Shown here: positions 1 through 32,000 of the stretch, one piece after another | How the letters are laid out: every line of letters starts with the position of its first letter | Numbering within the stretch: position 1 is the first letter of the stretch | Assembly: GCF_035615495.1 (NCBI RefSeq) | Contig: NZ_JAJENU010000642.1 | Span: 1-32,000, forward strand | Direction of reading: 5' to 3' | Length of the DNA stretch: 32,000 nucleotides | Source: Lyngbya sp. CCY1209 | GTDB lineage: Bacteria; Cyanobacteriota; Cyanobacteriia; Cyanobacteriales; Microcoleaceae | Notes under the pieces: generated by a model | What the model was told of the DNA's origin: nothing | The model's database searches: none | Seen by the model: only the letters and a program-made list of their open reading frames with translations | Translations under genes and position numbers: made by a program

Positions 1-160
1 CCTCTATCTTGCTCTTGGCTAGATACTGTAACGGGTTAGTGCGAAAGCCCCGCGTCTTTAGACCGGGGTGAGCTTACATCATATCCGCCAGAATTGTTTG
101 AACAAAAATTATTTCTCCGGAGCAAAAATCTGTACGATCGCGGACGATCGGAACTGGAGA

Positions 161-667
161 TCACGCTTTTTGGATGGAGGGAGACTGGTTGAATTTTAGC
201 CAGTAGGTGTCGATGGTTTGGATCATGTTCGACAGGGCGTCGAAGGAGACGGGTTTGACCAAATAGGAATTGGCCCCCAAATCGTAGGCGCGATCGACGT
301 CCACACTTTCCCGGGACGAGGTCAGTACCACCACGGGGATGCGGCAGACGGCGGACTGTCGTTTGAGCCATTCCAAAACTTCGAGTCCCGAACGGCGGGG
401 GAGTTTCAAGTCGAGCAGTATCAACAGGGGCAGGGGGTGCTGTTCGCGGTTCCCCTCGGCGATCAATTGGTTCAGATGGGCGATCGCGACCTCTCCATCT
501 TCGAGCACCCGCAGGGGCAACTTGGCATCGATCCGCCCGAAGGCGCGCCGAATCAAAAAGACGTCGTTGGAGTCATCTTCGATCAGCAAAATTTCCGACG
601 GGTTCCGTTCCGACACGGGTATCAATCTCCTTTCGAGGTGTGGGGATTTTAAAGTGGAGTGGGACAT
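161..667 (-). CDS. Single-domain response regulator (CheY/Rcp1-like receiver)
   Basis: The ORF 161..727 begins with TTG. The first in-frame ATG is at 667 (MSHSTL...). Receiver motifs are LLIEDDSNDVFL (acidic pocket), LILLDLKLP (phospho-acceptor Asp), VVVLTSS and SYLVKP. There is no output domain. It lies downstream of the histidine kinase on the same strand. Confidence 0.85.
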   Translation of the reverse strand: MSHSTLKSPHLERRLIPVSERNPSEILLIEDDSNDVFLIRRAFGRIDAKLPLRVLEDGEVAIAHLNQLIAEGNREQHPLPLLILLDLKLPRRSGLEVLEWLKRQSAVCRIPVVVLTSSRESVDVDRAYDLGANSYLVKPVSFDALSNMIQTIDTYWLKFNQSPSIQKA

Positions 668-1010
668 GGCTGTGGCTGCTTCTAGCTTACGATGTGATAT
701 CCCATTGGCTCGATCGCCGTCCACCAACCCAGACTTTCGGTCCGGTCAAAGCCCAGCTCTACGGCAATTCTGACCGGACTGGCGCTGTTTGTGGTCTGGC
801 CGGTCTCGATCTTAGAAATCCTCAGCACGTTTTCTCATCCAACCGAAAGGTCGTCCGACCGCTCCCTGAAAATTCAATCAACCCCTCCCACTTCTCCTCC
901 ACTCAAAAAACTGGGAAACAATTAGCCGGAAATCAATCAGGAACCCCATGGGAAGCTCATCCTTTCCAGGTCATCTCGGAATGAAAATTTCAATTCCTTA
1001 CTTCTCCAAA

Positions 1011-4000
1011 TTATCTCATATTTTGGTCAAATTTTTCGCTTTTTTCCCAACCATTTGAAGACTTGACCGTGAGCGGGTCTGCGGAGACCGACGGGCCGGG
1101 GGCGGAATTCGGTGCGCCCTCCCCGGGGGGGGAGGTGGGCAGTTCGAGCCAAAATTGACTCCCCACGTCCGGCTGCGACTCGACCCCGCAGCGCCCGCCC
1201 ATGCGCTCGATCCCGCGTTTGACGATCGCCAACCCGATCCCCGTGCCGGGGTAGGATTCCACGCCGTGGAGGCGCTCGAACACCCGGAAGATGCGATCGT
1301 GGTACTGGGGGTCGATGCCGATGCCGTTGTCTCCCACCCACAACCGCGCCCAGCCGTCGCTTTGGGTCGCCCAGATCGAAACCGTCGGCCGGACGTCGGG
1401 GGCAACGAACTTGGCGGCGTTGGCGACCAAATTCGCGATCGCCTGGTAGAGAATGCGGTAGTTCCCGTAGACGACGGGCAGATCGGGGGCAATTTTGAGT
1501 TGCACCCCCGCGTCACTCAGCTCCAAATCCAGGGTGTCCCGGATCTCCTCCAACACACCGTCGAGGGCCACCGGGTTCAGGTGGATCTCGGCCCGCCCCA
1601 GGCGGCTGTAGGCCAACAGATCTTGGATCAGGGTGTCCATGTGGGTAGCCGCGGCCATGATCCGGTGGGTGTACTCCCGGGCCATGTCGTCCGCCAGTTG
1701 GCTGCCGTAATCCTCCCACAGCGCCTGAGTCAGGCCTTGGATCGCCCGCAGGGGGGCGCGGAGGTCGTGGGAAACCGAATAGGAAAAGGATTCGAGTTCC
1801 CGGTTGCTCTTCTGGAGTTGTCGCGTCCGCACCCGCACCCGCTCTTCAAGGTGGGCGTTGAGTTGCCGGAGTTCCCGCTCCGCCTCCCGGCGGGCGATGG
1901 CGGACGCCAACAAATTCGCCACGGACTGCAGGAAGTTGACGTCGGAGTGCTCGAAGTGGCGTCGGTGGCGGGTGTGAACCCCCAAAACGCCGAACGGACG
2001 GTCGTCGGCCCCCTCGATCGCCACGCTGATGCCGCTGACGACCCCGTGATCTTTCAACAGCTCCGGGCCGGAAAACCGGGTTTCCGAGTCCAGCGATTCG
2101 ACGACGACCGGTTCGCGGCTCAGGAGGGTGTAACCCGCCTGGGAATCCCGGTCAGCCGCGACGACCGCCCGCCCCACCAAGCCTTCAGCCCAACCCACCC
2201 CCGCCCTCAACAGCAGGCCGTCTCCCCCGGGGATTCGTTGCAGGATTTTGCTGTATTCCACGCCGAGGCTCTCGGCGACTTCTGCGGCCGTCTCGTCAAA
2301 CAATTGGGAGAGCTCCAAGCCCGAGAGAGCCTTCTGGGACAGGAGGGCGACATCGGCCTGTTGGCGGAGTTGGGCGGCGAGGTTGAGTTCCGCGTTTTTC
2401 CGTTGCGTGATCTCCTCGGTGACGCCGACGACCCGCAGGACTTCCCCGGCCGTGTTGCGGACGAAGGAGGTGCGGACGCGCACCCAGATCTCGGAGCCGT
2501 CCGGCCGGCAGACGCGATATTCCTCTTCAAAGGGGGCCCCGGCGATCGCCCGCTCCAAAGCCGTTCCGACGCGATCGCGGTCCTCGGGGTGGACGGCTTC
2601 AAACCAACTGTCGGGGCGGTCGTAGAGGCTCTGGCAACTGCGCCCCCACAGCTCCTCGTAGGCGGGGCTGACATAGAGGAGCCGGCCGTAGTCGGGGGTG
2701 AAACTGAAGAAAATTTCCCGGATGTGTTCGGCGAACTGCCGGAATTTTTCCTCGGACTCTTTCAGGTCCCGGTGACGCCGTTCGAGTTCTTCCCGGGTCC
2801 GTTTGAGATCGGAAATGTCCCGGACGACGGCAATAAAGTGGTTGGGTTCCCCGGTGGGGTGGCGGCGCAGGGAACCGACAAGGGAGACCCAAACGGAGGA
2901 ACCATCTTTGCGGATGTAGCGCTTTTCCATCGCATAACTCTCGACCTGACCGGCTATCAGTTGTCGTACCCGTTCCAAATCCTCGGAGAGATCCTCGGGA
3001 TGGGTGATCGACTGAAAGGTTTTTTGCAGTAATTCTTCCCGGGTGTAGCCGACGATATCGCACAATTTTTGATTCACCCGCAGCCAACTGCCGTCAAGTC
3101 CGACGTGGGCGATGCCCACCGCCGCCTGTTCAAAGGTGGCGCGGAACAGTTCTTCCGACTCCCGCAGGGCGGTTTCAGCCCGCCGGCGATCGGCGATTTC
3201 CCGCCGCAACCGGTCGTTGCTCGTTTCCAGTTGCCGGGTGCGCTCCTCGATGCGGGCTTCGAGTTGGGCGTTGAACTGCCGGATTTGTTCTTCGAGGCGC
3301 TTGCGATCGCTGATATCCCGCCCCTCGGGGATGAGGAAAATGGTTTTTCCGTCGCCGTCCAAAATGGGGCGCAGGGAAAAGTCGATGGTGGCCGTCGCAT
3401 CACCCCGCCCCAGAACGTCAACTTCGTAGCGGACTGGCTCCCCCCGCAGTGCCCCGGCGATCGCCTCCCGCAGTTGTGCCCGGTTCTCGGCCGACCCCCG
3501 CCACCAGGGGGCTTCCCAGAAGGGCTTGCCGATGGCATCTTTCGCCTGCACCCCTGCGAAGTCGAGGGCGGTGCGGTTGGCTTCCAGGAGGGTGCCGTCG
3601 AGGTCTAGCAGCCCGACGAACTGAAAGGATTGGTTGAAGATGGCCCGGTAGCGCCGTTCCGATTGCAGCAGGGAAGTTTGCGCCTCTTCGCGGCAGGCGT
3701 CGATGCGGTTCAAACTGCGGCCGTTCCACCACAGGACGGCCGCGAAGACGAGGATGCCCAGAATGGTGCGGAGGGCGGTCAAGTTTTCGATGCCGACGGG
3801 GGAGTAAACTGCGATCGCCAACATCAACAATCCCAGCAGGATCGGGATGGCGACCGTCACCGGCAGCAGGCGTCGGATCATCATGCCCCCGGCGTAGGGG
3901 CTGCTGACTTCCGCCATCCACCCCCGGTCCGGGCGGACACCCAAGATGCTCAGGGAGAGCAGCAGCAGGGCGACGGCGGTCTGGATGTCCATCGGGTTGG

Positions 4001-4562
4001 GGGAGCCGACGTTGTAAAAGGGGGCGAAGTGGTAGAGGTGGCCGACGAGGGCCAAAATTGAGATCAGCAGGGCCAGCAGGCCGCAGAACTGGGCGGCGGC
4101 GTTGCGGCCCCTCACCGACAGCAGCACGCCGCCGCCGAGGGTGATCGCGCCGCCGGCGGTGTTGGGGGCGATCGGCCAATTGACGGCCGCGAGTCCACCG
4201 CCGGCGAAGAAATCCAGCAGGCCGACCGCCCCGATCAGCACGGCGGTCGCGCCACCGCCCCAAATCAACGCCCGGATCGGGGGGGGCGGGCTGATGCCCC
4301 GCAGGTGGTGGCGCTGCCACAGGTCGAGGGCGACCCCCGACCCGATGGCAGCCAGGGCGATGTAGCCCCGGATGGTGAGCCAGTGGGGGAGGGTGGGGGT
4401 TCCCGTCCACAGGTTCGCCGCCCATCCCAGCAACCCGACCGCTGCGATCGCGATCGCAGCCCACCGGCTCACTCGCGAAAACTGTTGGATTAACTCGACT
4501 TCCGACACCGGATCGGGTTGGGTGACGGCCGAGGTCGGACGGTTCAAGTGTCTTTCCCCCAA
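1011..4562 (-). CDS. Membrane-anchored multi-sensor histidine kinase (multi-pass N-terminus, 3 PAS-like modules, GAF, HisKA, HATPase)
   Basis: 1183-aa ORF. The first ~290 aa are hydrophobic multi-pass. PAS-like blocks are separated by a coiled coil (RKRLEEQIRQFNAQLEARIEERTRQLE). A GAF-like block follows. Kinase motifs are H-box FSYSVSHDLRAPLRAI, N-box NLVANAAKF, G1 DNGIGID and G2 GTGIGLAIV. The codon at 4562 is TTG and no in-frame ATG precedes the membrane region, so the start is uncertain. Confidence 0.9.
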   Translation of the reverse strand: MGERHLNRPTSAVTQPDPVSEVELIQQFSRVSRWAAIAIAAVGLLGWAANLWTGTPTLPHWLTIRGYIALAAIGSGVALDLWQRHHLRGISPPPPIRALIWGGGATAVLIGAVGLLDFFAGGGLAAVNWPIAPNTAGGAITLGGGVLLSVRGRNAAAQFCGLLALLISILALVGHLYHFAPFYNVGSPNPMDIQTAVALLLLSLSILGVRPDRGWMAEVSSPYAGGMMIRRLLPVTVAIPILLGLLMLAIAVYSPVGIENLTALRTILGILVFAAVLWWNGRSLNRIDACREEAQTSLLQSERRYRAIFNQSFQFVGLLDLDGTLLEANRTALDFAGVQAKDAIGKPFWEAPWWRGSAENRAQLREAIAGALRGEPVRYEVDVLGRGDATATIDFSLRPILDGDGKTIFLIPEGRDISDRKRLEEQIRQFNAQLEARIEERTRQLETSNDRLRREIADRRRAETALRESEELFRATFEQAAVGIAHVGLDGSWLRVNQKLCDIVGYTREELLQKTFQSITHPEDLSEDLERVRQLIAGQVESYAMEKRYIRKDGSSVWVSLVGSLRRHPTGEPNHFIAVVRDISDLKRTREELERRHRDLKESEEKFRQFAEHIREIFFSFTPDYGRLLYVSPAYEELWGRSCQSLYDRPDSWFEAVHPEDRDRVGTALERAIAGAPFEEEYRVCRPDGSEIWVRVRTSFVRNTAGEVLRVVGVTEEITQRKNAELNLAAQLRQQADVALLSQKALSGLELSQLFDETAAEVAESLGVEYSKILQRIPGGDGLLLRAGVGWAEGLVGRAVVAADRDSQAGYTLLSREPVVVESLDSETRFSGPELLKDHGVVSGISVAIEGADDRPFGVLGVHTRHRRHFEHSDVNFLQSVANLLASAIARREAERELRQLNAHLEERVRVRTRQLQKSNRELESFSYSVSHDLRAPLRAIQGLTQALWEDYGSQLADDMAREYTHRIMAAATHMDTLIQDLLAYSRLGRAEIHLNPVALDGVLEEIRDTLDLELSDAGVQLKIAPDLPVVYGNYRILYQAIANLVANAAKFVAPDVRPTVSIWATQSDGWARLWVGDNGIGIDPQYHDRIFRVFERLHGVESYPGTGIGLAIVKRGIERMGGRCGVESQPDVGSQFWLELPTSPPGEGAPNSAPGPSVSADPLTVKSSNGWEKSEKFDQNMR

Positions 4563-4802
4563 ATGGTGTTCAGAAAGTGGGCGCGATCGCGGCGATCGAC
4601 CGCCGATGTGTCGATCGATTCAACTTTGGATTTTAACCCGGTGACCGATGCGACGACTCACCCTCAAGAGAGAGTGTCGGGTGGGAGGGGGCGGAGGGAG
4701 CCGAGGGGGCAACGGTCAAGGGGAGGAAGAATACAGATAGGATTTTCCTCCGGTCGCCCCCCTGCCCCAGATCTTTTGCGGTCGGAATTGGATCTGATTG
4801 TT

Positions 4803-5204
4803 TTATTTTTTGTCGTCAACTTTTCGATCTTCTTCCGGAAAGCGGGTGATGTCGTCTTCGCCCAAATATTCGCCGTTCTGCACCTCGATCATCACCAGCG
4901 GGATCACCCCGGGATTGTCCACCCGGTGGGGGGTATTCATGGGGACGTAGGTGGACTGTTTGGGGGTGAGGGTAATGTCCTGACCGCCGCAGACCACCTT
5001 GGCCGTCCCCGCCACAACGATCCAGTGTTCGCTGCGGTGGTAGTGCATTTGGGTGCTGATGTGGTAGCCCGGATTGATCACGATCCGATTGATCCGGTAG
5101 CGATCGCCCTCCTCCAAAACCGTGACGTGGCCCCAGGGCGGGGTACGGGTGGGCTGGGAGGTGGCGGGGGTTTCGCTCGGTTTTTCGGTTTTGGCTTTCG
5201 TCAT
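4803..5204 (-). CDS. Small cupin protein (type II phosphomannose-isomerase C-terminal cupin-like)
   Basis: 133 aa with an ATG start. The motif HYHRSEHWIVVAGTAKV...YVPMNTPHRVDNPG...IEVQNGEYLGEDDITRF matches the cupin barrel of ManC-type mannose-6-phosphate isomerase C-termini. Confidence 0.7.
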   Translation of the reverse strand: MTKAKTEKPSETPATSQPTRTPPWGHVTVLEEGDRYRINRIVINPGYHISTQMHYHRSEHWIVVAGTAKVVCGGQDITLTPKQSTYVPMNTPHRVDNPGVIPLVMIEVQNGEYLGEDDITRFPEEDRKVDDKK

Positions 5205-5277
5205 CTTGGCATTCCAGAATAAAAGACAGTCGTTCGGTTTCCAGTCAACCCAATTATATGCAATCTTCCCATCGAGA

Positions 5278-7674
5278 TTAAACCGGAAAATCGACGGTAA
5301 ATGTCGTCCAGCAGTCCTGACTCGTCACCCGAATTTTGCCGTCGAGTTGTTCGACCAATTTTTCCACCAGCGCCAATCCCAAACCGGTCCCCCCCTGCTT
5401 CCAGGGGTCGGCGTTTTGCACCCGGTAGAACTTGTCAAAAATGCGGGGCAGTTCTTTTTCCGGGATTTCGGCCTGGTTGGCAATTTTAAACCGCAGGCGA
5501 TCGCCGGAGCGGGCGGTCTTTTGAGGCGCTTCGGAAATCCCGCCGGCGCCGCGTTCAACTCCCAGGTGAATTTCCCCGCCGTCGGGGGTGTACTTGCAGG
5601 CATTGTTCAACAATTCGGCGATGATCCGCTCCAGGTTGCCGGTGTTGGTGCGGACGGGCGGCAAGTCGGGGGGACAGTCCACGCTCAACACCTGCTGGCG
5701 TTCCTGAGCTCGGGAATAGAAGGGTTGGGTGATGCGGGGAATCCAGTTGGAAAGGTTCAATACTTCCAGGCTGATGGGGGCGGTGGAGGCCTCCAATTTT
5801 TGCAAGTCCAACAGGTCGTTGATCAGGTTGGTTTCCCGGGAACATTCCGCCTCCAAAATGCTGAGATACCGCTCGCCCCGCTCCGGCGTCGGTGCCAATT
5901 TCAGCATATGGATCGCCATCTTCATGTTGGCCAAAGGCGTCCGCAGTTCGTGGGAGACGGTGCTGAGAAAGTCGTCTTTGAGGATGTTCAACTGCTGGAG
6001 TTCTTGGACTTTGTGTTGCAGTTCGGCGGTGCGGTCGAGCACCTGTTTTTCCAAGTCGGTGTTGAGGGCTTGAACTTGGTGGTAGAGTTGGGCTTGGTAG
6101 ATGGCGATCGCCAGTTGGGTCGCCAGTTGTTGCAGGAGGTTGGTTTCGGCGGGCAGCCAGTGGCGGGATTTGTGACACTGCTGCACCTCGATCACGCCCC
6201 ACAGTTGCCCGTCCTGGAGGATGGGGACTCCTAAATAGGATTCGATCTGTTCTTGGTGCAGGCGCACCCGTTCCGCCGGGGGCAGGTCGCCGGCGCGGAT
6301 GTCCGGGACGGTGTAGATGTAGTCCCGCTCGAAGGCCTGCAGGTAGTGGGCGATCGCGGTTTGGGTGAGCTGGGGGTGCGAGAGGGAACCGCATCCGGAA
6401 GCGGCCGACTCGGCCACCAGTTGTCCGGTTTCGCCGTTGACGACGTGGTAAATCACGACGCGGTCTGCCTCCAGGAGCGATCGCACCTCGGCCACGGTGG
6501 TATTCAGAATGTCTTCCAAATTCAGGGATTGGTGGATCTGCAGGGAAATTTTGGCCAGCAGCCGCTCCCGCTGCAACTGTTCGTGCAGTTGGGCCGTCCG
6601 TTCGGCCACCTGCTTCTCCAACTGCACGTTGCGGCTCCTGAGCAGTTCCATCTTCTCCGCCTGGAGCTGGTAGACGGACTGCTGCAGTTGTTTCACCACC
6701 CGGTACATCTCCGTGGGGTCGAGCATCCGCAGCAGGCTCATCTGGGTGACGATCCCCCGCAGTTCCCCCCCCTCGCCGCACACCAGCAGCCGCTGCACCT
6801 GGCGGGCCTGCATCTCCTGGTGCGCCACCCACAGGGAATCCTGGGCCGTCAGGGAAAAGCGGGGTTTCCCCATGATCGTCGCCGCCGGGGTGCGGCTGAG
6901 GTCTAACTCCAAAAACTGAGCCAGGAGGATATCCTGGGCCGAGACGATCCCCAGGGGCTTCACTTTCTTTTTCCGGGACGCCTCGTGGATGACCACGCAG
7001 CTCGTCTGGTGGGTCGCCATCCGCTGGGCCAAATTCAGGGCGGAGGTGTTGGCCGGCGCCCTGAGTACGTCGGCGATCATCTCGTCGGCTACCCGCCGGG
7101 TTCTCAGGATGTTGGAGGGTTGCAGGACTTGCCGAATTCGCTCCGGCGTGATCGCCCCCACCAAATGGCCGTCGCGGTTGAGGACGGGGAGGTGCAGGAT
7201 CTGGTGCTGGCGGAACATCGACAGGGCGGTAAAAATATCCTGATCTTGGGATTCGGTCAGTTGGTGGACGGCCTCGGACATGACTTCCCCGATGCGGATT
7301 TTGTGCAGGGGGGCCTCCCGGGGGTTGTCCAAAATGCCCGTGGCGATCAGTTGCACCAGATCCCGCTCGGTGAAGATGCCCAACAGGTTCGCCCCCTCCG
7401 GCGGGGGAGACAGAATGTCCGGGCCGCCGGGGGCCGACTTGTCCACTACCAGCACGCAGGTGGCCCGCAGCCCTTCGGCCGGCCGCACCCCTGCCGTCGC
7501 CCCCTCCGAGGTTCCGGGGTCGTCCGTTGTGTTTTGGGGCATCGCGGAGCGGTTGAGCAACTGACCCATCAGGGCGATCGCGTCGGCCAGGGAGGTGTCC
7601 GGCGTCACGGTGAGGGGGTAGCGATCGACCGCCTGTTCGAGGGCGGAGGAGTAGTGGGGCGCTGAGTAGGGCAT
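5278..7674 (-). CDS. Sensor histidine kinase with N-terminal CBS pairs and a GAF domain
   Basis: 798 aa with an ATG start. The first ~300 aa are CBS-like repeats (GIFTERDLV, VGAITPERI, LGIVSAQDIL, RGIVTQMSLLRML). A coiled coil and a GAF-like block follow. Kinase motifs are H-box FLSTVSHELRTPLANM, N-box ELLNNACKYTP and G2 GGTGLGLALVEKLV. Confidence 0.9.
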   Translation of the reverse strand: MPYSAPHYSSALEQAVDRYPLTVTPDTSLADAIALMGQLLNRSAMPQNTTDDPGTSEGATAGVRPAEGLRATCVLVVDKSAPGGPDILSPPPEGANLLGIFTERDLVQLIATGILDNPREAPLHKIRIGEVMSEAVHQLTESQDQDIFTALSMFRQHQILHLPVLNRDGHLVGAITPERIRQVLQPSNILRTRRVADEMIADVLRAPANTSALNLAQRMATHQTSCVVIHEASRKKKVKPLGIVSAQDILLAQFLELDLSRTPAATIMGKPRFSLTAQDSLWVAHQEMQARQVQRLLVCGEGGELRGIVTQMSLLRMLDPTEMYRVVKQLQQSVYQLQAEKMELLRSRNVQLEKQVAERTAQLHEQLQRERLLAKISLQIHQSLNLEDILNTTVAEVRSLLEADRVVIYHVVNGETGQLVAESAASGCGSLSHPQLTQTAIAHYLQAFERDYIYTVPDIRAGDLPPAERVRLHQEQIESYLGVPILQDGQLWGVIEVQQCHKSRHWLPAETNLLQQLATQLAIAIYQAQLYHQVQALNTDLEKQVLDRTAELQHKVQELQQLNILKDDFLSTVSHELRTPLANMKMAIHMLKLAPTPERGERYLSILEAECSRETNLINDLLDLQKLEASTAPISLEVLNLSNWIPRITQPFYSRAQERQQVLSVDCPPDLPPVRTNTGNLERIIAELLNNACKYTPDGGEIHLGVERGAGGISEAPQKTARSGDRLRFKIANQAEIPEKELPRIFDKFYRVQNADPWKQGGTGLGLALVEKLVEQLDGKIRVTSQDCWTTFTVDFPV

Positions 7675-7767
7675 AACCGATGGAGGCGTTGGCCGGTGCG
7701 GGTCGCACCCGAGAACCGTTTGCTATTTTTCCTGTATGGTAATCCTAACACTGGGGGGTGAAGGGAA

Positions 7768-7796
7768 TGACCCAATTTTTTGATTTTCTCTATAAT
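7768..7796 (+). promoter_or_regulatory. Candidate sigma70-type promoter for the HEAT-repeat gene
   Basis: A perfect TATAAT lies at 7791-7796, with TGACCC 17 nt upstream (7768-7773). It sits about 40 nt upstream of ATG 7835. Sequence pattern only. Confidence 0.3.
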
Positions 7797-7834
7797 GTGG
7801 GGGAATTCAAAATGTAAAGTTTTAATAAGTTGAG

Positions 7835-8527
7835 ATGAGCGCGACCTTTCCCCTCGACCGAATTGCCGCCCAATTGGAGAGTCAAAATACCCGTGATCGG
7901 ATGTTGGCCCTGGCATCCCTGCGGCAGGTCTCCCCGGAAGATGCAGTCCCCCTGATCAAAAAAGTCCTCGACGACCAGAGTTTGCAAATCCGCTCGATGG
8001 CGGTTTTCGCCCTGGGAATCAAACCCACTGCCGAATGTTACGGGATTTTGGTAAAATTGCTCGAAAGCGATCCGGACTACGGCATCCGCGCCGACGCGGC
8101 CGGGGCCCTGGGCTACCTGGGCGATCGCCGCGCCGTCGAACCCCTGATGCGGGCGTTTTACGAGGATACCGATTGGCTGGTGCGCTTCAGCGCGGCGGTG
8201 TCTCTGGGCAATTTGAAAGATCTCCGCGCCCACGAGGTGCTGATTTCGGCCCTCAACAGCGACGAGGTGATCCTCCAACAGGCTGCGATCGCGGCGTTGG
8301 GAGAAATTCGCGATCTCGAGGCGATCGACCGGATCTTGGATTTCGCCCAGTCGGAGGATTGGCTGGTACGGCAGCGACTCGCGGAAGCCCTCGGAAATCT
8401 CCCGACTTCCAAGAGTGCGGCGGCCCTCAAATACCTGGCGAAAGACGGCCACCCGCAGGTATCGGAAGCTGCCAAAATTGCCCTCGATCGCCTCCGAGAA
8501 TTGGATGAAAAACTGTTGGAATCATGA
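7835..8527 (+). CDS. HEAT-repeat protein (PBS-lyase/NblB-like HEAT repeats)
   Basis: 230 aa. Repeated units of the type xxVRxxAAxALGxLxDxRAVxxL occur: IRSMAVFALG, GIRADAAGALGYLGDRRAVEPL, LVRFSAAVSLGNLKDLRAHEVL, ILQQAAIAALGEIRDLEAIDRIL, LVRQRLAEALGNL. Confidence 0.75.
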   Translation: MSATFPLDRIAAQLESQNTRDRMLALASLRQVSPEDAVPLIKKVLDDQSLQIRSMAVFALGIKPTAECYGILVKLLESDPDYGIRADAAGALGYLGDRRAVEPLMRAFYEDTDWLVRFSAAVSLGNLKDLRAHEVLISALNSDEVILQQAAIAALGEIRDLEAIDRILDFAQSEDWLVRQRLAEALGNLPTSKSAAALKYLAKDGHPQVSEAAKIALDRLRELDEKLLES

Positions 8528-9045
8528 ACGAAATTTTCAAAGATTGGGGACTGACCTGGGAGGGTTTGAAAACCGGAAAGCGGGGGGAGTATTTGGTGGC
8601 GATCCAGGGACTCCTGCTGGTCGGATTCGTCCTGCTTCCCGTCTATCCGATCCCCGGATTGGTGGCCCTGAAATCGTCCCCGTGGATGTATTTAATCTGG
8701 GGAATTTCCATTCTATTTGACGCGATCGCCGTCTTTCTCATGGTCAAGGGACTGATGGATTTGGGCGAAAACCTCACCCCGCTCCCCTACCCCAAAGACA
8801 CCGGAAATTTGATTCAATCTGGCGTCTACAACGTCGTCCGCCACCCCCTTTACAGCGGCTTAATCTTTGTCACCTTCGGCTGGACGCTCTTTTTTCTCAG
8901 CCTCTCCCATTTGGCAATAACTGCGATTCTGTTTTTATTTTTGGACATCAAATCTCGGCGGGAGGAACAATGGCTGATCGACAAATATCCCGAATATTCG
9001 GAGTACAAACGGCGGGTCAAAAAACTGATTCCGCTGGTTTACTGA
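8524..9045 (+). CDS. Membrane methyltransferase of the ICMT/PEMT family
   Basis: 173 aa with about 4 hydrophobic helices. The C-terminal motif GVYNVVRHPLYSGLIFVTFGW...REEQWLIDKYPEYSEYKRRV is typical of isoprenylcysteine carboxyl / phospholipid methyltransferase-like proteins. Its ATG overlaps the upstream TGA (ATGA at 8524-8527). Confidence 0.7.
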   Translation: MNEIFKDWGLTWEGLKTGKRGEYLVAIQGLLLVGFVLLPVYPIPGLVALKSSPWMYLIWGISILFDAIAVFLMVKGLMDLGENLTPLPYPKDTGNLIQSGVYNVVRHPLYSGLIFVTFGWTLFFLSLSHLAITAILFLFLDIKSRREEQWLIDKYPEYSEYKRRVKKLIPLVY

Positions 9046-9128
9046 ATCGCCCCCCCATTCCCTCGAAAGGCGTTTCTGGAAGCGATCGGGCGATCGCATC
9101 GATTTGGATCTCGACAACCTTGAAAAAA

Positions 9129-10250
9129 ATGATTCGATTTGCAAGTCTGACGGTGGCTTGCTCCTGGCTCTTGGGTTGCGGCGCAGCCGACGGCAAAATG
9201 CAAACGAATTTAGCCGCCTTTTTATCGGCAGTCGGAGACGAAACCGACCCCTCCGATTCTCGCTACAAATATTCCGGCAGAATCGATTTTAGCGACAGTG
9301 CCAACCCCGTCATTTTCTACGGGGGTTCGATCATCAACGTCAAATTTAAAGGCACCAGCCTGAAAGCCAAATTTTCCGACAACTCCAACAACGATACGAA
9401 AGTCGGATTTATCATCGACGGCGGCGATCTGATTATCAAAGAAGTCGATAAAAATGCCTCAAAACAAGAAATAACCATCGCCACCGGACTCTCCGACGGC
9501 ACGCACACCTTGGAAATTATCAAACTGGAAGGGCCGGGAAATGGCAACCGGGGTTTGGTGTTTCACGGGTTGGTACTCGACGAAGAAAAAGGCATTCTCG
9601 CCGGCGAGAAACCGGCTTTAAAAATAGAAGTGTTCGGCGATTCCGTCACCGAAGGGGCCAGTGCAGGTTGTGCCGAAGGCGACGGCGATTGTGGCGATAA
9701 CAATGCCTATTTGAGTTTCGCCAATACGTTGGCGAGAGATTTGAATGCGGACATTCACAATAACGGCATCGCCGGTTTGGCTGTGCGGAGCGGAACCGGC
9801 TATTTTGAGAGCGGCAATACGGGACTCGATGCCACCTACGACAAACTGAGCCCTTCGTCGGAGGGCGGCTTTTCTCGGACGGACTGGGATTTCGGCCGCT
9901 ACACCCCCGATTTGGTGATTATGGCGATGGGTGTCAACGACGAATATGGCAACGGTTTGGACGACGTGCCGACGTGGAAAAATGCCTACAAAGCGATCGC
10001 CCGCGATATTTACGAAAAATATGGAAATGACAAAAACCGCCCGTTCATTTTTGCCCCGGCTCCCATATGGGCGAGAAATGCGGACAAATACGCGGAAGAA
10101 GTGGCGAACGAACTCAAACAGGAGGGTTACAACACCTGGTTTTACAACTATTCTTTTGAAGCGCAAAACGGACACCCCGATCGCGTCGAGTCCAAAAAAA
10201 TGGCGTCAGAATTGAAACAATTCATCGAAACCAACAATATTTTGAATTAA
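9129..10250 (+). CDS. Lipoprotein SGNH/GDSL-type hydrolase (CE2-like: N-terminal beta-sandwich plus esterase)
   Basis: The ORF track starts at 8970, inside the upstream gene. The in-frame ATG 9129 gives MIRFASLTVACSWLLGC, a signal peptide with lipobox LLGC. Block I is VFGDSVTEGAS and the C-terminal block is NGHPD. Confidence 0.75.
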   Translation: MIRFASLTVACSWLLGCGAADGKMQTNLAAFLSAVGDETDPSDSRYKYSGRIDFSDSANPVIFYGGSIINVKFKGTSLKAKFSDNSNNDTKVGFIIDGGDLIIKEVDKNASKQEITIATGLSDGTHTLEIIKLEGPGNGNRGLVFHGLVLDEEKGILAGEKPALKIEVFGDSVTEGASAGCAEGDGDCGDNNAYLSFANTLARDLNADIHNNGIAGLAVRSGTGYFESGNTGLDATYDKLSPSSEGGFSRTDWDFGRYTPDLVIMAMGVNDEYGNGLDDVPTWKNAYKAIARDIYEKYGNDKNRPFIFAPAPIWARNADKYAEEVANELKQEGYNTWFYNYSFEAQNGHPDRVESKKMASELKQFIETNNILN

Positions 10251-10264
10251 ACAACCATCAAGTC

Positions 10265-10285
10265 GCACAGGCAGGATGCCTGTGC
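10265..10285. terminator. Perfect 9-bp hairpin between convergent genes
   Basis: GCACAGGCA-gga-TGCCTGTGC lies between the SGNH hydrolase stop (10250) and the SBP stop (10324). No clear U-tract. Confidence 0.45.
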
Positions 10286-10323
10286 TACCGATTCGATACC
10301 GTAGGGTCAAAAAAAGATCCGAT

Positions 10324-11994
10324 TTACTCCGGATTTACTTTCTCCAGGGGCCAGAACGGAAACTGCTGGTTAACTTGCAGGCGGATTCCCCCGATATTAT
10401 TTTGGGCGAAGATGTAGGTTTTATCTTGCCAGAGGGGGATGAAAGGAACGTCGCTGGCGAGGCTTTCTTGAATTTCCAAAAAGATCGCCCGACGCTTTTG
10501 GGGGTCTTGTTCAGTCCGCTGCTGGTCGATCAATTCGTTGACGCGATCGCTATAATAAAACGATCCCTGATATTGACTCGCCCCCTCTTCACATCCCGTT
10601 TCTTCCGAACCTTTCGCGCAGCCCAAAAAGGGCTGGATGTAATTGTCCGCATCCAAGAAATCGGCGTACCAATCCAACATGAACGTCGGATAAATTCCCT
10701 TGTCCAAATTTTGATAGGCGGTGGTGGTTTCCACGCTCTTGGGTTCGAGTTGCAACGCGCCGCCCAAATTTTCCTGGGCCAGGGCTTTCAGCGTCGCCGC
10801 CAGTGAGGCTCGCTTGTTGGAATTGGCGCCGTACCACAGTTCCACCACGGCGGGATTTTCCGGGGTATATCCGGCCTCGGCGAGGAGTTGTTTGGCTTGG
10901 TCAAAATTGCCGTCGCCGTAGGTTTGTTGGAAGACGGGGCTGTAACTTTCAAAGGTGGTAGGGATGAGGCTGTAGAGGGGTTCGGCCTGTCCCCGCAAGA
11001 TGCGATTATTGATTAAATTGCGGTCGATCAAAGCCGCGATCGCCCGCCGGACTTCCGGTTGATTCAGGGGTTCGGAATTGACGTTCAACACCATATAATT
11101 GACCGTATTTCCGTCCGCCGCGATCGCTTGCCAGTTCCCCGCTTCGGCCCCTTCCAATAAACTCGCGATCTGGTCGGGTTCCAAGGAAACGTAAGCCACA
11201 TCCACCGCATTGCTGCGAAACGAATTGAACAGGTTGGCGGAACTGGTAAATCGCTGCAAATCGATCCCCTCGTTGGCGGGTTTTTCCCCCCAATAATTCT
11301 CGAACGGGTCAAGGCGAATCACGTCCACGCCGTATTCCGCCAACACATAGGGTCCGGTGCCCACAAACATATCGGGTTGGAAGGGTCCGTCGATGGCGTA
11401 GGCGGCGGGAGACACCGCACAGGTGCCCGAAAAGGCCAGCAGGGACGGAAACGCCGCGAAGGGCCGTTTGAGGGTGATGGTGAGTTCGTATTCCCCCGTC
11501 GCCTCAATTGTGTCTATGGTGTCCGCCAGCAGGGACGAGGGGGGCCCGCCTTTTTGGATGAACCGGTCCAGGGAAAATTTCATCGCCTCGGCGTCGAAGG
11601 GGGTCCCGTCGTGGAACACCACCCCTTCCCGCAGCGGGATGGTATAGGTGAGGTTGTCGTCGCCGACGGTGGGAAAATCCGTCGCCAGTTCCGGTTGGAG
11701 TTCCGTGGTGCCCAGTTTGTAGGCGTAGAGGCGATCGCCGAGGTTGTAGAGGAGGGTTCCGGAGATCACCTCGTAGGCGTCCGCCGGGTCGAGGGTGCGG
11801 AGGTTCTGGGTCGTCCCGACGACAATGCGATCGGTGTCCGAAGTGGCGGGGGTTTGGCCCTCGGGTCCGGTTCCGCAGGCGATCGCAACGAAGGCGACCA
11901 AACAAAATAAAGCCAGAAATCGGGCGATTGCGGGAATTCGGCGGCGGCGATGCCATCCCGGAGAGGGCGATCGCATCGGGTGTGTTTTCTGCAT
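10324..11994 (-). CDS. ABC transporter substrate-binding lipoprotein, family 5 (peptide/nickel/opine type)
   Basis: 556 aa with an ATG start. The signal peptide with lipobox is FVAIAC. Family-5 style blocks include TLDPADAY...LYNLGDRLY, FHDGTPFDAEAMKFSLDR, GTGPYVL and VPFIPLWQ. No permease or ATPase genes are adjacent. Confidence 0.85.
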   Translation of the reverse strand: MQKTHPMRSPSPGWHRRRRIPAIARFLALFCLVAFVAIACGTGPEGQTPATSDTDRIVVGTTQNLRTLDPADAYEVISGTLLYNLGDRLYAYKLGTTELQPELATDFPTVGDDNLTYTIPLREGVVFHDGTPFDAEAMKFSLDRFIQKGGPPSSLLADTIDTIEATGEYELTITLKRPFAAFPSLLAFSGTCAVSPAAYAIDGPFQPDMFVGTGPYVLAEYGVDVIRLDPFENYWGEKPANEGIDLQRFTSSANLFNSFRSNAVDVAYVSLEPDQIASLLEGAEAGNWQAIAADGNTVNYMVLNVNSEPLNQPEVRRAIAALIDRNLINNRILRGQAEPLYSLIPTTFESYSPVFQQTYGDGNFDQAKQLLAEAGYTPENPAVVELWYGANSNKRASLAATLKALAQENLGGALQLEPKSVETTTAYQNLDKGIYPTFMLDWYADFLDADNYIQPFLGCAKGSEETGCEEGASQYQGSFYYSDRVNELIDQQRTEQDPQKRRAIFLEIQESLASDVPFIPLWQDKTYIFAQNNIGGIRLQVNQQFPFWPLEKVNPE

Positions 11995-12300
11995 CTGGTG
12001 GGGTGTAATCTCTGCTCTACATTCGATTCTGAACTGTTGATAGTAACATTTTCGCGGTTCGGAATAGCGCTTCCAGATGGGAATGGGAGGCCGGCGGTAG
12101 AATGGGCGGGAAAATTCGAGTGTTTGTCAATGTGAACTTCTCCCATCGCGTTCGAGGCTGGTGGCGATCGGAACGATTCGACCTATTGTCCATGGCGGGA
12201 AAAGTGGGAAGTGTTGGAGATTTAGATTTCACAAAAATGATTCGAGATTGTTGATTCGATCAATAATTGTTCGGATTCTGTACACTGAGGGCTATACTGG

Positions 12301-14397
12301 ATGTTATATGGGGCCCGATCACCAATGGAACAACCAGACAATGCCAGCAGTGAAAGTACCTTAGCGGCGATCGTCTTTACGGATGTTGAGTCGTTTACCC
12401 CCAAAATGGCGGCCGATGAGAAACATACCCTCGGTTTGCTAGACCGGGACTTCAGAATGATGCGGCGATCCTGTCAGCATCACGAGGGAAAAACGATCAA
12501 ATCCCTGGGGGACGGATTGCTGATGTACTTCAACCGTGCCGAACAGGCCGTTACCTGTGCGACGGAGATCCAAACCGCGATCGCCAAAACCGCCGCCGAC
12601 CTCCCCGAACGGGATATTTTAGTTCACCGCATCGGAATCCACCTGGGGGATATTTACTTAGTTGATGACGGCCGGGACGTGATGGGAAATGGGGTCAACA
12701 TCGCTGCCCGACTGCAATCCCTCGCACCCCCGGGAGGAGTCTGCCTTTCCGCCACCGTTTACGAGGTCGTCAAAAATAGCCTCACCCCCAAACCCACCTA
12801 TATCGGACTGCGAAAACTCAAAGGCATTTCCGAACCCGTCCCCCTCTACCATATCGCCTCTTCCCTGACCCGCGATCGCTCCCGGAAACGGGTTTTTATT
12901 TCCTATTCCGCCAAAGATCCCGACACCTCCCTCGCCCAAAAATTCTTTGAAGCCTTGTCGGAGGCGGGACAGGCCGCATTTATGGCCGGCGCCAGCCTAA
13001 AATTGGGGGAAGATTGGCCGTACCGGATCGAAACCGAATTGCAACAATGCGATTATTTACTATTGCTATTATCGGAGCGATCGGCGACCAGCGAAATGGT
13101 GACGGAGGAAGTGCGGCAGGTCAAAAAACTGCAAGAAAAACGCGACGGAAAACCGATCATCCTACCCATTCGCGTCCAATTTCCCTTGACTTCTCCCCTC
13201 AACTACAACCTGCGGGGTTATTTGGATCGGATTCATCAGCGGGAGTGGAATTCGGACGCGGACACGCCCAAACTGATCGGAGAAGTCATCAATTTAATTC
13301 AAACCGGAAAGGTTCCGGAAGCGTCCAATATTTCCCAACCTAAAGCCTGGGGCGATCGCACATCCCGTCCCCAACCGGCGGCGGTGCCCGAACTTCCGGA
13401 AGGGCAAATGGATGTCGCTTCTATCTTTTATGTAGAACGTCCCCCCGCCGAATCTCGATGTTATGAAACCATCCTCCAATCGGGGGCACTCATTCGGATC
13501 AAAGCCCCCCGCCAGATGGGAAAAACCTCTCTGATGGCGCGAGTTTTGCACCACGCCCAAAAGAAACACGGATATTGTTCCGTCCCCCTCAGCTTTCAGT
13601 TGGCAGACGGGAAAATTTTTGCGGATTTGGACAAATTTTTGCGCTGGTTTTGCGCCAGCGTGGGGCGGAGGTTGCGCCTCCCCAATCAGTTGAATGACTA
13701 CTGGGATGAAATTTTCGGCAGCAAAGATAACAGTACGGTTTACTTTGAGGAATATCTGCTCGAAAATATCGACAGTCCGCTCGTTTTGGGACTCGATGAA
13801 GTCGATCGCGTCTTTGAACACCCGGAAATTGCGGGAGACTTTTTGGGACTGTTGCGGGCGTGGCATGAACAAGCCAAAAATAACGACATTTGGAAAAAAT
13901 TGCGCCTCGTGGTCGTGCATTCCACGGAAGTTTATGTGCCGATGGATATCAACCAATCGCCCTTCAATGTGGGACTGCCCATTGAATTATCGGAATTGAC
14001 CACGGAACAGGTACAAGAATTGGTCGAATTGCACGGATTGAAATTCACCGCCGACGAATTGGAATCTCTGATGCAAATTGTCGGCGGACATCCCTATTTA
14101 ATTCGGGTGGCACTCTACTATATTTCCCGTCAAGATACGACGATTTCAGAATTTTTAAAAACCGCCCCCACGGAAGCCGGATATTACGGCGATCACCTGC
14201 GGGGACACCTGTGGAAGTTGCAACAATATCCCGAGTTGGCGGCGGCGATGGAACAGGTTGTCAACAGTGACGAACCCGTGCGGTTGGAGTCGATAGTGGC
14301 ATTTAAGCTGCACAGTTTGGGGCTGGTGACGCTGTGCGGAAATGATGCCGGGGTGCGATCGGATTTGTATCGGCTTTATTTCCGCGATCGCCTTTAG
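12301..14397 (+). CDS. Class III adenylate/guanylate-type cyclase - TIR - AAA-like P-loop ATPase fusion protein
   Basis: 698 aa (an alternative ATG at 12325 gives MEQPDN...).
- Cyclase, aa ~22-185: [28 protein letters not shown].
- TIR, aa ~197-335: [10 protein letters not shown]...[36 protein letters not shown].
- ATPase, aa ~375-698: FYVERPP...[12 protein letters not shown] (Walker A), LVLGLDEVD (Walker B). Confidence 0.85.
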
Positions 14398-14401
14398 TTT
14401 T

Positions 14402-14600
14402 CCCTCACCCCCGGCTCCTCTCCCAATCTTGGGCGAGGGGAGGAAAACTCAGCCCTCACCCCCGGCCCCTCTCCCAATTTTGGGCGAGGGGAGAAGAATT
14501 CAGCCCTCACCCCCGGCCCCTCTCCCAATCTTGGGCGAGGGGAGAAGAATTCAGCCCTCACCCCCGGCCCCTCTCCCAATCTTGGGCGAGGGGAGGAAAA
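14402..14600. repeat. Four head-to-tail copies of a 51-bp GC-rich hairpin-containing unit
   Basis: Copies start at 14402, 14453, 14504 and 14555. The consensus is CCCTCACCCCCGGCCCCTCTCCCAATCTTGGGCGAGGGGAGAAGAATTCAG. Each holds the inverted repeat CCCCTCTCCC/GGGCGAGGGG (9 of 10 pairs, 6-nt loop). The array fills most of the 238-nt spacer between the two ATPase genes. Confidence 0.9.
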
Positions 14601-14635
14601 ACAAATATTATCAAAAATTACTTTCTCGAATCACT

Positions 14636-17299
14636 ATGAATCATCAAAACCCGATTTATCAAGTGGGTGGAAGCCTCCCCGCCGATGCCCCCACCTACGT
14701 CAAACGCGAAGCCGACGACGAGTTATATGATGCCCTCAAACGGGGGGAATTCTGCTACGTCCTCAACTCACGCCAGATGGGAAAATCCAGCTTGCGGGTG
14801 CAGACGATGCGGCGATTGCAAGCTGAGGGTGTGGCTTGTGTCGCGATCGATATTACCCAAATTGGCAGTCACAATATCACCCCCGATCAGTGGTATTTGG
14901 GGATGATAAGAACCGTCGCCAGTACCCTCTCGACTTCCCTCGGCAAACGGGCAAAACTGGCGGCTTGGTGGCGCGATCGCGAGTTGATTTCTCCGGTACA
15001 ACGACTGGGCGAATTTATCGAAGATATATTGCTAAAAGAAATTGAGAATAATATCGTTATTTTCATCGATGAAATTGATAGTGTCATCAGCCTCAATTTT
15101 GATGTCGATGACTTTTTCGCCTTGATTCGCGCCAGCTACAACAAACGCGCCGATCGCCACCATTATAAACGCCTCAGCTTTACTCTCTGCGGTGTCGCCA
15201 CTCCGTCAGATTTGATCGCGGACAAAACTCGAACGCCCTTCAATATCGGAAAAGCGATCGCCCTCGGCGGTTTCCGGATGCCCGCGGCGTTGCCCCTCGC
15301 CCGAGGGTTGGAATCCCGCTGTGAAAACCCGGAAGCGGTCTTAACTGAAATCCTAAATTGGACGAACGGACAGCCGTTTTTGACTCAAAAAATTTGCCGA
15401 TTAATTTTAGAATATTCCGGCCAAATTATTGCCGGGGAAGAAGCTCAGGTTGTTGCCGATATTATTTCCCAACAAATCATCAAAAATTGGGAGGCGAACG
15501 ACGAACCGGAACACTTCAAAACGATCCGCGATCGCCTCCTCCGCAATCCCCAACGAGCCGGTCGGCTGCTGGGACTGTATCAGCGGGTCTTGAATGCGAT
15601 CGACGGAGGGATTGCCGCCGATGATAGTCCCGAACAAATGGAACTGCGCTTGAGTGGATTGGTCGTAAAAACTGGCGGTCAATTGAAAGTTGCAAACCCC
15701 ACTTACAAAGGAATTTTTAATCAAGATTGGGTGACGCAGGAACTCGCCCAACTGCGACCCTATGCCGAAGCTTTCGAGGCTTGGGAGAAGTCCGGGCGTC
15801 AGGATGAGTCACGATTGTTGAAGGGGGAGGCGTTAACTGAGGCGAAAGCCTGGGCGAGAGGAAAAAGTTTGAGCGACAAAGATTATCAGTTTTTGGCGGC
15901 GAGCGAACAACTCGACAAACAGGAAATTCAGGCGGCGTTGGAAACGAAATTGGCGGCGGAACAGGAAGCAAAGGAAATTTTAACGAAAGCAAAAAGACGG
16001 GCTTCTCTGCTGTCTTGGATTGCGATCGGAATCTTGGGTTTGTCTTTCGGGATGGCGGCTTTTTATTTGAGACGAACCTACACCAATCTCAACTTAGCTG
16101 AAATTCGCCTCACCAGTGCTGGAGCAAAGGAATTGCACCTCTCCGGAGGCCAGGAACTCAGTTCAATTGTCACCGCACTGCAAGCCAGCCACAACTTGAA
16201 AAAATTACCAGTTTCCTTGTGGTCAAAAGACGATACCCGGGGGAAAGTGATCTCAATCCTTCATGCAGTCCTGGATGGTTCCCGAGAATACAATCGTATC
16301 GAGGGGCATCGGAGTCTGGTCAACGGCGTGGCCTTCAGCCCGGACGGGAAAACCATCGCTTCGGCCAGTAATGACAACACGGTGAAATTGTGGAAGCGCG
16401 ACGGCACCCTCCTCCAAACCCTCGATGGGCATCGGGATTATGTCAACGGCGTGGCCTTCAGCCCGGACGGGGAAACCATCGCTTCGGCCAGTGCAGACAA
16501 CACGGTGAAGTTGTGGACAGTCGATTTAGATGACCTGATGGCGCAAGCGTGTCAGGTGGTAGGGGACTACTTGAAAAATAACCCCAATGTCACCGATGAG
16601 GAACGCCGTTACTGTGGGGTGGACGCTTCGGCAACGGCTCGGTTTTTGCAAGGCGAACAGTTGGCAGCGGAGGCTCAAATTGATGAGGCGGTTTCTCGCT
16701 TTCAACAGGCTGTCAAGCTCGACCCGAACTTTCGTTCAAGTTCGGCTCAGATTTTGGTCAAAAGAGGAGAGTTTTTGGCTCGGGATGAGGAGAGAGTTAA
16801 TCGAGCCATTTTGGCTTTTCAGAACGCTGTAAAATTGGATTCAGATTTAAAGTTTGATCCTGATAATAAAGCCCGTGCGATCGCTTCAATTTTCGAGGGG
16901 AGAGATTTGGCAGAAGCGGGTAAAATCGATGAGGCGATCGCAAAATTTAAGGATGCTCAAAAATTAGATGCTGATGTCAAAATTTCGGCTTGGTCTTGGA
17001 ATGTGCTCTGTCGGTACGGCGGGCTGAATCGACAAGCTGAGAAGGTGATGTTCGCCTGCGATAAAGCGGTCGAAATCGAACCGAAAAATGGGCGGATTCG
17101 TGAGATTCGGGGTTTGGCGATGGCTTTGACGGGTGATTTTGATGGGGCGATTGAGGATTTGGAGATGGCGTACAGTGAATGGGAGGAATGGATGGGTGAT
17201 GAAAATGAAAAGGCAAAACGAAAAGCTTGGATCGATACTCTTAAAAAGGGTGAAAGTCCGTTTACCGATGAGGTATTAGAACAATTGAAAAATCAGTAA
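14636..17299 (+). CDS. AAA-like P-loop ATPase - coiled coil - TM helix - 2 WD40 repeats - TPR-like C-terminal protein
   Basis: The ORF track starts at 14342, inside the upstream gene. I prefer ATG 14636 ([27 protein letters not shown]...), which matches the usual N-terminus of this ATPase family.
- Walker A is SRQMGKSSL and Walker B is [10 protein letters not shown].
- The TM helix [21 protein letters not shown] lies at about 16006-16068.
- WD40 units are [25 protein letters not shown] x2 (16305-16520).
- TPR-like helices span about 16640-17200. Confidence 0.8.
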
Positions 17300-17305
17300 T
17301 TTTCA

Positions 17306-17605
17306 TCAAGGTTCAGAAGACAATAAACCATCGCGATCGCCCCCGATAATTTCCAGCAAACCCACCGTGCCGACAAACAGGGTATAAATCCCGGCTTTGA
17401 GGAGATTTCCCCCCCGTCGGCGGGCAAAAAATACGGCTGCGATCGCTTCTACCAAATGACTAATCAGGGCAAATCGGGCGATAAAAATAACCCAGTCAAA
17501 CACCGGCGGAAGGGAAGCGACGGTCAATTCCCACACCTCCAGGGCGATCGCCCCCGTAATTAATAGCGTTGAAAGTATCTTGATTCCGGATATCAAAATT
17601 TTCAT
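17306..17605 (-). CDS. Small hydrophobic membrane protein, unknown function
   Basis: The ORF begins at TTG 17614. ATG 17605 is preceded by a strong SD (GGAAGGAGG, 8-9 nt upstream). There are about 3 predicted TM segments. It lies 19 nt downstream of the Tab2-like gene on the same strand. Confidence 0.5.
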   Translation of the reverse strand: MKILISGIKILSTLLITGAIALEVWELTVASLPPVFDWVIFIARFALISHLVEAIAAVFFARRRGGNLLKAGIYTLFVGTVGLLEIIGGDRDGLLSSEP

Positions 17606-17623
17606 TTCGGGCAATCCTCCTTC

Positions 17624-18457
17624 CTACTCTCCCCCCAGCAACCAAAACCCGGTGTAAGTCATACCCGAATCGTCCGGGCGAACCAGCAGAAAATGCAAGC
17701 CTTTCGCCAACTGTTTTCGGGTTTCAAACATCCGCGCCGCCGCCGCGACTTCCTCATCTTCAAACGTGGCGACGACCCAGCGATCGCACAATCCCGCCTC
17801 CAAAATCAACCCGTCCGGCGGCCCGGGAACGTAATTGAGTCCGACGGGTTTCGCCTCCGCCAACCACGTCGCCAACTGCATCGACTGGCGTCCCCCGTCA
17901 ATGACGACACCGGAAATCGGAACCGTCGAAGCCAGTCCCAAATTGAGGGGGATCAGGGACGGCGGCATCTCCAAAAACGGCATCGGGCGATCGCCGAATA
18001 CCTCCTCAATTTCCCCCGCCGGAAGCGTCGCGAACCGCCAGCGATCGCCCCACAGATCCTCGGGCAGGGGGGTGGGGGGCGGCTTTTCGATCGCCGCCGG
18101 ATCGGTAGCTTCCCCGGTATACCCCGCCATTTGGGGATAAATGTCCGCCCGTTCCCGCAACCACCGCTTCAACGCCGGCGTCCGGCGAGTCGCCTCCACG
18201 GCGATCCCCGACCGTTCCCCGGCCACCTCCAGCAGACTCAGACATTGGGGGCGAAACACCCAAATCCCATCCGGTTTTCCATCCCCAGCGGCTTGTCGCA
18301 ACTGACCCGCCAACCAATCGGCATTCGCCCGGGACTGGGGACAGGTCGCCACAAACTCGAAATCGCGAGTTTCGTCGCACAGCAGCAGTTCCCACAGCGG
18401 CTGTCCGGTTTCGTCTTTCAGGGGACGGCGGTAAAAATCGGCTTGCCAGATCGGCAT
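17624..18457 (-). CDS. Tab2/ATAB2-family (DUF1092) RNA-binding-like protein
   Basis: 277 aa with an ATG start. The N-terminus MPIWQADFYRRPLKDETGQPLWELLLCD matches, from memory, the W-x-x-DFY-x-RP ... WELL-x-C signature of cyanobacterial Tab2 homologs. The size is also typical. Confidence 0.6.
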   Translation of the reverse strand: MPIWQADFYRRPLKDETGQPLWELLLCDETRDFEFVATCPQSRANADWLAGQLRQAAGDGKPDGIWVFRPQCLSLLEVAGERSGIAVEATRRTPALKRWLRERADIYPQMAGYTGEATDPAAIEKPPPTPLPEDLWGDRWRFATLPAGEIEEVFGDRPMPFLEMPPSLIPLNLGLASTVPISGVVIDGGRQSMQLATWLAEAKPVGLNYVPGPPDGLILEAGLCDRWVVATFEDEEVAAAARMFETRKQLAKGLHFLLVRPDDSGMTYTGFWLLGGE

Positions 18458-18567
18458 AGAAAAATTGGCAATTAAGACTCTACAATTTTTTTAGCATGAC
18501 ACCAAAAATATTTGGGTGTCAAACTGGGGGATTCTACCCTTGACTCCGGCGATCGATCCGCGCCACG

Positions 18568-19461
18568 ATGGGAGGGTGGAACGCTCTGACAACACCTATG
18601 CCCTACAAACAATATACGCTGACACCGACCCGCGACCCCTATTCCTCCACCGGAATCTATATTCCCATCGACATAGAAGATGCGATCGCCGAATTGGATA
18701 AAGCCCTCTCCGACACCGTAAAAACCGAACTGAAAGCGGCTAACAATCTCTTCGATTATCACTTCACCCTGGGGGAATGGATGCGCCAAAATTGGGGGCT
18801 GTGGTTGGGTAGCCGGCTGGCGCAGCACTTTCACGATATGAACGTACTCAACCCGGACTTGATGTCGATTTTTCTCCTCCGATCCTATCAGGAACACCTG
18901 AACCGTCCCCCGGAAACCGTCGAAACGCTGCTGCACTCCCTGGAAAACAAGCGCCTGACGCCGGATAATTTTTTCCGTAAAGTCGGCGAAGTCGCCCAGA
19001 AACTGGTCAATTGCGATCGCGCCAGCTTTTGGTTAATTGACCGAGAAAAGGAGGAGGTGCGGACGAAAGTTGTCGTCAACGACAAACAGAAAACCGTCCG
19101 AGTTGCGATCGGTCAAGGCTTGATGGGACAGGTCGCCGAATCGGGCGAAATGATTGCCATTCCGTTCGATTTTTATAAAAGTTCCCATCCCCAAGTCGAA
19201 GCGATCAAAGCCCTCGACGATCGCGTTTTTTACCGCACCTGTAGCACCCTAACCATTCCCGTCCGCAAAGCTTCGGGGGAATTGCTGGGGGTGATGCACC
19301 TGATCAATAAAACCCAACCCGGCAATTTTCCCCCCTATCATCCGGAAACCCACCCCACCGCGCCGGAACGCTGGCGCACCAGTTTCAATCGAGAAGATAT
19401 CGCCATTATCGATCGCTTGAATCAAACTGTCTCTCAGTTGATTGATCGAGTTTTTTATTAA
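18568..19461 (+). CDS. GAF-domain protein with an uncharacterised N-terminal domain
   Basis: 297 aa. The C-terminal half is GAF-like (CDRASFWLIDREKEEVRTKVV...GLMGQVAESGEMIAIPFD...TLTIPVRKASGELLGVMHLINK). I did not recognise the N-terminal ~130 aa. Confidence 0.65.
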   Translation: MGGWNALTTPMPYKQYTLTPTRDPYSSTGIYIPIDIEDAIAELDKALSDTVKTELKAANNLFDYHFTLGEWMRQNWGLWLGSRLAQHFHDMNVLNPDLMSIFLLRSYQEHLNRPPETVETLLHSLENKRLTPDNFFRKVGEVAQKLVNCDRASFWLIDREKEEVRTKVVVNDKQKTVRVAIGQGLMGQVAESGEMIAIPFDFYKSSHPQVEAIKALDDRVFYRTCSTLTIPVRKASGELLGVMHLINKTQPGNFPPYHPETHPTAPERWRTSFNREDIAIIDRLNQTVSQLIDRVFY

Positions 19462-19530
19462 TATCAAATCCTGATAATTAACACCCAAAATATGTGGTGG
19501 CTGTAGGGGCGCAAGCCTTGCGCCCTGACC

Positions 19531-19572
19531 TCAAAAAAATCCCCCTGCTTTCATGTCCGAGGACGCAGGGGG
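19531..19572 (-). terminator. Rho-independent terminator of the permease operon
   Basis: On the minus strand, CCCCCTGC-16 nt-GCAGGGGG (19541-19572) is followed by ATTTTTTTGA (19540-19531). It begins 33 nt after the permease stop. A second palindrome, GGGCGCAAGcCTTGCGCCC, lies at 19507-19525 after the convergent GAF gene. Confidence 0.6.
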
Positions 19573-19604
19573 TGGAAGTTTAGACCGATTTTTAGAATAC
19601 TAAA

Positions 19605-20585
19605 TCATTCCGTCGCCGCCACCGGTGCGGGTCCGAAAATCTTATCCGTCAGTTTCACATACCAGGCGGCGGACTGCACTTGGATGATATATCCCATCGC
19701 GATAATCAGGGCAATGTCCGATCCGGCTTCTCCGAAAACCGTCATGGCGATCGCCAATGCGATAGACAGATTCCGCATCACCGTCCCGTAAACCAGCGCG
19801 ATCGCATCTTCCCGATTAAATAACGCTTTACCGACAAACGTACTCAGCGCGAAGTTAAACCCATAAATAATAATCAGCGGCACGAAGAAAGATAAAATCG
19901 CCACCGGATTTTCGATGATTGATTTCGATTTCAGTGCCATCGCCACGAACACGATACCCAAAACGCCGACGGTGGAGAAAACCGGGAACTTTTGTTTCAG
20001 ATTCTTGTTGTACTTGCTTTCCCCGACGGTTTTGATCAGAATTTGCTTGGTGACAAATCCCAGGATCATCGGCAAAAAGACGATAATCACGATTTGTTTG
20101 AAGACATCGATCAGGGGAATTTCGACCACCGCACCCATCAAATATTTGGCGTAGAGGGGAGTCGCCAAAGACCCGGCGATCAAACCGATGACCGTCATCT
20201 TAATGGCGGCATTGAGATTTCCTTTGGCGAATCCCGTCCAAGAAATCGTCATCCCGCTGGTGGGGAGTAGGGAAGTCAGCAATAATCCCAACAAAATTAA
20301 CGGTTGATCGTTAAAAAACAACTTCCCAACCCCGAAGGCAAAAAAGGGAACGACCGCAAAGTTAATCAACTGAGTGATCCCCTGCAACTTCAAATCTCCA
20401 CCCCCGAAGACTTTGGAAATTTGCAGGTTGATCATCATGGGATAAACCATCAAGAAGGTGAGGGGAATGATCGTCGCCTTCAAAAATGACGGGTCGAAAA
20501 TACTGCCAAAGATAATCCCCGCAATCATAAATGAGGGAACCGACCAAATTAGGTTCTGCTTGAGTAGCAATAAGAATTTCCACAT
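19605..20585 (-). CDS. ACR3/BASS-superfamily (bile acid:Na+ symporter / arsenical-resistance-like) permease
   Basis: 326 aa with an ATG start and about 9-10 TM segments. SBF-like blocks include LLLTSLLPTSGMTISWTGFAKGNLNAAI and VYGTVMRNLSIALAIA. It is the last gene of the minus-strand sulfide-island operon. Confidence 0.7.
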   Translation of the reverse strand: MWKFLLLLKQNLIWSVPSFMIAGIIFGSIFDPSFLKATIIPLTFLMVYPMMINLQISKVFGGGDLKLQGITQLINFAVVPFFAFGVGKLFFNDQPLILLGLLLTSLLPTSGMTISWTGFAKGNLNAAIKMTVIGLIAGSLATPLYAKYLMGAVVEIPLIDVFKQIVIIVFLPMILGFVTKQILIKTVGESKYNKNLKQKFPVFSTVGVLGIVFVAMALKSKSIIENPVAILSFFVPLIIIYGFNFALSTFVGKALFNREDAIALVYGTVMRNLSIALAIAMTVFGEAGSDIALIIAMGYIIQVQSAAWYVKLTDKIFGPAPVAATE

Positions 20586-20677
20586 TTTATTTAATGTCCC
20601 AAACTCTAGAGTTCTTGTAGTAGGGATAATTCATGAATTATCCCTACGGATTAATATTTCGAGCAATGGTATGAGTG

Positions 20678-21055
20678 CTATGACGGTGAATGGGTTGGAA
20701 GAGATAATTTCCACCACTCCCGCATTCCGCCGGTGACGTTATAGACGGTATGATAGCCTTGAGCCACCAGTTGGGTCGCGGCCATCGGACTGCGGTGGGC
20801 GGTCAGGCAGATCAGGGCGATCGCGCGCTCGCGGGGCAGTTCCCGAAACCACTCCGGAAGTACCCACCGACGCAGGAAGGACACTTGGCCCATCATGATG
20901 CGCGGGAGGCTGAGGTTCACCGCCCCGGCGGCGTGGCCGAAAGAATATTCCAACTCAGACCGGACGTCGATCAACAGGGGCTTGGGAGAGAGTTCCAGGA
21001 ACTCCTGCGGCGAAATATCGGTCGCCCTCGTTGTAGAAGCAGTTACGTCCACCAC
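20678..21055 (-). CDS. Single-domain rhodanese (sulfurtransferase)
   Basis: The rhodanese fold reads ISPQEFLEL...LLIDVRSELEYSFGHAAGAVNLSL...ALICLTAHRSPMAATQLVAQGYHTVYNVTGGMREW, with the active-site loop CLTAHRS. The ORF's ATG (21208) would overlap petC by 166 nt in another frame and encodes R/G-rich junk. GTG at 21055 or 21052 is more plausible, so the start is uncertain. Confidence 0.75.
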   Translation of the reverse strand: MVDVTASTTRATDISPQEFLELSPKPLLIDVRSELEYSFGHAAGAVNLSLPRIMMGQVSFLRRWVLPEWFRELPRERAIALICLTAHRSPMAATQLVAQGYHTVYNVTGGMREWWKLSLPTHSPS

Positions 21056-21579
21056 GGCGTTTCCCCCGTGCGCGGATCGACCCCCTGCCAGGGCGAAATC
21101 CAGATGCGATCGCCGAGAACCGCGACCTGCACCAGTTTCAGGGGACGGTTGGCCGGCCCCCGCTCCACGGAGCCGTCCGGGGCGAACCGGGAACCGTGGC
21201 AGGGACATTGAAACTGCCCGTCGTTGCCGTTCCAGGGGAAGGTGCAGCCCAAGTGGGTGCAGTTATTCACAATTCCCCGGCTGTCCAGATTCCCACCTTC
21301 GAGCAGCGTCAGGTAGGTCGGCTCTCCGGCCAATCCCGCGATCAGCGCCCGGGTTCCGGGGGGTTCAGCCAAAATCTGGCTGGCGGGAATGGGATTTCCC
21401 AGCTTGTCTTTGGCGATAATCGACCCGTCATCCGCGCCTTCTTTGACCGGGGTCACATATTTGGCGGCGGGATACAAAACCACTCCGGCGGTGGTGGCGA
21501 CAGCGGCTCCCGTGAGGAAGTTGAGCAACTGCCGCCGGGACATCGACGGGCTATTATCTATGGGAAGGGTGTTATCCAT
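21043..21579 (-). CDS. petC: Rieske [2Fe-2S] protein of the cytochrome b6f PetC type (paralog, not followed by petA)
   Basis: 178 aa with an ATG start. The N-terminal anchor is SRRQLLNFLTGAAVATTAGVVLYPAAKYVTP. The cluster-binding boxes are CTHLGC and CPCHGS. The C-terminus is GETPWWT. The downstream gene is a rhodanese rather than cytochrome f. Confidence 0.85.
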   Translation of the reverse strand: MDNTLPIDNSPSMSRRQLLNFLTGAAVATTAGVVLYPAAKYVTPVKEGADDGSIIAKDKLGNPIPASQILAEPPGTRALIAGLAGEPTYLTLLEGGNLDSRGIVNNCTHLGCTFPWNGNDGQFQCPCHGSRFAPDGSVERGPANRPLKLVQVAVLGDRIWISPWQGVDPRTGETPWWT

Positions 21580-21610
21580 CGTTTTTACCTCCTAAATACC
21601 AAATAAACAT

Positions 21611-21820
21611 CTACTGATTTTCCGGGGCGCGGGTGTTAATACCCAGCAGGCCGTAAAGCATACAGGACCCGAAAACTGCGGTCAGAGCCGGGACGGCCGA
21701 CACCACGGCGAGTCCGGTGCCGAGGGCGGTGCCGCCGTAAACGACCAGACCAAGGTACAGCAGGGCTCCGGCGAAGGCCAGACGCAGCACGCGATCGAGC
21801 ATTCCGACATTGTTAAACAT
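21611..21820 (-). CDS. DUF2892 (YgaP-like) small membrane protein
   Basis: 69 aa. MFNNVGMLDRVLRLAFAGALLYLG...LTAVFGSCMLYGLLGINT matches the N-x-G-x-x-DR-x-x-R ... G-x-C-x-x-Y-x-x-x-GI-x-T pattern. This family is often linked to rhodaneses. Confidence 0.7.
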   Translation of the reverse strand: MFNNVGMLDRVLRLAFAGALLYLGLVVYGGTALGTGLAVVSAVPALTAVFGSCMLYGLLGINTRAPENQ

Positions 21821-21902
21821 GGTGTTTTCTCCTTATATCGATGGGTTGTGTACAAATTGAAAGTGGATCAGCAGGGCGTGAAACCGACAACAAATTGACT
21901 CT

Positions 21903-21930
21903 CCTGTTGCCTGTTGCCTATTGCCTATTC
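21903..21930. repeat. STRR-like heptamer tandem repeat
   Basis: CTGTTGC CTGTTGC CTATTGC CTATTCC sits in the spacer between the DUF302 and DUF2892 genes. Confidence 0.7.
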
Positions 21931-21938
21931 CCTCTCCC

Positions 21939-22343
21939 TCAAGCGACGGGAGTCGCCGCGCCCAGACGGTTCATCACCGCCTGCATCAACTGGCGGGCAT
22001 CGTCGGTAATTTCTTTTGCCGCCGGGGAATCGACGGCCTGGAACATGACCGCCGGATCGATCGCGGACACTTCTACCCGACCGTCGGGATGTTCCTGGAC
22101 CACCACGTTGCAGGGGTAGAACACCCCCGCCTTGTCGTCGGCGTTGAGCATCCGGTAGGCGATCTGGGCGTGGCAGGCACCCAAAATCAGGTAGGGGTGG
22201 AAGTCGGCGTCGAGCTTCCGCTTGAAGGTGGCTTTGACGTCGATCTCGGTCAGGACGCCGAAACCCTCTTGTTTCAGGGCTTCCGTCACCTGGGCGATCG
22301 CTTGCTCGAAGGGGGTGTCCAGAATTTGGCTGAAGTGATACAT
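21939..22343 (-). CDS. DUF302-domain protein
   Basis: 134 aa with an ATG start. ALKQEGFGVLTEIDVKATFKRKLDADFHPYLILGACHAQIAY is the characteristic DUF302 core. It is the first gene of the operon divergent from sqr. Confidence 0.8.
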   Translation of the reverse strand: MYHFSQILDTPFEQAIAQVTEALKQEGFGVLTEIDVKATFKRKLDADFHPYLILGACHAQIAYRMLNADDKAGVFYPCNVVVQEHPDGRVEVSAIDPAVMFQAVDSPAAKEITDDARQLMQAVMNRLGAATPVA

Positions 22344-22454
22344 CGAATACTCCTGTGGGCTGCTTTACTTATCTTAATAACTAGATAGTAATTTAGTCAA
22401 GGATTAAATTTTTTTTTATTTGGGGTTGACGGGGAGGGCGGTACCAAAGTACCA

Positions 22455-22482
22455 TTAGTTTATAACTAATTAGTTGTATAGT
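22455..22482 (+). promoter_or_regulatory. Candidate sqr promoter with an embedded palindromic operator
   Basis: A -35-like TTAGTT (22455-22460) and a -10-like TATAGT (22477-22482) are 16 nt apart. The spacer is filled by the palindrome TAtAACTAATTAGTTgTA (22461-22478), whose core AACTAATTAGTT is perfect. ATTAGTT also occurs as a direct repeat. Pattern only. Confidence 0.3.
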
Positions 22483-22564
22483 TGCAAGACGTTCGCCCGA
22501 TGTCGGCTCAAACATCGATGTGGCAAGGCATCGGGCGGAATTATTCCTGGAGGATTTCAGATAA

Positions 22565-23881
22565 ATGGCTCATGTAGTTGTGATTGGAGCGGGACTCGGG
22601 GGATTGCCGACGGCCTACGAACTGCGGCACCACTTGCCCGCCGAGCATAAGGTGACATTAATTTCCGACAAGCCGGAGTTCACGTTCGTCCCCGGATTAA
22701 TTCGGGTCGGGTTGAATCTGAACCCTTTGGAGCACATCCAACTGGAGCTCGAACCCCTGGCGCGGCGGCACGGTTTGGACTTGATCTGCGGACACATCAC
22801 CCACTTCGACCCGGAAAATCGCCATTTGATCGTGGATGGGCAAACCCTGGAGTTCGACTATGCGGCGATCGCCACCGGGGCATCCCTGGCCTTCGACGAA
22901 GCGCCGGGACTCGGCCCCCACGGTGGCTACACCCAGTCCGTGTGCACCCCCGACCACGCCGTAGAAGCGCGGGAGGCGTGGTTGGAATTCTTGAAAGATC
23001 CCGGGCCCCTTGTCGTGGGGGCGATGCCGGGGGCGGGGTGTTTCGGGCCAGCTTATGAATTCTTATTAATGGCGGATTGGGAACTGCGGCGGTTGGGACT
23101 GCGCGATCGCGTCACGTTAACCTATATCACGCCGGAACCCTACGCCGGCCATCTGGGAGTCGGGGGGGTGAAATACGCCGAAGAACTGACGGGGGATCTG
23201 ATGCGATCGCGGGGTGTGGAAATCATCGACAACGCCGCCATCACCGAAGTCGAACCCGACACCATCATCCTCTCCGACGGACGCCGCATCCCGTTCAAAT
23301 ACTCCATGATCCTGCCCGCCTTCCGGGGTGCCAAATTCATCCGGGAGACACCGCGCCTGGGCAATGAAAAAGGATTTATCCCCGTCGGACCCACCTACCA
23401 GCATCCGGAATTTCCCGCCGTCTACGCCCTCGGCGTCGCCGTCCACCTGGAACAGCCGGACAAAACCCCCGTCCCCATCGGACTGCCGAAAAGCGGGGAA
23501 ATGACGGAAGTGATGGGGGTGGCCGTCGCCCACAACATCGCGATCGAACTGGGGGCGATTTCCGAACCCCACCTGACGCCCACCTTGGAGGCCCTGTGTT
23601 TTGCCGAATTCGGCGATACCGGCATCCTCTACATCGCCGCCCCGGTGATCCCCGATCCGGAAGTGGGCAAGCGCCGCCATTCTCTGGCGTTGAAAGGGCC
23701 GTGGGTGAATTGGGCGAAGGCCGCCTTCGAGGAGTATTTCCTGCTGAAAATGCGCTTCGGTTTGGGACTGCCCTGGTTCGAGAAATTCGGGCTGCGGCTG
23801 TTGTTCCGGCTGTCCCTGTTCAAAAACCTGCCCAAAAATTTCCGCCAGTCCGTCGAGAAATCCACCACCGCCGTGGGTTGA
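22565..23881 (+). CDS. sqr: Sulfide:quinone oxidoreductase (type I-like SQR flavoprotein)
   Basis: 438 aa with an ATG preceded by GGAGGA. The N-terminal FAD fold is MAHVVVIGAGLGGLPTAYEL. Conserved Cys contexts are SVCTPDHA, GAGCFGPAYEF and EALCFAEFGD. The protein resembles cyanobacterial SQRs of the Oscillatoria/Aphanothece type, from memory. Confidence 0.9.
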   Translation: MAHVVVIGAGLGGLPTAYELRHHLPAEHKVTLISDKPEFTFVPGLIRVGLNLNPLEHIQLELEPLARRHGLDLICGHITHFDPENRHLIVDGQTLEFDYAAIATGASLAFDEAPGLGPHGGYTQSVCTPDHAVEAREAWLEFLKDPGPLVVGAMPGAGCFGPAYEFLLMADWELRRLGLRDRVTLTYITPEPYAGHLGVGGVKYAEELTGDLMRSRGVEIIDNAAITEVEPDTIILSDGRRIPFKYSMILPAFRGAKFIRETPRLGNEKGFIPVGPTYQHPEFPAVYALGVAVHLEQPDKTPVPIGLPKSGEMTEVMGVAVAHNIAIELGAISEPHLTPTLEALCFAEFGDTGILYIAAPVIPDPEVGKRRHSLALKGPWVNWAKAAFEEYFLLKMRFGLGLPWFEKFGLRLLFRLSLFKNLPKNFRQSVEKSTTAVG

Positions 23882-23935
23882 TGTGAAATTTGAGCCGACT
23901 TCAATCCTTCGTCAACCCCGACAACCCCACCCCAC

Positions 23936-23958
23936 CCTCCCGTTATCAAAGGGAGGGC
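23936..23958 (+). terminator. Hairpin downstream of sqr
   Basis: CCCTCCC-gttatcaaa-GGGAGGG lies 55 nt after the sqr stop. No U-tract follows. Confidence 0.3.
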
Positions 23959-24206
23959 AGGGAATCCGATTCACACCTTTGATATCAGGTCCGTTCAAAT
24001 AGTTGGGATCGAAAGGATTTTTAAAATTCGACCGTCAGAAATCTACATGAGAACTGATGATCAGAATTGGCTCTGACTGATCATTGGGGATTGCTATCTT
24101 CCGATCGATTGACGAGGACAGATCGGACGGCCGTATCGATCCGTCCTCCGGCTTGTCAAAATCTGCCAAATTCCCCCTGCGATAGGTACACTTCGCGGAT
24201 CGCCTA

Positions 24207-24524
24207 ATGGAAAACAGCACCTCCATCGACGACTTTGAAATTCTAGCCGATCGCTTCAAAATTTTAAGCGAACCGAGTCGGTTACAAATTCTGGCGGCAA
24301 TTTGTCGCCGGGAGTGCAACGTCAAGGAAATTTGTCGGCGCACCGGACTCCACCAAGCCAACGTTTCCAAACACCTGCAATTGTTGCGATCGGCGGGGGT
24401 GGTGGCTTGTCGCCGCGTGGGCGTCTGCCGCTATTACCGCATCATCGATTCCGACTTGCTGGGGCTGTGCGCCCAATCTGTCTTTAAGGGAGACAAACCA
24501 TCCAAAGATTGCACTCAAGAATAA
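24207..24524 (+). CDS. ArsR/SmtB-family transcriptional regulator (Cys-rich)
   Basis: 105 aa. The wHTH core is LSEPSRLQILAAICRRECNVKEICRRTGLHQANVSKHLQLLRSAGVVACRRVGVCRYYRI. Seven cysteines lie at positions 33, 37, 43, 68, 74, 88 and 102. Confidence 0.85.
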   Translation: MENSTSIDDFEILADRFKILSEPSRLQILAAICRRECNVKEICRRTGLHQANVSKHLQLLRSAGVVACRRVGVCRYYRIIDSDLLGLCAQSVFKGDKPSKDCTQE

Positions 24525-24547
24525 ACGATTATAGCGCTGCTAGAAGA

Positions 24548-24714
24548 GGGTGTAGGGTGTAGGGTGTAGGGTGTAGGGGTGGGAGTCCCGCCGAAAGCGC
24601 TAAAGCGCCACAACAAAAAATGTGCGATCGCCGAGTTGTTGGGATTGAGCCCGACCGAAAGCGCTGAAGCGCAACAACAAAAATGTGCGATCGCCTTGTT
24701 GTGGGGATTGAGCC
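24548..24714. repeat. Heptamer tandem repeat followed by two ~61-nt direct repeats spaced 64 nt apart
   Basis: GGGTGTA x4 spans 24548-24575. Next, CCGAAAGCGCTaAAGCGCcACAACAAAAAATGTGCGATCGCC..GTTGTTGGGATTGAGCC (24591-24651) recurs with a few changes at 24655-24714. Each copy holds a HIP1 site inside a CAACAA/TTGTTG inverted repeat. Confidence 0.75.
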
Positions 24715-24874
24715 GCCCACGGTCTTCAAGTTTACACCCCCATCCAGACTGAGGTTTGTGGCAGTCCGCGAAACGACAGGGGGTTGGGGGAATCTCCGAC
24801 CCCCACAAAACGGTAACGACATATTCTCTCTGTGTTCTCTGTGCCTCTGTGGTGAAAATTCCGATCGCCCAAAA

Positions 24875-26749
24875 TTAGAAGCTGAGGAAATTGTCGGCGC
24901 CCAATTCCTGGGGATAAACCCCCTCAACCGTCGCCAAATCCGTGCCGTCCGTCATCTCCACCAACGTGCCGCCGGGAGTCGCGCTCAGGGACAGTTGCGA
25001 GAACGTCAAACCGCCGGCCAAACCGATGATATCTTCGCCGGGGACGAAATCGCCGAAGGTGTCGAAACCGCCGTCCGGTTGCAAGTCGAAGCGATCGCCC
25101 CCTTCCCCGCCGATGAGCAGGTCATCTCCCTTATTGCCACTGAGAATATCGTGACCCTGGCGCCCCAACAGGATATCATTTCCCTGTCCGCCATATAACT
25201 GGTCGTCCCCGGCTTCCCCGAGAATCGCATCGTCGCCGCCGAACCCCGCCAAAACCTCGGAAGCCGCGCTTCCCGTCAACTCGTCATTCGCCGGAGTCCC
25301 CAGGTTGGGCTCAGAAGTCGCATCCCGGGACACCCGCACCAAACCGGAATCCACCAGGGAAACGGCTGCGTCCGCCTGAATCAGGCCGGAACCGCTGCGA
25401 AAATCGACTCCGGCGACATCCGCATCGATCGCCGTCCCGTTGAGAACCGCCTCGATTTCTGCGGGGGTCAGACTCCCCGAACCGCCGGCCGCATCCAACA
25501 TCAGGGCCGCCACCCCCGCCGCGTGGGGGGCCGCCGCCGAGGTGCCGTAGAAGGACTCAAACCCGGAAACCGTGGTGCTGACGCCGTTGGGGGCGACCAA
25601 CGTGGGTTTCAGGCGTTCTTCGGGGGTCGCCAAAGCGGTGCCGGTGGTGTCGAATAAAATCGAAGTGCCGCCGGTGGAGGAAGAGGACCGGACGCTGGGG
25701 GTGGCGACTCCGAAGGCCGGGGTGCTGTCGTAGTTGACGGCGCCGACGGCGATCGCACTTTCGGCGTTGGGATGTCCGAAGACGGTAGAACTATTGTAGT
25801 CGAATTCAAACCCCTCGGCATCGTCGTAGAAATTGATGTATTTCATCAACTGCGGGTCGTCGCTTCCCACCCGCTTGCCGATCAGAATGTTGAAGCTCTG
25901 GCCGTCGGTGTCGTTGGTGAAGGAGAGCAGTTCCAGGGGGTCGCCGCCGAGGTTGTCATCCATACTCGCCATGATGATATCGGATGCATCTAAAGTACCG
26001 AGGTCGTCGTTGGTGGTGATAAAGATGTCTAGGTCGCCCGTCGCACCCGGGCCGCCGAGGGAGGCGAAGGGCTCGGACCACTGAAAAGAGAGGCGCATCG
26101 AATCGCCGCGGGCCAAACTGAAGCGGTTGAAGACGTCGCTGCCGCCGAAACTGTGGGCTTCGTATTCGATGCCGTCGAGGGTGAAGGTTTGGCCGGAATT
26201 GCTGAAGGGATTTTCGTAGGAGCGATCGCCGTCATTTCCGGCCGCGGAAAAGTAGGTGATTCCTCGGGCGACGGCGTTATCGACGGCCCGCGCCGCCAGT
26301 CCATCTTGGAAGAAGGGTTGGTCGGTGAAACCCATGTCGTCCACGATGATATCGACTCCGGCATTGGTCAAACTTTCGATCGCCCCGGCCATGTCGGTGT
26401 TGTCGGAAACGCTGTAGAAAAACAGTTCCGCGCCGGGGGCGACGTCGTGGAGAATTTGCAGCATCGCCCGCCCTTCGTCGCGGCCTTTTTCGGGGGAGCC
26501 TTCATTTAAAACGGTGACGGGGGCGGTGTAGCCGTTGGGGTTGCCGAGTCCGGGGAGGTCGCCGGCGATGATGTTATCGGCCGCGCCGGAACCGGTGGAT
26601 AATACGTCGTAGCTGTCGGAGATGACGCCAATTTTGATGCCGTTTCCGTCGATTCCGGACAGGTTGCGGATGTCATTGGATGCGATCGCGATGTCGCCTT
26701 CGCTCTCAACTGTTCCGACTCGATTGATGACTGTATTATCCAAACTCAT
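24875..26749 (-). CDS. Subtilase-fold (clan SB, S8-like) peptidase-like protein with C-terminal RTX calcium-binding repeats
   Basis: The ORF begins at TTG 26776. ATG 26749 (MSLDNTV...) has GGGAGG 5-6 nt upstream. Motifs are IKIGVISDSYD, DEGRAMLQILHDVAPGAELFFY, FSAAGNDGDRS and FYGTSAAAPHAAGVAALML. GGxGxD nonapeptide repeats lie at about 25088-25246 (GFGGDDAILGEAGDDQLYGGQGNDILLGRQGHDILSGNKGDDLLIGGEGGDRF). No N-terminal signal peptide. Confidence 0.75.
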   Translation of the reverse strand: MSLDNTVINRVGTVESEGDIAIASNDIRNLSGIDGNGIKIGVISDSYDVLSTGSGAADNIIAGDLPGLGNPNGYTAPVTVLNEGSPEKGRDEGRAMLQILHDVAPGAELFFYSVSDNTDMAGAIESLTNAGVDIIVDDMGFTDQPFFQDGLAARAVDNAVARGITYFSAAGNDGDRSYENPFSNSGQTFTLDGIEYEAHSFGGSDVFNRFSLARGDSMRLSFQWSEPFASLGGPGATGDLDIFITTNDDLGTLDASDIIMASMDDNLGGDPLELLSFTNDTDGQSFNILIGKRVGSDDPQLMKYINFYDDAEGFEFDYNSSTVFGHPNAESAIAVGAVNYDSTPAFGVATPSVRSSSSTGGTSILFDTTGTALATPEERLKPTLVAPNGVSTTVSGFESFYGTSAAAPHAAGVAALMLDAAGGSGSLTPAEIEAVLNGTAIDADVAGVDFRSGSGLIQADAAVSLVDSGLVRVSRDATSEPNLGTPANDELTGSAASEVLAGFGGDDAILGEAGDDQLYGGQGNDILLGRQGHDILSGNKGDDLLIGGEGGDRFDLQPDGGFDTFGDFVPGEDIIGLAGGLTFSQLSLSATPGGTLVEMTDGTDLATVEGVYPQELGADNFLSF

Positions 26750-27285
26750 GACAACCTCCCGAGGAATCAAATGCAAATTCCCTAAACTTTTCGATGCAAA
26801 ATTAAATGGGATTAAAAAGGGACGATCCGAAGATCGATTTTTGATAGATTTCGGTGGCCCTGCAGGGAGGCCGAGAACTCGAATGTCTCTCGCTTTTTTC
26901 TATCTGTCCTTATTATCGACCCGCCACCACGGTTTCGGCATCAGTTAGACTACTGAACTTTTGATATTTATTTGTGTAAAACATTTGTCGGCGATCGCCC
27001 CAAATAACGTAAAAATACGGAGACAAATTTTCGCAAGCTTTGGCAAACTTCCGTAATTTTACGGGGGTAGATGACGTGGAATTCGTCCGGAAAAATACTG
27101 ACAAACTGACCGTGGCGATGTATTCCGCTTTCCGAGAATTTACGGTTAAAACCCCTCGCGTGCGGTCACTTTTTTATACAGGGTTAATGGCGAAAAATCA
27201 GGAATTTCACGGAGAGGTGCCCCTGTCGCGATCGCGCCCCAACTCCCACATGGCGGGGGTCGGAGCCGTTTCCGCCGGAATTTGT

Positions 27286-27322
27286 AAAGGGACGAAAACC
27301 GGCCCGGGTTGAACGTCCCTTT
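27286..27322. terminator. 9-bp-stem hairpin just downstream of the second peptidase gene
   Basis: AAAGGGACG-19 nt-CGTCCCTTT lies 10 nt beyond the stop at 27332. The T-run lies on the plus-strand side, so the orientation and function are ambiguous. Confidence 0.35.
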
Positions 27323-27331
27323 TTCGGTATG

Positions 27332-29044
27332 TCAACCGAACATCGGGTCTTCGTGCCAAATGTCGGGCGGGCCGGCGATTTCCGGGACTTCTGGCAACTC
27401 GGGCCAGATGAACCCCCCCGGCAAACCGGAGATCAAATCCGCCGAAAGCTCTGGGGGGACGGGCTCGGCATTCCGCAGCAGGCGATCGCTATCCGAACCG
27501 CCGATGGGGATATCCGCGAAGGGAGCGGGCGATATCGAGGGGATTTCCGGGGTCAATTCTCCCGTCAGGGAGTCGATTGGCTCGGATTCGAGCCCTTGCA
27601 GGGCGGCATCGGCCCGAACGAACCCGGCGCCGCTGTAGTTGTCCCAACCTTCGGTTTCCGCATCCAAGGCAGTGCCCTGCAAGATCTGTCTGACTTGAGC
27701 CGGGTTCAGACTGCCGGAACCCCCCGCCGCTTCCAACAGCAACGCCGCCACCCCCGCGACATGGGGGGCCGCCGCCGAGGTGCCCTGGAAGTTGGGAAAG
27801 GAATCGTCGTCGAGGATGCTGTCGGTGCCGAAAAAGGTGGTGTTGATGCCGTCGGGGGCGACGACATCGGGCTTTTGCCGGATTTCCGGAGAGGGGAGGC
27901 GATCGCCGAGGGGGTCGAGATAAATGGGTATTCCCCCCACGGAGGAGGACGATCGCACCCGGGGGGTGGAATTTCCGAATTCCGGGGTATTGTGGTAACT
28001 CAGGGCTCCGACGGCGATCGCACCTGCCGCGTTGGGATGTCCGAAGAGGGTGGCGGCGTCGTGGCCGTATTCAAACTCCCGCCCGGAACCGCCGAAGTTG
28101 ATGTATTTGATGCGTTCGGGTTCGGAACCGGAGTCGAGCCGCTTTCCGATCAGGATATGAAAATTTTCGCTATCGGTGGAGTTGCTAAAGGACAGTAGTT
28201 CCAGGGGATTCGCGCCGATATTGTCGTCGGTACTCGCCGCGGCTACGTCGTCACCCGACAGGGTGTTTAAGTTATCGTCGGTGACGATAAAAATATCGAG
28301 GTCGCCGGCCGCATCTCCGAAGGGTTCGTCCCACTGGAAGGAGAGCGTCCCGAGATCGGCGCCCGGGTTCAATCGAAAACGGTTGAAGACATCGACACCC
28401 GCCCCGGAGTCGAAGTCGTGGGCGCTGTAGGGGATGCCGTCGAGGGTGAAGGTGCGGCCGGAATTGCGAAATTCGTCTTCGTAGGAGCGATCGCCGTCAT
28501 TCCCCGCGGCGCTGACGTAGACGACTCCGGCGGCGGCGGCGCGATCGACGCTCTGGGCAACGATGCCATCCTGGAAGAAGGGCTCATTGACGAATCCCAC
28601 GTCGTCCACGATGATATCGGCCCCCGCTTCTGTGAGTGTCGCGATCGCTTCCGCCATGTCTTCGGGACTGGAGACACCGTGAAACATCAGTTCAGCCGCC
28701 GGCGCGATGTCGTGAATGATTTGCAGCATAGCTCGCCCTTCGTCTTTGGCGCGATCGAGAGAGCCTTCCCGCAGGACGTTGACGGGGGTGCCGTAGCCGT
28801 GAGGGTTGCCGATACCGGGCAAATCGCCCGTCAAAATGTCATTTTCTGCCGTGGTTTCGCTCGGGTCGCGATCGTAGCTGTCGGAGATGACGGCGATCGA
28901 AATTCCCCGACCTTCGACATCAAAAAGTCTCCGGGCGTTGTCCGCCTGCATGGCGATATCCCCCTGGCTGGTGGCGGATTCGGCGCGATTAATCATTGAA
29001 AATTGATGGATTTCAAAATAATTATTCATGTCTTTTGCGGGCAT
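27332..29044 (-). CDS. Subtilase-fold (clan SB, S8-like) peptidase-like protein, paralog without RTX repeats
   Basis: 570 aa with ATG 29044 (later in-frame ATGs are possible). Motifs are ISIAVISDSYD, DEGRAMLQIIHDIAPAAELMFH, VSAAGNDGDRS and FQGTSAAAPHVAGVAALLL. The C-terminus is Pro/acidic-rich instead of RTX. No signal peptide. Confidence 0.75.
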   Translation of the reverse strand: MPAKDMNNYFEIHQFSMINRAESATSQGDIAMQADNARRLFDVEGRGISIAVISDSYDRDPSETTAENDILTGDLPGIGNPHGYGTPVNVLREGSLDRAKDEGRAMLQIIHDIAPAAELMFHGVSSPEDMAEAIATLTEAGADIIVDDVGFVNEPFFQDGIVAQSVDRAAAAGVVYVSAAGNDGDRSYEDEFRNSGRTFTLDGIPYSAHDFDSGAGVDVFNRFRLNPGADLGTLSFQWDEPFGDAAGDLDIFIVTDDNLNTLSGDDVAAASTDDNIGANPLELLSFSNSTDSENFHILIGKRLDSGSEPERIKYINFGGSGREFEYGHDAATLFGHPNAAGAIAVGALSYHNTPEFGNSTPRVRSSSSVGGIPIYLDPLGDRLPSPEIRQKPDVVAPDGINTTFFGTDSILDDDSFPNFQGTSAAAPHVAGVAALLLEAAGGSGSLNPAQVRQILQGTALDAETEGWDNYSGAGFVRADAALQGLESEPIDSLTGELTPEIPSISPAPFADIPIGGSDSDRLLRNAEPVPPELSADLISGLPGGFIWPELPEVPEIAGPPDIWHEDPMFG

Positions 29045-29645
29045 AATTTATGGGTGAAGCTGGCAAAAATAACCCGTTTTTGTCGCCCCATTAATTTCAA
29101 TATATGGCTTTTTATTGTTATCGACATCGGTGAAAATAACATCTTTTTTTTGCGTATTTTTCCGGATGAATCTTGGCGTCAGACTCCCCCCAAACTCCCC
29201 TCCGAACAATCCGCCTCTATCGGGATTAAGAAGATGGCGATCGCGGGTCACAATTGCGGAGGAGGAAATTCACTCGCGACGCCCGAGCCGATTTTAAAAT
29301 GATTAAAAAATACAAAAAATAGCTCTCCATTCATAAAAGAGAGCTTGGATGTCCAGATTAAAACCATCGAAGTCGGGGAGAATGAATCACCGGCGATCGG
29401 TCGGTTCCGCCGGGCGATCGCGCCCGTTGAAGGGGGGACGCGATGAGGCTCGGGGTAAAAACCGTTTCAATTCACCCCATTTTTATCGAAAAAATACCCA
29501 AATTCAAGGTTGAATTTCCCTTCATTTGATATCGTTTTCAACCGTATTTTATCGCGGCATCAAATTCCATTCAATTGGGACTCATATCAAATCCGTTTGT
29601 TTGACCGCCCCCCCCTCGCACCCCCCCGGCCCCCATCCCCCCCTA

Positions 29646-29715
29646 CCCCCCTTTGTAAGGGGGGAGATAAGGGGGGAGGCCGGTTTCCCGTGGGGGCAAC
29701 CTTATAGGGTTGCCC
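29646..29715. repeat. GC-rich palindromic elements (two perfect 8-bp-stem hairpins)
   Basis: CCCCCCTT-tgt-AAGGGGGG spans 29646-29664 and GGGCAACC-ttatag-GGTTGCCC spans 29694-29715. Both sit in the long spacer downstream of the AAA+ gene. The composition resembles the 51-bp repeat unit at 14402. Confidence 0.5.
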
Positions 29716-29730
29716 GATGTTTGAATATTC

Positions 29731-29778
29731 AAACCAAAAAGCCCGATCGCCCCCCCGGTGAAGTTCGGGAGGCGATCG
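29731..29778 (-). terminator. Rho-independent terminator of the AAA+ ATPase gene
   Basis: On the minus strand, the HIP1-based stem CGATCGCC/GGCGATCG (29744-29751 / 29771-29778), with inner CCCG/CGGG pairs, is followed by TTTTTGGTTT (29740-29731). It starts 9 nt after the stop at 29787. Confidence 0.55.
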
Positions 29779-29786
29779 CTCTCAAG

Positions 29787-31634
29787 TCAAGCCCGGTTCG
29801 GGCCGGTTCTCATTCGCTGCCGGTCGAGGATCCCAAAAGCGGCGTCAAAATCGTCGGCGGTAATTCGGATCGCGGCCGGGTCCTCCACTCCTCGAGAACG
29901 ATGGCGGCGGATGGCCTCCACCGCGGCCCGATCGCCGAGCAATGCCAGACTCGCCCCGTTCCAACCCTCGGTGCGATCGGCCCAATTACCCAAATCGACA
30001 TTTTCTAACGGACGTCCCTGGTTGTGGACCTGCAAAATTGCCAGCCGACTGGCCGCATCGGGCCGGTCGATCAAGAGCTGCAAATCCAACCGTCCGGCCC
30101 GCAACAGAGCCGGGTCCAGGGCATCCCGCCGGTTGGTGGCGGCGACGACGATAATCTCGGCCCCGACTTGCACGCCGTCCAACTCCGAGAGCAACTGGCC
30201 AACGACGCGATCGCTCACCCCCGAATCCCCGCCGTAACTGCCGCGGGCCGGTGCCAAGGTATCGATTTCGTCGATAAACACCACGCAGGGTGCCGCCTGT
30301 CTCGCCTTGGCGAACAATTCCCGGATCGCCTGTTCGCTGGCGCCGACCCACTTACTCAACAACTCCGGGCCGTTGACGCTGATAAAATTCGCCCGTCCTT
30401 GGGATGCGATCGCTTTTGCCAGCAGGGTTTTGCCCGTCCCCGGCGGGCCCCAGAGCAAAATCCCTTTGGGTGGGGTCGCCTTGGCCTGCCGATACAGTTC
30501 CGGATTCAACAGAGCCCCCTCCACCGACTCCTGGAGAATCTGTTTCACCTCTTCGAGCCCACCAATATCGGACCAGTTCACCTCCGGCGTCTCGACCTCC
30601 ACGGACCGCAACACCGCCGGCTTGACTTCTTGAAGGGCTTGCAGGAAATCCGACTGTTCCACCGTCAGGATCTCGGGAATTTGGGCATCAATGTGGGGCA
30701 CCTGCCGCCGCAGGGCACTGTAGGCCGCTTTCTGGCAGATCGCTTTCAAGTCCGCCCCCACGAACCCCACGGCCAGATCGGCGATCGCACCGAGATCGAC
30801 TTGCCCATCGAGAGGCATAGCCGCGGTGAGAATTTGCAAAATTTCCAGACGTCCCTGGCGATCGGGGACTCCGAAGACAACTTCCCGGTCGAACCGCCCC
30901 GGCCGTCGCAGGGCCGGATCGACAGCATCCCGGCGGTTGGTGGCCGCCAGGAGGATGACGCCTTCGGTTCGGGCGAACCCGTCCATCAAACTCAGGAGTT
31001 GGGCGACGAGGCGCTTTTCGACTTCCCCTTCGACTTGGGAGCGATCGGGGGCGATGCTATCGATTTCATCAATAAAAATAATACAAGGTGCATTTTTGGC
31101 GGCTTTCTCGAAAATTCCCCGCAGTTTTTGTTCGGCTTCCCCGTAATATTTGCTCATCACCTCGGGGCCGGCTAGGGCGATATAGTTGGCGTCGAGTTCC
31201 CGGGCGATCGCTTTTGCCGTCAGCGTCTTCCCTGTCCCGGGAGGGCCGACCAGCAGCACCCCCTTGGTCGGTTCCAACCCCAGTTTTGCCAACAAATCGG
31301 GTCTTTTTAAGGGGATGGCGATCAATTCCTTCAATTCTGTCACCACCTCCGCCAGACCCCCCACATCTTTGAGAGAGGGGACGCTTTCTGTCTGAGGGGG
31401 GACGACTTGTGCCCCGGAATCGGCAGCGGACTCGCCGGAACTTCCGGGGGGCGGGGTTTTAATATGACTCGTTCCCACACTGCCGGTGCGGGGAATATTG
31501 CCGGTGCGGGGAATATTGCTCACCGATCGCGTTCGATATTGAATATCGGCGGCGACCTCTCCTTTTTCGATCTTGTCCTCCAAGGTTTTCGCCAATTCAA
31601 GGAGGTCTTGAAAATTTTTAAATAGGTCGTTCAT
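29787..31634 (-). CDS. CDC48/p97-like AAA+ ATPase with two AAA modules and a short non-canonical N-terminus
   Basis: 615 aa with an ATG start.
- D1: LLVGPPGTGKTLTAKAIA (Walker A), [13 protein letters not shown] (Walker B).
- D2: LLWGPPGTGKTLLAKAIA (Walker A), VVFIDEIDTLAP (Walker B).
- Second-region-of-homology style ATNRRDAVDPALRRPGRFD and ATNRRDALDPALLRAGRLD. Confidence 0.85.
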   Translation of the reverse strand: MNDLFKNFQDLLELAKTLEDKIEKGEVAADIQYRTRSVSNIPRTGNIPRTGSVGTSHIKTPPPGSSGESAADSGAQVVPPQTESVPSLKDVGGLAEVVTELKELIAIPLKRPDLLAKLGLEPTKGVLLVGPPGTGKTLTAKAIARELDANYIALAGPEVMSKYYGEAEQKLRGIFEKAAKNAPCIIFIDEIDSIAPDRSQVEGEVEKRLVAQLLSLMDGFARTEGVILLAATNRRDAVDPALRRPGRFDREVVFGVPDRQGRLEILQILTAAMPLDGQVDLGAIADLAVGFVGADLKAICQKAAYSALRRQVPHIDAQIPEILTVEQSDFLQALQEVKPAVLRSVEVETPEVNWSDIGGLEEVKQILQESVEGALLNPELYRQAKATPPKGILLWGPPGTGKTLLAKAIASQGRANFISVNGPELLSKWVGASEQAIRELFAKARQAAPCVVFIDEIDTLAPARGSYGGDSGVSDRVVGQLLSELDGVQVGAEIIVVAATNRRDALDPALLRAGRLDLQLLIDRPDAASRLAILQVHNQGRPLENVDLGNWADRTEGWNGASLALLGDRAAVEAIRRHRSRGVEDPAAIRITADDFDAAFGILDRQRMRTGPNRA

Positions 31635-31641
31635 TTTAATG

Positions 31642-31694
31642 GGGAGTCGGGAATAGGGAGTCGGGAATAGGGAATAGGAAACTTTTCACTTTTC
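31642..31694. repeat. Short tandem repeats in the spacer between the AAA+ gene and the pentapeptide gene
   Basis: GGGAGTCGGGAATA x2 plus GGGAATA spans 31642-31676. ACTTTTC x2 spans 31681-31694 and overlaps the pentapeptide gene stop. Confidence 0.7.
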
Positions 31695-32000
31695 ACTGTC
31701 TAAAGGCGTCCCTTCTACACAGGCACCGTCGAGACAGGCGCCGTCCCACTGCGTCCCTTCGACGATCGCGCACAGGAGGTTGGCCCGTTCCAAGTTGGCG
31801 CCGCGCAACACGGCGCCGCTCAAATCCGCCTCCTCCAAATCCGCCGAGGCGAGGTCGGCCCCCGATAGGTTGGCGTTTCGGAAGTCGCAGGACTGCAAGA
31901 GCGCCTGGGACAGGTTCACCCCCCGCAAATCGGCGCCTTGGAAATTGACGCCGCTCAAATCCAAATTGCCCAGGGCTGTCCCGGTCAGAAAGGCCCCGGC
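31686..32000 (-). CDS. Pentapeptide-repeat protein (5' end beyond the window)
   Basis: A(D/N)LxG-type pentapeptides run throughout (GADLRGVNLSQALLQSCDFRNANLSGADLASADLEEADLSGAVLRGANLERANL). The codon at 31964 is TTG. The frame stays open to base 32000 and still reads as pentapeptide repeat (AGAFLTGTALGN), so the gene is truncated by the window edge. Confidence 0.8.
   Translation of the reverse strand, partial: AGAFLTGTALGNLDLSGVNFQGADLRGVNLSQALLQSCDFRNANLSGADLASADLEEADLSGAVLRGANLERANLLCAIVEGTQWDGACLDGACVEGTPLDSEK

What the first reader, a model, noticed from the sequence alone, without database searches (positions are those of the whole stretch)
12301..17299. Two-gene cyclase-TIR-ATPase / ATPase-TM-WD40-TPR locus: candidate split NLR-like conflict (defence) system
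Two same-strand genes are separated only by a 238-nt repeat spacer.

**Gene A (698 aa)** has three parts: a class III nucleotidyl cyclase (aa ~22-185), a TIR domain (aa ~197-335) and an AAA-like P-loop ATPase (Walker [11 protein letters not shown], Walker [10 protein letters not shown]).

**Gene B (887 aa from ATG 14636)** opens with a clearly paralogous ATPase ([11 protein letters not shown]...SRQMGKSSL; [10 protein letters not shown]). A coiled coil, one TM helix, two WD40 repeats and a TPR-like tail follow.

Effector-type domains (cyclase, TIR) occur only on A and repeat-type sensor domains only on B. The shared ATPase module is the obvious hetero-oligomerisation interface. This is the effector-NTPase-sensor logic of STAND/NLR-type antiphage proteins such as Avs, but split across two polypeptides.

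TIR domains (Thoeris, and CBASS/Pycsar effectors) and class III-type cyclases (Pycsar) are each hallmark immune modules. I know of no named system with this combination. The locus is also visibly AT-richer than its flanks.
Basis: partly seen in the sequence, partly recalled or inferred. Interest (0 to 1): 0.85.

Follow-up and report, generated by a model that had tools for sequence, protein, structure and literature searches.

The report
Paired effector and sensor NLR-like ATPases
Two neighbouring cyanobacterial genes encode related NLR-like ATPases, one carrying enzyme "output" domains (a cyclase and a TIR) and the other a membrane anchor plus repeat "sensor" domains. The same gene pair recurs across cyanobacteria, so it looks like an undescribed two-protein version of the immune/cell-death receptors known from animals, plants and phage defence.

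Summary
Gene A (12301-14397) is class III cyclase + TIR + AAA_35 ATPase. Gene B (14636-17299) is AAA_35 ATPase + helical region + one TM helix + 2 WD40 + TPR-like tail. They are separated by a 238-nt spacer made of a 51-bp hairpin repeat.

- The domain calls hold.
- No PADLOC or NCBIfam system matches.
- Synteny is strong. In 81 A-type genes from other cyanobacteria, 58 have a B-type gene within 5 kb downstream on the same strand, against 7 in all other positions. Stop and start codons often overlap.
- A and B modules co-diverge (Mantel r 0.58).
- Natural B-A tandem fusion proteins are widespread.

The ATPase model matches STAND/ORC-type folds (archaeal PAB2304, Avs3/4, Dark, RPP1, CED-4). A-type N-termini carry TIR, kinase, CHAT/caspase, trypsin, cyclase and EAD domains.

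Caveats:
- There is no defence-island context.
- Function is untested.
- B's sensor half is probably extracytoplasmic.
- This copy has only 2 WD40 blades.
- Kaur et al. 2021 predicted an unrelated two-STAND operon (nSTAND2), so the idea has a precedent.

Verdict: a real, widespread and apparently undescribed paired NLR-like system, and a new variant of a known kind.

The parts
12301..14397 (+). Gene A: effector-bearing AAA_35 (A-type) protein. The ORF gives 698 aa; the likely true start is ATG 12325 (690 aa, WP_324707169.1).
   Evidence: ORF; Pfam. It is 100% identical to P0001. More than 80 clusters at 53-72% identity share the cyclase-TIR-AAA_35 architecture.
12364..12855 (+). Class III nucleotidyl cyclase domain (A aa ~22-185). 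The metal Asp residues D28 and D71, the substrate pair K67/D126, and N133/R137 are all present.
   Evidence: Pfam Guanylate_cyc 3.6e-13. The best PDB match is 3mr7 at 1.9e-27, followed by Rv1900c and Ma1120. Residue conservation comes from a 23-sequence alignment.
12892..13305 (+). TIR domain (A aa ~198-335) with the catalytic-position glutamates E269/E270.
   Evidence: Pfam TIR_2 1.5e-16. The alignment to Roq1 'WCLEEL' places E269/E270 on the catalytic Glu pair. E269 is invariant and E270 is at least 90% conserved.
13393..14385 (+). A-type AAA_35 NTPase module (NBD + helical + winged-helix). Motifs: Walker A RQMGKT, Walker B LGLDEVD, SPFNVG, GGHPYL (GxP).
   Evidence: Pfam AAA_35 3.5e-150. 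AF2 model pLDDT 90.3, pTM 0.84. Foldseek hits: 2qen 1.3e-9, Avs3 1.4e-7, ORC2/Cdc6, Avs4, Dark, RPP1, CED-4. The motifs are conserved in 47/47 paired homologues.
14402..14601 (.). Intergenic 51-bp tandem repeat (3.9 copies), each unit a GC-rich hairpin. Copy number varies: the sister strain has 2 copies.
   Evidence: TRF; sequence; 4 matches against 0 expected; fold; 2 copies in L089; no Rfam family; no + strand promoter-like or terminator-like site in the spacer.
14636..17299 (+). Gene B: sensor-bearing AAA_35 (B-type) protein, 887 aa (WP_324707170.1).
   Evidence: ORF; 100% identical to P0121; Pfam. Against the sister strain, dN/dS is 0.32.
14669..15721 (+). B-type AAA_35 NTPase module. Motifs: Walker A RQMGKS, Walker B IFIDEID, TPFNIG, NGQPFL.
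   Evidence: Pfam AAA_35 2.2e-31. It is 50-64% identical to the genes downstream of A-type genes in other genomes. Motifs are conserved.
15773..16000 (+). Charged helical (coiled-coil-like) region before the membrane anchor (B aa ~380-455).
   Evidence: Read from the sequence. The region is conserved at 39-59% identity in many B-type homologues ('B_mid'). It was not tested with a coiled-coil predictor.
16007..16069 (+). Single predicted transmembrane helix (B aa 458-478, [21 protein letters not shown]) with a basic N-flank (KAKRRAS).
   Evidence: Kyte-Doolittle 1.99. A hydrophobic helix occurs at the same position in 99/120 homologues. In single-TM homologues, K+R averages 5.2 on the N-side against 2.6 on the C-side, with N>C in 76/84.
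16280..16525 (+). Two WD40 repeats (B aa ~549-630), a contracted array.
   Evidence: Pfam WD40 with 2 stretches. The sister strain has 3 repeats through an exact 41-aa in-frame indel. The closest longer relatives are 1334-1374 aa with full arrays, and L086 has ~14 repeats.
16613..17296 (+). TPR-like alpha-helical C-terminal tail (B aa ~660-887).
   Evidence: Weak Pfam TPR_11/TPR_2 hits and NCBIfam MamA/PrsT TPR hits. A homologous tail ('B_TPR') is present in L006 and L008.

Best explanation
A and B are the two halves of one NLR-like (STAND-type) conflict or programmed-cell-death module that is widespread in cyanobacteria.

**Components.**
- B is the sensor. It has a cytoplasmic AAA_35 NTPase module, a helical stalk and a single membrane anchor. 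Its repeat region (WD40/TPR) most likely faces the periplasm or lumen.
- A is the soluble executor. It has a paralogous AAA_35 NTPase module preceded by two enzymes that need to be brought together to work: a class III (probably adenylyl) cyclase, which is active only as a dimer, and a TIR domain, which is active only when oligomerised.

**Proposed sequence of events.**
1. A cue is read by B's repeat region.
2. Nucleotide-dependent opening or oligomerisation of B's NTPase module follows.
3. The B module docks with and nucleates A's NTPase module, forming a hetero-oligomer. This is the same logic as NAIP-NLRC4 or plant sensor/helper NLR pairs.
4. A's N-terminal domains cluster.
5. The output is NAD+ cleavage or an ADP-ribose-derived signal, plus a cNMP burst, leading to growth arrest, cell death or alarm signalling.

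**Shown versus inferred.**
- Shown: domain identities; the NLR-like fold; intact Walker motifs in both proteins; conserved gene pairing, order and co-divergence; natural fusions; the family-wide effector/sensor split.
- Inferred: physical hetero-oligomerisation; the direction of signalling; the membrane topology; enzyme activation by proximity; the biological role in conflict or immunity.
For: **Pairing.**
- 60 of 74 A-type genes with enough downstream DNA have a B-type gene downstream on the same strand. 38 lie within 300 bp and 12 overlap or sit within 3 bp.
- 58/81 have B within 5 kb downstream on the same strand, versus 0 downstream on the opposite strand and 3+4 upstream, with equal sequence surveyed.
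- The pair persists in a 37-38%-identical version (L090) and on cyanobacterial plasmids.

**One unit.**
- The distance matrices of the A and B modules correlate: Mantel r 0.58, 0/2000 permutations.
- Paralogous pairs within one genome have mirrored nearest neighbours in other genomes.
- B-A tandem fusion proteins of ~710-760 aa form a family of more than 40 clusters at 48-87% identity with 98-100% coverage.

**Complementary architectures.**
- A-type modules are C-terminal in about 90% of 150 representatives.
- Among 82 scanned A-type representatives, TIR precedes the module in 21, kinase in 12, CHAT in 11, cyclase in 4, caspase in 3, trypsin in 3, plus EAD1/4/8.
- B-type proteins begin with the module and end in WD40 (22/50), TPR, FHA or Amidase_3.

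**Fold.** The AF2 model has pLDDT 90. Its closest folds are the archaeal ATPase 2qen, Avs3/Avs4, ORC/Cdc6, Dark, RPP1 and CED-4. A GxP motif and a DExD Walker B are invariant in both subfamilies.

**Enzymes look active.** The cyclase catalytic residues and the TIR Glu are conserved.

**Selection.** dN/dS is 0.18 for A and 0.32 for B against a sister strain, versus 0.155 and 0.07 for the flanking genes.

**Topology.** The TM helix is conserved in position, follows the positive-inside rule, and a TM-bearing partner carries a C-terminal peptidoglycan amidase.

**Link to conflict systems.** Trypco1 sits next to a trypsin-TIR A-type gene. The Trypco-trypsin pairing is a signature of the conflict systems of Kaur et al. 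2020 (PMC7159879).
Against: - There is no experiment on any AAA_35 protein, and I found no paper on the family.
- The window's flanks are housekeeping or signalling genes.
- 131 flanking ORFs from other loci show no conserved third gene and only scattered defence hits.
- About one in five A-type genes has no B gene downstream. The close orthologues P0005 and P0020 are followed by a kinase and a YbjN-like gene. In Roseofilum the order is B then A. The closest B relative (Limnoraphis) has no A gene next to it.
- This copy of B has only 2 WD40 blades, too few for a propeller.
- The window's B is not the mirror partner of its A in the distance analysis.
- AF2 did not place the two modules of a natural fusion confidently (pTM 0.50).
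- No cNMP-binding or ADPR-binding effector is encoded nearby.
- Cyclase-STAND fusions also exist in ordinary signal transduction (own knowledge: mycobacterial Rv0386-type cyclases).
Confidence: 0.55

Rival explanations
1. This is an ordinary, non-immune signal-transduction pair. B is a membrane receptor for an environmental or developmental cue, and A converts the signal into cAMP. The TIR domain acts only as an assembly scaffold. This would be comparable to cyclase-STAND-TPR regulators.
For: - The neighbours here are histidine kinases, GAF proteins and transporters.
- B-type modules are also fused to HATPase_c/HisKA, PAS and FHA domains. A-type modules are also fused to kinases and LuxR HTH domains.
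- There is no defence-island context.
- Cyanobacteria use cAMP widely (own knowledge).
Against: - The dominant A-type N-terminal domains are the TIR, CHAT/caspase, trypsin and EAD set typical of conflict systems, and Trypco1 is linked to one such gene.
- The catalytic Glu of the TIR domain is conserved.
- The pair sits in different genomic contexts and on plasmids, and it shows repeat-number variation between strains. Both are typical of fast-evolving conflict genes.
Confidence: 0.2
2. B is a restraint or guard rather than an activator. It holds A inactive, as in a toxin-antitoxin pair, and A fires when B is lost, cleaved or titrated.
For: - The pairing evidence is the same as above.
- Overlapping stop and start codons suggest stoichiometric co-expression.
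- Some A-type genes occur without B, which shows A can exist alone.
Against: - Solo A genes would be toxic under this model, yet they are maintained.
- B carries large, variable repeat arrays and intact Walker motifs. That fits a ligand sensor better than a simple inhibitor.
- There is no direct evidence either way.
Confidence: 0.15
3. These are two independent NLR-like genes that merely cluster through tandem duplication, with no physical or functional coupling.
For: - Cyanobacterial genomes hold many AAA_35 genes, and arrays of several B-type genes occur (L001, L072, L078).
- The family has 7405 cluster representatives.
Against: - A lacks any sensor and B lacks any effector, and this holds family-wide.
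- Order and strand are strictly asymmetric.
- Reading frames often overlap.
- The two modules co-diverge.
- Tandem B-A fusion proteins are recurrent.
- A and B are only ~25% identical, so they are not recent duplicates.
Confidence: 0.04
4. The family is real, but this particular copy is decaying. B's sensor has collapsed to 2 WD40 blades, so the locus in this strain is non-functional.
For: - There are 2 blades here and 3 in the sister strain, against ~12-14 in relatives.
- B's dN/dS (0.32) is higher than A's (0.18).
- A repeat insertion separates genes that overlap elsewhere.
Against: - Both ORFs are intact in two strains.
- dN/dS is well below 1, with 18.5 non-synonymous changes observed where roughly 57 would be expected under neutrality (my estimate from the site counts and synonymous changes).
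- The TPR-like tail is retained and could be the working sensor.
- The Walker motifs are intact.
Confidence: 0.15

Closest known systems
NAIP-NLRC4 inflammasome and plant sensor/helper NLR pairs (e.g. RGA5/RGA4, RRS1/RPS4)
   Same: Both involve two paralogous NOD-type NTPases. One carries the ligand-sensing repeats and the other the death or signalling domain. The partners are genetically linked, and the sensor is presumed to nucleate the executor. A TIR domain serves as the proximity-activated output, as in plant TNLs (RPP1 is among the fold hits).
   Different: - The NTPase family is different (AAA_35, not NACHT or NB-ARC).
- This system is bacterial, co-directional and often translationally coupled, rather than head-to-head.
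- The sensor is probably membrane-anchored with an extracytoplasmic repeat region.
- The executor also carries a cyclase.
- The resemblance is functional analogy inferred from genomics. It is not membership.
Avs (antiviral STAND) and bNACHT single-chain bacterial NLR-like defence proteins
   Same: Both follow the effector - STAND-type NTPase - repeat sensor logic. The NTPase folds are similar (Avs3 8dgc E 1.4e-7, Avs4 8dgf 4.2e-6). Both show N-terminal effector swapping.
   Different: - Avs and bNACHT carry all three parts on one polypeptide and sense phage proteins in the cytosol.
- Here the parts are split over two paralogous NTPases.
- Neither protein hits any Avs or NLR model in PADLOC.
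- The sensor is predicted to lie outside the cytoplasm.
- No phage phenotype is known.
nSTAND2 two-gene operon (Kaur, Iyer, Burroughs, Aravind 2021, eLife, PMC8195603, section 15)
   Same: It is a mobile bacterial operon in which both genes encode STAND NTPase modules. The modules are predicted to form a toroidal hetero-multimer, and one is fused to variable effectors.
   Different: - The family is unrelated at sequence level: hmmsearch E>0.1 and hhalign probability 1-1.5%, against 99.7% for A versus B.
- In nSTAND2 the effector-bearing module is inactive (eroded P-loop), and its effectors (HEPN, GT4) are C-terminal after wHTH+TPR. It is proteobacterial.
- Here both modules keep their Walker A/B motifs, the effectors are N-terminal, and the hosts are cyanobacteria.
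[quoted passage not shown] 2020, eLife, PMC7159879)
   Same: - The repertoire of N-terminal 'signalling' domains fused to an NTPase-like core is the same: trypsin with Trypco, caspase/CHAT, cNMP cyclase, TIR and EADs.
- Both are enriched in filamentous or multicellular bacteria.
- The Pfam EAD1/4/8 and VMAP-M1/M9 domains recur on A-type proteins.
   Different: - No MoxR or vWA gene lies next to the pair, either here or in the 131 flanking ORFs.
- The partner is a paralogous, active NTPase rather than a chaperone/co-chaperone couple.
Pycsar (PycC cyclase + cNMP-activated effector) and Thoeris (ThsB TIR + ThsA)
   Same: They share a class III-type cyclase and a TIR domain as nucleotide-signal generators. 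There are weak HMM similarities (PycC 3.9e-7, ThsB 8e-5, ThcB4 1.4e-6).
   Different: - The scores are far below the family cut-offs.
- No cNMP-binding effector and no ThsA-like (SIR2/SLOG) partner is encoded nearby.
- The K67/D126 pair predicts purine (ATP) use rather than the pyrimidine cyclases of Pycsar. This is an inference from class III cyclase rules and rests on my own knowledge.
Archaeal Walker-type ATPases PAB2304 / SSO1545 (PDB 2qen, 2fna) and ORC/Cdc6
   Same: They are the best structural matches to the AAA_35 module (E 1.3e-9 and 1.7e-7, TM ~0.6), with the same NBD + helical + winged-helix layout.
   Different: There is no detectable sequence similarity to any solved structure apart from a P-loop stretch of RecA. 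Those proteins have no effector or sensor fusions.

Membership tests
Pfam AAA_35 (PF14516, 'AAA-like domain') | Match to the family HMM above the gathering score (27 bits) | tested here: met
   A scores 499.8 bits and B scores 109.3 bits.
STAND / NLR-like NTPases | P-loop NTPase with intact Walker A (GK[ST]) and Walker B with paired acidic residues | tested here: met
   A has RQMGKT / LGLDEVD and B has RQMGKS / IFIDEID. These are conserved in 47 paired homologues of each type.
STAND / NLR-like NTPases | NBD + helical domain (GxP motif) + winged-helix module resembling solved STAND/ORC structures | tested here: met
STAND / NLR-like NTPases | Effector, NTPase and repeat sensor on one polypeptide (classical tripartite architecture) | tested here: not met
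   A ends at the NTPase module. B has no N-terminal effector.
Avs (antiviral STAND) defence family | Match to Avs/NLR models of PADLOC, and a single-gene system with a cytosolic sensor | tested here: not met
   There is no Avs hit for A or B at E<=0.01. The architecture is two-gene. B has a TM helix.
nSTAND2 two-gene STAND operon (Kaur et al. 2021) | Two adjacent genes, each encoding a STAND-type NTPase module | tested here: met
nSTAND2 two-gene STAND operon (Kaur et al. 2021) | NTPase modules belong to the nSTAND2 sequence family | tested here: not met
   An HMM built from 9 published nSTAND2 sequences, searched against 94 AAA_35 modules, gave a best E of 0.13. hhalign probability was 1.0-1.5% (alignment).
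nSTAND2 two-gene STAND operon (Kaur et al. 2021) | Effector-bearing module is catalytically inactive, and effectors (HEPN/GT4) lie C-terminal after wHTH+TPR | tested here: not met
   A keeps its Walker A/B motifs (44/47 homologues read RQMGKTS). Its effectors are N-terminal.
Pycsar | PycC-family cyclase above the model threshold, plus an adjacent effector with a cNMP-binding domain | tested here: not met
   The best PycC hit is 27.5 bits, E 3.9e-7, and is partial. No cNMP-binding effector is present among the neighbours.
Thoeris | ThsB TIR protein together with ThsA (SIR2 or TM + SLOG/Macro) in one locus | tested here: not met
   There are only weak TIR-level hits: ThsB 19.9 bits, and ThcB4 27.4 bits against a cut-off of 220. 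There is no ThsA-like neighbour.
MoxR-vWA ternary conflict systems (VMAP/iSTAND) | Adjacent MoxR AAA+ and vWA genes with a third VMAP/iSTAND component | tested here: not met
   No MoxR or vWA is present in the window flanks, nor among the top families of 131 flanking ORFs.
Class III nucleotidyl cyclases | Two metal-binding Asp residues, transition-state Asn/Arg, and substrate-defining residues | tested here: met
   D28 and D71 are nearly invariant, and N133 and R137 are invariant. K67 and D126 are present in A. The closest PDB relatives are the adenylyl cyclases 3mr7, 1ybt and 4wp9. Activity was not tested.
Catalytic (NADase-type) TIR domains | Conserved catalytic glutamate in the alphaC 'WxxxE' position | tested here: met
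   E269/E270 align with the EE of Roq1 'WCLEEL'. E269 is invariant and E270 is at least 90% conserved. The PDB alignments are weak (E 0.15-1), and NADase activity cannot be tested here.
Defence-island-embedded antiphage systems | Consistent neighbourhood of known defence genes | tested here: inconclusive
   The window flanks are housekeeping. Of 131 flanking ORFs, only scattered hits appear (HNH/PtuB 4, mad 2, one each of DpdF, MTase I, HEC-01 and PsyrT). No background rate was available.

The most novel reading that the evidence does not exclude
Cyanobacteria may possess a large, unrecognised family of paired NLR-like receptors, an independent bacterial invention of the sensor/helper (NAIP-NLRC4-type) principle. 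In this reading, a membrane-spanning sensor NTPase reads a cue on the periplasmic or cell-wall side. The cue could be phage entry, peptidoglycan damage, or a neighbour-cell signal travelling in the shared periplasm of a filament. The sensor then nucleates a cytosolic paralogous NTPase that switches on TIR, cyclase, caspase/CHAT, trypsin or kinase outputs. The window's cyclase+TIR pair would be one member emitting two nucleotide signals at once.
Probability: 0.3. Interest if true: 0.85.

Novelty: new variant of a known kind. Interest (0 to 1): 0.72.

Why it matters
**A missing type of bacterial NLR.** Bacterial NLR-like immunity (Avs, bNACHT) is so far a story of single proteins that sense phage parts in the cytosol. 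Division of labour between a sensor NLR and an executor NLR is thought of as an animal and plant refinement. This family is conserved, co-evolving and occasionally fused. One paralogue always carries the outputs and the other always carries the sensors. If it works as proposed, that refinement also arose in bacteria, in a different NTPase family, and it is experimentally accessible.

**A possible outside-in route.** The likely extracytoplasmic position of the sensor repeats, including a peptidoglycan amidase fusion, would add a route into NLR-type signalling that starts outside the cytoplasm.

**Scale and annotation.**
- The family is large: 7405 cluster representatives at 50% identity.
- Every public record seen here names its members after generic domains (most often 'AAA-like domain-containing protein'), never after a system or function.
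- It links the TIR, caspase, trypsin and EAD toolkit of 'multicellular' bacterial conflict systems to a new core.

Tried and rejected
- **PADLOC and NCBIfam.** I looked for a named system and found only sub-threshold domain hits.
- **PDB sequence search with the ATPase module.** It returned nothing beyond a P-loop stretch of RecA.
- **AF2 of a natural B-A fusion (P0241) as a proxy for the heterodimer.** The modules are confident (pLDDT 82), but pTM is 0.50, so the interface is unresolved. This is neither support nor refutation.
- **Is AAA_35 the published nSTAND2 family?** This is rejected by HMM and profile-profile comparison.
- **Defence-island and third-component test on 131 flanking ORFs.** There is no conserved partner and only scattered defence genes.
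- **Rfam over the window.** No family matched.
- **Promoter/terminator scan of the locus.** Nothing was found on the + strand in the spacer, and the counts are at or below shuffle expectation.
- **Compositional island.** The GC dip is real but small, and ordinary neighbours share it.
- **Literature.** Searches for AAA_35/PF14516, 'AAA-like domain' and paired or bacterial NLR terms found no description of this pair. The 2026 STAND survey (PMC13581612) has no held supplements to check.
- **The 985-aa ORF from 14342.** I rejected it as B's true start. It only translates the repeat, and homologues start at the YQVGGSLP motif.

Full report
**1. Observation**

The window comes from Lyngbya sp. CCY1209. 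Both proteins are in public databases only as 'AAA-like domain-containing protein' (WP_324707169.1, WP_324707170.1).

*Gene A* is the ORF 12301-14397 (+), 698 aa. Homologues and the NCBI record start at M9, giving 690 aa. Pfam finds three domains:
- a class III cyclase (aa 22-159, 3.6e-13);
- TIR_2 (aa 198-309, 1.5e-16);
- AAA_35 (aa 365-695, 3.5e-150).

*Gene B* runs from ATG 14636 to 17299, 887 aa. Pfam finds AAA_35 (aa 12-362, 2.2e-31), two WD40 repeats and weak TPR matches. A hydrophobic helix lies at aa 458-478.

The two ATPase modules are paralogous. They share 25% identity (E 5e-12), and the profile-profile probability is 99.7%.

The 238-nt spacer is a 51-bp unit repeated 3.9 times. Each unit contains a GC-rich hairpin. 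The unit is unique in the window.

The GC dip is real but small. The locus is 51.4% GC against 54.6-54.8% in the flanks, and ordinary neighbours share it.

So the description is correct apart from these minor points.

**2. What the parts are**

*Cyclase.* It has the full catalytic set of class III enzymes:
- D28 and D71 are nearly invariant;
- N133 and R137 are invariant;
- K67 and D126 are the purine/ATP-type specificity pair.

Its closest solved relatives are bacterial adenylyl cyclases (3mr7 at 1.9e-27, Rv1900c, Ma1120).

*TIR.* E269/E270 align with the catalytic EE of plant Roq1. These residues are invariant or nearly invariant in 23 orthologues.

*AAA_35 module.* It has no sequence relative among solved structures. 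An AlphaFold2 model built on 58 A- and B-type sequences is confident (pLDDT 90.3, pTM 0.84). Foldseek matches, all:
- archaeal ATPase PAB2304 (2qen, 1.3e-9);
- Avs3 (1.4e-7) and SSO1545 (2fna, 1.7e-7);
- ORC2/Cdc6, Avs4, Dark, RPP1 and CED-4.

This is an NBD + helical + winged-helix NOD-like module.

Across both subfamilies the following are invariant: the Walker A Lys, the DExD Walker B, an Arg 17 residues further on, a PFN-G motif and a GxP motif. Both partners therefore look like working NTPases.

**3. Are A and B a unit?**

I scanned one genome per species with an alignment of A orthologues and kept 80 loci, all cyanobacterial. I classified ORFs by BLAST against the separate domains of A and B. 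The modules fall into two clean classes, about 350-530 bits to their own type and 50-86 bits to the other.

*Adjacency.*
- Of 74 A-type genes with enough downstream DNA, 60 have a B-type gene downstream on the same strand. 38 lie within 300 bp and 12 overlap or sit within 3 bp.
- With equal sequence surveyed on both sides, B lies within 5 kb downstream on the same strand for 58 of 81 A genes.
- By comparison, B lies downstream on the opposite strand for 0, upstream on the same strand for 3 and upstream on the opposite strand for 4 (binomial p about 1e-27).

*Co-divergence.*
- The distance matrices of A modules and their B partners correlate: Mantel r 0.58, with 0 of 2000 permutations as high.
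- Where one genome holds two pairs, each A and its own B have the same nearest neighbours in other genomes. One example is L065, whose neighbours for both proteins are L071, L062 and L077.
- Pairs are therefore inherited and duplicated as units.

*Natural fusions.* Proteins with a B-type module directly followed by an A-type module exist (L051, L078). They form a family of more than 40 clusters at 48-87% identity with full-length coverage in Anabaena, Nostoc, Nodularia, Gloeothece and others. This is classic Rosetta-stone evidence for physical cooperation.

*Wider spread.* The pair is also found in a 37-38%-identical form on an IMG/VR contig and on cyanobacterial plasmids.

*Exceptions.*
- About a fifth of A genes lack a downstream B.
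- Two close orthologues are followed by a kinase or a YbjN-like gene.
- Roseofilum has the order B-A.
- The closest B relative in Limnoraphis stands without an A.

**4. The effector/sensor split is a family rule**

A whole-library HMMER search with the A module finds 7405 cluster representatives, 2021 of them at E<=1e-30. In about nine tenths of the best 150, the module ends the protein.

The N-terminal domains in 82 of these representatives are:

| Domain | Count |
|---|---|
| TIR | 21 |
| protein kinase | 12 |
| CHAT | 11 |
| cyclase | 4 |
| LuxR HTH | 4 |
| caspase | 3 |
| trypsin | 3 |
| EAD4 | 2 |
| EAD1, EAD8, VMAP-M1, NACHT | 1 each |

This is the effector/adaptor toolkit that Kaur et al. 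2020 (PMC7159879) described for conflict systems of multicellular bacteria. On plasmid pNsp_e a Trypco1 gene even precedes a trypsin-TIR A-type gene.

B-type proteins always begin with the module and end in WD40 arrays (22 of 50), TPR, FHA or other domains.

**5. Topology**

- A hydrophobic helix sits at the same place (about aa 455-490) in 99 of 120 B homologues, although its sequence is not conserved.
- In the 84 homologues with exactly one such helix, the N-flank has on average 5.2 K/R against 2.6 on the C-flank, with N>C in 76.
- By the positive-inside rule, the NTPase is cytoplasmic and the repeats are outside.
- The plasmid-borne partner on pNsp_e supports this. It has the TM helix at aa 456, twelve WD40 repeats and a C-terminal Amidase_3 peptidoglycan hydrolase.
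- The FHA-bearing partner and one WD40 partner have no TM helix. Cytosolic variants therefore exist too.

This is an inference and no topology experiment exists. It does move the model away from cytosolic pattern recognition of the Avs type.

**6. This particular copy**

A near-identical strain, labelled a Limnospira sp. MAG, carries the same flanking genes and differs in two ways:
- its B has one more WD40 blade, an exact 41-aa in-frame indel;
- its spacer has two instead of about four copies of the 51-bp repeat.

Relatives have about 12-14 blades. Two or three blades cannot close a propeller, so either the TPR-like tail is the working sensor or this copy is weakened.

Both genes are nevertheless under purifying selection:

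| Gene | dN/dS |
|---|---|
| A | 0.18 |
| B | 0.32 |
| flanking SBP | 0.155 |
| flanking Tab2 | 0.07 |

No promoter-like or terminator-like site lies in the spacer on the coding strand. No Rfam family matches.

**7. Context**

The window flanks are ordinary genes:
- PAS/GAF histidine kinases;
- a HEAT protein;
- a methyltransferase;
- a GDSL esterase;
- an ABC solute-binding protein;
- Tab2;
- a GAF protein;
- an SBF transporter;
- a rhodanese.

Across other loci the neighbours differ from genome to genome. Among 131 flanking ORFs, no family occurs more than 6 times and only scattered defence genes appear. The pair is therefore self-contained, sits in variable contexts and on plasmids, and is not demonstrably part of defence islands.

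**8. Mechanism**

Best-supported model, confidence about 0.55 overall:
1. B senses a cue through its repeat region.
2. B's NTPase module switches state and docks with A's paralogous module.
3. The resulting hetero-oligomer clusters A's N-terminal domains.
4. Both enzymes are activated by proximity. Class III cyclases need a dimer, and TIR NADases need oligomers; this is established knowledge of these families.
5. The output is NAD+ cleavage or an ADPR-type signal together with cAMP, leading to arrest, death or alarm signalling.

My confidence differs by step:
- pairing, about 0.85;
- contact through the NTPase modules, about 0.6;
- a conflict or cell-death role, about 0.6;
- extracytoplasmic sensing, about 0.5.

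Rivals:
- an ordinary signalling pair (0.2);
- B as a restraint on A (0.15);
- coincidental clustering (0.04, largely refuted);
- a decaying local copy (0.15, not exclusive of the main model).

An AF2 model of a natural fusion did not resolve the inter-module geometry (pTM 0.50).

**9. Comparison with what is known**

*Works like:* NAIP-NLRC4 and plant sensor/helper NLR pairs, and Avs/bNACHT in its overall logic.

*Membership:*
- It belongs to Pfam AAA_35 and has a STAND/ORC-like fold.
- It fails the single-chain architecture of classical STANDs and Avs.
- It matches no PADLOC system.
- It lacks the partners that define Pycsar, Thoeris or the MoxR-vWA ternary systems.

*Closest conceptual precedent:* the nSTAND2 two-gene operon predicted by Kaur et al. 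2021 (PMC8195603).
- Its published alignment shows no relationship to AAA_35.
- Its effector-bearing module is inactive, with C-terminal HEPN/GT4 effectors.
- It occurs in proteobacteria.

*Literature:* I found no paper describing the AAA_35 pair. The library is incomplete, and the 2026 STAND survey's tables could not be checked.

**10. Verdict**

It is best classed as a new variant of a known kind: NLR-like conflict systems, here split into a co-evolving sensor/executor pair of a little-studied NTPase family, probably with an outside-in sensor.

Interest is 0.72. The finding would surprise specialists and is directly testable, but function and mechanism remain inference, and a related idea has been published for another family.

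Noticed in passing
window 14402-14601; L089 10080-10180: The 51-bp hairpin tandem repeat between A and B varies in copy number between near-identical strains, with about 4 copies here and 2 in L089. It is unique in the window, absent from the 88 other loci and not in Rfam. In most other genomes A and B overlap or are less than 100 bp apart, so the repeat is a lineage-specific insertion of unknown effect on coupling.
   Followed up: partly
window 16280-16525; L089 10210-12993: B has 2 WD40 blades here and 3 in the sister strain, through an exact 41-aa in-frame indel. Relatives have about 12-14 blades. Repeat-number change by recombination appears to be ongoing. How a 2-3-blade array could function is unexplained.
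   Followed up: partly
L051 1315-3453 (-); L078 11302-13257 (+); proteins P0241-P0317: There is a family of ~710-760-aa proteins made only of a B-type module followed by an A-type AAA_35 module, with no effector and no sensor. It is widespread in Nostocales and other cyanobacteria. Both P-loops are kept. What these 'core-only' fusions do is unknown.
   Followed up: partly
alignment A1, A residues K67 and D126: In the Argonema/Aerosakkonema/Floridanema clade (P0035, P0037, P0038, P0049), the cyclase substrate-defining Lys and Asp are replaced together (A/S/E and Q/S/K). This hints at a switch of nucleotide specificity within orthologues.
   Followed up: no
L091 (Nostoc sp. ATCC 53789 plasmid pNsp_e) 6019-12911: This is a three-gene arrangement: Trypco1, then Trypsin-TIR-AAA_35, then AAA_35-TM-WD40x12-Amidase_3. 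RefSeq names the last gene only 'N-acetylmuramoyl-L-alanine amidase'. The amidase fusion suggests a cell-wall-facing sensor or effector half.
   Followed up: partly
L088 (Oscillatoria nigro-viridis PCC 7112) 897-11552: This is an array containing HTH_VMAP-M9-AAA_35 (440 aa), a Uma2 gene, a B-type gene broken by an ISAZ013-type transposase, and a second intact B-type gene. It shows arrays of several sensors and decay by IS insertion.
   Followed up: no
L082/L083 1-13601: A 68%-identical orthologue of A is followed by a 474-aa Ser/Thr kinase instead of a B-type gene. It is preceded by a 3308-aa CHAT protein and a DUF928 gene. This may be an alternative partner set.
   Followed up: no
L090 (IMGVR_UViG_3300031236_000894) 7544-11124: A contig classed as viral carries a divergent A-B pair (37-38% identity) in the same order. 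I did not check whether the contig is really viral.
   Followed up: no
window 1011-4562 (-) and 5278-7674 (-): Two large sensor histidine kinases lie upstream of the locus, one with multi-PAS-GAF-HisKA-HATPase domains and one with CBS-GAF-HisKA-HATPase domains. They are conserved in the sister strain and are ordinary signalling genes, not part of the finding.
   Followed up: yes
one search hit list (P0340-P0358, P0322, P0274): B-type AAA_35 modules are also fused to histidine-kinase ATPase domains (~730 aa). AAA_35 modules also occur with NACHT (PF05729, ~1000 aa), and double modules occur behind a CHASE2 sensor (1241 aa). The family is a hub for many more architectures than the TIR/WD40 pair.
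   Followed up: no

What the first reader, a model, noticed from the sequence alone, without database searches (positions are those of the whole stretch)
12364..13305. Apparently catalytically complete class III cyclase fused directly to a TIR domain, with no cNMP-binding domain
All six canonical class III cyclase residues can be placed by eye:
- the metal-binding Asps D28 (FTDVESFT) and D71 (SLGDG);
- the purine-selecting pair K67 (IKSLGDG) and D126, which lies 7 residues before the Asn, as in the K/D pair of adenylate cyclases;
- the transition-state residues N133 and R137 (GVNIAARL).

This predicts a homodimeric ATP-type cyclase.

Twelve residues after the cyclase fold, a TIR domain starts ([10 protein letters not shown]). 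It retains a Glu in the position-equivalent SxxVxxE motif (SEMVTEEV) used by NADase-active TIRs.

In Pycsar the nucleotide generator and the TIR effector are separate proteins coupled through a cNMP-binding domain. Here both are on one chain and no CNB domain is visible. The signalling logic must therefore differ: the ATPase may gate both enzymes, or the cyclase product may act in trans.
Basis: partly seen in the sequence, partly recalled or inferred. Interest (0 to 1): 0.7.

Follow-up and report, generated by a model that had tools for sequence, protein, structure and literature searches.

The report
Cyclase–TIR executor of paired cyanobacterial NLR-like ATPases
One cyanobacterial protein joins an apparently active cAMP-type cyclase and a TIR domain to an NLR-like ATPase, and it sits next to a sensor-type paralogue; this resembles paired immune receptors with two nucleotide-based outputs, but nobody has tested it.

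Summary
ORF 12301-14397 (+, 698 aa; Lyngbya sp. CCY1209) has three domains: a class III cyclase (aa 17-187), a TIR domain (197-335) and an AAA_35 ATPase (365-695).

- **Cyclase:** all six catalytic residues (D28, D71, K67, D126, N133, R137) align with the functional positions of solved cyclases. The signature DDKDNR is kept in most relatives.
- **TIR:** E270 aligns with the catalytic Glu of Roq1, RUN1 and Cat1. However, the Trp of the WxxxE motif is Met here.
- **No cNMP-binding domain:** none is found in this protein or anywhere in the window, so it is not Pycsar.

- **ATPase fold:** AAA_35 folds like STAND/NLR ATPases (PAB2304, Avs3/4, Roq1, RPP1, Dark).
- **A modular chassis:** the protein belongs to a family with at least 599 loci, built as [variable module]-TIR-AAA_35 with no sensor domain. 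The variable module can be a cyclase, CHAT, caspase, trypsin, kinase or HTH domain.
- **A partner gene:** in 37 of 42 well-flanked loci a divergent AAA_35 gene lies alongside. It carries WD40, TPR or FHA domains and often a predicted transmembrane helix. Here it is 14636-17299.

Most likely this is a sensor/executor NLR-like pair, in which ATP-driven co-assembly switches on both enzymes by induced proximity. I rate it a new variant of a known kind. It is uncharacterised experimentally.

The parts
12301..14397 (+). Gene A: cyclase-TIR-AAA_35 protein, 698 aa (NCBI model starts at M9, 690 aa). This is the 'executor' STAND protein and has no C-terminal sensor domain.
   Evidence: ORF list; Pfam domains; 100% identical to P0001 from Lyngbya sp. 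CCY1209; AF2 model with pLDDT 86.1.
12349..12861 (+). Class III nucleotidyl cyclase domain, aa 17-187. Catalytic codons: D28 12382-12384, K67 12499-12501, D71 12511-12513, D126 12676-12678, N133 12697-12699, R137 12709-12711.
   Evidence: Alignments to 3mr7, Rv1900c and Ma1120; Foldseek target TM-score 0.85-0.89; signature DDKDNR conserved across the family; codon coordinates.
12889..13305 (+). TIR domain, aa 197-335. The catalytic-Glu equivalent is E270 (13108-13110), with E269 next to it (13105-13107). M266 replaces the Trp of the WxxxE motif.
   Evidence: Pfam TIR_2 at 1.5e-16; profile-to-PDB alignments to Cat1, Roq1 and RUN1; conservation across the family; the TIR plus NB-ARC of RPP1 aligned over 565 columns.
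13306..13392 (+). Low-confidence, probably flexible linker between the TIR and the ATPase, aa 336-364.
   Evidence: pLDDT below 50 for residues 347-363.
13393..14385 (+). AAA_35 STAND-like NTPase module (nucleotide-binding, helical and winged-helix parts), aa 365-695. Walker A GKT at 13519-13527, Walker B DE at 13795-13800, GxP-like GGHPYL at 14083-14100.
   Evidence: Pfam at 3.5e-150; domain model with pLDDT 89.7; best Foldseek matches are PAB2304, SSO1545, Avs3, Roq1, Avs4, Cdc6/ORC, Dark and RPP1; these motifs are invariant.
14402..14601 (.). A 51-bp tandem repeat, 3.9 copies, each unit a 12-bp-stem hairpin. It lies in the spacer between genes A and B.
   Evidence: Tandem Repeats Finder; read directly from the sequence.
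14636..17299 (+). Gene B: partner 'sensor-type' AAA_35 protein, 887 aa. AAA_35 at 14669-15721 (Walker A RQMGKSS 14771-14791, Walker B FIDEIDS 15062-15082); predicted transmembrane helix at 16007-16063; two WD40 repeats at 16283-16534; TPR repeats at 16634-17173.
   Evidence: Pfam; 23% identity to gene A's AAA_35, E 1e-13; hydropathy scan; coordinates; an equivalent partner gene is adjacent in 37 of 42 well-flanked homologous loci.

Best explanation
Genes A and B form a two-gene NLR-like (STAND) module of filamentous cyanobacteria.

- **Gene B, the sensor.** It has an N-terminal AAA_35 ATPase, a predicted single transmembrane helix and C-terminal WD40/TPR repeats that would bind the trigger.
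- **Gene A, the executor.** It has the paralogous AAA_35 ATPase but no sensor. Instead it carries two enzymes that need to self-associate to work.

**Proposed sequence of events**
1. The trigger binds gene B's repeat domain.
2. ATP-dependent co-oligomerisation of the two AAA_35 modules follows (inferred).
3. This brings copies of gene A together.
4. The cyclase domains then dimerise head-to-tail into complete active sites and make a cyclic purine nucleotide, most likely cAMP given the K67/D126 pair.
5. The TIR domains pack into composite active sites and cleave NAD+, causing depletion or producing an ADPR-type signal.

No cNMP receptor is needed between the cyclase and the TIR. They are parallel outputs gated by the same ATPase. 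cAMP would act in trans on receptors encoded elsewhere in the genome.

**Shown versus inferred**
- Shown: domain identities, the catalytic residues and their conservation, the STAND-like fold, the modularity of the chassis, and the gene pairing.
- Inferred: hetero-oligomerisation, activation by proximity, the identity of the products, and a role in biological conflict or immunity.
For: **Both enzymes look intact**
- Domain architecture and E-values.
- All six cyclase residues align correctly to Rv1900c, Ma1120 and 3mr7, and the fold matches at target TM-score 0.85-0.89.
- DDKDNR is kept in 59 of 81 relatives with an N-terminal cyclase, and in every C-terminal cyclase checked.
- E270 aligns with the catalytic Glu of Roq1, RUN1 and Cat1. 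Within this subfamily E269 is invariant and E270 is present in 76 of 81.

**The ATPase is NLR-like and active-looking**
- The AAA_35 model (pLDDT 89.7) is closest to PAB2304, SSO1545, Avs3, Roq1, Avs4, Dark, RPP1 and Cdc6/ORC.
- The TIR plus nucleotide-binding region of the full model aligns with the plant TIR-NLR RPP1 over 565 columns.
- Walker A and Walker B are invariant in both the executor-type and partner-type AAA_35 domains.

**No sensor in gene A**
- AAA_35 ends at residue 695 of 698.

**The partner gene is conserved**
- It is adjacent in 37 of 42 loci that have at least 6 kb of flank on both sides. In 30 of these it lies downstream on the same strand within 6 kb, often overlapping the executor gene.
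- Its C-terminal region carries WD40 in 29 of 61 cases, and FHA or Sll1247-type domains in individual examples.
- One locus, L055, encodes a single protein that fuses a partner-type and an executor-type AAA_35. This is a Rosetta-stone-type hint that the two interact.

**The output module is swappable**
- Modules found N-terminal to the TIR: CHAT 11, HTH_3 11, cyclase 10, sigma70_r4 (9) and GerE (5) type HTH, trypsin 3, caspase 3, kinase 2, Macro 1.
- The cyclase sits either N-terminal to the TIR or C-terminal to the ATPase and keeps its catalytic residues in both places. That fits activation by co-assembly rather than a fixed geometry with the TIR.

**Established knowledge**
- Class III cyclases are obligate dimers with active sites at the dimer interface.
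- TIR NADases need to self-associate.
- STAND ATPases oligomerise when activated.
Against: - **No experiment.** No member of the family has been tested, and I found no paper on it in the library.
- **TIR motif incomplete.** The Trp of the WxxxE motif is Met266. In the wider TIR-AAA_35 family the E270 position holds Glu in only 51 of 67 sequences. The TIR could therefore be mainly a scaffold.
- **Genomic context.** The window is housekeeping chromosome, not a defence island. PADLOC recognises only the isolated cyclase and TIR domains, weakly.
- **HTH modules.** Many chassis members carry HTH domains at the N-terminus. That would suit a regulatory role as well as an immune one.
- **Weak transmembrane prediction.** It rests on a hydropathy window only.
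- **Pairing is not interaction.** Adjacency does not prove hetero-oligomerisation, and 5 of 42 well-flanked loci have no partner.
- **Here the genes are spaced.** A 238-nt spacer filled with repeats separates the two genes, so co-transcription is not shown.
Confidence: 0.5

Rival explanations
1. A STAND-regulated adenylate cyclase for ordinary cAMP signalling, for example in response to an environmental or envelope cue. In this reading the TIR is only an oligomerisation or adaptor domain, not an enzyme, and there is no immune or cell-death role.
For: - Cyclases fused to STAND-type ATPases are long known in mycobacteria (Rv0386, Rv1358, Rv2488c; survey PMC2447327, seen).
- The window has a housekeeping context.
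- Many chassis members carry HTH domains at the N-terminus.
- The Trp of the WxxxE motif is missing, and Glu at the E270 position is absent from about a quarter of the wider family.
- The partner looks like a membrane sensor.
Against: - E269 is invariant and E270 is present in 76 of 81 sequences within the cyclase-bearing subfamily.
- The other swappable modules are typical conflict-system effectors: CHAT, caspase, trypsin and Macro.
- Single genomes carry several paralogues, and some copies are on plasmids. This resembles diversified immune receptors.
Confidence: 0.22
2. A Pycsar- or Pucsar-like relay folded into one chain. The cyclase product (cAMP or cGMP) binds the TIR or the ATPase of the same or a neighbouring molecule at an unrecognised site and switches on NAD+ cleavage.
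For: - Cyclase-to-TIR relays exist as two-gene systems. Pycsar pairs a pyrimidine cyclase with a cyclic-pyrimidine receptor protein (PMC11224242 abstract).
- A 2026 preprint reports cGMP made by PucC activating PucTIR (abstract only).
- PADLOC PycC models give weak hits: 3.9e-7, 27.5 bits.
Against: - No cNMP-binding domain is found in gene A, gene B or anywhere in the window.
- The cyclase is much closer to canonical adenylate cyclases (LipJ model 70 bits; 3mr7 at 1.5e-28) than to PycC.
- On the same TIR-AAA_35 chassis the cyclase is replaced by proteases, kinases or HTH domains, or moved to the C-terminus. The TIR therefore cannot depend on a cyclase product in general.
Confidence: 0.08
3. 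Gene A works on its own as a homo-oligomeric single-gene system, and the neighbouring AAA_35 gene is an independent paralogue, with the clustering due to tandem duplication. The trigger would be sensed by the AAA_35 module itself or through the N-terminal domains.
For: - 5 of 42 well-flanked loci have no partner.
- In this window a 238-nt repeat-filled spacer separates the two genes.
- P0005's locus has a kinase gene, not an AAA_35 gene, as its downstream neighbour.
Against: - 88% of well-flanked loci have a partner, and the ORFs frequently overlap.
- The two types are complementary: effector without sensor versus sensor without effector.
- L055 carries a fusion of both AAA_35 types.
- At 20-24% identity the pair is ancient, not a recent duplication.
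Confidence: 0.15

Closest known systems
TIR-NLR / TIR-STAND immune receptors (plant RPP1 and Roq1; bacterial TIR-bearing Avs and other NLR-like proteins)
   Same: - An N-terminal TIR is followed by an ATPase with nucleotide-binding, helical and winged-helix parts.
- RPP1 aligns over both the TIR and the nucleotide-binding region.
- Roq1, Avs3/4 and Dark are among the best fold matches of the ATPase.
- The catalytic Glu is retained.
   Different: - The ATPase belongs to Pfam AAA_35, with no detectable sequence relative in the PDB beyond the P-loop.
- The same chain has no sensor repeats.
- It carries a second enzyme, the cyclase.
- The sensor-type repeats are on a separate paralogous ATPase.
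Paired or sensor-helper NLRs (plant RRS1/RPS4 and the NRC network; animal NAIP/NLRC4). This comparison rests on established knowledge.
   Same: Two paralogous STAND proteins are encoded side by side, one specialised for sensing and the other for execution.
   Different: - Hetero-oligomerisation is not shown here.
- The sensor is predicted to be membrane-anchored.
- This is a prokaryotic system built on a different ATPase family.
Pycsar, and the recently reported Pucsar
   Same: A class III-type cyclase and a TIR occur in the same system, with a cyclic mononucleotide as a likely product.
   Different: - In Pycsar the cyclase and a receptor-effector are separate proteins, linked by the cyclic nucleotide (PMC11224242 abstract).
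- Here they are on one chain with no CNB domain.
- The cyclase is of the canonical adenylate-cyclase type, not the PycC type.
- Both enzymes hang on a STAND ATPase.
NTP-dependent conflict systems of multicellular bacteria (VMAP and iSTAND ternary systems; Kaur et al. 2020, PMC7159879)
   Same: - Same phyla.
- Same repertoire of N-terminal modules fused to a constant core: cNMP cyclase, TIR, trypsin, caspase/CHAT and kinase.
- Several differently equipped paralogues per genome.
   Different: - No MoxR or vWA genes lie nearby.
- The ATPase here has intact Walker motifs, unlike iSTAND.
- In the parts of that paper I read or searched, neither the AAA_35 pair nor a cyclase plus TIR on one chain is described.
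Mycobacterial cyclase-ATPase-TPR-LuxR proteins (Rv0386 family)
   Same: A class III cyclase sits at the N-terminus of a STAND-type ATPase, and the nearest solved cyclases are mycobacterial (Rv1900c, Ma1120).
   Different: - Those proteins have no TIR.
- Their sensor repeats and an HTH domain are on the same chain.
- Rv0386 has non-canonical specificity residues (from memory).

Membership tests
Class III nucleotidyl cyclase (catalytically competent, homodimeric type) | Cyclase homology domain fold | tested here: met
   Pfam PF00211 at 3.6e-13; Foldseek target TM-score 0.85-0.89 and rmsd about 2 A to 3mr7, Rv1900c and Ma1120.
Class III nucleotidyl cyclase (catalytically competent, homodimeric type) | Two metal-binding Asp residues, the transition-state Asn and Arg, and the substrate pair, all on one chain | tested here: met
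   D28, D71, N133, R137, K67 and D126 align with the functional positions. The signature DDKDNR is the majority signature in the family.
Class III nucleotidyl cyclase (catalytically competent, homodimeric type) | Dimer formation and measured cNMP synthesis | not testable with these tools
   Needs protein biochemistry.
NADase-active TIR domain | TIR fold | tested here: met
   TIR_2 at 1.5e-16; the model's secondary structure is an alternating strand-helix pattern; aligned with the RPP1 TIR.
NADase-active TIR domain | Catalytic Glu on helix C | tested here: met
   E270 aligns with the catalytic Glu of Roq1, RUN1 and Cat1.
NADase-active TIR domain | Trp of the WxxxE motif lining the NAD+ pocket | tested here: not met
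   The position is M266 here, and Met in 57 of 67 family members.
NADase-active TIR domain | NAD+ cleavage on self-association | not testable with these tools
   Needs an enzyme assay.
Pycsar | A PycC-type pyrimidine cyclase | tested here: inconclusive
   PADLOC PycC models give only 27.5 bits (3.9e-7), against 70 bits for the adenylate cyclase LipJ model. The K/D pair points to ATP.
Pycsar | A separate effector with a cNMP-binding domain encoded in the same operon | tested here: not met
   No CNB domain in gene A, gene B or any other ORF scanned in the window.
STAND / NLR-like ATPase | Module of nucleotide-binding, helical and winged-helix parts, with Walker A and Walker B | tested here: met
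   Fold matches to PAB2304, SSO1545, Avs3/4, Roq1, RPP1 and Dark. GKT and DEVD are invariant.
STAND / NLR-like ATPase | C-terminal repeat sensor on the same polypeptide (the three-part NLR layout) | tested here: not met
   Gene A ends three residues after AAA_35. WD40 and TPR repeats are on gene B.
STAND / NLR-like ATPase | Ligand-triggered, nucleotide-dependent oligomerisation | not testable with these tools
   Needs biochemistry or cryo-EM.
VMAP / iSTAND ternary conflict systems (Kaur et al. 2020) | Linked MoxR ATPase and vWA genes | tested here: not met
   None in the window or in four homologous loci.
Thoeris | A ThsB-type TIR together with a ThsA effector (SIR2, Macro or SLOG) gene | tested here: not met
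   Only weak TIR-level hits (ThsB 8e-5, ThcB4 1.4e-6). No ThsA-like gene in the window.

The most novel reading that the evidence does not exclude
This is a prokaryotic counterpart of paired NLRs with a membrane-spanning sensor.

- The partner AAA_35 protein would read a cue outside the cytoplasm through its WD40/TPR domain.
- It would then nucleate the cytosolic executor.
- The executor would fire two different nucleotide outputs at once: NAD+ cleavage by the TIR, disabling the affected cell, and cAMP from the cyclase as a diffusible alarm that could spread to neighbouring cells of the filament.

Variation in the cyclase specificity pair among relatives (A/Q, S/Q, S/T, S/S, E/K, Q/E, with the catalytic residues intact) would then reflect diversification of the alarm nucleotide.
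Probability: 0.15. Interest if true: 0.85.

Novelty: new variant of a known kind. Interest (0 to 1): 0.58.

Why it matters
- **Two outputs from one receptor.** If the mechanism holds, a single NLR-like assembly can drive two unrelated nucleotide-based outputs. A cyclic-nucleotide signal and NAD+ cleavage would then be wired in parallel, not in series as in Pycsar.
- **Sensor/executor split in bacteria.** Division of labour between paralogous STAND ATPases, best known from plant and animal NLR pairs, would also exist in bacteria, possibly with a membrane-anchored sensor.
- **An unexplored family.** It has at least 599 loci in cyanobacterial species genomes, is annotated only as 'AAA-like domain-containing protein', and is matched by the PADLOC defence-system models I scanned only weakly, on the isolated cyclase and TIR domains. 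It offers a natural set of swappable effector modules on one chassis.
- **A tractable test.** It would let one ask directly how STAND oligomerisation activates a dimer-dependent enzyme.

Tried and rejected
- **Literature searches that found nothing on this family.** 'AAA_35' returned only unrelated strings and 'PF14516' returned nothing. Keyword combinations did no better. The 2026 survey of defence STANDs mentions neither cyclases nor AAA_35.
- **Pucsar preprint.** It could be seen only as an abstract and could not be opened.
- **Sequence searches of the ATPase against the PDB.** They returned only P-loop matches to a RecA concatemer and a weak ORC2 hit. Classification had to come from the predicted fold.
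- **Membership of VMAP/iSTAND ternary systems.** Rejected because there are no MoxR or vWA neighbours and the Walker motifs are intact.
- **The GAF protein at 18568-19461 as a possible cNMP receptor for the system.** Rejected because two reverse-strand genes separate it from gene B and it is absent from homologous loci.
- **An early reading of my own, corrected.** I first thought the kinase-fused and trypsin-fused relatives had degenerate cyclases. That was an alignment artefact. Their cyclase is C-terminal and intact.
- **Whether the closest stand-alone cyclase relatives are VMAP proteins.** The one locus I examined was cyclase-DUF8082 with no MoxR or vWA genes.
Full report
**Observation**

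The region lies inside one long ORF, 12301-14397 on the + strand (698 aa). It is 100% identical to an NCBI protein of Lyngbya sp. CCY1209 annotated only as 'AAA-like domain-containing protein'. Pfam finds three domains: Guanylate_cyc (aa 22-159, 3.6e-13), TIR_2 (aa 198-309, 1.5e-16) and AAA_35 (aa 365-695, 3.5e-150). It finds no cNMP-binding domain.

**Cyclase**

Searching aa 1-200 against the PDB gives 3mr7 (1.5e-28), M. tuberculosis Rv1900c (2.9e-15) and M. avium Ma1120 (9e-15).

In the Rv1900c alignment, K67 falls on N342 and N133 on H402. The Rv1900c literature names these as the counterparts of the canonical substrate Lys and catalytic Asn (from memory of Sinha et al. 2005). D28 and D71 fall on the metal-binding Asps. 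D126 lies seven residues before N133, as in K/D adenylate cyclases. R137 falls on the conserved Arg.

The AF2 model (81-sequence alignment, pLDDT 86.1) superposes on these cyclases with target TM-scores of 0.85-0.89 and rmsd of about 2 A.

Among 81 family members, 59 carry DDKDNR at these six positions. Ten keep the metal and transition-state residues but vary the specificity pair (A/Q, S/Q, S/T, S/S, E/K, Q/E). That suggests different nucleotide products rather than decay. The cyclase scores 70 bits against the adenylate cyclase LipJ model but only 27.5 bits against the PADLOC PycC model. It is therefore a canonical adenylate-cyclase-type domain, not a Pycsar cyclase.

**TIR**

Single-sequence matches to solved TIRs are weak (E 0.15-1). 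A profile built from 67 family TIRs reaches Cat1 (4.7e-5), Roq1 (1.1e-3) and RUN1 (2.4e-3). All the alignments put E270 on the catalytic Glu: CLEEL in Roq1, CLDEL in RUN1 and CWDEL in Cat1.

In the cyclase-bearing subfamily E269 is invariant and E270 is present in 76 of 81. In the wider TIR-AAA_35 family 'EE' occurs in 45 of 67 and Glu at the E270 position in 51 of 67.

The Trp four residues upstream (the WxxxE motif) is Met266, and it is Met in most of the family. NADase activity is therefore plausible but not assured.

**ATPase**

AAA_35 has no useful sequence relative in the PDB. A domain-only AF2 model (pLDDT 89.7, pTM 0.83) is most similar to the archaeal STAND-like ATPases PAB2304 and SSO1545. 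The next matches are Avs3, Roq1, Avs4, Cdc6/ORC, Dark and RPP1.

In the full-length model the TIR plus ATPase aligns with the plant TIR-NLR RPP1 over 565 columns. Walker A (GKT) and Walker B (DEVD) are invariant, and a GxP-like GGHPYL motif is conserved. The protein ends three residues after this module, so it has no sensor domain.

**Family and modularity**

- More than 80 clusters (at 90% identity) with 53-72% identity share the cyclase, TIR and AAA_35 domains, in Roseofilum, Symploca, Coleofasciculus, Leptolyngbya, Aerosakkonema and others.
- A scan of species-representative genomes found at least 599 loci. The best 80 are all cyanobacterial, and most match only aa 190-698, that is, TIR-AAA_35.
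- Pfam scans of the regions N-terminal to the TIR in 71 of these proteins gave CHAT (11), HTH_3 (11), cyclase (10), sigma70_r4 (9) and GerE (5) type HTH, trypsin (3), caspase (3), kinase (2) and Macro (1). The constant chassis is TIR-AAA_35, and the cyclase is one of many interchangeable modules.
- In several relatives (P0054, P0065-67, P0070; trypsin-fused P0056, P0059 and P0077; kinase-fused P0085) the cyclase sits C-terminal to the ATPase and still reads DDKDNR. This corrects my earlier reading; P0086 has the same architecture but was not re-checked.
- The same cyclase cassette, at 50-60% identity, also occurs in cyclase-NACHT, AAA_35-cyclase-CHASE2, CHAT-cyclase-CHASE2, cyclase-WD40, TIR-cyclase-TPR and cyclase-DUF8082 proteins.
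- Relatives occur on cyanobacterial plasmids. None was found in phage genomes.

**Partner gene**

Immediately downstream lies a second AAA_35 gene. The listed 985-aa ORF from 14342 is an artefact of reading through an intergenic repeat. The likely start is the ATG at 14636, giving 887 aa.

Its AAA_35 domain is 23% identical to gene A's (E 1e-13) and has its own Walker A and B. After it come a hydrophobic 19-residue segment (Kyte-Doolittle 1.99), two WD40 repeats and TPR repeats.

I built HMMs from the family and searched all fetched loci. A partner-type AAA_35 gene lies within 6 kb in 37 of the 42 loci that have at least 6 kb of flank on both sides. In 30 of these it is downstream on the same strand, often with overlapping ORFs. 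Individual examples show the same thing: Roseofilum has AAA_35-WD40, Leptolyngbya 'hensonii' has AAA_35-FHA, and a metagenomic genome has AAA_35-Sll1247.

Among 61 partner C-terminal regions, 29 carry WD40. 46 have a segment passing the classical hydropathy threshold; in about 40 of these it lies between the ATPase and the C-terminal domain. One locus, L055, encodes a single protein with a partner-type and an executor-type AAA_35 in tandem.

By a rough estimate (an inference), even 20 AAA_35 genes in an 8-Mb genome would give about 3% chance adjacency, against the 88% observed.

**Mechanism**

The two gene products are complementary. One has effectors and no sensor. The other has a sensor and no effector. 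They share a paralogous oligomerisation ATPase.

The best-supported reading is a sensor/executor NLR-like pair. Trigger-dependent, ATP-dependent co-assembly would bring executor chains together. That would allow the cyclase to dimerise (class III active sites form across the dimer interface) and the TIRs to build composite NADase sites. The two enzymes would be parallel outputs of one switch, which explains why no cNMP receptor is present.

The cyclase's ability to sit at either end of the chassis, and to be replaced by proteases or kinases, argues against a dedicated cyclase-to-TIR relay. These mechanistic steps are inferred and none has been tested.

**Comparison with known systems**

- It is not Pycsar: there is no receptor-effector with a CNB domain, and the cyclase is not PycC-like.
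- It is not Thoeris: there is no ThsA.
- It is not a VMAP or iSTAND ternary system: there are no MoxR or vWA genes, and the Walker motifs are intact.
- It works most like TIR-NLR/TIR-STAND receptors and like paired sensor/helper NLRs.
- Its module repertoire matches the conflict systems of multicellular bacteria that Kaur et al. 2020 (PMC7159879) described computationally.
- Cyclase-STAND fusions without a TIR are known in mycobacteria (PMC2447327).

I found no paper describing this AAA_35 pair, or a cyclase and a TIR on one chain.

**Verdict**

- The feature is a new variant of a known kind. It is widespread, well conserved and experimentally untouched.
- Interest is moderate to high, at 0.58.

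Noticed in passing
window 14402-14601: A 51-bp tandem repeat, 3.9 copies at 94% match, fills the spacer between gene A's stop and gene B's start. Each unit contains a 12-bp-stem hairpin (CCCCTCTCCCAA / TTGGGCGAGGGG). Reading through it creates a spurious N-terminal extension with a repeated [15 protein letters not shown] peptide in the 14342 ORF. It could be a mobile miniature element or an RNA-level regulator placed between the two genes.
   Followed up: partly
window 16007-16063 (gene B), and the partner genes in loci L006-L085: 46 of 61 partner C-terminal regions have a segment that passes the classical hydropathy threshold. In about 40 of them it lies between the AAA_35 module and the C-terminal WD40/TPR or other domain. 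That would place the sensor domain outside the cytoplasm. The prediction rests on a Kyte-Doolittle window only.
   Followed up: partly
L055:1318-3465 (-): A single 716-aa ORF carries a partner-type AAA_35 (57 bits) followed by an executor-type AAA_35 (501 bits), with no TIR. This is a fusion of the two paralogue types that are otherwise encoded as neighbouring genes.
   Followed up: no
L082:1036-3378; proteins P0054, P0065-67, P0070, P0056, P0059, P0077, P0085: In these relatives the cyclase sits C-terminal to AAA_35 (TIR-AAA_35-cyclase, sometimes with a trypsin or kinase domain at the N-terminus). In the nine proteins checked it keeps the full DDKDNR signature.
   Followed up: yes
family alignment A1, positions 67 and 126 (P0035-38, P0045-47, P0049, P0051, P0055): Ten family members keep both metal Asps and the Asn/Arg pair but change the substrate-specifying pair to A/Q, S/Q, S/T, S/S, E/K or Q/E. 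The nucleotide product may have diversified.
   Followed up: partly
proteins P0122-P0268: The cyclase cassette has 50-60% identical copies in many other architectures: cyclase-NACHT (P0124), AAA_35-cyclase-CHASE2 (P0123), CHAT-cyclase-CHASE2 (P0131), cyclase-WD40 (P0136), TIR-cyclase-TPR (P0227, signature DDNGNR), tandem double cyclase (P0139), and many proteins of about 400 aa combining the cyclase with DUF8082.
   Followed up: partly
L011:2420-7780 and 9869-11962; L006; L007: Some loci hold several AAA_35 genes in a row: two executor-type genes with different N-terminal modules plus one to three partner-type genes. One executor gene in L011 appears split by a frameshift (2420-4336 and 4340-5113).
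   Followed up: no
window 18568-19461 (+): A DUF6794-GAF protein lies 1.3 kb downstream of gene B, beyond two reverse-strand genes. GAF domains can bind cyclic nucleotides, but this gene is not found next to the homologues examined.
   Followed up: partly
plasmid AP024153.1 (Abditibacteriota), 23690-25324: A TIR-AAA_35 relative (37% identity over aa 157-698) on a plasmid outside the cyanobacteria. Other relatives are on Nostoc, Tolypothrix, Calothrix and Allocoleopsis plasmids.
   Followed up: no
window 24878-26776 (-) and 27335-29044 (-): Two neighbouring subtilase (Peptidase_S8) genes, one with RTX calcium-binding repeats. They are unrelated to the finding.
   Followed up: no
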